DNA from: a virus
IMG/VR virus record: IMGVR_UViG_3300048883_000431
Coordinates: 48,230-112,229 of that record
Direction: 5' to 3' (one strand)
Length of the DNA stretch: 64,000 bases
Numbering within the stretch: the first letter of the stretch is position 1; every line of letters starts with the position of its first letter. Position numbers and translations under genes: made by a program. The notes under the pieces were generated by a model, which saw nothing but the letters and a program-made list of their open reading frames with translations, searched no databases and was not told where the DNA came from. Shown in pieces: positions 1-64,000 of the stretch.

Positions 1-28
1 GGAAGAGTCCGAAAAGCTCCGAGAGGAG

Positions 29-1966
29 TTGGCAGCCCTACAGGTGCAGGCGGACGCGACGCGCGTCACGGGAACCGACCTTCTGGCGGATTCGGCAACG
101 CGACTTGCGGGAGCCCTCGGAACGAACGCAGCCCGCGCAGCGCGGGAAGCATCCCGTAGCCTGGAGGCACTCACCGGCACCCCGGAGAAGATGGACCGTC
201 TCCGCGCGATCATGGGCGGACGGGCAGCGGACGTCTCCGCGAACCTCGGCGGACGTGGGGATGAGTTTGCGTTCGGGTCGCCCGCCGAGGTCGACCGCCG
301 CCGCCTTACCCTGGAGACCCAGGTCGAGCAGCTCACGAAGCGGCGCGACGCACTCATCACGAGCACGCGGACTGCCAAGGAAGGCGGCGCGTCGAGCGAG
401 TCTCTGAGCGGCGTACGCGCCCAGACACACGAGTTGTCGCGCCAAATCCTGACCCGTCAGGTGATCTTGGACGACCTTCTCGTCCAGTCGGACGCTATCC
501 GCGCTTCCATCGTCGCTGGTGACTTCGCCAAGCTCGACATGGACATCCAGAAGGTCGTGGAGTCGGGGAGCGTCGAGACCATTACCCGCAACATGGGCTT
601 CCTCAACGATGTCCTCGACGAGATGAACGACTTGACCGATGACGAGCGTGGCGGGATCAAGAAGCTGATCGACGATCTCGATGGCGCGAAGAAGGCTGCA
701 CAGAACGCACGCGAACTCGCCGACGAACTCAAGCGCATCAAGAGTGTGTCGTCCGCCCGACAGGGCGCAATACGCGCCGTGGGCAGTGTGGCTGGCGGGA
801 GGGCCGGTAGTGTGCTTGGCTCGATTGCGGGCATCGTGGGGGGCGTTACCTCGTTCTCCAGCATCGCGGCTACGCGCACGGCGTCCCACGAGAGTAACCT
901 CGCCGAGCGGGACGCCGGAACAATCAACCAGGGAACCTTCACCAACAACGAGTCCGCCATCAACACTGTCGCCACCATGGGCAAGATCGCGGCCGGGGCG
1001 GAGCTTGTCGGGCAGGGCATCAGCATCGCCACCACGGCCTGGTCGATGTTCAACGCGCGTGCTGAGGCAGCCAAGCAGAAGGTGCGTGAGATTCAGGAAG
1101 CCGCCAACGCGATGGGTGACGCCATCGCAGGTGGCATCGCGGCGGGCTTTGATGAGGGAGCGCAGTCGTTCGACGACTTCATGCGCAACTTCCTCCTGAA
1201 CGAGTTTAGAACGAACCTCGCGGAGACTGTGCTGGAGACGTCAGGGATACGCGCGTTCACCGACGACCTGGCGGCCACCAAGACCCTCCTCGCGGATACG
1301 ACCGACAGGGTTGACGAAATCCTTGTGCAAAACAAGGGACTCAACAAGTCCATCACCCCGGACGTCCTGACTAACCTCAGCAAACTGGACCCGGCACTAC
1401 TGCAGAACGCTAAGAACCTCACGGCACTCCAACGCCTAACCATCCTCAAGAACGCGGGGGCCGTACTACCACAGAATGAGTTCGGGGATACGATCCCCCA
1501 GGGGACGACGGAATTCCTACAGACCCTCGGAAACGAGTTGGCCACGCGTGCGAAGCTCGGTGGGCAGCTCCAGGACGCGGCCGGGGAGGTCGAGGGGTTC
1601 AGCGAGGCCATCGCGGGTGTCCAGCCGATCTTCGACGGGTTCCGGGAGGCGCTGGGACTGAGCACTGGCGCGGTGAAGGGCGTGTCCGAGATCGCGACGT
1701 CCACGTTCCGCGCTGTCACCGAGCCACAGGCGAACCTGTTGCTCAGTGCCACCATCGAGATGCGCGACCTGCAGGTCCAGATCGAGTTCAACACACGGCG
1801 CACTGCGGAGGTCCTCACACACGACATCCTCGGCGCGCTGTTGGCGAACGGGTTCAACGCGGGCGCAAGAGAGCCAGAGGACGTTCCGACAACCCCCGCA
1901 AACCTGAAGCTCGGTGACCTGAAGCAGGGGGCCGAGCAGGTCCAGAACGGTCAGGGAGTCCTCTGA
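29..1966 (+). CDS. tail tape-measure protein, C-terminal part (frame open to the window start)
   Basis: Long Ala/Gly-rich helical protein directly upstream of Dit/Tal-like genes. Confidence 0.7.
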   Translation: MAALQVQADATRVTGTDLLADSATRLAGALGTNAARAAREASRSLEALTGTPEKMDRLRAIMGGRAADVSANLGGRGDEFAFGSPAEVDRRRLTLETQVEQLTKRRDALITSTRTAKEGGASSESLSGVRAQTHELSRQILTRQVILDDLLVQSDAIRASIVAGDFAKLDMDIQKVVESGSVETITRNMGFLNDVLDEMNDLTDDERGGIKKLIDDLDGAKKAAQNARELADELKRIKSVSSARQGAIRAVGSVAGGRAGSVLGSIAGIVGGVTSFSSIAATRTASHESNLAERDAGTINQGTFTNNESAINTVATMGKIAAGAELVGQGISIATTAWSMFNARAEAAKQKVREIQEAANAMGDAIAGGIAAGFDEGAQSFDDFMRNFLLNEFRTNLAETVLETSGIRAFTDDLAATKTLLADTTDRVDEILVQNKGLNKSITPDVLTNLSKLDPALLQNAKNLTALQRLTILKNAGAVLPQNEFGDTIPQGTTEFLQTLGNELATRAKLGGQLQDAAGEVEGFSEAIAGVQPIFDGFREALGLSTGAVKGVSEIATSTFRAVTEPQANLLLSATIEMRDLQVQIEFNTRRTAEVLTHDILGALLANGFNAGAREPEDVPTTPANLKLGDLKQGAEQVQNGQGVL

Positions 1967-1987
1967 ACTCCGCCGTCTAACCTGGAG

Positions 1988-2016
1988 TTCGCAAAACGGA
2001 GCGCGCGTGCTATAAT
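1988..2016 (+). promoter_or_regulatory. sigma70-type promoter inside the tail operon
   Basis: TTCGCA-N17-TATAAT with TGn extended -10, in the gap after the tape-measure stop. Confidence 0.6.
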
Positions 2017-2073
2017 AGATGGGGGACAGTCGCCAGTGGCCTTGCCCGAAACACCTTGTATGGGAGTTGTCCA

Positions 2074-2160
2074 ATGGCGAGTCCAGAGGAACGCGACGTT
2101 GTCGTAAACCAGATCACGGTGCCTACGTTCACCGCAGATGTATGGAATGAGTTGTCGTAA
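2074..2160 (+). CDS. 28-aa small ORF MASPEERDVVVNQITVPTFTADVWNELS
   Basis: GGGAG RBS at 2062-2066; stop TAA overlaps the next ATG (TAATG). Confidence 0.4.
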   Translation: MASPEERDVVVNQITVPTFTADVWNELS

Positions 2161-3302
2161 TGGCGAACCTGGCGTGGACCAACGCGGGGATACCCGTATC
2201 CTACAAGATCAACGGCGTCAACATCCGCGAGGAGTTCGGGGTTGAGATGTCGTTGCCCAACGCCCTTATGCCCGGCGTTCGCGGACGGACATCCAATCCC
2301 TCCCAGACGCACGGGGAGGTTGACAGCGGGGCCTTCTACGGCACACGCCAGTTCTCGGTGACCGGGCGGATCATCGCCACAACCCACGCGTTGTTCACGT
2401 CCCAGATGGACGAGTTCACCGCGTGGCTTCGACTGGAGGACAACCTCCAGCAGTTCTCGCTTCGGGGGCGCACCCTATCGGGTATGCGACTGGAGATCGC
2501 GGGTCACGGGCTGGCGGAGCCCAGGACCCTCATCGTCACCTACAGTGGCAATGCCACGATCAGCCCGATCTCCACCGCCCACTTCAAGGGGCGTGCGTAC
2601 GACTTCGGGTTGGGGCTGAAGGCGTCCTACCCGTTCTGGCTCACCCAGGAGGAGACGGACGCCCACAGGGACACGAGCGCTCACCAGTGGATACGGGTAC
2701 CGAAGGACACGTCGGGGGCCTTGGGCACGTCCCAAACATACCCCGAATACACACTCGACGGGCCGGTAAGCGGAGCGAATGTCACCATCGCGCACGGGCG
2801 ATTCGGACTGAGCGTTCGGTTCAACGACCTGTCGCTGGCGGAGTCGGGTAACGGACTGGCGTTCACCGCGACCAACATCTACGGTGACTCGACAGTGGGG
2901 ACGTTCCAGAACCAAGTGGAGCTCACCGCTGTTGCGTCGACGGAGGGCGAGGGCTCGGGGGAGAGCGTGGGGCTGCACGGGTCGGCAAGCGGCGGGTCCG
3001 GCTCACTCATCAAGCTCCCCATCCGAAACGCGCAGTCACTGGCCGTGAACCCGAATGACTCGCAGGACGCGGACTACTTCAACGGCGCAGTCGGAACCTT
3101 CGGGTGCTTCTTCAAGCCTAACTTCGACATCATAGCGGGCGTGCAGGACAGCGAGAAGCGTAACGTCCTCCTAAACCTGGGTGCGGCCACGGCGGCGAAC
3201 AACATGCAGATACGGTTCGCGGATTCGTCGGACAAGCGTGTTGTGGAGCTAAGGACGGTTAACGGCGCGGGGACGGTCCTGAGCAAGACGAATAACTCGT
3301 AA
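2160..3302 (+). CDS. distal tail protein (Dit)-like, N-terminal part ending in the first half of a LamG domain
   Basis: Position after tape measure; Dit-like segments (YGTRQFSVTGRI, LKASYPFW, YPEYTLDGP); C-terminal GTFGCFFKP...IRF beta strands. Confidence 0.65.
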   Translation: MANLAWTNAGIPVSYKINGVNIREEFGVEMSLPNALMPGVRGRTSNPSQTHGEVDSGAFYGTRQFSVTGRIIATTHALFTSQMDEFTAWLRLEDNLQQFSLRGRTLSGMRLEIAGHGLAEPRTLIVTYSGNATISPISTAHFKGRAYDFGLGLKASYPFWLTQEETDAHRDTSAHQWIRVPKDTSGALGTSQTYPEYTLDGPVSGANVTIAHGRFGLSVRFNDLSLAESGNGLAFTATNIYGDSTVGTFQNQVELTAVASTEGEGSGESVGLHGSASGGSGSLIKLPIRNAQSLAVNPNDSQDADYFNGAVGTFGCFFKPNFDIIAGVQDSEKRNVLLNLGAATAANNMQIRFADSSDKRVVELRTVNGAGTVLSKTNNS

Positions 3303-3311
3303 GGATTTGCC

Positions 3312-5612
3312 ATGGCCAAGTCAGCTTCCACTTACCAGGGCTTCCAGGTCCCGGCACTTCAGACCGACACCATTGGGTTTGACGACGACTTCGCTGCGTT
3401 CAAGACCCACCTCGACGCCGCCCTATCCAGCCACGCCTCGAACATCTCGGGGTCTGCGAACGCGGCGGGCGGGACCTCCTACGCCAGCAACGCGGGCAAG
3501 ATTCTCTCGGCGTCGGCGAGCTCTCCGAGCCCTCTAGGACGAGTCTTCCCCCTCTCCGCGAGCACCGACTCGATTCTGATGTTCCAGGAGAACCCTGGCG
3601 GCAACACTGCGGGTAACGACAAGTGGGTCATTGGGTACGACGACTCCAGCGGCTTCTTCGCCATCCACGACGCAGCGACTATACCGACGACCATCCGCGA
3701 CGCGCGGGTGAGCATATCTGCTAACGCGATGTACGTGACGACCAACGACTCGGGCGCGACGGTCAACTCGAACTACGACGATCTCGTCGTGGAGGTCGCC
3801 GCCACCGGGGGGATCACCATACTCGGCCCGGACGCGACCGAGTTGGGGCTTGTGTTCGGAAACGTCACGCAGCCAATCAACGCTGCCATCACGATGCAGT
3901 CTAACGACAAGCTACGGATGTTCACGTCAGTAGACGACGGCGAGATTAAGTTCGCCACCGACGTGGACTCGCTGGCCATGACCATCGACAAGAACCAGCA
4001 TGTCGTCGTCCACAGCGGGTCGCTCACGGTCATTAGGAGCGGTATCCAGTCGGGATCGGACGTCAATATTGGCGCGGACGACTTGGTTATCGACGCCTCC
4101 AACAGTGCCGGGATGTCGATACTTACGAAGGCGAACTTCAGCGCCAGCGTATTCCTCGGGGCCAACGGCTCGGCTAATGACGCGGCGCGCATACAGTGGG
4201 CGGACGACGTGGACCTCTTCCACATAGGCACGAACTACGCTGGCGCTGAGGTCCGACTACGAACGGACACCAACACCCTCGCTTTGACCCTTGGGTCGGA
4301 CCAGTCCGCCACGTTCGTAGGGGACGTCGTTGCGGAATCCAACCTTGACGTCGAAGGGTATGCGGCCATCGGGGACGGGTCCTCCCTCGACGCGGACTGG
4401 ACCCTGACCGTCGACCGCGACTTCTCGTCCACCACAAACCCCCGTATGCTCAACATCCGTGGGATTATGACGGTGACGGCCGGGACAAGCAACCTCTACG
4501 GTCTGTTCGCTGACACGTCCATGGTTATCAACTCCGCGTCGGCGGAGGTCCACCCCGAGGTCGCGCAGTTCTACATCTCGGACCCCGACATCTCCCTGGG
4601 GGGCACGTCGCCGGGAACCCTTACCCTGGCCGCAACCCTCCTCGTTGACGGTAAGCCCACCGAGGGTACGAAGAACGCAGGGATTTGGGTGCAGTCGGGA
4701 AGCTCCACTGCCACGCCCGACACCGGGGCCAACACCCTCGTCATCGAGGGGTCCGATCCCGACGGGACGGGGGCTAGCATACTCTCAGCCAACGGTAAGG
4801 AGTCGCGACTGTACTTCGGCTCCCCCGCTGACGGGAATGGGGCTCGAATTACCTGGGGGTATAACGCTGGGTTGCTATCCATCGCGAGCTATGTGAGCGG
4901 GGCCAATGTCGAACTCTTCAGTGGTACAGGGACGGCGGGCATAACGATTGCGGGCAACAGCGGCGACGTGACCGTAGACGGCACGACCACCTCGACCGGC
5001 GACATTATCGCTGGCGGGGACATCGGGCTTTCCGGCGATCAGGACCTGATCTCCTTGGCGGCGAACCTGGTGACCGTCAACGGCGCGCTCACGACGACCG
5101 GCGTCATCACGACGGCGGACGACCTGATCGTCGATGGAACCAACATCGGGATCACCACAGACCTCGACCTAATCACACTCGCGCTGAACTTGCTCACCGT
5201 GACGGGTGCCCTGACCGTCTCCCTCGACCTCATCGTGGAGGGGGGCGACATCGGGATCGCCGCCGACACCGATCTCCTTGCTCTGGCGGCCAACGCGTTC
5301 ACGATCAACGGTGCCGTCACCCAGGTCGGCGCGTTCCTCACCTCCCTGGCAGGCGATCTCCTCGTCGACGGTGGCGACATCGGCATCACGGGGGATACCG
5401 ACCTCATGCAGCTCTCCAGCGCGGCGCTAACCGTGAACGGCAGCCTAAGCGCCACATCGTTCGTATCGACGCCCCTCATCTCCCTCACGGGTTCCACCGG
5501 GGACTACCTCCAGTTTGACGCGGAAGGCACGGCCCCCAACACCGCCGCCGGAAGCGTTAAGGTGGATGTTGGCGGGGCGGTTCGGTATCTCATCACATAC
5601 TCTTCGCTGTAA
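3312..5612 (+). CDS. tail fibre / receptor-binding-like protein
   Basis: Ser/Thr/Gly/Asp-rich; about three repeats of the DDLV(V/I)...G.(T/S)IL type and four (G)GDIG...D.DL..L....T(V/I)NG repeats; TAAGGA RBS. Confidence 0.65.
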   Translation: MAKSASTYQGFQVPALQTDTIGFDDDFAAFKTHLDAALSSHASNISGSANAAGGTSYASNAGKILSASASSPSPLGRVFPLSASTDSILMFQENPGGNTAGNDKWVIGYDDSSGFFAIHDAATIPTTIRDARVSISANAMYVTTNDSGATVNSNYDDLVVEVAATGGITILGPDATELGLVFGNVTQPINAAITMQSNDKLRMFTSVDDGEIKFATDVDSLAMTIDKNQHVVVHSGSLTVIRSGIQSGSDVNIGADDLVIDASNSAGMSILTKANFSASVFLGANGSANDAARIQWADDVDLFHIGTNYAGAEVRLRTDTNTLALTLGSDQSATFVGDVVAESNLDVEGYAAIGDGSSLDADWTLTVDRDFSSTTNPRMLNIRGIMTVTAGTSNLYGLFADTSMVINSASAEVHPEVAQFYISDPDISLGGTSPGTLTLAATLLVDGKPTEGTKNAGIWVQSGSSTATPDTGANTLVIEGSDPDGTGASILSANGKESRLYFGSPADGNGARITWGYNAGLLSIASYVSGANVELFSGTGTAGITIAGNSGDVTVDGTTTSTGDIIAGGDIGLSGDQDLISLAANLVTVNGALTTTGVITTADDLIVDGTNIGITTDLDLITLALNLLTVTGALTVSLDLIVEGGDIGIAADTDLLALAANAFTINGAVTQVGAFLTSLAGDLLVDGGDIGITGDTDLMQLSSAALTVNGSLSATSFVSTPLISLTGSTGDYLQFDAEGTAPNTAAGSVKVDVGGAVRYLITYSSL

Positions 5613-5622
5613 GGATTTACGC

Positions 5623-5952
5623 ATGGCAAAGTTCCTATCGGGATACGCCTTCACGGTAAAGGCTACCCTCGGACCTGACGGGGACACCCGTGTGGTGAGG
5701 GTTCGGGCGAGCTACACCCTGGCCGACACCGAGGACGAGCGTCTCAGTACCAAGCGCGACCTCGACCTTGTACTGTCCACCGATCCTAGATCGGCGGACG
5801 TGGGCGAGAAGGGCCTCGACATCGAGCCCCCGGATGCGGCGATTGAACGGGGCATCGTGTCCGCCATTGAGAGGTCCATACGTAGGGCGTCCAAGGGGAT
5901 GGAGTCCCTGCCAATACTTGACGACGAGAAGGAGCCTGTGGCGAGGGGATGA
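5623..5952 (+). CDS. hypothetical protein, possible fibre accessory/chaperone
   Basis: TAAGGA RBS and ATG at 5623; follows the fibre gene. Confidence 0.5.
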   Translation: MAKFLSGYAFTVKATLGPDGDTRVVRVRASYTLADTEDERLSTKRDLDLVLSTDPRSADVGEKGLDIEPPDAAIERGIVSAIERSIRRASKGMESLPILDDEKEPVARG

Positions 5953-6009
5953 GTTGCCGAACGACGTTCCCCCGAGGTATAGTTCTGCCACACACCACAG
6001 GAGCTCCGA

Positions 6010-6420
6010 ATGAAACCCCTCACGATTCCGCTGTCGCGCCTGATCTTTGGTGAGGGGGATGGCCAAGTCGTACAGCAGAACGACGCGGTCATAGCCCTTC
6101 GCTTCGCGCAGCTTTTCGACTACCTCAAGCACAGTATGGCGGAGAAGCGCGCCGCAATCGAGCTTCGGGACGAGGCCACCCGTGCTGTCGACGGGGAGCT
6201 GGACACCCTGGAGCTCTCCAAAGACGCGGTCAGACTACTGAGTAAGATCTGCGAGTCCCCGATGGACCATCTCAAGGAGAAGACGGCGGTCGGCGCGGAA
6301 GGAATCGACGTCAAGGAGGGATTCCTCAACACCGACACCGCCCAATCCGCTATACTCAGTCTGGAACCAGCCTGCAAGGCCGCGCTGGGGGAAGAGGTAG
6401 CTACCACGGAGGCTGAGTAA
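6010..6420 (+). CDS. hypothetical helical protein, possible fibre accessory
   Basis: GGAG RBS, operon position. Confidence 0.55.
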   Translation: MKPLTIPLSRLIFGEGDGQVVQQNDAVIALRFAQLFDYLKHSMAEKRAAIELRDEATRAVDGELDTLELSKDAVRLLSKICESPMDHLKEKTAVGAEGIDVKEGFLNTDTAQSAILSLEPACKAALGEEVATTEAE

Positions 6421-6422
6421 CC

Positions 6423-9038
6423 ATGTCGGAGATCTACGTCCAGGAGGGCGTCTGGCACCACCTCGCCGTGGTGTGGGACGATAACGCGAACACCTCTGCC
6501 ATCTACATCGACGGTGTGGAGGTGTTCGCGGGGACTGCCACCAGCGGAAACTTGCCCACGGTGTCCTCCCTCCAGAACGTGATGGGGATTGGCGGGCTCG
6601 TTGGGGGCTACGGCGCAACCTCCGTTCAGGAGCTCTCCGGCGGGGACAGCATCGAATCCGACATCGACGGCCCCACGATATGGGGCAAGGCCCTCACCGC
6701 CACCGAGATTCTTCGACTGTTCACGGCGTCTGGCAGTCCCGTCGTTGCCGATGGGTCCGCACAGATCGCGGCCAAGGGGTCCAGCTTCCGCGTAGCGCCC
6801 TCCCATATCCTTGCCCACGTTCCTTTTGACGACGACGAGTCGCTATCGCTTACGTCCAGCCTGGTGGCCTCCACGCAGCTCATTAAGTACCTCGGCACAG
6901 GGTTCGGCGGACGTTACAACATCGGAACGTCCTCGGGGGCCGGCGCGACAAACGTCTACCTCGATCTCCTAAGCTCCCTCGCGAACACGGACACGAACGA
7001 GACCGACCAGCCCATCTTTTGGACCGACCACTTCCGCACCACAAGCCCGCAGAACCTGTATAGGTTGTACAACCGTGCGACGAGCGGGGCGATGGACTCG
7101 GAGATAGTAAGCGCGGCCTCCTGGGCAGAAGGCTCTCACCTACTCACCGTGTCCGACGATCTAAACGCTACGTACGACAAGGATGTCGGGCAGCTACAGC
7201 GCAACCTCATTGCCGACGGCGACTTCGAGATTCCGGGCGGGTTTGGGTCAAGCTCCTACTGGGCTGATGTTGGAGGAGCAACGACCAGCAGGCAGACCGG
7301 GGCACTCGTCTCGCAGGGACAGGCCTCCGCGAAGATAGTCAGCGCCGGATCGGCCGAAGGAACCTCCCAGGATTTGAGGGGTGGGTACGCCTCGACTTCG
7401 GGGAGTACCTACAACTCAACGGACTGGGTGGCCTTCTTCGACTTCTACCCAACTATGGCGGTCAGTGGCTCCGGAGCCATCAGCTTCTTGGAAACCTCGT
7501 CGACCACGAGCACGACCGGTCTCTACTATGTAGCATTCGACCAGAAGACCGAGTGGGGCGATGCGATTGCGCAGGACTCGTGGAACCAGATGGTGTATGT
7601 CCACACCGGAAACGCTTACGACGCCGAGAACTACTTCCACCTCATAAACCCCGCGTCCGGGACCGCCTACTATGACAACGCGCAGCTTCTGATGAGTGAG
7701 ATTGTCGAGGGGAACTTCCACCTCGGGACTAACGGGAGCTGGAGTGCGTCAGGAACGGCCGCCGCACACTGGAGCATTCTTGCGGCGGGGGGGTTCGGGG
7801 TGTTCGCCGAGAGGTCCCACGTCGGGGCCAGATACGGGACTGTTGCGCTACCGGTGGAGGCCACCACAGATATAACGCAGACGTTCAGCCTGGCGTCGAG
7901 GGGCAGTAGGCGGTTCCTTGCGACCGTGTACGCCAAGCTCATAGACGGCGACGCCGTCACTGCCACGCTGGCGGTGAAGGACGACGGTGGGACCACCCTC
8001 GCAACCGTCTCCGAGTCCCTTACCACCGTCGCGGCCACTGGGGACTACACCAAGCTCTCGGTCCTGTTCGCCGCAGACACTGACGCTGGCTCTAACCACG
8101 ACATGGTGGTGACCATCACGGGGGATGCCGGTGACGTGGTGTACCTCGCCACCGCCTACGTCATCGAGATGACCGCGATCCCCGGCGAGGTCCGTGTGAT
8201 GCCCGAGGAGCACGCCATCGTCCCCACGAAGGATCGCGCGGGCGCGCAGTTCGTGCCGGGCAACCAGGGACTTTCGTTCAGCACGACGTACCTCAACCCG
8301 AACGAAGCCGGGTTCCTCGTCCGATTCCGACCTCAGTTCTCCAGCGATCTGAACGAGGCGACGCCGCGCGCACTGTTCGACTGGAAGGTCGACGCCAATA
8401 ACGCGGTGAGTCTTTCCTACATATCGGGGGTATGGGAGTCCACCTGGGAACAGGGCGGCACGGACAGGGACGTGACCCCGGCCACCGTCACTGCGTTCGG
8501 GCACGACGACCTCATGGAGCTTTCCGGGTGGTTCGATACCGAGGGTCGGAGTATCGACGGTACGACCTACTACGGGAAACTGTTCCTAAACGGTGAGGAG
8601 ATAGGGAGCACCACCACCGCGTGCCCTGCTATGAGCGCCTCCCTGGCCACCGCGTACGTGGGGTCCGACAGCAGCGCGAACTCCGCCGCGAGCGTCATAG
8701 ACGAAATCTATCTGATGACACAGGCCCCGACCGACCTGGAGTGCAAGGGGTTCTACGTCCAGGGCGACGCACTACACAACGATAATCGGGACTTCTCGTG
8801 GATCGCGACCACCAACGCGGGGGACCACATCCGTCTCGACACCTTCACGCAGACGTTCGAGGTCTACAATACGCCGGACATCCCCGAAGGCGCGGGGGAC
8901 TTGGCCACGAGGAGCGCGCTCACCGCCGCGACCGGGGTTCCGCCGTCGGTCAAGCCGTACGGCTCCCGAAAGGGTTGGGTGGTTGTGGACAAGAACGTGA
9001 AGGAACTTAGGATCACCTACCGCAAAGAGTTCATATAA
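6423..9038 (+). CDS. Dit C-terminal part with LamG and carbohydrate-binding-like domains
   Basis: Begins with the second half of LamG (WHHLAVVWD...IYIDG); CBM-like starts NLIADGDFE and EIVEGNF; second LamG; Dit-like end (AGDHIRLD...LRITYRKEFI); GGAGG RBS. Confidence 0.65.
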   Translation: MSEIYVQEGVWHHLAVVWDDNANTSAIYIDGVEVFAGTATSGNLPTVSSLQNVMGIGGLVGGYGATSVQELSGGDSIESDIDGPTIWGKALTATEILRLFTASGSPVVADGSAQIAAKGSSFRVAPSHILAHVPFDDDESLSLTSSLVASTQLIKYLGTGFGGRYNIGTSSGAGATNVYLDLLSSLANTDTNETDQPIFWTDHFRTTSPQNLYRLYNRATSGAMDSEIVSAASWAEGSHLLTVSDDLNATYDKDVGQLQRNLIADGDFEIPGGFGSSSYWADVGGATTSRQTGALVSQGQASAKIVSAGSAEGTSQDLRGGYASTSGSTYNSTDWVAFFDFYPTMAVSGSGAISFLETSSTTSTTGLYYVAFDQKTEWGDAIAQDSWNQMVYVHTGNAYDAENYFHLINPASGTAYYDNAQLLMSEIVEGNFHLGTNGSWSASGTAAAHWSILAAGGFGVFAERSHVGARYGTVALPVEATTDITQTFSLASRGSRRFLATVYAKLIDGDAVTATLAVKDDGGTTLATVSESLTTVAATGDYTKLSVLFAADTDAGSNHDMVVTITGDAGDVVYLATAYVIEMTAIPGEVRVMPEEHAIVPTKDRAGAQFVPGNQGLSFSTTYLNPNEAGFLVRFRPQFSSDLNEATPRALFDWKVDANNAVSLSYISGVWESTWEQGGTDRDVTPATVTAFGHDDLMELSGWFDTEGRSIDGTTYYGKLFLNGEEIGSTTTACPAMSASLATAYVGSDSSANSAASVIDEIYLMTQAPTDLECKGFYVQGDALHNDNRDFSWIATTNAGDHIRLDTFTQTFEVYNTPDIPEGAGDLATRSALTAATGVPPSVKPYGSRKGWVVVDKNVKELRITYRKEFI

Positions 9039-12000
9039 ATGCCATCTGAGCGGTTTTTCCTACAGGTATGGGACAAGGACGCGAAGCTCGTCACCCACTG
9101 GCTCCCCTACGCCCACGACATTGTGGAGGAGGAGGAGCTCAACGTCGAGCACACGCTCAAGTTCAAGCTCCCCATGTCGGACTCGCGGTCGGCTGACGTC
9201 GGGTTCCGTAATATCGTGCGGCTCATCGACGCGGAGAAGGGGTTCTTCGCTACGTCGTGCTCCGGTGTGGACGAGGGAGCCAAGACGATAGACGTTCCTG
9301 ACGCAAGTCGCCTATCCGTGGACGACTACGTCCTCATCTACGACTCCCCGACCACGCCAACCAAGTCGTTCGTCGCCAAGATACTCGCCGTGGACGGAAC
9401 AACGCTGACGCTGTCACGGATGGACTTCGTGCCCACCGCAGGGACAGAGTCTGGCGGACGCACCTACGCGGAGATTGAGGGGGACGCCTACGTCGACTGG
9501 GTGGGGCGCGGGTACATCGACCTCCTCGGCGACTCGGGCGTCGCGAGTACCGGGTCGCCGGTAATGAAGTGGACGGGTAAGACGTTCCGCGTATGGGACG
9601 TCCGAGACAGTCGCGGGGCGGACGGAGCCCCCGTCCGGGATGTCACGTGCAACCACATAAGCTACGACCTCAACGACACACGGTTCCTAATAGACAGTCG
9701 AACGGACATCACGTTTGGACTGGCATCCACACAGTCGGTTACCAGCAAGCTCATCACCCCGGAGAGGATAGTGGACGAGGTCGTCAAGACCCAGAGAACC
9801 GCGGCAACCGATTTCTCCAATGGGTGGATCAAGGGCGACATCAGTGCACAACTGACGAAGCGTACGGAGACCACCTACTCCGCGTCCGTGGCGATAAGCA
9901 CGGCATCGAGGACGGTGACGGGAACCGGAACCTCCTTCCTATCGGGGGTACGGCAGGGGAGCCGACTCTACACGATCAACCTCGGGACCCTCAACGCCAT
10001 TGTCGACTACGTGGTTTCCGACACGGAGCTACTACTCAAGTCCCTCCCACGGTTCACCACGACATCCGCAGTTATACAGACCGACCCCGACGTCCGCACC
10101 TTCGAGTTCGACACCAACGGGAGCCTTCGATCCGCCATCGTCAAGATAGCGGAGGTCTGGCGTGACGACAAACAGGACGTCCACCTGACCTACGGCGAGG
10201 ACAAGTCGATCAACGTGGCGAAGGTGGATAACCCGAACGCATCCGATCCCACCGGGGACATGGAGATACGTCTCGGGAAGAACCTCCAGTCGTCCTCGCG
10301 GAAGCAAGACGTAGCGGGGTTCGGGAACACCGTGTACGCGACGGGCGGGACAAGCGGGTGGGTGGGAGCGCAAACGGGACAGCACTTTACCATAGGGGGT
10401 AATCCGGCCACGCTTCCGTTCCACCGTAACACCCGTGACAAGTTCCGTCTAGACACCCCGACCGAGATACGTCAGCTACGGTGGGGCGACCCCGTCACGA
10501 TCATGCACCAGCCCATGAACGTGAACGTGAGCGGGTGGACTGACGACAACGAGATTTTGATTAACTTCCGCGGGGCAATCCCCACCATATCCAGCGCTCT
10601 AGGCGATACGTTCGGCCACCTCGACTCCGACACAACCTACTACTTCCGAGTGGCTCCGGTGGACGCGGACGGTAAGGAGGGGCCTGCCTCACTGGAGGCC
10701 ACGGAAACACTGGCCCCTGGGGAGCACTCCGTCATGGTGTCCTACTCGGGGGGCGGGTCTACCTACAGGGTCTACTTCTCAACCACATCCGGGGAGTACA
10801 CGGAATACATCACCGACACGGCCTCCCCCTTCCAGCTTACGACCGAGGGAGGGGCCAAGAAGGGCTCCCCCAAGGACTTCGACGCGACGAGCTACACAAA
10901 CGGCATGATACTCGTCCGTGACTACGACAGCTCCGGTGCGGGCTCGGTCGTCGACGTGGACATCGGAGCGGGACAGCTACGGACCATCGAGTCCATGACC
11001 AAGGTGGGCCACGTGTCGAACACGGACGAGTCCTCTCTCTACTACCGCGTCAAGACTACCAGCCCTTGGGCAGTCCTTCCGTCAACCCACTACGATGTCG
11101 TCTTGTGCAAGGGCCCCGACGCGTTTATGACTCCCATAACCGGGTTCGGGGTGTTCCAGAAGCGTCTGCCGTCCGACGGAAGCTACTCCAGCCAGGAGCC
11201 CCATGCCACCATCGAGACTGGGTCGGGGGGCCGCCGGTTCAACGCGCGGCTCGGGGACCCGGGGGTGGGGTACCAGTCAAGCACCCACGCTTCGGGCTTT
11301 GACACGTTCAAGGACCACTACACGGGCGGGGTCATCCAGCTTAGGGACAGTAGGGGGACGTCCGCTACGACTAGTTCCCTGGCGGACGATACCCAGCTTG
11401 ACGGGCAGCAGCGAGTGATACTGTCCAGCGGGCGTGGGAGTCAGAACGAGTCCCACGCGTCGCAGACGGACATGATCGTTAAGTTCAAGAGCCCCGGAAC
11501 CCTCAACAACCTCCTCCCCCACTACGAGATGACGGGTCCATCGCAGCTTGTGCACGAATACGACGACGGGGACTACGACATCACCACGGAAATCGTTACC
11601 ACCCCAGTCAACGGACTGAGGGTCACGGTGGTCGGGGCGGAGCGCACACGTACGAACACGGTGACCTACACCAACTCGGCGTCACAGAAGTACGGGCAGG
11701 ATCGCGGCGGGGAACTCGACTTCCTTGAGATTTCCGTGGGGGACGAAGTCTACGCGGAGTACGGCGGGGAGTGGCTGATCGGGAACGTGGGGATGGTCGA
11801 CGTGGCCAACAAGCGTGTCTGGCTCGACGGCGGGTTTATCAACGGGATGTACACCGGAGGGTCACTCGACGAGCACACCCCGTCGACGAACGCCCCCATG
11901 ATTATCCGCAAGCCTCGGCCCAACTTCAACCACGAGTCCGGCATTGGAAACATGTTCCATCCGGTCCTTCACCGGGACAGTGCCGGGGACGGGGATTCGC

Positions 12001-13655
12001 CGGATTCTGTTCAGGGACACTGCTACTTGGCGGAAGCGGACTACACCGACTCGGGTGGGGATACCGCCTCCTGGGGGACTGGTGCTGAATCCGACGTCGG
12101 CGGGGTCAAGGAGGGGATTGGGCACGCCCTGGAGGTATCCACGCAGAGCGCGATTGAGAACCAGCTCTACCTTCTTTGGGACGGCGCGGCATCGACCACG
12201 CACACCGACATCACCCTCAAAAGGATACTCCTCGTTCGGCCGAACACCTTCACCTGGGTGTCGACCCTACAGTCCCCCTTCAAGTACGCCGACGGGGATG
12301 TTGTCGTTCTTATGATCGCGGAGACCGGCGGTCCCCTAACAATTGGTAAGCGCATTGCGGGGCAGTCCTGGGTCTACGGGGTCACCGGGGACCTCTCGGA
12401 GGACCACGAGTACGGGGGTATCACGGGGACGGCGATCCCGGTCCAGGATGGGCATGGGGTAAGGTTCCCCGCCGGGTCGCGTGTCTTCATCGGTGCCCAG
12501 GCCCCAAACACCGCCATCGAGTACGCCACCCGACGGGGGGACGCTAGGCTCGGGCAGGTACGCGAGGTGGACAGTGTGGTAGTGGGCGCGGATCAGTCCC
12601 CCACGAGAGCGTTCGACATTCTCAACCTCACGGCGCGTTTGGACACCCTCCCCCAGCCGGGCGACCGGGTCGAGGTCCTGACGGTGGCGGACGCGGCGTC
12701 GATCTCCACCTACGGGCGCGTGGAACGCCCTGCCGAGCACACGGAAATCCTGGACCCCGAGGAGCTCTACCGGATTGCCCGGAAGGACTTACGACTAGGG
12801 AAGGACCCGATCCCACGCTACGAGGTGTCCGTGCTTGATCTGGAGTTTATGAACCCGACCAGTCGATACGAGTTCGACGGGGCGGTCATCGGGAACACAT
12901 ACAGGATCATAGACAGCGACTACGACCTGGATAGGTCTGACTTCAAGCTCGTGAAGATCAAGCGGGACTACGAGACCCCCCTTGAGTCCCGGATGCAGTT
13001 CGACCACCACGAGAAGACGCTCATGCGTGGATTCACTCTGTCCACGGAGTTCCGTCTCCGCAAGGAAGCCCTGGCGAGAGAGCAAGTACGGTACGCCCAG
13101 GACTCGCCCAAGTGCATCTACTTCGACACGGTCACCCGACGGTGCAGGAAGGTCAAGCCGCCGAACTCGTTCTGCAATACGCAGTCGAGCAACCGCGACG
13201 GGCGTCTTCGCGGCGACAACGCACGCTTGACCACCAGTGACTGTCGGAACTTCACCCCGCCTGACAACGCGAACCTGAAATTCTTCAGCCACACGGATTC
13301 GCAGAGCTTCACGCTGGGGAGTGGGACCACGAGCCTGTCCTTCGACCTCGACGTGCTCGCCAACCCCGATCAAGGGACCACGGGGATGCAGTGGGACATC
13401 GAGGACAAGCCGAAGCCCGTCGCGTTCGTGACCGACGCCTACTACCTGGACCAGTACTCCAACAAGACGTACGTGTCCCCCGGGGACCTCTCCGCCACGT
13501 TTGACCAGGACGACGACGGGGAGTTCACACCCAACGACGCTTTCTTCGGTACGGGAGCCCGTGTTACAATAGCCAGAGCCGGGTCGTTTGACTCCGGCGA
13601 GGCGTTGACCATCTTAGGAACACTACTGGTCGTTCTTCCTGGGTCTAGGGCTTAA
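9039..13655 (+). CDS. Tal-like baseplate hub / host-specificity tail protein with an FN3-like insertion
   Basis: Segments EEELNVEHTLKFKLP, IRLGKNL, SISTYG, PRYEVSVLDL typical of siphophage minor tail proteins; FN3-like TTYYFRVAPVD..G.EG. Confidence 0.7.
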   Translation: MPSERFFLQVWDKDAKLVTHWLPYAHDIVEEEELNVEHTLKFKLPMSDSRSADVGFRNIVRLIDAEKGFFATSCSGVDEGAKTIDVPDASRLSVDDYVLIYDSPTTPTKSFVAKILAVDGTTLTLSRMDFVPTAGTESGGRTYAEIEGDAYVDWVGRGYIDLLGDSGVASTGSPVMKWTGKTFRVWDVRDSRGADGAPVRDVTCNHISYDLNDTRFLIDSRTDITFGLASTQSVTSKLITPERIVDEVVKTQRTAATDFSNGWIKGDISAQLTKRTETTYSASVAISTASRTVTGTGTSFLSGVRQGSRLYTINLGTLNAIVDYVVSDTELLLKSLPRFTTTSAVIQTDPDVRTFEFDTNGSLRSAIVKIAEVWRDDKQDVHLTYGEDKSINVAKVDNPNASDPTGDMEIRLGKNLQSSSRKQDVAGFGNTVYATGGTSGWVGAQTGQHFTIGGNPATLPFHRNTRDKFRLDTPTEIRQLRWGDPVTIMHQPMNVNVSGWTDDNEILINFRGAIPTISSALGDTFGHLDSDTTYYFRVAPVDADGKEGPASLEATETLAPGEHSVMVSYSGGGSTYRVYFSTTSGEYTEYITDTASPFQLTTEGGAKKGSPKDFDATSYTNGMILVRDYDSSGAGSVVDVDIGAGQLRTIESMTKVGHVSNTDESSLYYRVKTTSPWAVLPSTHYDVVLCKGPDAFMTPITGFGVFQKRLPSDGSYSSQEPHATIETGSGGRRFNARLGDPGVGYQSSTHASGFDTFKDHYTGGVIQLRDSRGTSATTSSLADDTQLDGQQRVILSSGRGSQNESHASQTDMIVKFKSPGTLNNLLPHYEMTGPSQLVHEYDDGDYDITTEIVTTPVNGLRVTVVGAERTRTNTVTYTNSASQKYGQDRGGELDFLEISVGDEVYAEYGGEWLIGNVGMVDVANKRVWLDGGFINGMYTGGSLDEHTPSTNAPMIIRKPRPNFNHESGIGNMFHPVLHRDSAGDGDSPDSVQGHCYLAEADYTDSGGDTASWGTGAESDVGGVKEGIGHALEVSTQSAIENQLYLLWDGAASTTHTDITLKRILLVRPNTFTWVSTLQSPFKYADGDVVVLMIAETGGPLTIGKRIAGQSWVYGVTGDLSEDHEYGGITGTAIPVQDGHGVRFPAGSRVFIGAQAPNTAIEYATRRGDARLGQVREVDSVVVGADQSPTRAFDILNLTARLDTLPQPGDRVEVLTVADAASISTYGRVERPAEHTEILDPEELYRIARKDLRLGKDPIPRYEVSVLDLEFMNPTSRYEFDGAVIGNTYRIIDSDYDLDRSDFKLVKIKRDYETPLESRMQFDHHEKTLMRGFTLSTEFRLRKEALAREQVRYAQDSPKCIYFDTVTRRCRKVKPPNSFCNTQSSNRDGRLRGDNARLTTSDCRNFTPPDNANLKFFSHTDSQSFTLGSGTTSLSFDLDVLANPDQGTTGMQWDIEDKPKPVAFVTDAYYLDQYSNKTYVSPGDLSATFDQDDDGEFTPNDAFFGTGARVTIARAGSFDSGEALTILGTLLVVLPGSRA

Positions 13656-15802
13656 TGGGACACAACTCCATCGTCTACCAGAGGGAAACTGGGGCCATCG
13701 TCCAGAAGACCTCGTCCATGTCCGTCCTTCAGCCGCGCGATGTAGCTAAGGGGCTGGTTCTCCTACATCTCCCGGCCCATCTCAGCCGAATACTGCTGGT
13801 GGAGCACACCCACGTCCGATTGTCCAACGGGGAGGCTGTCGGCTTCCACGCCGTGGGCGGTGGGTTCGGGGGGTCAGCAATATCCCACACCCAGCCCCTG
13901 GTACCCGACGGCAAGGCCAGTAAGATCGCGGTGTCCGCTCTTGGGGACGTCATACTGTCCCTACCCGCTGCCGAAGAATACGCCCGGACCCTTGACGGGG
14001 GGATCACCTACATAACCGACGGGCAGATGGTCGAGTTCCTGAGTCGGATTCCGTTCGTAGCCCGCGCGGTCTCCGGTCTACGCGCAAGATACGCCCCTGG
14101 GAGATACATCAACCTCGGGACACTGGGCGAGGCGGTTCCTCCAAGCGAACGACTCCCCCGACCGGAGCAGTACGCGGACATCCTTGGGGTCACCCTCAGC
14201 CTGACGAGTATGCCGAATTACCTGACGTCGGGACCAGAGGAACTGGCCTGGGCCTCGTCCGTCGTGGAGAATCTCCCTCGCCCCATCGTGATGGTGTCCC
14301 CCTTCACGGGGAGCACGTTGAAGGAGTGGCGTAAGGAGCGCGATCTCATGGCAGCCATGCCCGACGTGACCTTCCTGATGGTGGGGAAGAAGTCGGCGTC
14401 CACCGGGCTAGACAACGTCGTGAGCTTGGGCGGTCGGACAACGGTCACGTCGCTCATGTCCCTGATGACACTGTGCGATGCAGGCGGCTTCTTGGACACC
14501 GGACTCATGCACGTGGCCGGTATGGTGGGGACGCCCTACGTTGCAGTCTTTGGAGGGGTCCATCCCCCGGTCGAGTTCACATCCCTCTACGATACCGTCC
14601 ACACGCTGTCATCGCGGGATCATCGCGCCGTCACGGACATGTCCACGTCGGACTGCTCCCCCTGCTACCTCGGTAAGTCAGGCTCATGCTTGGGGACCGA
14701 GCACGAGCGGTGGTGTATGCGGAGTATCGAGATCGACGAGGTGGGGACCAAGCTCCGGGAAGTGCTTGATGGGAACGGGCGCAGGGGGCCGAGTAAGTGG
14801 TCCACGCCGAAGGGGCGTCCACGAAAGGCCACAAAGAGCGTAGCAGTTGTGTGCGTTGGCGGGTTCGGGGACACCCTGGTGGCCCTCAACACCCTCCGGG
14901 AGTTATCCCCCAAGCTCCGAGAATCCTACCCAAGCGCGGAGATCGACTTCGTAGTTCGGGACGACTATCGGGCACTGAAGGACCTGCCCTGGTTTGACAA
15001 CTGGCGGGCGGTCTCCGGTGGCACGACCCAGGCGAAGTCCATGGAGTGGTGCCAGAGTAACTACGACCTCACGATAGAGCTCAAGCACGGCAACCCCAAG
15101 TCGGACCCGTTCGGTCCCGACCCCATAGCTCTGGTACAGTCCAGAAACCTCGGAGACCTGTCGTTTACCCCGGACGGTGGGACTCTCACGCACCACCTCG
15201 ACGTCCTCTCCCCTGGACGTGCCGAGGTGGCCCGGCTATCCCGGGTGCTTCCGCCCGAAGGGGAGTACGTGGTCTTGGCGAACGGGACCGACGTGACACT
15301 TGGGAATCTGACGAAGGCAGTGGGGGGCAAGTTCTTCGGCGACCTGGGACGCCTCATCGCCGAAGCCGGGCTTACGCCGGTGGTCGTAGGTGTCAAGGGG
15401 GCGGGAGCTGTCGCGATCCCCGGCGCGCTCGATCTTGTGGGGAAGACCAGTCTCGGAGGGCTGGCGTCCGTCCTTCGCGGCGCGCGCGGGGTGGTGTCCA
15501 TCGACAACGGGGTTGTTCACCTCGCCTCCCAGATAGGCGTCCCGTGTGTCGTTCTGTTTGGGCCGACCAGCGCCGCCTTCTGGGGGTACGAGTTCAACCT
15601 GAACGTGACCCCCGAACCAAACACCTGCAGCGAGGCCCCCTGCTGGCTTACCACCCGGGATTGGCACACGGCCTGCAAGGTCGACCCGATGTCCACCGGG
15701 ACCCCGGCCTGCATGGGTTCGTATGACGCTGCTAGAATATGGGCGTTGGCTGGTCGCTATCTGGAAGATCGTCAGCTCGGGGGCGTCGTCGCGTCGTCGT
15801 GA
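13655..15802 (+). CDS. tandem GT9 (heptosyltransferase-like) glycosyltransferase
   Basis: Two GT9 units: LGDVILSLPA...DTGLMHVA...P.VAVFG and GGFGDTL...DNGVVHLA...P.VVLFGPT, each ending in a Cys-rich tail. Confidence 0.85.
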   Translation: MGHNSIVYQRETGAIVQKTSSMSVLQPRDVAKGLVLLHLPAHLSRILLVEHTHVRLSNGEAVGFHAVGGGFGGSAISHTQPLVPDGKASKIAVSALGDVILSLPAAEEYARTLDGGITYITDGQMVEFLSRIPFVARAVSGLRARYAPGRYINLGTLGEAVPPSERLPRPEQYADILGVTLSLTSMPNYLTSGPEELAWASSVVENLPRPIVMVSPFTGSTLKEWRKERDLMAAMPDVTFLMVGKKSASTGLDNVVSLGGRTTVTSLMSLMTLCDAGGFLDTGLMHVAGMVGTPYVAVFGGVHPPVEFTSLYDTVHTLSSRDHRAVTDMSTSDCSPCYLGKSGSCLGTEHERWCMRSIEIDEVGTKLREVLDGNGRRGPSKWSTPKGRPRKATKSVAVVCVGGFGDTLVALNTLRELSPKLRESYPSAEIDFVVRDDYRALKDLPWFDNWRAVSGGTTQAKSMEWCQSNYDLTIELKHGNPKSDPFGPDPIALVQSRNLGDLSFTPDGGTLTHHLDVLSPGRAEVARLSRVLPPEGEYVVLANGTDVTLGNLTKAVGGKFFGDLGRLIAEAGLTPVVVGVKGAGAVAIPGALDLVGKTSLGGLASVLRGARGVVSIDNGVVHLASQIGVPCVVLFGPTSAAFWGYEFNLNVTPEPNTCSEAPCWLTTRDWHTACKVDPMSTGTPACMGSYDAARIWALAGRYLEDRQLGGVVASS

Positions 15803-16748
15803 ACGCCTCCCTGACCGCCTTGGCTGCCCTCGCGACCTTGAATCCGACCACCAAGTGCCCTCCCACCCTCATAACGCGCTGACGGGCTTCCCACGCACCG
15901 AGGTGATCCCCCGATACGTTCACGGAGCACCGACGCACCGTGGGGTCAGCCATCTCCGCGATGACCGTGTCCCTGTACGCGCCGTCTCTCCTACGGATGG
16001 ACACCCCGAACATGTCGACCGGCTCCCCGTCCAGGTCAGTCCGGTAGTCCTCGATGTTGTCGTAAGCGCCGTCGAGCTTCCCCTGGAAGTAGTGGCTCAT
16101 CGTCTTGCGTTCGTAGGCAGTAGGGATGGCGTAGTACTCGAAGTTCTGGATGTAGACCGTGTTGGGGGAGTTGAAGTCCGGCGGGCTCTGCCCCCGCCAC
16201 CCGTCGGTGCACAGGTTCACGGACACGGGTACCGGGATGTCGCGGGAGCCCATCAGTAGACCAGCCCCCATCCGCTCCTTGCCCCCGTGGTGCAGGTCCG
16301 GGTGGTTGCGAGAGAGAACCGGGAGGACCTTGGGGATGGCGTGCTTAACATGCCAACCGTTGAAGTAGTTGACCGACCCTAGTCCTATGGACACGACACT
16401 ACGCGGAAGGGGCGGGAGAACCTTCTGGAAGAGCGGTGCCACCGTGCGGTCGATCACCCAATACGGCTCCATCTCGATGAGCCAGTCCTGCCCCAGCTTA
16501 CGTCGGGTCTCCGTCTTCCACTGGCCGAGGGGGCCCGCGACGTTGAGGGGGATGTTCGCCTCCTCGACAGTGACGTTCTGGTACTGACCCGCCAACTCCT
16601 GGCAGAGCTCGTGTGTCCCGTCCTCGAACCGTGGGTCGTAGTCGATGTGGACCCGCTCCACGACGGCGGCGACGGCGTCGACGGACGCACGGAGTGGCTC
16701 GTCGAACTCGACAGGACGGCTGAGGTTGTAGAAGGCCGCTACTGACAT
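15732..16748 (-). CDS. degenerate GT-A (GT2-like) glycosyltransferase
   Basis: ...EDGTHEL... and DWLIEMEPYW at the position where the DxD motif normally lies. Confidence 0.4.
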   Translation of the reverse strand: MSVAAFYNLSRPVEFDEPLRASVDAVAAVVERVHIDYDPRFEDGTHELCQELAGQYQNVTVEEANIPLNVAGPLGQWKTETRRKLGQDWLIEMEPYWVIDRTVAPLFQKVLPPLPRSVVSIGLGSVNYFNGWHVKHAIPKVLPVLSRNHPDLHHGGKERMGAGLLMGSRDIPVPVSVNLCTDGWRGQSPPDFNSPNTVYIQNFEYYAIPTAYERKTMSHYFQGKLDGAYDNIEDYRTDLDGEPVDMFGVSIRRRDGAYRDTVIAEMADPTVRRCSVNVSGDHLGAWEARQRVMRVGGHLVVGFKVARAAKAVREAFTTTRRRPRADDLPDSDQPTPIF

Positions 16749-16757
16749 CGTTACCCC

Positions 16758-17831
16758 TTACTGGAGATCATGGAGCCACCTGTTGAGCTTCTCGGCGTGG
16801 AAGTCCCAGTCGAACAGGGTCTGCGCTATATCGTAGCATCGACGCCCCACGCGGTCAAGCCAGGGAATGTCCGACGTGAGCTCGCGGATGAGTCCAGCAC
16901 AGCTCTCCGGGCTGTTCAGGTCAAACTCGAAGCAGGTCTCGCCGGGGATGAGGTACCTCCCGGCGGTGCGGAAAGCGTAGAACGACTGTGGCACCAGGGC
17001 GGGGCGTCCCGCGTAGACGGTCTGGAGTAGCGAGTGTCCCCACCCCTCGTGCAGCTTCATGTGGAGATTCAGGGAGGTGTCGCGGACCTTCCCCGGAATC
17101 TCGCCCTCGGACAGAAGTTCGGACGCCTCCCCCTCGTTCCCCCCACCGTACAGAAGGAACTCATGTCCAGGAAGCTGCCCCCGCACGGTCTTCCAGTATC
17201 CGTAGGGGTCGTATCGAACCTCGTCGGTGGGTGCCTGGCAGTAGGGGCACTCCCTGGTGTCAAAGTCGTGCTTCACGAACTGCGCGTTGGTCATGTCCGT
17301 AAAGCAGTTGATGAAGGTCCCAATGCGCCGCGCGTTGGCGTGCGTTATGGGGGTATAGGACTCCCCGCACTGGAGGTTGAGCTCCTGGGGGAGCATGATC
17401 TTGCGTACCCCCGGAGGGGCGGCATTGTAGGTGAAGGTGTCCGACGATATTAGGTTCGGGAAGTCCGCCCAGGAGTACTGCGTCCCCTCGTTGCCCGCAT
17501 GGCAGACCATCTTCGCGTTGGGGTGGTACTTGTCCCGCCACTTGGTGAACAGGGGCATGGTGTCGATCCGCGTGCACAGCAGAATGTCCCACTCGGTGTC
17601 TCTGAACTCCGAGAACCCGATGGTCCCGTGCGGCGGCCACCCTTCGCGGTCGGGCCACGCGCCCCAGTCCTTGTCCCACATGCTTTCGTGGAAGATGCCG
17701 CCCCCAAAGGCACGCCACATCGGGGCGAAGGACTCGTCGGGTCCGTAAGCCTCGTGACCGCATCGACCGGACAGGGTGGACAGCAGTCCACGGAACAGTC
17801 CGTAGTGGTGGAAGTCAACGAATATCTTCAC
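16758..17831 (-). CDS. GT-B (GT4-like) glycosyltransferase
   Basis: K..EGWGHSLLQ..YAGRP motif near the C-terminus; GTG start with GGAAGGA RBS. Confidence 0.65.
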   Translation of the reverse strand: MKIFVDFHHYGLFRGLLSTLSGRCGHEAYGPDESFAPMWRAFGGGIFHESMWDKDWGAWPDREGWPPHGTIGFSEFRDTEWDILLCTRIDTMPLFTKWRDKYHPNAKMVCHAGNEGTQYSWADFPNLISSDTFTYNAAPPGVRKIMLPQELNLQCGESYTPITHANARRIGTFINCFTDMTNAQFVKHDFDTRECPYCQAPTDEVRYDPYGYWKTVRGQLPGHEFLLYGGGNEGEASELLSEGEIPGKVRDTSLNLHMKLHEGWGHSLLQTVYAGRPALVPQSFYAFRTAGRYLIPGETCFEFDLNSPESCAGLIRELTSDIPWLDRVGRRCYDIAQTLFDWDFHAEKLNRWLHDLQ

Positions 17832-18535
17832 GCCAGGTCCTTCCTTACCATGTACGCGTGCGGGTGTTCCCACAGTGCTCTCGGCCATTTCGGGTCTTCG
17901 ACGAAGTCGCCCTCAAGGAGGGACACGAACTCCGCCACACCGCCGCGTCCGTGCACCTCAGCAGCTATCCGCCTCATCCGTGTCAGGGTGGCGCGCGGTG
18001 CGTTCGCCACCACGTCCCACTCCGCCCCCTCGCAGTCCATCTTGAGTATCTGGACCTCACGGCTGGGGAAGTCCCGCAGTGCCGACCCCAGCGTGATGGT
18101 GTGGGTGACATAGTGACCACTGACCCACACCGGCGCGGTTTCCCCCACAAATCTGTGCGGTAAGTCGTCCATGGGGATTTTGACGGTCAGTGCCTCTCCG
18201 TCCACCCGGCCTATTGCGCGGCACCACAGAACGGGGGCCAGTGGGTGATCGTTGAGTGCGAAGTGGCACGCCTGTAGAGCTACGTTCTCAGGTATGGGCT
18301 CCACGATAACCGCCTGACACCCAAACAAGGCGGAGGCAGCGAGTCCGAACGCCCCGATATGACCGCCAACGTCCAGGACCAGGTCGCCTGCCCGCAGCCC
18401 CGCCTCGGCGAGACGGTAGACATCCTTGTGTATCACCTGGTGGGCTATGGACTTATCGTTGGTCCCCTCCCGATGGAACAGACGGAGGTCCCGCTTGGTG
18501 ACAATCGACGTGCGAGCCATCGGCTGACTATACAT
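17828..18535 (-). CDS. FkbM-family methyltransferase
   Basis: VLDVGGHIG and LKMDCEGAE motifs. Confidence 0.85.
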   Translation of the reverse strand: MYSQPMARTSIVTKRDLRLFHREGTNDKSIAHQVIHKDVYRLAEAGLRAGDLVLDVGGHIGAFGLAASALFGCQAVIVEPIPENVALQACHFALNDHPLAPVLWCRAIGRVDGEALTVKIPMDDLPHRFVGETAPVWVSGHYVTHTITLGSALRDFPSREVQILKMDCEGAEWDVVANAPRATLTRMRRIAAEVHGRGGVAEFVSLLEGDFVEDPKWPRALWEHPHAYMVRKDLA

Positions 18536-18536
18536 G

Positions 18537-19613
18537 CTACCAACTCCCAACGTATCCGCGCACGGCCTTGCGCCACTTAGCGTCAATCGTTGCGCGACCG
18601 AAGTGCTTGATGGCGGCGGCTCGCGCGCGACGCCCCATCTTCTCCCGCCGGTTCACCGCCTTCGAGGTGTTCCCCATGAGAGACTCAAGATCAGCCCTGC
18701 TCGGACTGTTGAGGACGAGGCACCCCTTACCAAGAATCTTGTCGAGCTCGAACCGTGGGAATATGGGGTCGCCGTGGTCGTAAGCGGGTGTGACCACGGG
18801 CATCCCGGTCATAGCAGCTTCCACTGGGGCGAGTGTGTAAGGGGCCGGGTGGGTACCGAGGTTGAAGAAGACGCTACTCGCCCGCATCTGCGCCTGGAGT
18901 TCGGTATACGATAGGAAGCGCGCGCTCTCACCGAGGGACTCGTTGCCCCTCCCCCCAAGAACCCAGTTGTCGCCCGGGCGTGTCTGGGTGAAGAGGTCCA
19001 TGTGGCAGGAGTCACGTCGGCTCTCCAACTGGTTGGCGACGTAGAGGACGTTTCCCTCGTGACCCGTCCAGCCCTTCCAGGTGTCCGGGTCCCGTCCGAA
19101 GTGGATGACCGGCATCTTGGAGGAAAACAGCGCCGCCTGGGACTTGGAGTAGCTCACAACGAGCGCCCCGTCGTCGTTCAGACACTGCAGCCCGAACTCC
19201 GCGTGCTTACTCATCTGTCCGTTGAGGTGGAGTATGAACGGCATGTGTGGGGCCAGGGCTCCCGCGTAGAGCGTGATGAACCCATACCCGAAGTCGCATT
19301 TCTTCGCGAAGTGCTCGATGGCGGTCCTGGCACGGTCATAGGTCCACGCGTCGATGGTGGGCGCGTCGCGGAAGGGGTCGTTCCCCTTCTCTCCGTATAG
19401 CTTCACCCATCCCTGGGTTCCCCAGATGGCGTCGTATATCTGCTCTTGGAGGTAGTAGTCGTCCTTCGTCGTGCCGACGTCAAGCTGCCCGCGCGACGGG
19501 TTGGCTCGCACCCCATAAACGGAGGGGGCGCACACGTCAAGCCCGAGGCGCTGGAACATGGTGATGAAATCCCACTCATGCTCCTCGTGCCCCGATGTCA
19601 TCATAACCCGCAT
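18537..19613 (-). CDS. GT-B (GT4-like) glycosyltransferase
   Basis: YTLAPVEAAMTGMPVV motif; C-terminal RARAAAIKHF helix. Confidence 0.7.
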   Translation of the reverse strand: MRVMMTSGHEEHEWDFITMFQRLGLDVCAPSVYGVRANPSRGQLDVGTTKDDYYLQEQIYDAIWGTQGWVKLYGEKGNDPFRDAPTIDAWTYDRARTAIEHFAKKCDFGYGFITLYAGALAPHMPFILHLNGQMSKHAEFGLQCLNDDGALVVSYSKSQAALFSSKMPVIHFGRDPDTWKGWTGHEGNVLYVANQLESRRDSCHMDLFTQTRPGDNWVLGGRGNESLGESARFLSYTELQAQMRASSVFFNLGTHPAPYTLAPVEAAMTGMPVVTPAYDHGDPIFPRFELDKILGKGCLVLNSPSRADLESLMGNTSKAVNRREKMGRRARAAAIKHFGRATIDAKWRKAVRGYVGSW

Positions 19614-19621
19614 GTCCGCCC

Positions 19622-20197
19622 CTACATGTAGACGAACGCTAGTCCGGGGGCACGGGTGTCGGCCCAGACGACTCGGAATCGACCGGCGGACTCGATGTCG
19701 GATACCACACCACGAACGTCCGCCGACACGGAGTCGTGTATGGCGACCATCCCGCCAGACCTAACCATGGGGGAGTAGTGGTTCCAGTCGCTGGTGCAGC
19801 CCCCGACGGTATGATCCCCGTCTATGAACAGTAGATCGACCCCGGAGGCGTAGGCGTCAAGTATCGTCGACACCGAGTCCACCGAGGGCATATCCCGAGA
19901 GCTCCCCACAATGTGGTGGTAGGCAAACCCCTCCTGGGAGGCGAAGTCGGACACGGCACGTCGGTGGTGGTCCATATCGGGCTGGTGGAGATCGACGGAT
20001 ATGAGGAGGTCGGGCCGGGTGAGTGCCAGGAGGGCGGTTGTTCCGAACCTGAAGGTCCCGATCTCAAGTATCGTGCGGGCCTTGCCCATGTGAGCCGCCG
20101 CCGCCGAGAGTATGAGTTGCCTCTCGTGCTCGGGGGTGTTGCTTTCGTGCATCGCTAGGTGGGTCATAAGTCGCACACTCATCAAGCAGTACCCCAT
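19622..20197 (-). CDS. class I SAM methyltransferase (Methyltransf_24-like)
   Basis: ILEIGT, DLLFIDGDH and GGMVAIHD motifs. Confidence 0.85.
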   Translation of the reverse strand: MGYCLMSVRLMTHLAMHESNTPEHERQLILSAAAAHMGKARTILEIGTFRFGTTALLALTRPDLLISVDLHQPDMDHHRRAVSDFASQEGFAYHHIVGSSRDMPSVDSVSTILDAYASGVDLLFIDGDHTVGGCTSDWNHYSPMVRSGGMVAIHDSVSADVRGVVSDIESAGRFRVVWADTRAPGLAFVYM

Positions 20198-21099
20198 CCT
20201 GATAGAGCGTCGTTAAGCTGCTGGTCAACCACGCCGTGGGAGAAATACCTGACCGCCGCGCGCCGGGCGCTCGCCCCACGCTCCGCAAGCCAGTCCATAT
20301 CTCGGGGTGTTGGGGAGGTTATCCGGGCTAGGCCGGACGAGCTGTGCATCCCGGACGAGCTGAACTCTGTCCTGTCTTGGGGAACAGTCCTGAACCGAGG
20401 GAGCCCCACGTCCCCGGACCCCAGGTAATCGGACACGTTGTACCGACACTGGGGGGAACTCTTGTGGTGCTGGTGGTTGGGAAGGGAAAGAGGCATCCCC
20501 ACCATAGCGGCCTCGACGACGCGCGGGGTGTAGTGCGTGCGTGGGTCACCGCAGTCATAGTACAGTCGGTGGGATCGCATAGCGGACAGTCGGGACCCAG
20601 GGGAGACATCGTTGCACGCCGCCTTTGCCCCCATGTCGACCGCCGCTTCTCCCATGACCGTGCTCTGCTGTGCGTTCCTGCCTGAGTTGAGTCCGTTTCT
20701 TGTGTGCGTGGACACCGGGTCGTTGGCGTGGGGGGTGTCCATGTAGTAGAGAACTGACTGGAACTTACCGTCCCACCCGACCCACCAGGAGGGGTCCACC
20801 CCGTACCGCACGAGGGACCCCCACCCAAGCTGCTCCACCATGGAGTCCTCGTACAGGAGCAGCAGCCCACCGCAGTTGGACAGTGCTTCGATTTCGGGAA
20901 GTCCGTCCGTTGGGATAGCTTTGTCCAGGTGGAGGATGGTGGGTCCGTCGTGCATCATCGCGGCGGCTACGGTCGGGTCGTTGGTGTAGGACACATCCGT
21001 ATCACCACCCCCCGTGGACGTCCCGTGCCCCAGACGCTCGAACGCCTGACGCGTCGCCCGCCCCACGTCTGATATGCCCGTTCCGAATCTAACCCTCAC
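20182..21099 (-). CDS. GT-B (GT4-like) glycosyltransferase, paralogue of 18537-19613
   Basis: YGVDPSWWVGWDG and VEAAMVGMP match the paralogue; GTG start with GGAGG RBS. Confidence 0.6.
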   Translation of the reverse strand: MRVRFGTGISDVGRATRQAFERLGHGTSTGGGDTDVSYTNDPTVAAAMMHDGPTILHLDKAIPTDGLPEIEALSNCGGLLLLYEDSMVEQLGWGSLVRYGVDPSWWVGWDGKFQSVLYYMDTPHANDPVSTHTRNGLNSGRNAQQSTVMGEAAVDMGAKAACNDVSPGSRLSAMRSHRLYYDCGDPRTHYTPRVVEAAMVGMPLSLPNHQHHKSSPQCRYNVSDYLGSGDVGLPRFRTVPQDRTEFSSSGMHSSSGLARITSPTPRDMDWLAERGASARRAAVRYFSHGVVDQQLNDALSGWGTA

Positions 21100-21721
21100 T
21101 CGACGCCTCCTTGATGACCACCCCGTACCCGGTCTGGTTTGGGGGGACGTGCTTCTCCAGTCTGTAGGGGTGGTCCGACGCCACCAGCTCTTCCCAGAAT
21201 ATGGACACGTTTGGCTCGCCGTATGCGTTGGGTGGCTCGCCCCCGGTCTCCACGTCGTGGATGAAGATGACCGCTCTGTCCGCCGACAGCGCTGCGTAAT
21301 CCGCAAAGTCCCGCCTCACACCGTGCAGGCTGTGGTCCCCGTCTACCACAACCGCGTCGGGGGCGTGGCCTACCGCGCTGATTATGGACCGAAGCATGAG
21401 CTTGACTTCCCCGTGGTGTGAGTCCCCCTCCAGGGGGTAGTAGTCGACCCCGAGACGGTCGCACACCTTGTGCATCTTTGAGTATACCATACCGCGAGAC
21501 AGTCCGGGTAGGTCAATCGAGACGAAAACCTCCGGCTGCATCTTCACGAGACGGTAGGCTAGCCCGCACATGCGGGTCCCTATCTCCAGTATAAACCTGG
21601 GGGTCCCCCCAAGCTCTCGGGACGTGACCCTCTCGAAAATTTCCAACTCGGCTTGACTTGTGGCCTGGTGCTCCTCCGAGGCCCATCGCAGCAGAGGAGG
21701 ATCGTTCGCATCGTCACGCAT
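21089..21721 (-). CDS. class I SAM methyltransferase (Methyltransf_24-like)
   Basis: ILEIGT, VVDGDHS and IFIHD motifs. Confidence 0.85.
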   Translation of the reverse strand: MRDDANDPPLLRWASEEHQATSQAELEIFERVTSRELGGTPRFILEIGTRMCGLAYRLVKMQPEVFVSIDLPGLSRGMVYSKMHKVCDRLGVDYYPLEGDSHHGEVKLMLRSIISAVGHAPDAVVVDGDHSLHGVRRDFADYAALSADRAVIFIHDVETGGEPPNAYGEPNVSIFWEELVASDHPYRLEKHVPPNQTGYGVVIKEASSEG

Positions 21722-22418
21722 GTGGCTCCCCCTCCAGGGTGTACCCGAACTCCTCTATCTCATGGACGCACGCGCGTGCCACCACGTGTACGTCGGCCCG
21801 CGACAGAACCTCGTTGGGGGGCCGAGCGTCCATCCGAACTCCCCCGCCGATGTGGGGTACCCCCACGGTGAGTCCAAGCCCAAGCCTGTCACTCAGACGC
21901 CCCAGCTCGCCGTGTAGGTCCTCGTACCGCATCACGTGGTCCACCAGTATCGTATTGTCCCACGTGTACATGCTCCAGTTTGACTCCCGCCCGAGGAAGA
22001 GTCCCCCCTGGATTGCCTCGGACAGGGTTGGGTCGCCGGTTACGCCGGGGTTCCCGTCCCACCCCATGCCGCGCTCATGGTAATACTGTGAGACGATCCT
22101 GTCCCAGGGATTGCGCTCCGTGCAGAACGTGTAGTAGTCACGCCACTCCCGTGGGAAGACGTCCCGTATTTTGACGGCCGTCATGTGGGGCGGCCACAGC
22201 ACGTCGGCGTGTGTCCAGGGCCTACTGGACGGAAACAGTGGCCCAAAGCAGTTCTGCGGGCCGCGCGGGCCGTCCTCACTTCCCCTGCCGTCCCCCAGAG
22301 CTAGTGGGGTGATGATGTCCTCGTCCCCGCATACCGAGGATAGTGCCCACTCGATGCTACTTCCCGCCACCTTAGCGCACTTCACGTATATAAATCTGTG
22401 TCTGTGGGAGATTATCAC
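21714..22418 (-). CDS. sulfotransferase family 2 protein (copy 1)
   Basis: FIYVKCAKVAGSS (5'-PSB), RNPWDRIVS.Y (3'-PB), MRYEDL. Confidence 0.85.
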   Translation of the reverse strand: MIISHRHRFIYVKCAKVAGSSIEWALSSVCGDEDIITPLALGDGRGSEDGPRGPQNCFGPLFPSSRPWTHADVLWPPHMTAVKIRDVFPREWRDYYTFCTERNPWDRIVSQYYHERGMGWDGNPGVTGDPTLSEAIQGGLFLGRESNWSMYTWDNTILVDHVMRYEDLHGELGRLSDRLGLGLTVGVPHIGGGVRMDARPPNEVLSRADVHVVARACVHEIEEFGYTLEGEPHA

Positions 22419-23116
22419 TGGGCAATCCCATCGTGGAGCGTGTAGCCGAACTCCCGGATTATGGAGGCGGAGTCTTTGGCGATGATCTCGGCCTGTTTAG
22501 AGGTAAGGACCAGTGACGGGTGCCTCCTGTCACGTCGGAACTCCGCATGGAGCCTCGGGAGTACCGGGACCGGCACCCCCAGCCTACCGCAGAAGTCCCG
22601 AAGCTCCGCATCGTAGTTCTCGTACCGCATCACGTGGTCCACTATGATGTTGTCGTCCGAGTCCGTGTAGAATCTCCTGTTGGTGACCTGCACACCGAGT
22701 AGCCCCTGGTCTAGGCACTCCGAGAGGGTGGGTCGGTCGACGTCGTCGCCCGTGAACTTCTTGGAGTAGTATGCCTCGTAGTAGTGCGAGATGATTCGGT
22801 CCCACGGGTTGCGCTCCGTGACGAACGTGTAGTAGTCCTCCCATTCCTTGGGAAACTCCGCCATGATCGCGGAGGGCTCCGTGTGGGCGACCCACCTGGT
22901 GTCCGCCCTGGTGGGCGGGCGGTTCGGGGGGTACAGGGGGTAGTAGCAGTTCTGCGCACCACGGTTTCCCTCGACCTCCCACCGTGGGTCCGGGTACCCG
23001 TACGGGGTGACGATGTCGTCGGGACCGCACAGTGACGAGAGTCCGAATTCGAGGCTCGTTGCGCCGACATTGACGCACTTGACATGGATGAAGCGGTGCT
23101 TGTGGGAAATTATCAA
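22415..23116 (-). CDS. sulfotransferase family 2 protein (copy 2, PSB Lys replaced by Asn)
   Basis: KCVNVGATS; RNPWDRIIS; near-identical DNA to copy 3. Confidence 0.8.
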   Translation of the reverse strand: MIISHKHRFIHVKCVNVGATSLEFGLSSLCGPDDIVTPYGYPDPRWEVEGNRGAQNCYYPLYPPNRPPTRADTRWVAHTEPSAIMAEFPKEWEDYYTFVTERNPWDRIISHYYEAYYSKKFTGDDVDRPTLSECLDQGLLGVQVTNRRFYTDSDDNIIVDHVMRYENYDAELRDFCGRLGVPVPVLPRLHAEFRRDRRHPSLVLTSKQAEIIAKDSASIIREFGYTLHDGIAQ

Positions 23117-23784
23117 CGGGCAACCCCGTCGTGTAGTGTGTAGCCGAACTCACGTATGATGCTCGCGCTGTCCCGGGACACAATGTCTGCGTCAGCCTGT
23201 GTGAGAACCTCGGAGGGGTGCCGCCTGTCGCGTCTGAACTTCGCGTGCAGCCTCGGCAACGTCGGTACCTCGACCCCCAGCCGGTCGCACAGCGCTGCCA
23301 GCTCCGCATCGTAGTTCTCGTACCGCATCACGTGGTCCACTATGATGTTGTCGTCCGAGTCCGTGTAGAATCTCCTGTTGGTGACCCGCACACCGAGTAG
23401 CCCCTGGTCTAGGCACTCCGAGAGGGTGGGTCGGTCGACGTCGTCGTGGTGCTGGTAGTATGCCCCGTAGTAGTGCGAGATGATGCGGTCCCACGGGTTG
23501 CGCTCCGTGACGAACGTGTAGTAGTCCTCCCATTCCTTGGGAAACTCCGCCATGATCTCGGGGGGCTCCGTGTGGGGGACCCACCTGGTGTCCGCCCTGG
23601 TGGGCGGGCGGTTCGGGGGGTACAGGGGGTAGTAGCAGTTCTGCGCACGGTTTCCCCCGACCTCCCACCGTGGGGTGATGATGTCGTCGGGACCGCACAG
23701 TGACGAGAGTCCGAATTCGAGGCTCGTTGCACCGACCTTGGCACACTTGACGTGGATGAACCGATGCTTGTGGGATATAATCAC
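23113..23784 (-). CDS. sulfotransferase family 2 protein (copy 3)
   Basis: KCAKVGATS; RNPWDRIIS; GTG start overlaps the upstream stop. Confidence 0.85.
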   Translation of the reverse strand: MIISHKHRFIHVKCAKVGATSLEFGLSSLCGPDDIITPRWEVGGNRAQNCYYPLYPPNRPPTRADTRWVPHTEPPEIMAEFPKEWEDYYTFVTERNPWDRIISHYYGAYYQHHDDVDRPTLSECLDQGLLGVRVTNRRFYTDSDDNIIVDHVMRYENYDAELAALCDRLGVEVPTLPRLHAKFRRDRRHPSEVLTQADADIVSRDSASIIREFGYTLHDGVAR

Positions 23785-24827
23785 TCCGCGTGCTCCTTGA
23801 ACGGGATGATCAGACTGCGGGAGTCCCTTGTATCCCTCGGTCCCTCGCCCAGCGGCGCGGCAAGGACCCAAGACAGGATGTCATCGTCGGAGACCAGCCT
23901 ATCGGTGCAGTGGAGGTTCAGGGAATCGTCGTGCTGTAGGGTGAGGAAGTTCAGGAGTCCCTCACGCCCCTCGGCAGTGTCGGGGTAACCGTTCCTGGCG
24001 ACCGCGAGAGTCACGTTGTTGCGGTCCCACAGGGTACACCCCAGGTGGGTCCACGTCTCGGCACTGACCCGAACGTCGGCGGCGTCGAGGGCGGCAATCG
24101 CCCTGAATATGTCGTTCTTCTGGTCGACGTGGGTCACCAGCCCCGGGTGGAGGGCCCCCGCAGCCCTTGCCGCGACCGTCCGCGCGTAATACTGTGGGTC
24201 GCTCAAGTCCATCACTCCGCCCCCCAGCCACACGACGGCCCACCCTGCCCCGAGGAGTCCCTCCGTGATGTCCAGCCACGCGTGCCCGTCAAGGTGTGTG
24301 CGTCCGAAGGGGGCAAGGACGGCGAGGGGGCGTCCGCAAGCCCACGACTGGAACTCGCGGACGTACCCTTCGTACTCCGAAGGGACGTGCAGTCCGGTGT
24401 GGGCATAGGGGACCACCACACGCCTTGAATCCCTAAGACGTCGGTTCCACGCGCGCAGGGCATACGGAACCACGGTCAGGGGGTCGTCCGTCCCTGACGG
24501 CGGGGCGAAGTCGTCGGGCATTCCGAGTGACTTGACCACCATGCCAGCCTCGGAGGGGTCGATGCAGACAACATGACTGAGTCTGGGGTCGCATGACAGT
24601 AGCCTCTCGCTGGCCTTCCGGCGTGTTCGACCAGAAACGGACTCGTCGTACACGAGAACCACGCCCGCCTCCACGTCGCACACCCTTGCGACGTCCAGGA
24701 GATCGGGCACACGCCTAACGATGAACCGTATGACGTCCCCGATCCCGGTACCCGGGTAATCCCATAGGACGCCCGAAGGGAGACTCTTGGGGGAGCGGGA
24801 GACTGCGGGCCCCATGCTAGGCTCCAA
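23781..24827 (-). CDS. divergent GT9-like glycosyltransferase
   Basis: GIGDVIR, LAPFGR; paralogous to the next ORF. Confidence 0.5.
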   Translation of the reverse strand: MEPSMGPAVSRSPKSLPSGVLWDYPGTGIGDVIRFIVRRVPDLLDVARVCDVEAGVVLVYDESVSGRTRRKASERLLSCDPRLSHVVCIDPSEAGMVVKSLGMPDDFAPPSGTDDPLTVVPYALRAWNRRLRDSRRVVVPYAHTGLHVPSEYEGYVREFQSWACGRPLAVLAPFGRTHLDGHAWLDITEGLLGAGWAVVWLGGGVMDLSDPQYYARTVAARAAGALHPGLVTHVDQKNDIFRAIAALDAADVRVSAETWTHLGCTLWDRNNVTLAVARNGYPDTAEGREGLLNFLTLQHDDSLNLHCTDRLVSDDDILSWVLAAPLGEGPRDTRDSRSLIIPFKEHAE

Positions 24828-25788
24828 GGAGTAGGGAGGTTCGCCCGGAATCGGTCTCGGGCACCCCGGTGCACCACCGAACCAAGTCGCATGGGGTCGG
24901 TAGATGGCGGACGAACACCCGGTTACTGGCGATTCCGTCCTGGTGAATGAGATCGGAGATTCCCCTATTGGACGGAGTGTACTCCCCCGAGGGGGCGCGG
25001 CAAAGATCGCCGACGAGGAAGAAGTGGCGGTCCCACAGGGTGAGGACGGTTAAGGACCATGTAACCGTGGACATCCCCGCCCTGCACAGGTCAGCGGCGG
25101 CTACGACCCTGAATATACTCCCCGCGTCTTGGCGCAGACGTGAAACGCTCCCGGGGAAGTCCTCGTGGAGCTTCCTTACCATGGGCTCCGCCGGTATGCG
25201 GATCGCACCCGGGTGTCCCTTCTGCCGAACTCGGTCGAACTCCCCCCCACCGGATATGATAAGGGCCCACCCAAGCCGGAGGAGCCTCCTTGCGGCTTTG
25301 TCTAGAAACCCCACATCGTAGTCCCCCCTACCGAACGGGCACATGAGAAGCGAGGGGGCCCGATCCACCAGAAGGCGCATCTCCTGAACATAGTCCCCGT
25401 AGTTGGGGGGCGCGTACAGCCCTTGGGGTACCGTGCAAATAGGAGCTTGAGCTACGGCGTCGGCCTTGTCCCGATGCTCCAGATCAAGTATGGTCGGGGT
25501 GGGGGTCCCCCCAAGGTGGTCGGCGAGTTCCTTTCTGTCCGCCATTATCATACGGTCGATGCGCGGGTCGTGCTCAAGTGCTTCGAGGATGCCCCTTCGC
25601 CGCATTGCCCCAGCAGGGGCCCGTCCCTGGGACAGAACTACTGTGTTGGGCACGCCCAGTGACTTGGCGAGAGATGACTTGAGGTGCGCCTCCGCGACGG
25701 TATTTCGGAGGGCGTCCCCGATGCCCGCCGGGAACACCGAGATGACCTGATCCTCCCCGAGCAGCGAGAGGTCCTGTGTTACGTCCAT
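24817..25788 (-). CDS. divergent GT9-like glycosyltransferase
   Basis: GIGDALR, CPFGR, IFRVVAA, TLWDR shared with the neighbour. Confidence 0.5.
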   Translation of the reverse strand: MDVTQDLSLLGEDQVISVFPAGIGDALRNTVAEAHLKSSLAKSLGVPNTVVLSQGRAPAGAMRRRGILEALEHDPRIDRMIMADRKELADHLGGTPTPTILDLEHRDKADAVAQAPICTVPQGLYAPPNYGDYVQEMRLLVDRAPSLLMCPFGRGDYDVGFLDKAARRLLRLGWALIISGGGEFDRVRQKGHPGAIRIPAEPMVRKLHEDFPGSVSRLRQDAGSIFRVVAAADLCRAGMSTVTWSLTVLTLWDRHFFLVGDLCRAPSGEYTPSNRGISDLIHQDGIASNRVFVRHLPTPCDLVRWCTGVPETDSGRTSLLLGA

Positions 25789-25794
25789 CCCCCG

Positions 25795-26379
25795 TCACTC
25801 CTCCAGCATCCTCTGTAACAGTTCGACTGAGGCGTCGTGCATCCGCTTCACGGAGGCATAGGAGAGTCCGAGGCGTCGGCTTGCGCCCCGTATGGTCTCG
25901 CCCTCCAAGTATACCATATTCAGGATGTCGGGGTAAGGGTAACATATGCGCTCGGACACCGCAACGAAGTCACGCGCCTCCGCGTCCGCTTCGGCCTCCG
26001 GGGCTACGAACATGCCGGAGGTGTCGATAGCGTCCGTCGAGACGTACTCGTGGATCGGGTTGTCCGTGAGAACACGGTGCCACGACACCGCGACGTTGCC
26101 GTTCTTGTGCTTGGCGATGCAGCGGATCATCCCGAGGTAGATAGCACGTCCGGCGTAGGTGGAGAACTTGGCGCGCTCCGGGTCGTAGCTCTGTGTGGCC
26201 CGCGCGAGGGCCTCGTACCCGGACTGCTCAACGTCTTCGTAGAACTCGGAGAAGGCAAGGGAGTACCCTCCACCGTCGAACTTGGGGCGTATCTTGCCTA
26301 GAATGTGGGGGACAAGTTTCATGTTGTCCTCCACCACCTGGCGCTGACCGTCCGTTAGTGGCACAACTGGTTTAGCCAT
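25795..26379 (-). CDS. short sigma70-family RNA polymerase sigma factor (regions 2 and 4)
   Basis: DVEQSGYEALARATQSYDPERAKFSTYA; C-terminal HTH TIRGASRRLGLS. Confidence 0.8.
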   Translation of the reverse strand: MAKPVVPLTDGQRQVVEDNMKLVPHILGKIRPKFDGGGYSLAFSEFYEDVEQSGYEALARATQSYDPERAKFSTYAGRAIYLGMIRCIAKHKNGNVAVSWHRVLTDNPIHEYVSTDAIDTSGMFVAPEAEADAEARDFVAVSERICYPYPDILNMVYLEGETIRGASRRLGLSYASVKRMHDASVELLQRMLEE

Positions 26380-26568
26380 GAGTCGATCCTCCGTCTATTG
26401 ATAGGAGGGACCGACGCGGGGACATGCTGTCCACGCCCAAGGCCCACTCCGTTATGCTATCGACACTGCCTCCCCCTTCAAGGAAGTAGAGATTCCGTCC
26501 GTGGTCCGTAAGGAGCTGGGGGTCGAGGAGCGCATCGGGGTTGTTGGTGATAGGGATGCTGTGCGGCA

Positions 26569-27819
26569 TTAGAACAACATGTCGTCGCCCTCTGGTTGTC
26601 GCTTCGCCTTCTTGAATCCGAAGGGGGCCTCGTCGTGGCCCATCTGCCTGGACGCGAGTGTGTGTGTCCACATTGCGTCGAGCCTTGACTCGGCGATGGC
26701 GCGGAAGTCGGGGCTTAACTCCACGCCTACGAAGTTGAAGTTGGTCGCGATGGCAGCCATTCCGGTGCTCCCCGACCCCATGAACCCATCGAGAACCATG
26801 CCCCCCTTTGGGGTCACGAGCTTGATGAGATACCGCATCAGTGCCAGCGGTTTGCAGGTGGGGTGGTCGTTCTTCACCGCTGTCTTGGCGTCACCCCCGC
26901 CACCGTAGCCCTTATTATACACCTCAACGCGTGCCTTAGTCGAGAGACCCTCGCAGCCGAAGTCCTTCTCCCCCCTGGAAGGCTTGTCAACGTACGCAAA
27001 GCGAAGGGTCTCCAAGTCGAAGATTTCCTCCGACTCGAAGACCCTGTAGAACGGGGTCACCTCCTGCTCTGCTTGTGCTTCCATCAGCAAAGCTGTCGTT
27101 CGATCCATTATAGCATTTTGCGGGTAGCGTCCGCCGGGGTGGGGCGACCAGTAGTAGCCGAACTCCTCGTCGGACTGCATCTGATCCTTGGGTGTCTCGC
27201 CTTCCGCATACTGCACGCGCGCGGACCCGGCGTTGATCGCCCCGGTTCTCCACTTGATGATGTTCGCTGCGATGGTCGGCTCACTGATGGGCTTCTGTGC
27301 CAGGATGATGGGCTCGTAGGCCGGGCGGAGCGTGGTGTTCCAGTCGTCATACTCCTCCGCGAGCTCCGTGTTGGGCGTGTCGTAAGCGAACTGCCCATAC
27401 CCACGCTCGTTGACGATGTCCGTCCCCTTGGCGGTGATGACCCGTCCCTTGCGGTCGTTCACGCGTGGCTTACCCAACGCCTTGTCGATGTCACGGGCAA
27501 CAGCGCGTCCCGTGTTGATCGCGTTGGCGTACATCCACATGAGGGTGTCCTTGATGACGAACCCTGCGTCCTCCATCGCCACCTTCACCCGGTGCACAGT
27601 CTTGGGGTGACCGAATACGACTGCGTGACCGCCCGGCTTCAGCACACGGAAGTGCTCGCGCCACATGTCCACGTCGTAGGCGATGCCGGACGCGTCCCAC
27701 TTGTTGCCCGCAAGAAACAGCTCGTAGGGCGGGTCGGTACAGATGGAGTCGATCTTGTTGTCACCGAACGGGAGCTCCTGGCAGCTCTGATTCCATGTCC
27801 TGTATGGCCTGTCTGGCAT
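26569..27819 (-). CDS. DNA methyltransferase (N6/N4, beta class)
   Basis: TDPPY, HPTCKP, VLDGFMGSGSTG. Confidence 0.9.
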   Translation of the reverse strand: MPDRPYRTWNQSCQELPFGDNKIDSICTDPPYELFLAGNKWDASGIAYDVDMWREHFRVLKPGGHAVVFGHPKTVHRVKVAMEDAGFVIKDTLMWMYANAINTGRAVARDIDKALGKPRVNDRKGRVITAKGTDIVNERGYGQFAYDTPNTELAEEYDDWNTTLRPAYEPIILAQKPISEPTIAANIIKWRTGAINAGSARVQYAEGETPKDQMQSDEEFGYYWSPHPGGRYPQNAIMDRTTALLMEAQAEQEVTPFYRVFESEEIFDLETLRFAYVDKPSRGEKDFGCEGLSTKARVEVYNKGYGGGGDAKTAVKNDHPTCKPLALMRYLIKLVTPKGGMVLDGFMGSGSTGMAAIATNFNFVGVELSPDFRAIAESRLDAMWTHTLASRQMGHDEAPFGFKKAKRQPEGDDMLF

Positions 27820-28318
27820 CGTCGATCTTCCCTTCCCCCGTGAGGACGCACGCCTCGGCTAGCGTAATCATCGCGCTGCGGGGGTCGATGAACCCACGGT
27901 GCTGCGCGAGCTCGGTCAGTGTCTTGTCGATGGTCCGTGGTTCCCACGTCCTGTCGAGCATGACGAGGTAGGTGGCGACCACGATGGGCGACCGGCTTAC
28001 CCCTGCGTGACAATGCACGAGCACCCGACCGCCCCGCTTACACAGGAGCTGGTCGAGGATCATCGACGCGCGTGCCAGGTCGTAGACGTGGTTGCCCGGC
28101 CCGTCGATTAGTCGGGAAGCCCCGTAGAGAATCCTCACGGTGGGACGTCTGTAGAAGCAGTCGTTCGCAACATTCAGGACGGCCTCGATCCCACAGTTGA
28201 ACAGCGCCCCAACGGTAATCGCTGAGGCGCTGTTGCCAATGGCAATCCTGTCCGTCACAAAGTCGAAGTTACCGGATGCCGACGCTGGTAGACTCGACGA
28301 TGTGGACTCCATCTCCAT
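27761..28318 (-). CDS. dual-specificity protein phosphatase (start uncertain)
   Basis: VLVHCHAGVSRS P-loop and LIDGPGN acid loop. Confidence 0.85.
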   Translation of the reverse strand: MEMESTSSSLPASASGNFDFVTDRIAIGNSASAITVGALFNCGIEAVLNVANDCFYRRPTVRILYGASRLIDGPGNHVYDLARASMILDQLLCKRGGRVLVHCHAGVSRSPIVVATYLVMLDRTWEPRTIDKTLTELAQHRGFIDPRSAMITLAEACVLTGEGKIDDARQAIQDMESELPGAPVR

Positions 28319-28799
28319 CGAACTCCCCTGCTTCGACAGCCTTCTTGAGCGCGGACTTGTCGATAGACTCCGTGGTCTTGATGAACTCGTCGGGTATCTC
28401 GGCGTACGCGTCCACCTCCAGCCGCTTCGACCGCCGCAGGAACACCGTCCCGACGTTGGTCTTCACGCTGTTGATGCTAGCCAGTTCGAGGTTGTAGGCA
28501 ACGTAGTCGTTCAGCCTGGTCGCCTCGTTCTTGCGCGCCGCCGCCGCCTTCTTCAGGCGGGCGATCTCCCCCTCGAACACACCAGCCTCTGCCAGCATGG
28601 TGTCCGCGTCCATCTCCAGGTTGCGGCGCGCGCGCATACACGCCTCAACCTTCCGGGTGATCTCGGCCTTGGTCGTCCCGAGGATGTCGGCAGCCACGCC
28701 GAGCTCCTCCATGGACAGCTCACCTGTCTGGACACCGGCCACCATCGCACGGTAGTCTTCGGAGATCTCGTAGAGCTTGCGCTGCTCCTCCGCCATCAC
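28269..28799 (-). CDS. siphovirus Gp157-family protein
   Basis: KLYEISEDY, coiled coil, IPDEF...IDKSALKKA...G pattern; next to Bet. Confidence 0.8.
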   Translation of the reverse strand: MMAEEQRKLYEISEDYRAMVAGVQTGELSMEELGVAADILGTTKAEITRKVEACMRARRNLEMDADTMLAEAGVFEGEIARLKKAAAARKNEATRLNDYVAYNLELASINSVKTNVGTVFLRRSKRLEVDAYAEIPDEFIKTTESIDKSALKKAVEAGEFDGDGVHIVESTSVGIR

Positions 28800-28996
28800 A
28801 GGTCCTCCAGGACATCGGCCACCACGTCGAGGGCGGCGTCGATGATGTTGTCGAAGAGCTTCTGCTCCTGCTCCTCGTCGAGACCGGGGACGTCAATCCT
28901 CTCGTTGAGCGCCTTCGCGAGCTTATCATCAATATCGGACAGGACAAGCTCGATGATCCTGGACTTGAGTATCACGCGTGCGAACCACCTAAGCAT
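28796..28996 (-). CDS. small acidic hypothetical protein
   Basis: Coupled ORF with GGAG RBS. Confidence 0.6.
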   Translation of the reverse strand: MLRWFARVILKSRIIELVLSDIDDKLAKALNERIDVPGLDEEQEQKLFDNIIDAALDVVADVLEDL

Positions 28997-29005
28997 GCAG
29001 GTCTC

Positions 29006-30424
29006 CTAATCAAAGAGTCCGTCGAACGCATCCCCGCCCGACGGGTCGGGGAGGTCGGCGGGGCCAACCTTCGCGGCAGCTTCCGCCTGCTCCTTGCGGG
29101 CTTGGACGCTGGGGTCGAAGGCAATGTCATCGTCCGTGTCGCCCGACGCATCCTTCTCGGCGACGGCGGCAGTGGTGGGGACATAGGTCGCGGCCATCCA
29201 CTGGACAAACCCGTCAAGGTATGGGGTAGCGACCTCGACGTACACGTCCACCATTGACTCCTGTCCGGGACCGTCAAGCAGGAGGTAGATCACGGTCTGC
29301 ATCACGTCGACGCACGCCAGGTGGGCACGCTCGCCCTTCGCTGTGTACCGCTTGTTGTAGGTGTCGAAGTCGGCACCGAACCAGGCCATGTGTGTCTTGC
29401 CGCCCGTGCGGTGTTCCTCCAGGGGACCAGCGAAGTCCGACGCCTCGACGTACTTGGCGAAGCAGGTGGCCAGAGCCTTGAAGTTGTCGCCCCCCTCCAA
29501 GAGCTGCGCTCCGAAGCGCGCGTAAGCGCCCGTTATGATCTTCGGGGACTTGTCCGACAGCGTCCCGAGCTGCTTGAGTCGTTTCTCCGTGGCGAACTCC
29601 GTTCCGGGTTCGCGCTCCGGCGTGGCCTCGGCGACCTTCTCCCGCTGCGTCTCAGGTTCAGGTTCCGGTTCGTTGGGAACCTCCGTAACCGTTACGGGTA
29701 TGTCCTCCTCGGGGACGCGGTTCACGGTGCGCTGCGAGGGGTCGAGCGTCGCCTCGGCGGCCGCCTTACGCTCGTCGCGTTCGCCGGGTGGAAGCGGGGG
29801 TGCGGACTCGGGCGGCACGAGCGCGTCGATGATGCGTGGACGCTCCGTGTCCATCATCTCTTCTTCGCTGTAGATGCCCGCGCATCCCTCGTCGACCGAC
29901 CGGAGGACCAGGACCTCGGCAACCTTCTGGATCATGGCATCCGGGTAGGTCTGCCAGGGCTTGGACCCGCGCTTGTACTGATCGAACGCGGCGAACTTGA
30001 TGTCGTCCGGCTGGTCCTTCATCGCCCCGATGGCCCACGCGCCGATGAGCTTGCCACGGTTGAAGACTTCCCGCTTGTGGCGGAAGTTCTTGATGATGAG
30101 TTCGCCGTCCACAAACTCCTGCTCGAATTCGACGGTGTCGTTCTCGTATACGACACCCGACCGGCAGGCAATGAACGAGGGGTTGCGCTTGGCGATCTTC
30201 CGGTAGCCGTCGCGCGAGGTCATCGGACGACCTTCGGGACCCAGGAAAATCTCGCCACGGAATGGGTCGAGGTCGTAGACGACACACATGTGGAGGAAGA
30301 CTTCGATCTGTGGGGGTGTCGCCTTCGGCGCGATCACCCTGCGGATCACTTCCATCCGTTCGTCGAGGTATTCGCGCGTCATCACGACGCCGCCCTCGAC
30401 TGGTACCAGTTCGGCTGCCATCAC
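29006..30424 (-). CDS. bet: Bet/RecT-family single-strand annealing protein with long acidic C-terminal extension
   Basis: LDPFRGEI, SRDGYRKIA, W..YP.AMI.KVAE motifs. Confidence 0.8.
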   Translation of the reverse strand: MMAAELVPVEGGVVMTREYLDERMEVIRRVIAPKATPPQIEVFLHMCVVYDLDPFRGEIFLGPEGRPMTSRDGYRKIAKRNPSFIACRSGVVYENDTVEFEQEFVDGELIIKNFRHKREVFNRGKLIGAWAIGAMKDQPDDIKFAAFDQYKRGSKPWQTYPDAMIQKVAEVLVLRSVDEGCAGIYSEEEMMDTERPRIIDALVPPESAPPLPPGERDERKAAAEATLDPSQRTVNRVPEEDIPVTVTEVPNEPEPEPETQREKVAEATPEREPGTEFATEKRLKQLGTLSDKSPKIITGAYARFGAQLLEGGDNFKALATCFAKYVEASDFAGPLEEHRTGGKTHMAWFGADFDTYNKRYTAKGERAHLACVDVMQTVIYLLLDGPGQESMVDVYVEVATPYLDGFVQWMAATYVPTTAAVAEKDASGDTDDDIAFDPSVQARKEQAEAAAKVGPADLPDPSGGDAFDGLFD

Positions 30425-31026
30425 GAGCTCCTTACAGCAGTGTTAATCATACGACGTTCGCGGCGCGTGAGGTATGCCCCGGTTCGCCGCCCGGTTTTCA
30501 TCAGGCGGTTGGGGTCCTTGTGATGCCGGAGGTCGGCCCAGTGTCCGATCTCGTGGGCCAAGGTGGAGCCACGCCCACGCGTGGAGTCCATGAGGATGTA
30601 GCCCGAGCGCGATGCGTGCCACCCACGTGAGCCATCGAGGTCCACGAGGAAGACAAGGAGCGCGCTGCCGGGGTATTCATGGTAGGCGTGATCCTGGCGG
30701 AGGGCCTTGGCCTCGAACACCATCCGCCGGTGCAGCCCACTAAGGGCGAAGCGGAAGCCGGGCTTGATCTTCCTCACCCGAACGCACTCGGTGACCCGTG
30801 AGTTCGTCCGACTGAGTGTCACGCGCGCCGAGTCCAGGATGTTCGCGGCGTCGCGGAACCACATGCCCGCACGCGCTGCCACGGTCTTACCGTCAAAGGT
30901 CTCGCGGCCGTCGACGTTCGCGAACCCGAGCCACAGCTCCTTGCGTGGAAGCGAACTGCTCCCCTGCACGCGGATCATGCGTTTGGGTTGCTTAACGAGC
31001 CACCCCGTCCACCCAAAGATTGACAT
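30421..31026 (-). CDS. zincin/matrixin-like metalloprotease
   Basis: TLAHEIGHWADLRH followed by Met-turn NRLM. Confidence 0.65.
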   Translation of the reverse strand: MSIFGWTGWLVKQPKRMIRVQGSSSLPRKELWLGFANVDGRETFDGKTVAARAGMWFRDAANILDSARVTLSRTNSRVTECVRVRKIKPGFRFALSGLHRRMVFEAKALRQDHAYHEYPGSALLVFLVDLDGSRGWHASRSGYILMDSTRGRGSTLAHEIGHWADLRHHKDPNRLMKTGRRTGAYLTRRERRMINTAVRSS

Positions 31027-31046
31027 AGCGTCCCTTTCGTGTTGGT

Positions 31047-31075
31047 ATTATACCACACGCAATGCCGGATGTCAA
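31047..31075 (-). promoter_or_regulatory. sigma70 consensus promoter
   Basis: TTGACA-N17-TATAAT (perfect consensus) upstream of 31026. Confidence 0.85.
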
Positions 31076-31093
31076 CTTGATTTGGGGGACACG

Positions 31094-31270
31094 TTACCTA
31101 GGGTTGTCCCACTCCGCGACCTTGCCGTCGATGTACTTCTTGACCGTGGTGAGCTTCGCGACGACCGCCTTTGACTCAGCCGCTTCCCTGTTCAGGTTCG
31201 TCCGTATCAGCTTGCCTATCTTCTCGCTCGCCACCGTCAGTTCCCTCGACGCGATGTGCAGGATGTCCAT
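31094..31270 (-). CDS. 58-aa hypothetical protein
   Basis: GGAG RBS, MDILHIASREL...; overlaps the tail of the 31176-31643 ORF. Confidence 0.45.
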   Translation of the reverse strand: MDILHIASRELTVASEKIGKLIRTNLNREAAESKAVVAKLTTVKKYIDGKVAEWDNPR

Positions 31271-31643
31271 TACGTGCTCCGTCTCGTAGGTTTGCTAGGT
31301 TGACAAGCGTCTGCATGGTTGCAGCGACGGGGACCATTGTCTCCCCGAACCGCTCAAGCACCTCGGCCTGTGTGAGCCCGACGCACTGCTTGGCGACGAG
31401 GTCATTCATCGAACGTAGGAGGAGCCACGAGGACCAGGCAAGGTCGCAGACCAACGCCTCCTCCTCGGGTGACTCCATCGTTCCCAGTATAGTGAACGCG
31501 GGATCGAACTTGTCTGGTAGCTTGCGCCGCATGAACTGAACGTAATCGTTAATGGACCTCGGGGCTCCGCTGTCTCCGAGATTCTCCAGAAGGTCCTTGG
31601 CCCAAGAGGGGAGCTCGCGTGGGACCGCGTTGGCTGTTACCAT
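31176..31643 (-). CDS. hypothetical protein
   Basis: Coupled to the methyltransferase gene. Confidence 0.5.
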   Translation of the reverse strand: MVTANAVPRELPSWAKDLLENLGDSGAPRSINDYVQFMRRKLPDKFDPAFTILGTMESPEEEALVCDLAWSSWLLLRSMNDLVAKQCVGLTQAEVLERFGETMVPVAATMQTLVNLANLRDGARNGHPAHRVEGTDGGEREDRQADTDEPEQGSG

Positions 31644-33145
31644 AGTAGGTCGTCCTTGATCTCTATGTTCCCTACCCGTATCGTGCGGATGCCGAGTGCT
31701 TCCCTAAGTATACGCTCGGTTGCCTCGGCAACATAGTCAGGGTTGAGATCGTTGCCCATGAAGTACCGCTTCTTCTTGACTGCCACGACCCCGACCGTCC
31801 CGGTTCCCATCATCGGGTCAAGGACAGCGGCGGGCAACGTGCCGGTGACCGTGCAGGAACACGTTGGCACCCATCGGTCCTTCTTGCGCGTGCGGGACAT
31901 GGACTCAAGGATGCGACGCTTGGTGTCAGACGGGTTCTGCGCCATGTGTCCGGCGTAGTCCTTGCGCGCCTGCCCGGTGTAGTCTTCGACGAGCGGGGCA
32001 AGGTCGGTCTCAACGATGCGGAAGTAGGGAGCGGCGCACTCCAGGCACGCGCACGGCGGTGTGGAGGCCTCGATGGGGTCCTCGACGAGCTTCTTGGGGA
32101 AGGCAGCGTAGTGCTGCCCCTTGAAGGCATGGACGTTGACCACGGTGGCGATGGGTCTGCCCTCGAAGTCCGTGACAATCCCCTGCTCCTTCGGGTCCCG
32201 GTCAAGCATGTCGCTCGTAAGACGTCGGAGTGTCCATGCCGCCGCTTCCCGCGACGACAGCCACACGTCCATGGTCCGCCACTGTCGCCCGTGGAGGGAG
32301 AGCATGAGCTCTGATTCGAGCACATCCCCTCCCCTGTGCCCACGGTGCATGGTATGTGGCGTCTGTGGAGCGCTCTCGCCGCTCCACTTGTGCTCGTCGG
32401 ATCGAGCCGCTAGACGAAGCCCACTGGGTAACGAGGACGCGGCCAGCTCTTGTAGCACCGCGTACCTGTCATAGTAGTAGTCGTGTGATACCCACTGATT
32501 CGCACGCTTCCAGAGCTTCTTGAGTAGTCTCTGATCGCGCACTGGAGCATGACGGGTGGCGGTGGAAGGAAGTCCCCTCCGTAGTCCGTCAAACTCGTTA
32601 ACGTGAGTCCACACGTAATCAGGATCAGGTTTAACACGGACGCCTCGTTTCGTGGGGTGTGTCCAGAAGACAGGTGAGTTCGACTTAGAGAACATGAACA
32701 TGGTTTCGTGACTGATCGTCGGACGGTCGGACGCGCTGCTCGGCAGCACGTTCGGCTTCATCCAGGGTATCTCCGCGCGCAGTGTCCACCCGCGTCGGCC
32801 CATCTCGATGGCAACACGGTGCGGGATGAGGAGCTTGTTCTTGTCGCGACCGTAGGTGTCGCCGATGACGAGCCACAGCGTGCCGTCCTCGCGGAGGACA
32901 CGCCACCACTCGGCCGCCATGTCGCAAAGGGTTTTGACGTAATCCTCGATGGAGTCTTCGAGTCCCAACTGCCCGTCTACCTTGTAATCCCGTTGGAGGT
33001 AGTAGGGCGGACTAACGCAGATCATTTGCACGGAGCCTCTGCCCACGCCCTTGAGGTCGCCTGCATCGCCCACGTTCACCCGGAAGAGATGATCCATACT
33101 ATTCATCGAGCTCTCCGCCGTGTATAACGCAGTCCAGAACCACAC
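31637..33145 (-). CDS. DNA methyltransferase (N4/N6, beta class) with insertions
   Basis: SPPY, HYAAFP, CxxC...CxC, VLDPMMGTGT; true start may be near 33105. Confidence 0.9.
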   Translation of the reverse strand: MWFWTALYTAESSMNSMDHLFRVNVGDAGDLKGVGRGSVQMICVSPPYYLQRDYKVDGQLGLEDSIEDYVKTLCDMAAEWWRVLREDGTLWLVIGDTYGRDKNKLLIPHRVAIEMGRRGWTLRAEIPWMKPNVLPSSASDRPTISHETMFMFSKSNSPVFWTHPTKRGVRVKPDPDYVWTHVNEFDGLRRGLPSTATRHAPVRDQRLLKKLWKRANQWVSHDYYYDRYAVLQELAASSLPSGLRLAARSDEHKWSGESAPQTPHTMHRGHRGGDVLESELMLSLHGRQWRTMDVWLSSREAAAWTLRRLTSDMLDRDPKEQGIVTDFEGRPIATVVNVHAFKGQHYAAFPKKLVEDPIEASTPPCACLECAAPYFRIVETDLAPLVEDYTGQARKDYAGHMAQNPSDTKRRILESMSRTRKKDRWVPTCSCTVTGTLPAAVLDPMMGTGTVGVVAVKKKRYFMGNDLNPDYVAEATERILREALGIRTIRVGNIEIKDDLLW

Positions 33146-33292
33146 GCTCCCGACCTACGAACTAAAGGTACCCCCTGCCTTCGTCGAGCACCTGAAGTCC
33201 GTGCGCCCGGAGGGAGGAACGGGAAGCCGTCGGAGCCCGCAGCAGCTCGTGGATTGGCAGGGCAGACTCCACCAAGAAGTCCGTGCCCTGAA

Positions 33293-34339
33293 TCAAGGAA
33301 CAGGTGGTCCATAGACTGCATAGCGTCCAACTCCCTCACGTGTCACATCCCCGCGCGCTACCGCATTGTCCAGGCACTCGTGTATCGGTGACAACCATCG
33401 GAACTTCTTCGCCAACTCCGCGTGGGGAATCGGACGTTGCTTTGATGCAGCGAACGCCCGGAGGCTGTCCCCCCAGGGTGTCCTAGCCAGTGGGCGGCCA
33501 GTTGATCTTGCGAGCGACTGCATTCGCTCGACTGCGCTCCACCGAACCTGCTTTGCCCGTGACTTCGATATACCAAGCCGCTCCCCTATCTCCAAGTCGC
33601 TGTGGACGAGGTGCGGCGGCAGTCCGAAGTGCATGGTGATGACTTCTAAGTCGCGCGGCACAAGAGTACGCAAGTAGGGCAGTGTATCCTCTACCGGTCT
33701 CGTACTGGCTTCCGAAGTACGTACCCGCTCGATGTAGTCGTCGAAGCTCGCGGAAGCATCCGCAAGTGTCGTGCGGTCCTGTCGATGCGCGTAGTCCGTG
33801 CCCTTTAACACCCATAGCTCGTCCATCCCAATGCCTGTGCGCTCCGAGATCTCCTCGGCGAACGGCGCACGCCCCATCTCGGTCTGCATGTCCCGGTCGG
33901 CCTTGGCGATCTCCTGGACGGCGTGGTACACCTCCTTGTTCACGCGTTCGCCGCCGAGCAACTGCCACCGAGCTCGTCGCACGTAGTTGCGCACCACCTC
34001 TGTGGCGTAGGTGATGAACTTCACACCCCGGTCGGGGTCGAACCACTCGACCGCCGCCATCAGTCCGATCATTCCCTCGGACACCAGGTCCTCGGTGTAG
34101 TCGCGTGCGTTCCCGTGCTGCACCGCCACGCTCAACACCATCCCGAGGTGACGACGCACAAGGCGAGCCATCGCCGTGCGCACGCCGCCCTGTGCCATGC
34201 GTATGACCGTCAGCTCCTCCGCGCGCTCCATCGGAACCGGCGGGTTGTGCTTGCGGTCCATGATCAGGTGCCACGGGAGCTTGGTAAACCCACGCCCCAG
34301 CGCACCATACTCGCCCCTGACCAGTAGCTTCTCGGTCAT
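33293..34339 (-). CDS. sigma70-family (RpoD/RpoS-like) sigma factor
   Basis: DLVSEGMIGLMAAVEWFDPDRGVKFITYA; region 3 GRAP..EEIS; region 4 EIGERLGISKSRAKQ. Confidence 0.9.
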   Translation of the reverse strand: MTEKLLVRGEYGALGRGFTKLPWHLIMDRKHNPPVPMERAEELTVIRMAQGGVRTAMARLVRRHLGMVLSVAVQHGNARDYTEDLVSEGMIGLMAAVEWFDPDRGVKFITYATEVVRNYVRRARWQLLGGERVNKEVYHAVQEIAKADRDMQTEMGRAPFAEEISERTGIGMDELWVLKGTDYAHRQDRTTLADASASFDDYIERVRTSEASTRPVEDTLPYLRTLVPRDLEVITMHFGLPPHLVHSDLEIGERLGISKSRAKQVRWSAVERMQSLARSTGRPLARTPWGDSLRAFAASKQRPIPHAELAKKFRWLSPIHECLDNAVARGDVTREGVGRYAVYGPPVP

Positions 34340-34402
34340 GCGCGCTCACTTACGGTTACCGTCCCAGTCCCTGTCGAAGATCGTCGGTATCTTACGCATG
34401 GC

Positions 34403-34732
34403 TTACCTGTCGCCCCCACTCCCAGAAAGGACACCGCGCACCGCGCGGCTTGCCAGCTTGGCTATGTTCCGCCGTGCCACCTCGGCGAGGGACACCTTGA
34501 GCTCGTGCGCCAGCGCGACGATATACCACAGCGCGTCCCCGAGCTCGTCGATCAACTCTTGGCGGCGCTCTTCGGTGAGGACCCCGTGCTCGTCCCGCCC
34601 GATTTTCTTGACTTGGTTCGCGATCTCGCCCGCTTCCCCGGCGAGTCCGAGCGCGGCGTACTCGATGTTCGACCCCCGTCTCGGGTAGATCGCGGTTGCG
34701 TCGGCCTGCTCTTGGTACTTGATGATGTCCAT
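34403..34732 (-). CDS. MazG-like nucleotide pyrophosphohydrolase
   Basis: LGLAGEAGEIA..VKK, ELGDALWY, NIAKL.SR. Confidence 0.9.
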   Translation of the reverse strand: MDIIKYQEQADATAIYPRRGSNIEYAALGLAGEAGEIANQVKKIGRDEHGVLTEERRQELIDELGDALWYIVALAHELKVSLAEVARRNIAKLASRAVRGVLSGSGGDR

Positions 34733-35127
34733 TTGCGCTCCACGATTTTGACTTCGACCCGAGGGTCATCCTTGTCGACATCAAACTGGTCCGACCAGCC
34801 GCCGATGTAGGCCCACGTGTCGTTCGGTATGATCCCCCCCACCTGGAGGGCGTCGAAGATGATCTTCTTGGCGGCTGCCACGTTGTCCTTGTCCCGCCGC
34901 CGGTCTGGGCATACCCACGTGATGACGAAGAACAGCGGGAACGTAGTGCACGCGTGCAGTCCCTGCCGTGCGATCTCCAGAACGATGATGGTTTCCCACT
35001 CGTTCTTCATCGCGTTCCACCTGTTGTACCTCGACTTGCCGCGCCGACCCATAGTGCCACGGGCCTGCAGAATCTCGTTCATTCCAGGCATTTTACCGGG
35101 GATAACAAGCGTCTGGATTCGAGCCAT
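34552..35127 (-). CDS. RusA-like Holliday junction resolvase
   Basis: RRDKDN...K...DAL...G.I.ND motif, PRVEV; the ORF runs on into the MazG gene. Confidence 0.75.
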   Translation of the reverse strand: MARIQTLVIPGKMPGMNEILQARGTMGRRGKSRYNRWNAMKNEWETIIVLEIARQGLHACTTFPLFFVITWVCPDRRRDKDNVAAAKKIIFDALQVGGIIPNDTWAYIGGWSDQFDVDKDDPRVEVKIVERKWTSSSTKSRPTQPRSTRDGGRTSSTPRSDSPGKRARSRTKSRKSGGTSTGSSPKSAAKS

Positions 35128-35777
35128 TCTCGGCTCCTCGACTGGTCTATGCGTTCGGCGTAGAACTTCTTATCCTTAGAGTATACAGCGACCCGCGCGG
35201 TATAGAAAGGACAGGAGGACACCAACGCACGAAGGTAGACGTAGGTCGAGCGTCTGAGTTCGAGCGGATCGTCGGGTCCTGTGGTGTCACACATGTCCCA
35301 CAGGAACCGATTGAATGTTGCAGGCATGACCCCGAAGTCAGGTGCGATCTCCCGCCCAGTGATGCACGCCTGGGCGAAGGTCACGTCGAACCCCTCGATG
35401 GGGGACCCGTAGTAGCACAGCCAGTAGTACCCACGTATGGACTTGATCGCTATGAGTTCCGGGTAGCGACCCCGAAGCTCCGCGCCCCTGAACTTACGAC
35501 GATCCGTCAGCGTCATCAGCTCGGGGATGCGCGATCTGTATACGTTGACCACGGACTCGGCGTGGATCATGCCGTTGGGGCAGTCCGGGTCGTCGTCCTT
35601 ACGTAGCAGGACAACGACGGGGTTGGCCAGGTCGGTCAGCGCGGACGCCACGATACGTATGCGCGGGTCGCGGTCGAGGTATGCGGCGACGGTGCGTAGC
35701 TGTTCGCGCGTGATGGAGATGCGGCCGTCGTGGATGATCCTGTCGACGACAAGCCCCGCCTTTACCCGTCCGCTCAT
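35079..35777 (-). CDS. hypothetical protein
   Basis: ATG overlaps the clamp gene stop. Confidence 0.55.
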   Translation of the reverse strand: MSGRVKAGLVVDRIIHDGRISITREQLRTVAAYLDRDPRIRIVASALTDLANPVVVLLRKDDDPDCPNGMIHAESVVNVYRSRIPELMTLTDRRKFRGAELRGRYPELIAIKSIRGYYWLCYYGSPIEGFDVTFAQACITGREIAPDFGVMPATFNRFLWDMCDTTGPDDPLELRRSTYVYLRALVSSCPFYTARVAVYSKDKKFYAERIDQSRSREWLESRRLLSPVKCLE

Positions 35778-36928
35778 GCGTTCACCCCCGCTTTGGACAC
35801 CACCTGCGGAACCATGAAGCACTGGTTGGAGTAGGCCACGTCCGTCCCGTCGTCGTGGCGCTCGATCATAAACGCTTGCTTCTCCGAGGACAGGGTGATC
35901 TCCACCACGTCGCCGTTGGCGTGCGCCAGCGCGTCGCGCACCGCGTTCGTCCTCACCTTCTTGGTGATCGGTGGGCACGACGAGCGGGTCGGGATCAGGT
36001 CGGACGTCGCCCCGGTGAGCGCGGTCTCGTCCGTCCGCACCTCGATCTCGTTGCCCCCGAAGATGAGGTCGGCGATGGGGGCGTCGCTGTCTCCGAATAT
36101 CTCCGAGCGGTCGAGAGCTTGCGCCAGCTCGGGGCGGTCAACGACGACGGTATCGCACCCCTCCATGTCCATGAGGTGCGCCTGGATGGCATCGTAGTAC
36201 CACTCGCCCTCCAGGCAGCGACACGACAGCCACACGTGGCCGTTGTCGAGGACGAGCATCTTGCCCGACCGTCCGAGGATAAGGGGCGCGTCAGTCGTGA
36301 TGGTGCTGGAGATGATCGCGGACGTGGTGTTCGGCACGAGGAACCACGACATCGGTGTGTCGGCAGACTCGTCGAGGGTTGTGGTCGCTACCGCGCACCG
36401 CCGTCGGTCGGTCGCCATGATGGACAGCTCTTGGTCTTCCACACGGTAGTAGACCGCGCCGAGCTCGGGGGACTGTCCGCTGCTATCCGATGCGTAGGAC
36501 GTGTCCGAAACCATGCGTCGGAAGATGTTGCCGTCAGGCAGGACGCCCATCGGCTCGTAATCCTTGCGGTCGTTCGGGTAGTTCTCCGCCGTCGAGGTGA
36601 GCATCGAATACTTGCCCTGTCCCGCCGTGATGTGGAGGGTGGGCTTGCCCTTGTCCTTTCGGAAGGCCACCGACGCATCGCGCAGCCCGCTGATAAGGCG
36701 TGTGAACTTCCGTGCGTCCACTAGGAACTCTTCGGGATCAGTGTCGTGCGTGCCGACCACCACCTCAACGTAGGCCTGGAGGTTGCTTCCTCGGATGCGC
36801 ACCGTCTTGTCCGCGTCGATGGACACGCACAGGTTCTTGAGTAGTTCGATCCCACCCGCCGCACGGGCGAGAAGCTCCGCCGTCTTAGCGCCGGACTGCA
36901 GCGCGTCACGGTCGAGTGTCAATTCCAT
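35774..36928 (-). CDS. dnaN: DNA polymerase III beta sliding clamp
   Basis: 384 aa; GSNL, AENYP, MATDRRR, VDRPELAQALDR, final MVP(Q); three-domain length. Confidence 0.85.
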   Translation of the reverse strand: MELTLDRDALQSGAKTAELLARAAGGIELLKNLCVSIDADKTVRIRGSNLQAYVEVVVGTHDTDPEEFLVDARKFTRLISGLRDASVAFRKDKGKPTLHITAGQGKYSMLTSTAENYPNDRKDYEPMGVLPDGNIFRRMVSDTSYASDSSGQSPELGAVYYRVEDQELSIMATDRRRCAVATTTLDESADTPMSWFLVPNTTSAIISSTITTDAPLILGRSGKMLVLDNGHVWLSCRCLEGEWYYDAIQAHLMDMEGCDTVVVDRPELAQALDRSEIFGDSDAPIADLIFGGNEIEVRTDETALTGATSDLIPTRSSCPPITKKVRTNAVRDALAHANGDVVEITLSSEKQAFMIERHDDGTDVAYSNQCFMVPQVVSKAGVNA

Positions 36929-36980
36929 GTTACCGGAGTCCCCTTCCGATTTTTTACCAGATGCACAGGTTAAAATGTTT

Positions 36981-37015
36981 AAAACGTGTGGAAGGCAGGC
37001 ACGCCCCCCACACGC
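36981..37015 (-). terminator. intrinsic terminator
   Basis: GCGUGUGGGGGGC/GCCUUCCACACGU hairpin followed by U residues; G-U pairs work only on the minus strand. Confidence 0.55.
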
Positions 37016-37074
37016 ATCAGATTACCGAAAGTGGAAGCGAAACCTATCGCCTCCTGGGGAAATTATCCCCTTCC

Positions 37075-37743
37075 TCAGACACGGGTAGGAAGACCGAGTC
37101 CGAAGTCCTTGACCCGCGCCCATCCTTCCTCGCCGAGGACATCGACGAGTTTCGCGCGGCGCGCGGCCTGTGAGTTGTAGACGGTGTTGAGGCGCTCGCG
37201 GGCGGTGGCGTCCTGCATGTCAACACCGCGAAGCTGCGCATACTTGAGGAAGATGCCGTCCGCCTCATCATAGGTGTGGATTGCGCTCGACAGGACGCTG
37301 ACGAGCTTCGGCAGCTCGGGGGCGAGGTCCGCTTCGAGGTCCTTCGCCGTCCCTGGGAAGCTCGCGCTGAACGTCTGGTCCGGGTCCTTGAGGTCGGCAC
37401 CCGCTCGGAAGATGCGGAGCGTGTACTTGCGCACGGCCTCGCCGTCTTCGTCCTTGGTCGCGCTGCCCGGCTGTAGCTGACACCGGATGTCTCCTCCGGG
37501 AATCTTGAGCGACTGCTTCTTGCCCGCCGCCGCCGGAACCTCCTTGGGCGTGTGCTTCTGGACGTACTCGCCCGTGACGGTGCTAATCCGTGTGAGCGCG
37601 TCCTTGACGTCCTGCGTAAGTTTCGCCTCGCCGTCCTGGATCACAAAGTCCGAGAGGATCGCGACGTCCGCGCCATAGTCGAGTTCGCCCGAGTCCACGC
37701 CCTGATTCACGAGCTTCCGTACCGCCGTTTTGCTGAGTGCCAT
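37075..37743 (-). CDS. hypothetical protein
   Basis: AAGGGGA RBS, typical codon bias. Confidence 0.65.
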   Translation of the reverse strand: MALSKTAVRKLVNQGVDSGELDYGADVAILSDFVIQDGEAKLTQDVKDALTRISTVTGEYVQKHTPKEVPAAAGKKQSLKIPGGDIRCQLQPGSATKDEDGEAVRKYTLRIFRAGADLKDPDQTFSASFPGTAKDLEADLAPELPKLVSVLSSAIHTYDEADGIFLKYAQLRGVDMQDATARERLNTVYNSQAARRAKLVDVLGEEGWARVKDFGLGLPTRV

Positions 37744-37754
37744 TCCGAGTCCCC

Positions 37755-37946
37755 TTAGTTGGATTCGAGCTCGTCTCGCACGTCATGTGCGAAATCGTAA
37801 AGCTCCGCGAGAACGGCGTCGAGGACTGCCCCCTCGCCGTGTTCTGCCGCCACCCCGATTCGTGCCGCGACCTTCTCCTTGAAGCTATTGCGGAACGACG
37901 GGTGAAGCTGGCTCACGTAGTCTTGTGCGGTCACGTATGCGGGCAT
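37755..37946 (-). CDS. small hypothetical protein
   Basis: First gene after a promoter; GGAAGGA RBS. Confidence 0.6.
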   Translation of the reverse strand: MPAYVTAQDYVSQLHPSFRNSFKEKVAARIGVAAEHGEGAVLDAVLAELYDFAHDVRDELESN

Positions 37947-37966
37947 ACGGTCGTCCTTCCGATAAT

Positions 37967-37995
37967 ATGATACCCCAAGCCACCGTCGGGGTCAA
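37967..37995 (-). promoter_or_regulatory. sigma70 promoter
   Basis: AAC-TTGACC-N17-TATCAT-AT. Confidence 0.75.
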
Positions 37996-38013
37996 GTTCA
38001 TTTCCGAGTTTGG

Positions 38014-38832
38014 TCAGCCGGTGCGCCACAGGAACGAAAGGCCGAGCGTCGGGCCAGGCTGGTCAATGGACGCCCACATCCGCATGAGTTTGTCCGAGTC
38101 GCGCGACGTGGAGAATCCGCCCTCCTTGACCCCGAAGTCTGCAAGCTCCTTCGTGGAAAGCAGTAGGTGCCGCGCCTGGACCATGATCTTGAACCCACGC
38201 CGGACCTCGGCCACAGGGATGACGACGTTCTTGGCGTTGTATTGGAGCTCCAGGGCGTACGTGGATGCTACCCCCCTGATGATGATTGAGGCCGACGCGC
38301 GGCGTGTGACACCGAGCTCCCGCAGGGCTGGGGCGAACAGCGCGTAGTCCATCGTGACATCCTGCTGCGCCCCGACTATGTCCTCCTTCGTGATGCTGCG
38401 GTAGAGGTCGTAGGGCTTTGCCTTCGACACGGTAGCAGGAACATCCATCTCGAACCCGCCCGTCGACAGGACGTATCCGGGCTTCTCGGGGTTCGTGCGG
38501 AATTCTACCCCAACGCCCTTGGTGTTTTCGAGAATCGGTGATACCATCGCAACCACGTGATGGTCAAGGATGAGCGGCCCGTGCTCGTCGAAGTACTTGG
38601 TCTCGGAGGTAGCCTGGTGAACCAACGCGATATTCATACGCTGGAGATCGGTCGACCAGACCGACGCGTAGAGGTCGGGTTCGTGCGTGGGCTGCAGGTA
38701 GAGCTGCTTCGCCATGATCCCCCTGTGTTCGTTGGTCCCTCCCGTTGCGGGGCAGACCGCGTAGCGCATCGCACGCCCGAGCAATTCGGGGGATTGGGAA
38801 CTGAGGATCAAGTCACCTTGCGAACTAGCCAT
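38014..38832 (-). CDS. two-domain beta-clamp-like protein
   Basis: WSTDLQRM (cf. ATDGHRL), PYDLYRSI (cf. FPDYRRVI), IMVQARHLL; start chosen downstream of the promoter. Confidence 0.45.
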   Translation of the reverse strand: MASSQGDLILSSQSPELLGRAMRYAVCPATGGTNEHRGIMAKQLYLQPTHEPDLYASVWSTDLQRMNIALVHQATSETKYFDEHGPLILDHHVVAMVSPILENTKGVGVEFRTNPEKPGYVLSTGGFEMDVPATVSKAKPYDLYRSITKEDIVGAQQDVTMDYALFAPALRELGVTRRASASIIIRGVASTYALELQYNAKNVVIPVAEVRRGFKIMVQARHLLLSTKELADFGVKEGGFSTSRDSDKLMRMWASIDQPGPTLGLSFLWRTG

Positions 38833-38871
38833 CGGACGCCTTCCCATTGGGTGGTACGCGGGTATGGGGAT

Positions 38872-38900
38872 ATGATACCCAAGGGCGTGGGGCGTGTCAA
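38872..38900 (-). promoter_or_regulatory. sigma70 promoter
   Basis: AAC-TTGACA-N17-TATCAT-AT. Confidence 0.8.
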
Positions 38901-38916
38901 GTTGGATTCCGGGCAT

Positions 38917-38945
38917 AAAAAGAGCCGCCCGGAGGACCGGACGGC
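38917..38945 (-). terminator. intrinsic terminator directly upstream of the promoter
   Basis: GCCGUCCGG-UCCU-CCGGGCGGC then UCUUUUU. Confidence 0.65.
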
Positions 38946-39070
38946 GAGCGGGAATGTTGGAGGCGTGATCCACAGCCGCAAAAGGGCTGCTGTAACATGA
39001 GTAGTATAGACCCCTTCTCGACGACACAGAGTTTTCGAGCCCTTAATTCCGCAAGGAACGATCTCTGATA

Positions 39071-40063
39071 GTGCGACTCTTCGGAATCCTTAGCGAGCGC
39101 GCGAACGCTACCGGGCAAGCCCAGGAGCATCTGTTCTGGAGTTTGTGGCGGTCGTCCGATCTCGGCGAAATAGCTACGTTCGAGGAGCTCTACCCGCTGT
39201 ACACGACCGTGTTCAAGCAGCCGACCGGGGAGCCGCAGTCCAAGCGTGCGCTTCGCAGGTTGCTTGCCGGGAACGCCCTTCATTGGCGCGTGGTACAATC
39301 GCGTCGGCGTGGGGCGTGTTTCGCCCTTATCGGCGCGGCGGACGTTGCCTACGGGCTTTGTGTCCCGCTTAAATTGACCGGCGCGCGGTATGTCCGCGAC
39401 GGTATCGACATCGACGTGCCTGACGCTGCCGGGTCCCTGGCGCATCGAAACTCCATCGCGGTGCTGCCGTCGCTGGTGCGGGGAACAGACGATCCTCGAA
39501 GCCAACAGCTTATCGGGACGCAGAACGGGATGTCCCGTCGGTCCCTGGCGACGCACGCCAAGAAGCTCGCGGAGCTTGGGCATCTCGTCGTCACGCGCAA
39601 CGAGATCGTGGTTGCCGTCCACGACGACCACCTAGAGGCTACGAAAATACGAGAGGGGCTTGTATCCTGTCATCCGGGCAGGGTATTCTTCTTACGCAGC
39701 CACGGCGAGCAATACGCCGTGTGCACCGCATCGTGCAACGAATACGAGATCGGCAACTCCGTCTCGATTGCACGAACAAGGTCAGTTAAGCGAGTCCGGG
39801 CTAGGTTGCGGTCAACCGAGCGAATGCTTGGCCAAACGCGCTGTGAAATCCAGGGGGAACACGCGCCTAGTCGGACTCGCCGAGCTGCCTTCCTACGAAA
39901 CGACAAGTCTAAAGCACGCCGCACCCGCAGGCGTCGTCACGAACCACAGAAGCCACATCCGTCAGCCGTCATCATCGACGAAGGCTCCAGACGGTTCACG
40001 CATGTCGTGGGCTGTGTGCGGGAACACGCGGCTTGGTACGACGGGATGGTTGCCAATGGGTAG
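39071..40063 (+). CDS. basic winged-HTH protein, possible replication initiator or regulator
   Basis: SQQLIGTQNGMSRRSLATHAKKLAELGHL HTH; AAGGA RBS; the only clear plus-strand gene in the right arm. Confidence 0.55.
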   Translation: MRLFGILSERANATGQAQEHLFWSLWRSSDLGEIATFEELYPLYTTVFKQPTGEPQSKRALRRLLAGNALHWRVVQSRRRGACFALIGAADVAYGLCVPLKLTGARYVRDGIDIDVPDAAGSLAHRNSIAVLPSLVRGTDDPRSQQLIGTQNGMSRRSLATHAKKLAELGHLVVTRNEIVVAVHDDHLEATKIREGLVSCHPGRVFFLRSHGEQYAVCTASCNEYEIGNSVSIARTRSVKRVRARLRSTERMLGQTRCEIQGEHAPSRTRRAAFLRNDKSKARRTRRRRHEPQKPHPSAVIIDEGSRRFTHVVGCVREHAAWYDGMVANG

Positions 40064-40105
40064 TGCTAAGAATTGCACACTCAAGGTACAACCCCTCCGG
40101 GGATT

Positions 40106-40312
40106 TCATTGCCAGGCTAGGTTGAACAGCATGATCCCGAGTCCTATCACGATTACGACTGCTGCTAGAAACGCGCGGTACTGCCATTGCGACTCGAAGT
40201 GGATGCGACCGACCCAAGCACCCCATAGCGTGAACCCCCCGGTACAGAATAAGGCGGCACCCAGGACTCCAGGCACCGCCTGCTTCAGCACGGCCACGAG
40301 AGCATCCATCAT
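40106..40312 (-). CDS. small two-TM membrane protein
   Basis: Two hydrophobic stretches. Confidence 0.45.
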   Translation of the reverse strand: MMDALVAVLKQAVPGVLGAALFCTGGFTLWGAWVGRIHFESQWQYRAFLAAVVIVIGLGIMLFNLAWQ

Positions 40313-40344
40313 CGCCGCCCCCCACATCGAACTCGACGTTTGCC

Positions 40345-40752
40345 CTACACGCTTTGTGTACGCCAAGCTCCGCGAGCTTCTCCTGCGTCCCGTTCCTGGG
40401 CACGCCGTGTGCGAACCCCGTCCGCGACATAGTCGCCGAAGGGAACGTCCTCGCACTCCCCACGGCCCGACACTGTGACGGTCTTCTTGGCGCAGTCCAA
40501 GACGATAAGCGGGTCTTCCTCCCCCGTTGGACTCGCCATGATTCCGAAGCCTGTCGTTCCGCCACGGTCGTCCTGGCCGTCGATCATGTCCTCGAAGACG
40601 ATCCTCCCGAGGTAGGCCCCGTCATCCCATCGTGCGCGGCCCCGATCCAGCGCGCCCTTGACGACCTCCGCTAGTTCGGTGCCGCCCCAGTGTGTGTAGA
40701 GATACACGGTCTCGCCAAAGTTCTTAACGCCAACGCTCGCGCGATCACCCAT
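40345..40752 (-). CDS. phage hypothetical protein
   Basis: MGDRA...VYLYTHWGG...RWDD.AYL.RI pattern recalled from phage proteins. Confidence 0.6.
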   Translation of the reverse strand: MGDRASVGVKNFGETVYLYTHWGGTELAEVVKGALDRGRARWDDGAYLGRIVFEDMIDGQDDRGGTTGFGIMASPTGEEDPLIVLDCAKKTVTVSGRGECEDVPFGDYVADGVRTRRAQERDAGEARGAWRTQSV

Positions 40753-42127
40753 TTGCCGCGTTTCCAATGTGAGGTGTAGCTCGATCATGCGCGCTCTTTT
40801 CAATGTAGAAGACGCCCTCGTCCTCGTCCTCTTGGATGTCGTATCGGTTGCCCTGGAACCCGTTCCCCCGCAAGAACTTCACGAGAGCCTTCCCGCCTAC
40901 GGTGTTCGACGTACTCATGCACCTCACGTCGTCGCCCAGGTCGTCGTCCGCCTCCGAGAAGGCGAACCTCCCTCTATCGGCGTCGTGGAGAAACCGAATA
41001 AACCGCCATCCCCCTCCCATTTTGGTCACGAACGCTACGTTGAACCGGACGACGCACACGCTGTGCTTGGCGTACTCACTGATGGTCATTCGGGGCTTAC
41101 CCCTGCCGCCTCCGCCCCTCCGGTCGAGGCTTCCAATCTTCTGATATGGCATTCCGTATCTCCCTAGCCGACCGTAAGAAGTGCACTCTATCGACGGGCT
41201 CCGTGGTGTCTGTGTAGGGTAGGTGAGCCCATCCCCGGAAGCTGTCCATGTTCGCCAGTCCCTCCGCACCGAACTCCCGCGCGGCCTCCGCCCCGGCGAG
41301 CCACACCTGGTAAAGCTGCTTGGCGATACCCTCGTCCGTCATCGTCCCGGCGCGGGACTTGAACATCTCGATGTCCTGCCGAATGCAGGTCGCGTCGAGT
41401 CGCTTGGCCATCGCGAGGAGCTGCGCGAGGGTAGTGCCAGGCCCCAGGTACCACGCCTTGTATTGCGGAGAGAACCTAGCGCCCGCGAACGTGCGTTTGA
41501 TTCCGTTCACGAGGAGCTCGAACTTACCGTGATCCGTGCTGAACCAAACCGCAATCCAGCCCTTGTGCTCGTGCTGGACGTAATTCACCTCGTATGGGTC
41601 TGTGGATGGCTGACTCATACCCTATCCGCGTCCGACCACCTATCTGTTGCGACGAGCGTCATATCCCACCGAAGGTGGTAGAGGACCTTCCCGTCGGAGT
41701 CGTTCCCGAACATGGTGATGCAGGCGGTGCCCGGTGTCTCCCGGTTAATCGTAATAGCAACTGTCTCGTGATCTGCCATGTTCGCTGCGCCTTTGACGTT
41801 GTTAGGCATCGCCTCGTAGGCCTCCAAGGCCACCATCGAGGTGTCCACCGCGAGGTTCGATAGCCGCTTCCCGAACCCGCTGTCCGAGTTCGGGTGGGAT
41901 ACCTCTTCGGGTATTGTGTCGGGGTCAATCTTAGCCATCTAGTCAGCCCCTTCTGGACCCTCCTCGCCGTCGGCCCCCACGATCTCGTCCACGGCCTTCT
42001 CGATGGCCGTGGCTAACTGGATGGCCTCCGGGATGTTGGCCGCTCCGCCCGCGTTGTTCATCTGCACTAGCTGCACGAAGATTGTCGTTGCTGACGCCAC
42101 CAGGTCACTCTTGCGCTGGCTCCCCAC
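40745..42127 (-). other. four coupled small hypothetical ORFs (40745-41152, 41097-41618, 41615-41938, 41939-42127)
   Basis: Overlapping start/stop codons; 41097-41618 has a HARP-like GARFSPQYKAW segment. Confidence 0.5.
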
Positions 42128-42392
42128 TGTCCTGCTCCTTACTTGAGTTCATCGCTTTGGTGACTCCGTTGTGGAGTCTAACCGCCATCGACACCGCTCT
42201 GTCAGACACACGCTGGTCGAACGCCCTGCCGGTCTCGCCCCGCGTCGGCCGTCCGACTCCGTTCGCATCCAGAATACCTGCTTCGATCCTTTCGGACCAC
42301 TCGACCAGGGTGGCTGCCGACGTCACGAGCGTCGGTCCCGTCAAGTCGAGGCTGCTCCATTCACCAGTTCCGGCCCCCATGCCTTCGCCCTT

Positions 42393-42443
42393 CCGTATTG
42401 CCCGTATTGCCGCCCGTATGCCGCCGTATTGCCGCCGTGTGCC
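42393..42443. repeat. short tandem CCGTAT(T)GC repeats
   Basis: Units at 42393, 42402, 42414, 42424 and a variant at 42434. Confidence 0.65.
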
Positions 42444-42520
42444 GTCCCAATTCCCGTTCCGGGGTACACCCGACGGCGGCCCCCGTCGTCGGCGTCCTCC
42501 GCGCGCCCCAACTCATGCGT

Positions 42521-43459
42521 TCACGTGACAAGAGCTTCCCCCTTCTCCGTAAGAACCCGCCCGCGTGGGCTGATGGCCATGAACCCCTCCTGGAGAAGGA
42601 ACGACTCATGAACGTCGCGCAGCGTCTCGGTGTCCAAGGCTACGTATGCCTTAATAGTCGAAAAAGCAGCCCGACCGTTGTTTCCATAGATACATTGTAG
42701 AATCCTACGGTCGATACTGTCAAGCCCAGTTGAGTCGATACCGAGGTCTTCCAGGCACGAAAGTGCAGTTGCCTCGTCCAGATGCCCGTCGTTGAGTACA
42801 ACTGCGAAGTCGTACATCCTACGCGTGAGTCTCTTGGCTATACGCGGTGTCCCGCGCGAGCAACGCCCCACCAGCAGCGGCACTTCCTCGTCGCACGTCC
42901 CGCCCAGCAGGCCCACGTCCCTCGCGGCGATGGTCGCTAGGTCCTCGGGCGAGTAAAACTGCAGCGTGAGGTTGATCCCGAACCTGTCGCGCATGGGGGC
43001 CGCGACCTGCCCCGCGTTCGTCGTCGCGCCTATCACCGTCACCTTGGGGAGCGTGATCCTCATGGGACGGAACCCTGGAATGGACATCGACACCACGCTG
43101 TCCTCCATCACAGGGTAGAGCTGTTCCTGCACTGCGTGGTGGACGCTGTGGATTTCGTCGATGAACACCACATCGCCCCTTCCTACGCCGTCGAGGAATC
43201 CCGCAAGGTCTGAATTCCCGAGCGCCTTACCGATTGTCTCGCGCACTGTTCCGCCGGTCTCGTTGGCTATAACGTATGCGAGCGTCGTCTTGCCCAGTCC
43301 CTTCGGACCCGACAGTAGGACGTGGTCGAGTACCTGTCCGCGCGCGTCGGCGCTAGCCATGTACACAGCTAGGTGCTTCTTGATCGTTGTCTGCCCGACG
43401 ACATCCGCCAGCATCTGTGGCCGGAATGCTGTTGTGTCGACGGGCTGCACGACTGCCAT
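42521..43459 (-). CDS. ruvB: Holliday junction branch-migration ATPase RuvB
   Basis: FRP..L...VGQ, GPKGLGKTT, FIDEIH, GATT, RDRFG, RGTPRIA, SPRGR. Confidence 0.95.
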   Translation of the reverse strand: MAVVQPVDTTAFRPQMLADVVGQTTIKKHLAVYMASADARGQVLDHVLLSGPKGLGKTTLAYVIANETGGTVRETIGKALGNSDLAGFLDGVGRGDVVFIDEIHSVHHAVQEQLYPVMEDSVVSMSIPGFRPMRITLPKVTVIGATTNAGQVAAPMRDRFGINLTLQFYSPEDLATIAARDVGLLGGTCDEEVPLLVGRCSRGTPRIAKRLTRRMYDFAVVLNDGHLDEATALSCLEDLGIDSTGLDSIDRRILQCIYGNNGRAAFSTIKAYVALDTETLRDVHESFLLQEGFMAISPRGRVLTEKGEALVT

Positions 43460-43572
43460 ACGTAGCTCCTAGATGTGGACGTCGTAGACAGACAGGAGGG
43501 TGTCGCCGGGGAGGGACATGACCAGTTGAATTTCAGGGTCCTCCCCGATCACGAGCACTGTTGAGTGCGACA

Positions 43573-46500
43573 TCAGGCAGTCTTTCCTCGTGGTGTGGGG
43601 ATGCTCAGGTAGAGCCCTCCGAGAAACGGCGCGCTAGCTAGAGCGTCGAGCGACGCCTGGCTTCCCTCGTCGCCGCCGACCGCTTCCGAGTAACGCTTGA
43701 ACGCCGACGACACGAGCGCAATGTGGGTCACAACATCGCGCAGCCCACGTTCCTTACAGGTGTCATCCTCCCCGTCCTCGGTCACGTAGCGCCCGACGAT
43801 TTCGAGGAACTTCTCGTCCCGGTCGTGGAGTATATCCGCCTTATGCTTGACGGGCATCCCCTCCAGATCGTAGTTCCTCTCGGCTGCCTTCGCAATCTCC
43901 TGATCCCGGATGAACTCGATGTAGACTTCGAGCGTCGCGAACATCTCCTCGAACCCGTGCTCGGCCTCCATCGCTACGTATTCGTCGGTCTTGAACACGT
44001 CGGGCGTGTGCGCGTCGTTAGAACTCATCCTCGGACCCTTCTTCCAGCAGTTTCCCCGCGAGGCGGTGCGGGAGCTCCGTCAGTCCCTCGTCCACGTCCA
44101 CGTCGTAATCCGTCCCGTAGACTTCGAGCGACGCCATCACACCAGCGATCACGTCGAACACGTCGTCCGACTCGACGAACAACCGGCTGCGCGTCTTTGC
44201 CCGAGCCTCCGGTGCCATCCGGTTGAAGTACACGCAGACCGCGCCGTGTGCGGTGAACCTCTCGACGTTCGAGCCCCCACGCTCCGTGGGGACTTTGACG
44301 ACAACCATCATGCTGCCATCTCCAGCTTCACGAGGTCGCCGGTGTCCGGGTCGATCAGCGACTGTACCAGGCGGCGCTGCCACCGGGGCGACAGCTCGCT
44401 GTACGCGCTTCGCGTGCATCTCGACACCACCCAGGCGACGGGGGCATAGCCGAACACCAGAGTGCTCGCGCGGTCATCATTTCGTTCGAGGGTGGTCATG
44501 CAGTAGTAGCTCGGACGCCCGCCGTGGTTCACTACCTCGGTTTCGTTCACCAGGTAGAACGTGCGGCTGCCCTTCTCCTTGTAGAGAAGGACGCCTTCGA
44601 CTCGACGCGCCGTGTCCCTGTAGATCACGTTCATCATCTTCCGTTCTCCTAGAATGGGGGCTCTGCGGGGCGATCCTGAACCTCACGGAGGTGTGCAATG
44701 TCGTCCATCTGCACGTAGGGGACTTCCCGCAGCGCTGCGACCGAGTCCTCCGCGATGCTCGTGAGGGCCGCTTGGACCTGCCCGAGATCGAGCTCCCTCA
44801 GCTCCACCGCCTCTCGCTCCAGACGATGCGCCTCGTCCTTGTACTTCCCGCAGCCCTTATCCAGCGGACACCACATCTCGGCCACTGGGACTGGCCCACG
44901 GCCCGACCTGTCTTGCCGCGCGTAGACCTGCTCCAGCCCAACCCGCTCAAGGTCCACGTCGTGATCTCCCGCCCAGGTGTGGAGATTGTCCTCGGACACA
45001 TCCGGCAGGGTGTACACCGTGTACTGCCCGCCGTAGAAGGCGGTGTCCTGAAACCGGAGACGGAACTGGTATTCCGTGTTACTACCGCAGAAGTCCTCCA
45101 CCCCCTCACGCTGGCGCGGTGCCCATACGGCACTGCCGTAGACCACCTCGCCTCTGGGGTCTAACGTCTGGTGATTGTGCGCCACCTTCAGTATCATACC
45201 TTGTCCTCTTCTTCTGGGTCGTCGACGGTCTCGCCGCCAGCCGACGCGATCTCTCTGTCGGCGAAGAACTGCTGGACTTCCTCGTCCATCTCCTCCGACT
45301 CGTTGGTGATGGCCGCCATATCTATGGCGTCATCCACGAAAGTCTCCGACACCAGCATCGACCCGCACGTCCCCGCCAGTATCTCCTCGATGGGTCGGCG
45401 CAGCACCTGCGTGAACATGGTCACGCCGCGCTTGAGCCCGTACAGGTGGACGCACTTCTGGACCACGCCCTGGATGACGCCCATCGTGTAGCCGATGCCC
45501 ACCACAGCGTCGCCCACCCCCATCCCGAACTGCACCTCGCGCTTGAGGGACTCGACCATGCCCTCGACGGTGTTGTAGTCCGAGATCTCCCGCGCGCGTT
45601 CCATACCCACGCAGCGCGACACGAAGTCCCTGATCTCGTCAGGTATCTCGTCAACGTCGATCTCCGCGTCGTCCATGTCCTCGGCGTCCGGTATCTCGTT
45701 CATCCCTGGTGCTCCCTAATATTGTAGAGATACATCGTCTAGAACTGCGACGATGAAGTCCACGCGGTGACGGAGTTCCATCCTCGCCGCCTGGATGGAG
45801 TACAGGTCGACGGCCGACACCGCGACCTTAGCCGCTTGGACCTCCATCCACCCTACCCATCCCCGGCCGCACAGGGCGTCGATGCCCCACTCTACCGTGA
45901 TGACTGCCTGGCGCTCGTCCACCGCTGCGGACCATCTCGTGCTAACCGTAAGGTGTCCTCCCCGCATCCGGGAGCCGTGTGGGTCATCCGTCTCCTCCCG
46001 TCGAGTCACGAAGGAGAACACCGACGCCCAGTTCGACCACGCCTCCTCCATCTCCACGGGACCGTTCCCGAGATACTGGTCCCCGAAGTACCCCGCGACG
46101 GCGAGGCCCAGGTCGAACCTGAGCTTCGTCATCTCATCCATGTCCTCGATGCGGGGAATCTCGTCCCGTGCCAGTACGTCGCGTAGAATACCGTCCGTGT
46201 TCTCGTCCGTCGATTGACGCTCCAAGTTCACAGGATCATCCCCCTGAATCGAATCTCCAACACGGCGTCCACGGGGATGCTGCGGTAGTTGCGCGCTACC
46301 GTATCCCACACGCACACGAGGCCGTTGTCGAGATTCTGTTGGCGACGCTTCTCCGCCCTCACGGCGTCGAGTTTTGGGTTCTTGGGTCTAACCCCAAGGC
46401 GGCAGACCATGCGACGTTCCGTGCCGTCAGTCCGCTTCGTGAACGTCACTCCGAAGAATGTCCCCCGCGTCGTCTCCCAAAGCGCGTCCTCGAACTGTTC

Positions 46501-47702
46501 CGTCTGGTCCCTCAACGACAACGAAGCCATGGAGAATTCCCTTCCAGTAGCGTTTCTTGTTGTCCAGCAGCCACGACGTGAGGTTGTGCATCGACATCAT
46601 GTTGCTGGTCCGCGTCACCCGGTCCCAGTCCAACATGTTGCAGCCACCGTGCATCCTGATGACCTCGATGTCATTGTAGATGGCCTGCGTTACCTTAGTC
46701 TTCTGTGGCATTACGGTCCTCCAGGTCCAGGGACTGCAGCATCTTCACGTCGCCGTCAGCGAAGTCCAGGCTGTGCTCGACGGACATGAACAGCTCGTCT
46801 ATCCGCTGCGTGGCACCCGCCCAGTAGATCTCGGCCTCCGTCAGCCGTGACCGCGCCCGACCGAGCAACGACAGCGCCTCGGTGAGGGACTCGGTCACAC
46901 GGTCCTGACGTGCTTCCTCACGCGTCGCTCCCATTCGTCTCCTCCTCGAAGTGGTCCGATCTCGACGCGTCGCCTATGATGGTGATGTTGGGCTCGATCT
47001 CCCCGTTGGGCTTCCGTTCCAGGCAGATGGCGACCAGCTTGATGCCCTTCGACTCGATGAGGTCGAGCCACTTCACGAAGTCGAACGCTCGGTACGCCAT
47101 GTGCGCGTGCTTGGCAGTGCCCGGGTCCGTTGCGAACAGGTCCGTTCGGAGGAACGTGACGCCCTTCTCTTCCGCGAACCCAACGTCGGCCCCCGCTTTG
47201 TCTGGCCCCCCTACCACGGGGGGTTGTACGCGTTCGCTCATGCCCTTGTCCTATCGTCGACTTGCCGTTGGAGCGCTGCCGCCAGCGCCCCCAGCTTGGT
47301 GTTCACACGCTCCTCGGTAGGTGGCCCTTCGACCTCCTCGTCGGCCCGTGCCGTGCCGTCCGCCAGTATACTCTCCGCCAGATACTCCACGACCGTCCAC
47401 ACGACGCAGTTCTTGAACTGATCGTTGGAACGCACGTTCTCGGCCCAACGGTTGGAGAGCAGTTCCAGCTCGGTGATGCCCACCCTGTCCGCCACGACCC
47501 CCAGGCATTCCCACATCTCCGTTGGCCACGCGTCGTAGACCAGGCACGTCTCGGTGTAGTAGGTCAGACCGGGGATGCCCTGCGTCGCGCTGTGCTTCAC
47601 GATGTCGGACAGCTCGCCCGCCGTGTAGCGTAGCCGCATCCATTCGTAGAACGATTCAACTGCCATAGGTTCCTCCCCTAACATACCGAGTGTATTACGC
47701 AT
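43573..47702 (-). other. run of about 11 small coupled hypothetical early-type genes
   Basis: ORFs ending at 43573, 44018, 44308, 44649, 45194, 45716, 46228, 46427, 46695, 46918 and 47238 with overlapping start/stop codons and GGAG-type RBSs. Confidence 0.55.
46228..46530 (-). CDS. WYL_2/SH3-like beta-barrel protein
   Basis: VTFTKRTDGTERRM...VWD.....YRSI pattern. Confidence 0.6.
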   Translation of the reverse strand: MASLSLRDQTEQFEDALWETTRGTFFGVTFTKRTDGTERRMVCRLGVRPKNPKLDAVRAEKRRQQNLDNGLVCVWDTVARNYRSIPVDAVLEIRFRGMIL

Positions 47703-47723
47703 TAAGTCTGTTTTCCAGCGCGC

Positions 47724-48815
47724 TTAGAATGGGGTGTAGTTGGGGTCTACGTTGCACTTGAGCGCCATCACCATGTCACTCAGGTTGCCCGTTGTGTGCT
47801 CACACTGACGCTCTATGGCCACGGCCTCCTCGTGGCCCTTCACCCCCATAGCCCGATGCAGCACGGTTGCAAGGGCTGTCATGGCCACCTTGTGCTCTGG
47901 CCGCGCCCGCTCGCCGTCCATGATCGTGGGCTGGTTGGGGTCGGGCTCCTTGACCTCGCACATCACTGGCGGCATCTCTACCCCGGTGACCCCCGTGCAG
48001 ACATCGGCCCACGCCGCGATGAATGTCTCCTTCAGGCAGGGGCTTTCCCAGATATACCCGAGGTCCTCGTGGAGGGAGTCCTCGAAGTAAGCGGACGCGT
48101 TCTCCTCGTGCCAGTGGCGCATGTGCGGGTCTGGCTTGACTAGGGGATGCCGCGCCACCCAGTACTCGGCCCACTGGACGCCCTTGTCGTGGGCCAGGTC
48201 GCCATCCATACTCTCGCACGCCTTGGGGACTCCCCACTCCTCGTGGTTCTGATCCAGACAGTCGGAGCACACGTCGCCCTCGCTGCACCCGCTGTAGGCG
48301 ATGGGCGTGTCGGTCTCTTCCAGGTAGATCAGGTCGTTATCGTCCTCGAAGAACTCCTCGCACGCCATACACGAGTGACCGCACGCGCACTCGTCGCACC
48401 ATATCTGTCCGTACTGGTTGCGGTGGTAGATGCTATCGTCATCGACACCGGCCTCGCAGACCACGCATATCTCGTTGGATTCTATGTCGAGCCGATGGGA
48501 GATGAAGTCACGAGTGCGCTGCGAGTAGTTCTTGAAGTGGTCCACGACGTAGCCCTCGTCGTCGTCGAGGTCCCAGGTCCGGGTGTTGGTCGAGCCCCCA
48601 TGTCGGCAATGTGCGCCGACCACGCACTCCGTAAGGAGCCACGCCACCTGGTAGCTGTTCACTTCCCTGTCCAGCTTGGTCTCGAAGCAGTAGATCTCCT
48701 CGTTGTCGTTGACGGCGAACAGAAGCTCATCCCCGTGGTCCCGGCGGTAGAGTATCAGCGCCGAGTCTGACATTGCCATGCTATTGTCCCAGCCCTTGTC
48801 CAGTTTCGCTACCAT
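47724..48815 (-). CDS. Cys-rich (multiple CxxC) acidic hypothetical protein
   Basis: CVVC, CDEC, CMAC, CSDC motifs. Confidence 0.6.
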   Translation of the reverse strand: MVAKLDKGWDNSMAMSDSALILYRRDHGDELLFAVNDNEEIYCFETKLDREVNSYQVAWLLTECVVGAHCRHGGSTNTRTWDLDDDEGYVVDHFKNYSQRTRDFISHRLDIESNEICVVCEAGVDDDSIYHRNQYGQIWCDECACGHSCMACEEFFEDDNDLIYLEETDTPIAYSGCSEGDVCSDCLDQNHEEWGVPKACESMDGDLAHDKGVQWAEYWVARHPLVKPDPHMRHWHEENASAYFEDSLHEDLGYIWESPCLKETFIAAWADVCTGVTGVEMPPVMCEVKEPDPNQPTIMDGERARPEHKVAMTALATVLHRAMGVKGHEEAVAIERQCEHTTGNLSDMVMALKCNVDPNYTPF

Positions 48816-48864
48816 GTCCGCAAGTGAGACGCCCGAGCATTCGCTTTCCTCTCGCTCCGATGTG

Positions 48865-48940
48865 TGGTGGAGGCGGGGGGAGTTGAACCCCCGTCCGCAG
48901 CGTGCTCGGATGCGTTGCTACGTCGAAACACGTCGCCCCC
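48865..48940 (-). ncRNA. mini-tmRNA: alanine tRNA-like domain only, no tag reading frame
   Basis: GGGGGCG/CGCCUCC acceptor stem with G3-U70, A73-CCA; stemless D-loop ending UUUCGA; 6-bp helix 2; GAC linker; GGGGG-UUCAACU-CCCCC T-arm; 76 nt, intergenic. Confidence 0.85.
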
Positions 48941-48954
48941 ACTATCGACGATAC

Positions 48955-49497
48955 CTACGCCGTCTGCCCACGTCGGCTTTCAGGTATCCTATCGAAATCG
49001 AAGTCCTCCGGGATGTCGGGCATCTGGTCGGGGTCTATCTGCTTCCCGAACAGCTCCGACATGCTCCGGGCCACGGGGTTCACGGGCCGTTCCTCCGTGG
49101 TCCCTGGCCCCACGTCCTCGCGGAGCGCGTCCCTGAAGGGAACGCCAAGATCGAACATGCTGATGTGCAACAGGGCGTCCATTTCACTACTCGGTGCCAC
49201 CCCGAGGTGGACGTCGTCGCAGTTGTCGCAGATCAACGCGGCGCGGATATGGTAGGTCACCATCGCACGCCCTGCGGCGTCGGGGAAGATGAGCGTGGCC
49301 TGCTCGTCCAGGGAGTCGAGCGACATCTCGTCCGCCTTGGCCAGATGTCCGTGGTAGTTCCCAACGGTCAGCTTGATCGGGACGCTCCCGATAAACCCGG
49401 CGAATCTGCACACCACGCTCACCTTGGTGTCTCCGTCCTTCACGGTCTCCATGAATGTGAGCAGGTCCCGGAACGTATACGTGCCCCTAGTAGTCAT
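48955..49497 (-). CDS. hypothetical protein (CxxC)
   Basis: Coupled to the VWA gene; ends 14 nt before the mini-tmRNA. Confidence 0.6.
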   Translation of the reverse strand: MTTRGTYTFRDLLTFMETVKDGDTKVSVVCRFAGFIGSVPIKLTVGNYHGHLAKADEMSLDSLDEQATLIFPDAAGRAMVTYHIRAALICDNCDDVHLGVAPSSEMDALLHISMFDLGVPFRDALREDVGPGTTEERPVNPVARSMSELFGKQIDPDQMPDIPEDFDFDRIPESRRGQTA

Positions 49498-50893
49498 CGT
49501 TGCCCCCTATCTCAATCCCGACTCCGCCGCTTTGTCGTGCGATGTTGACGAGCTCTTGGTTCGTCCCGAGGACGAAGGCGTGCATCGTAGTCCCCTTCAG
49601 ATCGTTCAACGTCAGACTCACTCCGTCCTGTCCGTCGGTCACCACGAGGAGCTCCGGCTTGGTGAGCTGGTCACCCGACCCCAGTATCTCCTCGACACGC
49701 GCCGTTGCCTGGCGTGCACAGTGGTCGATGGCTGTGCCGCCCCCACCGTAGTAGACGTCCTTCACGTCTGCCATGCACTTCACGGCGGACGCCTCGTCCC
49801 ACGCGTGGTATTCATCCTTCCAGCATGAGGCATCGAAGAACCTGACGTACACCACCGCGTCGCCGCGCTTGACGGCGCGTAGGCGGTTCATAACGATGCC
49901 GCCAGCCTGGTACGTCTTACGCCCCGACATGCTGCCCGACCCGTCCACAAGGATGTAGAGAAGCTGCCGCTTCACGACTGTCTTCACCTTCTCCCGTATC
50001 ATGGCCACGCGGCTTGCGATACGATAGGCCCGCAGCACCGGCGGGTACGTCCACTCACGCGGCGTGAGCTTGTTCACCTCGTCCCACGACTCGATGGGGC
50101 GCACGCGCACCTCCCGGCCGTCGGGGTCCGCCACCTGCTCGCGGCTCAGACTCGTCACCATGCTGGGAAGGCTGTCGATCTTCTTCGACATCCTCAGCCA
50201 CACCCAGTCCTCGGCGGTGAAGTTCGAGGCGATCTCCGCCTTGCTGCCCTTCGCTTCGCTTCCCACCTCCTTGCCGACGCCCGGTTCCAGGTCTTGGAGT
50301 TCCTCCATCGAGGTCTCGTTCACAAGGATGACGCGCTCGTTGATCTCGTCTGCCATGCCCTTCATGTTGATGGAGCTGAACAGCGGGTTCGCGGTCTCGT
50401 CTGCGCCGTGTGTGTCCGAATGTTCCGGCAGGTCCTTCTCCGACATAAGCCGGACGTAGTTCATAGCGCGTTCGAGCGGCGACTTGCCCTCGCACTCGGA
50501 GAAGTCGGCGGCGTTTACGAACTCCTGCGCGTTCGTGTGGTATTGGTTGAGGTGATCCTTCCAGGCGGTTTTGGACTCCGCTTCCGCCCTCCTCGACGCC
50601 GAGCCGGAGTCGGAGTCATAGTAGGCGTTATGGTACAGGCTCCGCCCGCCCGGCAGCGAGCGGTAGCGGCTGTCCTCTTCGCCGTGGACGACGCTGGAGA
50701 TCTCCACTGCCCGTTCCTCGCACGCTTCCTCTAGCGGGCCGGGACTCACGTAGGTCCCTCCCGCGTTGACGTTCACCAGGTCCTCGACAAGATCGGAGGA
50801 CCACGCCTTGAGCCCAAGCTCCGTAGCCTTCTGGCGCATCTCGAACATGTCAGGCCCCCTGTACCCGTGCGGGGGCCGTGTCCTAATCGTCAC
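49487..50893 (-). CDS. VWA-domain protein (ViaA/CoxE-like)
   Basis: MIDAS motif ILVDGSGSM, GGGT, VVTDG. Confidence 0.85.
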   Translation of the reverse strand: MTIRTRPPHGYRGPDMFEMRQKATELGLKAWSSDLVEDLVNVNAGGTYVSPGPLEEACEERAVEISSVVHGEEDSRYRSLPGGRSLYHNAYYDSDSGSASRRAEAESKTAWKDHLNQYHTNAQEFVNAADFSECEGKSPLERAMNYVRLMSEKDLPEHSDTHGADETANPLFSSINMKGMADEINERVILVNETSMEELQDLEPGVGKEVGSEAKGSKAEIASNFTAEDWVWLRMSKKIDSLPSMVTSLSREQVADPDGREVRVRPIESWDEVNKLTPREWTYPPVLRAYRIASRVAMIREKVKTVVKRQLLYILVDGSGSMSGRKTYQAGGIVMNRLRAVKRGDAVVYVRFFDASCWKDEYHAWDEASAVKCMADVKDVYYGGGGTAIDHCARQATARVEEILGSGDQLTKPELLVVTDGQDGVSLTLNDLKGTTMHAFVLGTNQELVNIARQSGGVGIEIGGNDDY

Positions 50894-50903
50894 GCGGGTG
50901 CTC

Positions 50904-52379
50904 CTATGCGAGTGACGTGGCCTTGGAGATGGCGCTCGTCTTGACGTTCGCCGCTGTCTCCTTGAGGGACTTCAACGAGTCCCACATTTGGTCGCTTGCC
51001 TGCACACTTTCGAGGGACACGATGACCCGTTCGAGCTCACGTGCCCATTGCAGGCACTCGACGGCCTTGTCGGTCTGTGTGACCTCACCGACGATGACCT
51101 TGAGCTCCTCCTCGATCTTGTCCAGCACAGCCTGGCACTTCGCGGACTCGCGCGCCTTCTCGGCTTCCGCCAGTATCGTGTCGCCCAGCGACTCCAGCCC
51201 GGCGACGAACCGTAACGCTGCCAGGTTATCGTTCGACTTGCCCTCGGCGTCCTCGATGGCCTTGAGGATTTCGTAGGCGTAGACCGCCGTTCGCGGGCTG
51301 ATGAACTGCCCGCCGTCTACCGCACGGGACACCAGGGATACCAGCATGTTCGCTGTCTCCCCCCGGAACCCAAGTACGTTGTAGAGCAAACGGTAGTCCT
51401 CCAGCGTGTAGCTGGCCCACTTCACTTCGAGTTGAAGCGGGAAGCGTTCAACGAGTGCGTGCGCCGACGCGCCCAGGTCGCTGATTTCCGACGGTGTGCG
51501 GTTAGTGATGGCGATGATGCACTTCGTAGCCATCGTGAATCGCTGCGCGCCGTTACGAAGCTCCCGCGCGGTCAGCGTGTCCTTGAGGGACAACAGGACC
51601 GACGGCGGCGCGTCGAACAGCTCCTCGAACACCGCGTACTTGGACGCCAAGAACGAGCGCTCCGGGTTGTATTCAAGCACCTTCTCGCTGTCCAGGCGCG
51701 CGAAGTCGAGGCCGCCGAACATCTTGGCCTCGTCCATCCCCTCGCCGAAGAACTGCACGAAGCACTCTTCCGGCGCGAACTTGTCCATCACTGCCTGGAC
51801 CATCACGCTCTTGCCGTGTCCGGCCGGGCCATACAGTAGGAGGTTGCGGCCGCTCGTCATCGCTGACGATACCGCGTCCGCTACGTCCTCACTGTGGATG
51901 AACCCCGCGCTCAGTTCCGATCTCACCGATGCCCGCATGGGGGCAGCTCCTGTCTTCTTGGTTGATGTAGGCGTTTTCTTCAGCACCACCTCTTTGGTGG
52001 GGCGTACCTGGTGTGCGTCGTCGCCCGCTCCGCTACGGAGTGCGAGTTCATCGACCGCCTCGATGTTAGTGCCAACGACTAGGTGAATGACGAGCTCCGA
52101 ACCGTCTGACACGTCCTTGAAGTCCCACCGTAGTCCGTCCGCCCAGTCGGCCTGCGCCCTGCAAATCATCTCCAAGGGGAGGCCGTCGGGGGTGTAGAGC
52201 GTAGCGCATACCTCACGCATCCCCGACACGTTGAGTTTGAAGGCGTAGCCGCCACCGTCCTCGACGTAGAACCTCCTGCACACCCACTCCGGTGGCGTTC
52301 CACCGTGGTGCAGCCAGTTCTTCGTCTCCGCGAAGTGACCGTCGGCTAGTGCGAGGACATGATGTCCCGAGAATTTCAC
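50904..52379 (-). CDS. MoxR/RavA-like AAA+ ATPase with N-terminal extension
   Basis: GPAGHGKS, AVFEELF, ITN, ALVERF, ISPR; adjacent VWA partner. Confidence 0.85.
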   Translation of the reverse strand: MKFSGHHVLALADGHFAETKNWLHHGGTPPEWVCRRFYVEDGGGYAFKLNVSGMREVCATLYTPDGLPLEMICRAQADWADGLRWDFKDVSDGSELVIHLVVGTNIEAVDELALRSGAGDDAHQVRPTKEVVLKKTPTSTKKTGAAPMRASVRSELSAGFIHSEDVADAVSSAMTSGRNLLLYGPAGHGKSVMVQAVMDKFAPEECFVQFFGEGMDEAKMFGGLDFARLDSEKVLEYNPERSFLASKYAVFEELFDAPPSVLLSLKDTLTARELRNGAQRFTMATKCIIAITNRTPSEISDLGASAHALVERFPLQLEVKWASYTLEDYRLLYNVLGFRGETANMLVSLVSRAVDGGQFISPRTAVYAYEILKAIEDAEGKSNDNLAALRFVAGLESLGDTILAEAEKARESAKCQAVLDKIEEELKVIVGEVTQTDKAVECLQWARELERVIVSLESVQASDQMWDSLKSLKETAANVKTSAISKATSLA

Positions 52380-52992
52380 CGGAGTTGCCTTTCACGTTTA
52401 ATACGTTGGCCGCGTGTGAATATGATACCACATCCCTCGGTGCGTGTCAAGTTTAAATTCGAGGTTCTGCTGCCCACACACCGTATAGGGCGGGGTCGCC
52501 CTCGTGTGCTCCGAAGAAGAAGTTGCCTGGAAGCTCGTCGTTGATCGCGTCCGTGAGCTCCTCGATGGTGTACCCGCCGCTCTCGCGCAGGTCGGTGTAG
52601 TCGACGCGCTCGGTGTTCCCTTCCTCAATCGCCACGAAGACCTCCCAGTTCGTGTCCTCTACGGCATTGGCCCGCTTGGCATTGAGGGCACGCAGTGTGC
52701 CCTCGAACGCCGCGATGAGATCGGACTGCTTCAGCGTGTCCTGACTCACGATCCGTTCCATCTCCCAATTCCTCCTAGAAGGTCGTCCCCTTTGCTCGGG
52801 TGGTAGGGCAACCCATCCCCGCTCAATCAGTATGTCGGTGACGCCTGCATACCAGCCGTCACGCCACTGCTCCTGCGGGGTGCTGTCCTCCCCGGCCACG
52901 TCGGGCATCAGCCCCATCGCCGTGGCCGGAAGCTCCCCGAGGCGGACTGACATCAGCCCGCTACGGAGTGCGAGTTCATCGACCGCCTCGAT
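52030..52992. repeat. 35-bp perfect direct repeat (52030-52064 and 52958-52992)
   Basis: CCGCTACGGAGTGCGAGTTCATCGACCGCCTCGAT occurs twice, coding IEAVDELALRSG in two different genes. Confidence 0.9.
52422..52450 (-). promoter_or_regulatory. sigma70 promoter for the MoxR-VWA-mini-tmRNA unit
   Basis: AAAC-TTGACA-N17-TATCAT-AT. Confidence 0.8.
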
Positions 52993-53049
52993 CATCTCGA
53001 CCATCCACAGTTGTCCGGCCTCGTGGCCCTCCCACTTGTGCTCCGGCAT
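52453..53049 (-). CDS. phage hypothetical protein
   Basis: C-terminal FFGAHEGD.A.YG.W pattern recalled from phage early proteins. Confidence 0.6.
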   Translation of the reverse strand: MPEHKWEGHEAGQLWMVEMIEAVDELALRSGLMSVRLGELPATAMGLMPDVAGEDSTPQEQWRDGWYAGVTDILIERGWVALPPEQRGRPSRRNWEMERIVSQDTLKQSDLIAAFEGTLRALNAKRANAVEDTNWEVFVAIEEGNTERVDYTDLRESGGYTIEELTDAINDELPGNFFFGAHEGDPALYGVWAAEPRI

Positions 53050-53149
53050 GTCCCGCTACCTTCCCCGTTGCGGTTTGGGCCTCCACGGGTTTAGCCCGCT
53101 TCTGACCATAAGAGGGCGGCTCGACCCGCCGCCCTGGAGGGTAACTCGT

Positions 53150-56100
53150 TTACTTGCCGTGGAACGTCGCTGCGTGCGTGCATCCGGGGTTCTCGTTCTC
53201 CACTACACGGGTGACGCCTGCCAGTCCGACCGCATCGACCAGCGCGTCCTGCAGGAGGTCGAGGGCGTATGAAACGTCGTCGCTGATGGCCACCTGATGC
53301 AGCACGCGGTCACGCGGTTCCTCGTCGGTGAACGGCTCAACCTCCAGCTCCACCAGCACGTCAAGGTGGACTGACGTTATTGGGCTGTGCACGCGCTCGT
53401 TGGTCTTGGGCGCAGTCGTCACCTTGCCCCTGGGAGCCCGTTTGTTCGTGCGCGCGGTCGTCTTTGTCTCGTTCATGGCAATGGACCTCTCGGTTTATAT
53501 CGTGCCGCCCACAGGACGGCGAACAGAACGGAGCCCACAACTGCGGTAATAGTAATGACAAACACATCGAGTCCCTCGATACACGAATTGCCGCTCATCG
53601 TCTACCCCCTCAGTATCTTGAGTGCGGCAGCCTTGAACGCAGCTACGAACTCCGTGCGGCCGTTTTCCACCCGAATCCCTCGATGGGTCGCCGCACGACG
53701 CGCCTCCCTACTGAGCCGAACGGTTGCGTCGTCGGGGTGGCTACTGGCCCATAGGGCTCCCGCCTGCCCGCCTTGTACCTTCCGTATCTCGTGCCATCCG
53801 TCCTGCGATTCGGTCGAGATCGGCATGTCAAGCCGCCTTTCGTGGTTATTATATGGTACCCCGTATCTGCGCCCGTGTCGCAGTTTCTTCAGGCGCGTTC
53901 GAGGCCCGCATCCAGTGGTGCCGCGCGCCGACGCTCGATCAGGTAAATCTCGTCGTCCGTGAGCTCCATGAGGGACCTGCGGGCAGGGTCTGGCAAGGGC
54001 TTGTGCGGACGGTCCTCGTCGATGGCGTCGCGTAGCTCCTGGATGTCCTTCCTGAGCTCGTCATACCCTAGCTCGTCATACCCTCCCTTGTTCACCCACG
54101 ACAGGAGCTCCTGGATGTCCTTAGCGTGCTCACTGACCGTGTCGCCCAGCTCGATGTAGTCCCTCTCCAGCTCGTTGAGGTCCGTCGCGGTCGCGCCCTC
54201 GGCCTCCATGTCGTCCATGCGCTCGTTGATGGCCTGGATGGCCGACCGGAACGACGCACAGTCGGACCTGACGTCGTTGAGTCCCACGTCGATCTCGGCT
54301 CGGCTAGCCGCGATCTTGGCCGCTAGCCCGGCCCTGGCGGTGGTGGCACCCATGGCCAGCTCCGTGAGGGCCGCCGTCTGGCTCACCACGGCCTCGCGTA
54401 GGCTAGCGTGGTTGGCAGCGTTCGTGGACACACGCGCTGCGGTGCGCTCCTTGCGCGTCATAGCCCTGACTCCTTTTCGTTTGCCCATTGGTAGGCTCCT
54501 TTCAGCTCAAAAGCCCTGACGGGTTTCCCCGCCAGGGCGCGTACATGATGCTCAGATGTAACCGCTACATGTGGTATCTCCGGTCTTGCGTTCCGTCTGT
54601 CGAGTGGATGGTCGGGGCTACGGTGGCACATCCTTCCACGTCAGCATCTACTCTGCCTCCGTGTCGGTGTAGATGTAGACGGTCGAGTGCGTACGGGAGC
54701 TGTGCATTCCTGTCTCGTCGTCAACCGCGTCTACGTTGATTCCCCGCCGCTCAATGAACCGACGGTCGGCCTCAACCTGCAGTTCCAGCGCCATGTCTAC
54801 GGCCTGCCCCGCCGTGCAGTTTGAGTAGGATTGCACCACGGCTGCCCTGTCGGCAATCGTCGTCGGGCTAGTCCTCAGTCGCATCTTCGTTCTCCTTGTA
54901 CCGTAGCACGAGGAACCTGTGTGAGGCGTTTATGAACGCTGTCAGCCACGACTGATCGTAGATTGACAAGAACCCTGCGATTACCGCAGGCTTGGGCATC
55001 CCAGGCGGCAGTTCCTTGGTCGGAATCTGCGCCTCCAGCACCTGCCTCTGCGCCGCCCTGCAGGTCTCCCGCATCGTTTCAATGGTGGTCAGATCAAGCT
55101 CGTCTCCGGGGTTATAGACCCGCTTGACGCTCTCAGCTGCCCCTTGCGCGTCGCTTTTGGCGCTCAGGCCCACCTGACCCGTGAGGCTCCCGACGTTCAT
55201 CGCCCGTCCCTCCTCCTGCTTTTGCCCTTGCGCAGCCGCTTGGATGTGCTGACGGTCAGCGACACCAGTCCAAGGACCACGAAAACCACTGCACCGCCCG
55301 CCATCACTAGAAGCTGCCCCATTATACTGCCTTCCTTATGATCTCGGATGTTTGGGCGATGCTCAACGCCATACGTCTGCCGCTGCATCTGATAACGTGT
55401 CGGAGGTTGCGCGCGTGGAACTCATACCTCTCGCTTGTGCGGGTGTTGTACCCTACGAACTTGTCGATGAACTCGCACTCCGTGAGGACGAAGTGTGCCT
55501 TGCCTGGGTGTTCGAGGAGGACTACGACGTCCCCCTCGAAGAACTCGCTTGGGTGTGTCAGGGGGTCCATGTCAGTTGGCATGTTCGCTCCTTTCAGCCC
55601 AAAAGCCCGCTGGCACTTCCACCAGCGGGCGTTGCATTGGGCTCTCGTACGATTAGGCTAGCTCGACGGTGTACTCCGTGTCGAGCATCTCGATGTCGCC
55701 GCTGCACCCCATACTGTCCCACTCGACGGCGCAGTCCTGCCCGGTCACCAGGTCAAGCGCCTCGTCCTCGTTCGCCGCGTCGACCTCGGTGATGTAGTTT
55801 CGGTACTCAGGCACGACGCTGCGTATCATGTAGCGTGGCATCAGTAATCGTCTCCCCATGACTCGCCCGCGTCCGCTTCGCTGAACCAGCTTGGCGCGCT
55901 GTGGGACATCTGCGGGACCGGCGGCCTCCCGCGTCCGTTGTTCCCGAGGCCTGGATACGTCACCTCGAACTCGTCGTAGGGTCCGAGCCACGAGTAGCTC
56001 GTCTCCCCTTCCAACACGCTCCCGCGTGGGTGGGTGGAGACGCCGTAGAGCGCCTCCTCGTAGTTGCTGTCCGCCCACACCTCGACCGAATCGTAGTCGT

Positions 56101-58209
56101 TCCCTCGAACTGTGACCTTAGCCATTGCGGTTCATCTCCACGTCTGCGAACACTAGTGCATCGACCATCTCCGCCATCCGTATCACGGCCGTAGCTACGT
56201 CCTCCGCTCCCTGTGCTGACTCCATGATCCCGTCGACGCCTAGCACGTCGGGGTGGTTTATCAAAACCTGGAACGACTCTCGAAGCGTCAGCTTGGGCAT
56301 CCCGTATTTGTTCACTCGTAGCTCCCAGGGTTTGCGACCCATCTCCGCTCGATCATGTTGTCGAGTGCGCCGTGGAAGAACTCGTTCCTCCACAGCGCGA
56401 AGTCTGCGAACGAGCCGGTCGACTGATGCCGCGCCGCCTCGCTCTTCGCCACCACGACGAGGTGGGCGAGGTCGATGACCCCTGCCGGGACCATCTCGTC
56501 GACCCACTCCCACCCCAAGTCGTACCCCTCAGACAGCATTGGGCACGCCCCTCGTCAGAGTGAACGTCACGGTCTGGTCCAGGTCCAGACCAGCCAACGC
56601 TCCCGACACGAAGCCGTCTCGCCAGCAGCACCGGTGCTCGATGCCCAGGCCCTCCGGTCGTAGCTCCTCCTGCGTCGTCCTGAGCTTGCTGACCGGCATT
56701 GACATGAGGCCAGCGAGCCGCTGCGCCTTGCCCCACTCCAGCCCCGAGATGAATCCGTCGCGCCTTACGTTCTCCACGCGCGTTCCCTCCGCCTTGCTGC
56801 CCGCCATAGCCAGATCATGGTGTCCCTCCAGTTGGTGGTTCTCGGTTCTAGCACGAAAGCCCGCCAGCCGAAGCTGACGGGCGAGGGTAACGTGTTCGCT
56901 GTATTAGGCCATTTCGAGCGCTACTTCACGCCCCAAGCGCCAGGCCATGACGTAGGCGCTCTCTTGGTCCTCGTCGCTCTCGTCGAGCCCCACCCTGTTC
57001 GCGAGGAACAACCAGGACATCCGTGAGCGTTCCCCCAGCGGGCGTGCATCCAGCACCTTCGACTTGCGCAGTGCGCTCAACTCACCGGCCTCGAAGCCGA
57101 TCTCCGCCGCGCGTCGCTCCGCCTTGGTCAGCGGTCCCATCCGATCCTCGATGTCGCAGAAGGTTTTGGGCATTAGCTCCCTGCCTTAGTTACGCCTGCC
57201 TCGAACGCGGCGCTGTAGACGTCTCGTAGGGTTGCGTGTTGTCCTCGTATAGCGGGCTCGTCCGCCCACCCGTCGAGGTAGTTGCGCCAGTATGTGGCGA
57301 CCGTCCTGCCGGGCCACCGTGTTCCAGCCAGGCTTCCCGACCAGTAGCCAGCGTCCGCTACCCACTGCGGGGCGGCGTTCACCGCGTCCGAGTAGGTGCC
57401 GCCTAGGTAGGCGCGGACGGCTGCGTCCTCTACGAGTCTAACTGTATCGTGGGGCATGTCATCAATCTAGTTACACGAGCTACGTGATGTGCTCATGTCG
57501 GTCAGCACAAAGGGCCGCTGGCATTACACCAGCGGCCTTGCGCGCGTATAGGATAAAGGAGTCTAATCGAAGATGGCCAGCGCTCGTTGGGCGTCTTCCA
57601 GTTCTGCCATCGCCACCGCTGAGTAGGCGGGCTTGGCGGCGTTCTCCGCCTTGACCACCTCCTCGGTCAGTCGCGTGATCTCGTAGCGCAGCGCTCGTCG
57701 GGTGACGAACGCCTCGTGCTGGGTCATATCCCGGTTCAGGGTATTCACGTTGCTCACTCCCGCGATTAGGTGACGTTCTCGTAGCGCTCTTTGAGGTAGT
57801 CCACGTTTGCGCTGACCATGCGTATCAGTCGGCCCCAGGAGGACTTGTGCTGCGTGATATATCGCTCCACGCCCTCTAGTCGCTCGATGACGGGTAGCAG
57901 CTCCAGTGCATTAGTCGTGCGCTGTCGCCGTGCACCCTCTTCCCAGGCATCCCGGATGAGCTGGTTCACCTCGTCTACTGTGTGTTCGCTGCGAGCCATG
58001 ATATGGCCCCTTTCAGCGCAAAGGGCCGCTGGCGTTATACCAGCGGCCTCCGTTACTCGCTCCCTTGATTAGCTGCGTATGATGAGCAGCATGATAGCGT
58101 CCTCGATACGCTCGAACCGGTCGATAGCAGCCGCTGTGATTAGACGGCCACACTCACGCGCCAGGTGATCCCTGTGCGCAATCGCGGCTAGGATAGCCTC
58201 AATTCGCAT
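53150..58209 (-). other. cluster of about 18 small early/host-takeover-type ORFs
   Basis: Short minus-strand ORFs with RBSs (e.g. 53150-53476, 53889-54488, 54868-55200, 55322-55582, 55841-56125, 56529-56807, 56904-57173, 57173-57457, 57766-57999). Confidence 0.55.
54496..58048 (-). repeat. five related intergenic hairpin + U-tract + GCUGA elements (family B)
   Basis: At 54496-54538, 55588-55630, 56848-56882, 57502-57537 and 58007-58048. Confidence 0.75.
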
Positions 58210-58490
58210 AACACACTCCCATGATATAGCCCCACACAGAGCCCGTTGCTCTCTCCGCAGGTACAGTACACTGTACTGTAACCTTGGGCGGAATTATGGT
58301 GGGGAGACAGGTGGGATTTCAAAACAGATTTAGCCCACCAGTCGCCTTAGATATCTGGGGACAATCCCCCAGGTAGGGTGTTTCTCTCACAGCATAACGC
58401 TGTGCCCTAATGACACCAGTACCTCATCAGATTAGGATGCAGAGGAGGCCCGTTGGCCTCCCCTACGATATGCTACAGTATCCGTACCCG

Positions 58491-59177
58491 TCACGCGCTC
58501 TCGAATTGGTCTACAGCCGCGTTGAGCTGAACATCCAAATCCTGAGCGTTGGCGAACGTAGCGCCCGCGTCAGATAAGATGTTCTTGATGACACGCCACA
58601 GGGAGTCCCCGTGAGGGCCTTCCCTGAAGGAATCAGTGTCGTCTACATCCCCGGTAAGGCTGCCCATAACGTAGGGAGCCTTACTGCTGCTGCCCAGACC
58701 CGTGATAACGCTGAAGCCCCGTACAGAGGCCTCCTTCAGGGTGATAGTCACACCCCAGGGCGCGTCATTGCCTGCCGACACCGCCTGCAACAAGCGCACG
58801 TAGCCGCGTCGCAGGTTCCTGGATTCAGGGCCACGTCGCGTGTACGACATTACCCTGTCACCGGTCGAGCCGTTGCTCGCCGCGCCGATAGGAACCGTCA
58901 CGGTGAGCTCGTCCGCAGTGATGGTGATGACGGTCTTTTTCAGACCAGGCTCCACCATAGCGTTGCGCACGCGCTCAATCAGGCCGCTAGGGACATCCGC
59001 CGGTAGCGAATCCGTCACGTCCGCCTTGATAGCGGCCGCAGCGGTCTCCTTGGCCTCCTTGCCCTGCCTTGCCTTGGCCTCCGATACCTTGGACGCGACG
59101 GCGGATTTAGCCTCCGCCAGCTCGTCCTGGTCCATCTCAGCCATGAGCGCAGCAAGCCGTTCCTGTTTCGTAGCCAT
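58491..59177 (-). CDS. 228-aa hypothetical protein with N-terminal coiled coil
   Basis: GGAGGGG RBS before ATG at 59177 (MATKQERL...). Confidence 0.65.
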   Translation of the reverse strand: MATKQERLAALMAEMDQDELAEAKSAVASKVSEAKARQGKEAKETAAAAIKADVTDSLPADVPSGLIERVRNAMVEPGLKKTVITITADELTVTVPIGAASNGSTGDRVMSYTRRGPESRNLRRGYVRLLQAVSAGNDAPWGVTITLKEASVRGFSVITGLGSSSKAPYVMGSLTGDVDDTDSFREGPHGDSLWRVIKNILSDAGATFANAQDLDVQLNAAVDQFESA

Positions 59178-59893
59178 TATTGTACCCCTCCAGATAAGGC
59201 TGCCGTTGGAGTCGCACCAACCGCCTGGAGACCATCCCCAGACGCCACTAGGGGCGGCCATAGGGAGGGATACTGTAGCATACGATTCACGTATAGCATG
59301 TGGGCTGCATATAGCAGCATACTGCAACAGATTGCCAGACAGTGCAGTGTAAGTTAGCCATAGGCGCATTACGCGCACAGAGGCTGATCAGATAATAGAC
59401 GTCTCCGGATGTGGGTCGCGCGCCTAATGCGCGCCACCTTCACCTGACTATACGCACGGTCCGTGCCAAGTACGCACCCCGAACGTCCCGGCAAGGTGTA
59501 ATAAATATTCACGACATCACTCCGTAGTTGCGGATGGCACGCCGTCAAGCCGCGCGGCCAGGCGCATACGCGTATCAACTACACCAGTTGAATTCACATG
59601 TCTCCAGAGTGGGCGCCACGCGCCGTATGCAAGGATTGTGCCTAGAATTAATCGCGGGGAGAAATACGCGCGCAACAGAATTGTAACGGCTAAACCAGCG
59701 TATTCGAGGGCAATATCGGGGAAGGTGTTCAAATATCGTCTTTGGATTGCGCACAGAGGTCAAATATCGTCTTATACTTGGGGCCGACTAACGCCTTCCA
59801 GTTACATGTAAATCTCCTTCCCTCGCCGTGATTCACGAAACAAATATACCGCCGGGATATATTCCACGTAACTACCAGGACAGTGGTTCGGGT

Positions 59894-61205
59894 ACACAAA
59901 CTAGTTGCGCCCACATAGGGGATGGAAAGTATTTCGGGGTGACATATCAGTGTACACACGGGGACGCGGACTTTATTTTCGCTTGACAAATTAGTCGCCG
60001 GTGTATGGAGGGCGTACTATATTTCGGACCAACACACTTGTTGCGCGCGCGATGATAGTAACTGACGTGTTGCGGGAAGAAAGTATTTGCCGTCAACAAA
60101 TTAGTCGCGGATGTATGGGACGGTCCCATCCGAAAACGCACGGGAGTTTTCGCCCAACTAGTCTGTGTACAGCGTGGACTTATTTTCGGACCAACACACT
60201 AGTCGCGGGAGGAAAGTATTTCGGCTCAACAAATTTGTCGAGGGCCCACGATAATTTAGGAACACACACTTGTCGCGCGGGGAAAGTATTTTGACACAAC
60301 ACACTAGTTTCGCTGACGGAATCGGCGCTAAGGAGTTTTTTCATGTAACTCGGTAGATACTAGGTTCGGGGAAATATTCATATCCACTGGGCAGTTGACA
60401 GGGGACTTATTTTCACACCAACACACTAGTCGGCCCATGACTGCTGTGTTGCATCAAAATCTCCGGCAGTAGTAACGCGAGTTTCATATCACGTATTAGT
60501 TGCGTACCCGGAAAGTATTTCACGTCAACACACTAGTCGCGCCATCTGGAGGGACGGACAACAATGTAAAGTAAAAATCTCCGGCAGTAGAGATTCGTGT
60601 TTACGTACACACACTAGTTGCGTACGCTATGATAAACTGCCGTGTTGCGCCATTGGACTTATTTAGGACCCAACAAATTAGTCGCGGATGTACCCGGAAG
60701 TAACTGCCGAAAAACGACGGGAGTTTCCGCGCAACTAACGTGTTGGTATAGCGATAGGCATTCCGTGATAACATAGCAGTTGCGTACCCGGAAAGTATTT
60801 AGGGCCAACACACTAGTCGCGCCGTATGGAGGCATGGACAATTATGTCGACCCCATAATTTAGTTGCGCCCGTGATATTTAGCCTTCACCGGCGTGTTGC
60901 GTACACGGACTAATATGTCACGCAACTGGCTACGGTCTGGGCGGGCCATGGTACCGATTGTATTCAAGAGCAACACACTAGTTGGCCCAGAGTGCGAGCT
61001 CAACTCCTAAGTCAGGTAAAAATTTTAGCGCGCCTGGTGATAGTTCGCGCAACCGGGGTGTGTACACAACAAGCGTGTGAGTCGAAAAATTAGTCCGGGT
61101 CCGGCCGGGACGGACGAGACGGGCACCGGGATCGAATTCTCACTCAGCATATTAGTTGGCCTTGAAGTGGCCGTGATAGTATTTCGGCTTAACATACTAG
61201 TTTGG
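59894..61205. repeat. AT-rich non-coding array of degenerate ~32-bp repeats, block 1
   Basis: Consensus GGA(AAG/CT)TATTT-N5/6-CAACA(C/A)A(C/T)TAGT(C/T)GCG; roughly 18 full or partial copies, two inverted. Confidence 0.85.
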
Positions 61206-61321
61206 GCGCTACGCTGGGGGCCCGTGCTGGGATCGAGGCGTATGCGGCAAGGGTATGGGACGGGCGTACATGACGACGCCCACCGGGCGTATGGTGGGCG
61301 CGTCCGTATGGGGTGTGTCGT

Positions 61322-61716
61322 CTAGTAGTCGGCGCGTGGTCGGTCGGCCAACGCTTCCGACTCGGGGTGTACTTCGGTTGCGCTGCTGCCGCTGGTGCGG
61401 CGCGTCGGGTCCGGTATGCTGGCGAGTATCGCCTGGTGCTCGGCCTCGGCTTGCGCTTTGATTGCCGCCATAACGTACCCGGCCCGGAAGGCATCCATGA
61501 TGGCCCGACCCCGTGCGCAATCATCGGCGGGCGCACGTTCCCAGCCCACATACCGTGCCCAGGAATCGTACTCCCCGTCGGCGTTGGCCCACAGCCACCG
61601 TGCGCCGTGCTTGTCGGCCTTGCCTGCGGCGTCGCCAGCGTTGAGCGCTCCCTGAATGTCGCCTGCCGTTATGCCGTCTCGCGCCATGATCTTGTCGAGT
61701 ACTGTTGCACGTTCCA
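61322..61716 (-). CDS. hypothetical protein
   Basis: AAAGGA RBS before MERATVL... Confidence 0.5.
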
Positions 61717-61771
61717 TTGTTGGTCCTTTGGGCATGGCCGCGCCCGGATGCGCGGCCGTTGTGTGTTGCGC

Positions 61772-62164
61772 TTACGCGCCGCTCCAGCATCCGCCTTCGT
61801 CCGGGTCCGGTCGGTAAGATGCCATTGTATGGCCCAATTCCTCGACGACTTCCTCCAATTCGGCCGCGCCCGCAACATCGCCACCGTAACGAAGCATCAC
61901 AGCCGCGTTGCCATAACCTTCGATGGCCTCCTGGAGGCCCGCCGTTGCAGCGTTCATATACGCCACCACGGAAGGCCAATTGTGCGCCATCGTATCGGAG
62001 ACTTCAATGACGCAAGTGATGCCTTGCGCCTCCAGCGCGGCGGCCTGGTGCGCGGCCGCTTCGTAACTTGCCGCCCGTACCGTTACGGTCATCCCGTTAC
62101 CCTCCAAGTTGTCACCGTACCATCGAACCGGACTGTAGGATACCATATCCACCGGCCCACGCAA
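61772..62164 (-). CDS. hypothetical protein (true start probably near 62092)
   Basis: GGAGG RBS before MTVTVRAAS; similar in pattern to 62840-63166. Confidence 0.5.
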   Translation of the reverse strand: MRGPVDMVSYSPVRWYGDNLEGNGMTVTVRAASYEAAAHQAAALEAQGITCVIEVSDTMAHNWPSVVAYMNAATAGLQEAIEGYGNAAVMLRYGGDVAGAAELEEVVEELGHTMASYRPDPDEGGCWSGA

Positions 62165-62261
62165 GGCCGCGCGATATTACCCACGCAACTGCTTGTTGCG
62201 GGCGAGTTTGGCGTAACCCAGCAGTTGCGCCGGGGACATATCTAAAGACGGTAACGCGGTG

Positions 62262-62710
62262 ATAATATCAACACACTAGTTGCGCTCGAAGTGTCTCTAT
62301 CACACAACAAACTAGTTGCGCGGTATGGACGGGGACGATATATAATAATGAGTAGCGTTAGATCATATCAACAAATTAGTTGCGCTCGGGCTTGTGTTTT
62401 CCAGTAACACACTAGTCGCGCGGTATGGAATGGTTGACATCATGGTGATCTCGTAAATTAGTCTGCCGGGATATATTTCATATCTCACACATTAGTTGCG
62501 GGCCGAAAGTATTTCCACACCACACACTTGTCGCGCCCATGTCCGGGTGTAACTCCTATGCTCATGGAAAAAAATAGCAGCGCTCGTGATAACGGGCTTA
62601 ACTGGCGTGTTGTGTACACTGCTGTGTAAGGTGAAAAATTAGTCGGCGTCCGGGCCGGGGCACGCGCCGGGGGTGCGGGACGAGGGTCTCACACAACACA
62701 CTGGTTGCGC
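62262..62710. repeat. AT-rich repeat array, block 2
   Basis: About 8 more copies of CAACA(C/A)A(C/T)TAGT(C/T)GCG. Confidence 0.85.
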
Positions 62711-62839
62711 CCCCCGCTCTATTTCGGTGTAACAAAAAAGTGGAACGCTACGACTACGGCCACGTCCGGAGGGGACGGGCGGGGCAGGAGGCGTACGTGG
62801 AAAGGAGCCGCCCGTATGCGGCTCCGTGTGTGTGCTGCT

Positions 62840-63724
62840 CTACCGGATTGTGTGTCGGTCGGTGACATCTCGGATGATGTCGTATGCCGCCCTTGCGCTG
62901 GTCTCCGCTGTGGCGCGGGCGTCCTCGCGCCCGGTCAGGCGGGCGGTGTCGGCCCACCGGATGCAAGCCACACGTGCAGCGTTCAGCGTGTCCACGGCGG
63001 CCGCCGCTGCCTTGCGGTAGTCGGCATCAATGTCGGCGGCTTCCGCATTGGTGACTACGACGTCACACTCAATGCCGACGTCCTGGAGGTGTGCGTAGGC
63101 TGCCTCCGCCTGGTGACGGTCACCGCATCGGATTAGTACGCGCGTTACGTTGCTTGGGCGTTCCATTGTGCTGCCTTAGTGTGGGGCAGCCCGGATGCCG
63201 CCCCGTGTGTTGCGTTGCGTTTACGCGTAGCGCCCGTCGAGCATCGAGCACGCCACGTACGACGCTGTCCAGGCCCGTATCCACCGGGTCCGACGGTCGC
63301 CCTGGCAGGCGGGGTCCGTGAAGCGTATGGCGTGCTCGACCACGTCATCGTGCTGTTGCGGGTCCTGCTCGTTGGCCCGGTCGGAGCGGTACGTTCGTAC
63401 CGCGTCTCCGGCCGCTAGAGACTCTACCGTCCACTTTCGCTGCATTGCCGTTGCCTCCAGTGTGCGGCGGCCCGGATGCCGCCGCGTGCGTTGCGTTGCG
63501 TGTGTGTGCTACGCGTTGCGTTCCATGTAGTCTGTCCACGCCTTGAATACGTCGGCCATGGCACGCGCCGCGCCGTCGGCGTCGTGCAGCGTCATGCGTA
63601 ATGAGACGGCCTGTAGTAGGGGAAAGATGGTGGAGGCCATCCTCCGCGTGGCCGCCTTGGCCTCGTCGCTGCGTACCATGCACTCCAGTGTGCCGTCCGG
63701 GTCGGTGTACTTGTCAAGGTGCAT
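62840..63724 (-). other. three small genes (62840-63166, 63221-63445, 63509-63724), each preceded by a family A hairpin
   Basis: TAAGG/TGGAGG/TGGAG RBSs and a uniform cassette layout. Confidence 0.6.
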
Positions 63725-64000
63725 TGCGTTGCTCCAGTGTGGCGCGGCCCGTATGCCGCGCCGTGTGTTGCCGTTGCCTACAGGTGGTCGATGATGGCCC
63801 GAATGTCGCAGGCCAATTCCAGGGCGTGTTCTCCGGCGCAAGGCGCATTGCCTTGCGTGTACTCCGGCGCGGCCGTCTCCAGCCTTGCGGCGGCCTTGCG
63901 CAAGCACCGCGCGGCCATCGCCATCGCCTTGTCGGCCCGTTGAACGTGGTACACACGCTCCAGCCGGACGGACGTTGCAACGGCGTCGTCAAAGACGCGG

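Follow-up and report, generated by a model that had tools for sequence, protein, structure and literature searches.

What use could a phage have for a tmRNA reduced to its tRNA-like domain (TLD)? The question is raised by a 76-nt element on the minus strand at 48865-48940 of the window, by which we mean the whole 64,000-nt stretch of DNA analysed here (bases 48230-112229 of a linear IMG/VR source record of 112,229 bp, with a CheckV completeness of 92%). The phage genome has a G+C content of 61.7% and carries one tRNA-Met. The DNA sequencing runs that contain this stretch come from several metagenome studies of hydrothermal vents, and no RNA run appears among the sequencing runs listed as containing it. 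DNA contigs that match the region of the element belong either to the same phage, at low depth, or to unrelated contigs that have only its 3' 35 nt in common. From sequence comparison, we confirm that the element is a real gene, for a tmRNA consisting of the TLD, which we refer to as the mini-tmRNA.

When the whole window was compared with Rfam, the tmRNA model RF00023 gave the sole match above threshold, at 48865-48940 (63.8 bits against a gathering score of 47 bits, E 1.4e-22), which is far beyond chance. The match covers model positions 1-374, with 15 nt of the mini-tmRNA replacing 312 model positions that comprise the pseudoknots and the tag frame. This end-to-end match and a feature-by-feature parse bear out the initial annotation, which had read the element as the TLD of a tmRNA with neither an mRNA-like domain nor an anticodon loop. 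It had named Rfam and ARAGORN as checks, and the two diverge: Rfam matched both ends of its model as anticipated, whereas ARAGORN, run on the window and on the whole genome, called neither a tRNA nor a tmRNA at these positions. A tRNA-Ala gene was considered as an alternative identity and rejected, as the element has no D stem and a 15-nt loop rather than a 7-nt anticodon loop, ARAGORN is silent, and the tmRNA model outscores the tRNA model in the Rfam clan comparison. The minimum-free-energy fold recovers the acceptor stem, helix 2a and the T-arm. Its z-score of -1.71 relative to shuffled sequences is not significant alone, and the case therefore rests on homology and covariation.

Read from 48940 to 48865, the minus strand is GGGGGCG ACGUGUUUCGA CGUAGC AACGCAUCCGAGCAC GCUGCG GAC GGGGG UUCAACU CCCCC CGCCUCC ACCA, and the segmentation first proposed for it is letter-for-letter correct (Table 1). 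The AlaRS identity set is complete, comprising a 7-bp acceptor stem with G3-U70, A73 and CCA. The D-loop ends in UUCGA, the last G and A of which form tandem G.A/A.G pairs with a GGA on the 3' side, while the G and A of the linker complete, with the preceding G, the conserved GGAC motif. The stemless D-loop with this ending and the GAC linker had been put forward as hallmarks of SmpB binding, and both are found in the Rfam alignment. Helix 2a consists of the pairs C-G, G-C, U.G, A-U, G-C and C-G, and the T stem of 5 bp carries a 7-nt loop that fits UUCNANU. Judged by these features, the mini-tmRNA is equipped for tRNA-like processing, recognition by AlaRS and binding by SmpB. One feature of the D-loop is unusual for the family described below: the window copy has GUG and no GG dinucleotide, which is present in 115/120 relatives among the matches listed. 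In tmRNA, this dinucleotide is the counterpart of G18-G19 of tRNA, and its absence could make both the D-loop/T-loop elbow and the binding of SmpB weaker in the window copy. In the RF00023 alignment, pseudoknots PK1-PK4 are absent, and the 15-nt loop that takes their place forms no stable inner hairpin. Within the 76 nt, we find no arrangement of resume codon, frame and stop; the single stop triplet is a UAG at RNA positions 21-23, in the 5' strand of helix 2a, and no frame precedes it.

Table 1. Features of the mini-tmRNA and of the unit in which it lies, in the order of the minus strand (window coordinates)
Feature	Position	Strand	Details
Sigma-70-type promoter-like site	52422..52450	-	TTGACA, 17-nt spacer, (TG)TATCAT; 11/12 consensus matches
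MoxR-like AAA+ ATPase, first gene of unit	50904..52379	-	PF20030 bpMoxR 1.8e-14; PF07728 AAA_5 3e-9
468-aa protein, second gene	49487..50893	-	PF00092 VWA at E 0.002, under cut-off
180-aa gene, upstream of RNA	48955..49497	-	GC3 0.83; stop codon 14 nt before RNA 5' end
Acceptor stem 5' strand GGGGGCG, RNA 1-7	48934..48940	-	7/7 pairs with 48869-48875; G3 pairs with U70
Stemless D-loop ACGUGUUUCGA, RNA 8-18	48923..48933	-	Rfam alignment, family parse
Helix 2a 5' strand CGUAGC, RNA 19-24	48917..48922	-	Six pairs with 48896-48901, family covariation
15-nt loop AACGCAUCCGAGCAC, RNA 25-39	48902..48916	-	Stands where pseudoknots and tag frame belong
Helix 2a 3' strand GCUGCG, RNA 40-45	48896..48901	-	Rfam alignment, fold, family parse
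GAC linker, RNA 46-48	48893..48895	-	Rfam alignment
T-arm GGGGG/UUCAACU/CCCCC, RNA 49-65	48876..48892	-	Rfam alignment, fold, family parse
Acceptor stem 3' strand CGCCUCC incl. U70, RNA 66-72	48869..48875	-	Pairing, family parse
Discriminator A73 and encoded CCA	48865..48868	-	Sequence, Rfam alignment
363-aa gene, downstream of RNA	47724..48815	-	GC3 0.84; ATG 49 nt past CCA

The intergenic placement of the mini-tmRNA, as originally described, is upheld by the coding signal around it: GC3 is 0.81-0.84 in both flanking minus-strand ORFs, and the ORFs that overlap on the plus strand are shadow frames. The two genes further upstream, for the ATPase and the 468-aa protein, likewise have a GC3 in the real-gene range of 0.81-0.84. 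No match to Pfam or PHROG was found for the 180-aa gene. The 363-aa protein is acidic and rich in Cys and His, with several CxxC-like motifs; it too is without a Pfam or PHROG match, and a peptide-pattern search of IMG/VR yielded no relatives. The pair formed by the ATPase and the protein with the weak VWA similarity (49487-52379, minus strand) resembles bacterial MoxR-VWA systems and heads the operon with the mini-tmRNA. The promoter-like site lies just upstream of the ATPase gene, and no terminator-like sites occur on the minus strand from there to the mini-tmRNA. We infer that co-transcription of the mini-tmRNA from this site is plausible. The initial annotation had gone further, describing a strong promoter that drives the unit; of this, the near-consensus site itself stands, while the driving of the unit has the standing of that inference.

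A short frame is also found on the minus strand between the mini-tmRNA and the body of the 363-aa gene. A strong Shine-Dalgarno-like GAGAGGAAAG is followed by an ATG at 48840 that opens a frame of 19 codons with low GC3 (window positions 48784-48855). It overlaps the start of the 363-aa gene at 48815, which has no obvious ribosome-binding site, and may be a leader peptide or a coupling device. The strand block of the mini-tmRNA also encodes, at 26569-43459, RuvB, a homologue of the DNA polymerase III beta-clamp, a sigma-70-like factor, RecT and two N6/N4 DNA methylases, and is the non-structural part of the genome. As for the phage itself, no relatives were found with the two flanking proteins in IMG/VR or with one in JGI metagenomes, and a lineage-specific pattern search of metagenome contigs found no relative of the window phage.

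We then find that the mini-tmRNA belongs to a much wider phage family. Three pattern scans of IMG/VR gave at least 161 loci, with at least 120 unique relatives of 65-95 nt that have a perfect acceptor stem and T stem and a modal length of 81-83 nt. All 13 of the IMG/VR elements checked against RF00023 exceed its gathering score, and they match end to end at lengths of 77-89 nt. ARAGORN, which is the standard finder of tRNA and tmRNA genes, is silent on 134/145 pattern matches. The shared architecture is a TLD with helix 2a, which is closed directly in a class of 65-68 nt and closed by an A-rich bulge and a hairpin of 3-4 bp in a second class of 76-89 nt, of which the window mini-tmRNA is a short member. 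The search patterns constrained helix 2a at its closing C-G pair only. Among the 120 unique relatives in the matches listed, pairs 2-6 of this helix are canonical in 88-99%, compared to ~42% with shuffled partners, and the positions of the helix each show four to six pair types in the family parse of these matches. For an alignment of 25 sequences (the window, Mycobacterium phage DS6A and 23 IMG/VR relatives), RNAalifold gives 16 pairs, 7 of which have compensatory double changes. Covariation among the relatives is seen in helix 2a, the acceptor stem and the T-arm. The same architecture with covariation, for which the initial annotation had suggested searching other phages, is present in them, and the compact form recurs.

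The family also bears on whether the RNA is charged. One scan left the 3' acceptor strand unconstrained and gave 111 unique sequences among the matches listed. Every one of the 111 has a U across from G3 and an A as discriminator, whereas covariation among GC, CG, AU and UA is free at acceptor pairs 5 and 6 in the matches listed. A G3-C70 pair is at least as stable as G3.U70, and its complete absence therefore points to selection for recognition by AlaRS. With G3-U70 and A73 invariant though the search did not require them, alanine charging appears to be under selection in the family. CCA is encoded in 42/111 of these relatives among the matches listed, as it is in the window mini-tmRNA.

The genomic neighbourhoods of the relatives are diverse. 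None of the window's flanking proteins recurs beside mini-tmRNAs in 162 loci, which argues that the mini-tmRNA is a stand-alone module. Some relatives sit within tRNA arrays, while in 25-27 loci among the matches listed, the mini-tmRNA is placed in a late structural operon, between the genes for the large terminase (TerL) and the portal. In such loci, prohead protease and capsid genes come after the portal gene (e.g. L040:461-4730 and L047:6342-10323), whereas the window copy is in a non-structural setting. Large structured RNAs occur near two relatives. In IMG/VR UViG_3300030098_005273, a mini-tmRNA at 2509-2590 (62.3 bits) is separated by 13 nt from a GOLLD RNA on the same strand (2604-3013, 173 bits), and a short viral contig with a mini-tmRNA at 6289-6377 also has a HEARO RNA (RF02033, 794-1003, 170.6 bits).

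In cultured phages, BLAST with three family representatives found no full-length mini-tmRNA. When the region and the 76-nt element were each compared by BLAST with 50,697 phage records, the matches were confined to the 3' half and lay in tRNA-Ala genes, integrase-side attP sites and full tmRNAs. Matches in Pseudomonas phage SM1 (locus positions 519-910, 118.6 bits), Alcaligenes phage vB_Af_QDWS595 (534-881, 111 bits) and Synechococcus phage S-CRM01 (558-779, 82.5 bits) were considered as mini-tmRNAs and rejected, as they proved to be permuted two-piece tmRNA genes (RF04321) that are unannotated in their records. Brevundimonas phage vB_BpoS-Kikimora (ON529857, locus positions 513-644), a cultured jumbo phage, contains inside a tRNA array an unannotated 132-nt tmRNA-like element that matches RF00023 over positions 1-374 with a sub-threshold 32 bits. 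It may be a reduced tmRNA of intermediate size in a tractable phage-host system.

With regard to function, we consider it most likely, with modest confidence, that the mini-tmRNA, charged with alanine, competes for the SmpB, EF-Tu and stalled ribosomes of the host and thereby blocks SsrA tagging. More generally, the family of TLD-only phage RNAs probably interferes with the rescue and tagging of stalled ribosomes in the host. In the sequence of events that we envisage, the mini-tmRNA would be transcribed within the MoxR-VWA operon, excised in the fashion of a tRNA by host RNase P and 3' exonucleases, charged with alanine by host AlaRS via G3-U70 and A73, and bound by host SmpB at the D-loop, the tandem G.A pairs and the T-arm elbow. 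No match to SmpB, RF-1/ArfB, peptidyl-tRNA hydrolase (Pth) or CCA-adding enzyme was found in the 112-kb genome (92% complete), and an RNA from a phage with none of these would have to rely on host factors. Lacking a resume codon, a tag frame and pseudoknots, the mini-tmRNA could not template a degradation tag. It would instead compete with host tmRNA for SmpB, EF-Tu and the empty A site of stalled ribosomes, and the outcome would be less SsrA tagging and less of the coupled proteolysis and mRNA decay during infection, from which we assume that the phage benefits.

Such competition could take two forms. The mini-tmRNA may act off the ribosome as a sponge, a variant supported by the result that tmRNA in E. 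coli is subject to strong inhibition by a molecule similar to the TLD-only RNA of DS6A (Mao et al. 2009, as summarised in PMC4131195 and PMC11915505); the account in PMC4131195 gives titration of SmpB as a possible cause and reports that chargeability is not needed for the inhibition. Alternatively, the mini-tmRNA may act as a charged substrate that takes over the nascent chain, in which case it would need a host release factor. In favour of this variant are the invariance of the alanine identity set and the peptidyl transfer to TLD-only tmRNA seen in vitro (Shimizu and Ueda 2006, as described in PMC3895274). Since the inhibition in E. coli is independent of chargeability, pure titration of SmpB does not explain why G3-U70 is invariant, and the universal alanine identity set suggests that the mini-tmRNA reaches at least the EF-Tu/ribosome stage.

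The decoy for SmpB and EF-Tu is one of two leading models, both of which the initial annotation had proposed; the tie that it suggested to host defences that cleave mRNA or tRNA is speculative. The other model, which we regard as possible but distinctly less probable, is that tag-free rescue is itself what is selected: the alanyl-TLD with SmpB would enter the empty A site and accept the nascent chain, which would be released by host ArfB, ArfA/RF2 or Pth, or after further alanine additions, so that rescue capacity would increase during infection with no SsrA degron. The identity elements that are invariant in 111/111 among the matches listed, the CCA encoded in the window element and in 42 of these relatives, and the transfer described in PMC3895274 are all consistent with such a role, as is the view that jakobid tmRNAs lacking an mRNA-like domain are restricted to liberating ribosomes (PMC3590771; PMC11915505). 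The placement of many relatives in TerL-portal late operons, where the translation load is high, also fits. However, as the RNA has no stop codon, release would need another factor, and the phage is without ArfB/RF-1 and Pth. Moreover, the sole in vivo test reported in the account of PMC4131195, with a similar molecule in E. coli, showed inhibition rather than complementation. We raise only tentatively the broader proposal that these RNAs form a large, ancient class for host takeover, in which alanine charging is needed and untemplated alanine, added once or repeatedly to stalled chains, replaces the SsrA tag. If true, the fate of stalled chains would be reprogrammed, in that they would be spared or given a minimal alanine tail, and the window RNA would be the minimal 76-nt natural example, with neither an inner hairpin nor a D-loop GG.

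The position of the mini-tmRNA between two ORFs of one operon, 14 nt past a stop codon, and the presence of some relatives inside tRNA arrays would also suit other uses of a tRNA-like shape, such as an RNase P 'punctuation' that splits the polycistronic mRNA, a decoy for a host defence nuclease or sensor directed at tRNA, or a donor of alanine outside the ribosome. We think these improbable because a processing signal or AlaRS substrate would not need the features that contact SmpB, and these are kept (the stemless UUCGAC D-loop, GGAC, the tandem G.A and a covarying helix 2a). Less probable still is a non-functional remnant, whether a decayed phage tmRNA gene or an attP-type ssrA fragment. The 3' 32 nt of the mini-tmRNA occur unchanged at the 3' end of tmRNA genes in at least 120 bacterial species, spread over many phyla, which also means that the host cannot be deduced from them, and integrase-side attP sites with such 3' fragments are found in Moorella phage MCACPph1 and Pseudomonas phages MR13 and MR15. 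The bacterial sequences that share this 3' end and have a locatable 5' end are, however, all full-length (343-405 nt), whereas the window element has a 5' acceptor strand that pairs perfectly with the 3' strand, as well as a D-loop. Neither tyrosine (PF00589) nor serine (PF00239) recombinases were found in the 92%-complete genome, and the compact architecture recurs in at least 120 unique sequences with compensatory changes. Together, these observations largely refute the remnant and attP reading.

Nearly all bacteria use trans-translation, which is also a drug target. A compact competitor of this process that phages make naturally would offer a ready tool and hint at the way in which phages deal with the quality control of host translation, and the invariant G3-U70 makes the choice between an SmpB sponge and a charged ribosome substrate directly testable. 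The window copy adds one member, with a new phage lineage, habitat and operon context, and no new principle. It is the family, together with the now testable role of charging, that gives the finding its value, rather than the single copy. The open literature searched names DS6A as the one phage example and a single functional test, of a similar molecule; what is added here is a covarying family of at least 120 sequences with an invariant alanine identity set.

When compared to standard bacterial SsrA (RF00023), the window RNA is homologous throughout the TLD, whereas PK1-PK4, the resume codon, the tag ORF and its stop are missing, with 15 nt replacing ~270-310 nt. The same minimal architecture is shared by the engineered TLD-only fragments used in biochemistry and crystallography, which are chargeable and accept peptide with SmpB and EF-Tu in vitro, as described in PMC3895274. 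Unlike these laboratory constructs, the window RNA is a natural gene under selection.

Of the precedents named in the initial annotation, both the jakobid mitochondria (PMC3590771) and the single mycobacteriophage, DS6A (PMC4131195, PMC11915505), are found in the literature. Jakobid mitochondrial tmRNAs are without an mRNA-like domain, keep the G-U pair and A73 (PMC3590771), and are thought to be limited to freeing stalled ribosomes (PMC3590771; PMC11915505), while CDS-less tmRNA forms of ~65 bp are known from Mallomonadaceae plastids (PMC11915505). Like the window RNA, the jakobid and oomycete mitochondrial forms and the Mallomonadaceae plastid forms have lost the tag frame and kept the G-U pair and discriminator A of alanine identity, and their presumed role is likewise to act on stalled ribosomes with no tagging (PMC3590771, PMC11915505). 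In contrast to the window RNA, the organellar forms occur together with a dedicated SmpB that is imported, and most of them are two-piece RNAs with a circular permutation. They are the product of reductive evolution of a resident rescue system, whereas the phage RNA is an added, competing copy beside the full tmRNA of its host.

The closest known counterpart is that of Mycobacterium phage DS6A, which is listed as carrying a 'TLD only' tmRNA (PMC4131195), such that the kind is already published and the possible novelty left to a literature check does not hold. The 'standard, no CDS' tmRNAs number 9 among 97,179 sequences (PMC11915505). In the open literature searched, DS6A is the sole phage example named, and no paper was found that covers the breadth of the phage family. 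The DS6A element spans 83 nt (JN698994 28478-28560; tmRNA Website tmID 11587) and is unannotated in the GenBank record. At 43.2 bits, it falls under the RF00023 gathering score of 47 and is thus missed by routine annotation, whereas the window RNA, at 63.8 bits, fits the tmRNA consensus better. The two RNAs are alike in being phage-encoded, in one piece, ~80 nt long and intergenic in a non-structural region, and in having G3-U70, A73, a stemless D-loop, a helix 2a with a short cap, a T-arm and no tag frame. They differ in that the window RNA has UUCGAC and GGAC, encodes CCA and has a bare loop of 15 nt, while DS6A has GUCGAC and GCAC, ends in ACUA and has an inner hairpin of 4 bp. The phages are also unrelated in type and habitat, one being from a hydrothermal vent and the other a phage of M. 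tuberculosis. By its sequence, the window RNA is nevertheless a member of the DS6A-type TLD-only phage tmRNAs, a kind that is known but barely described.
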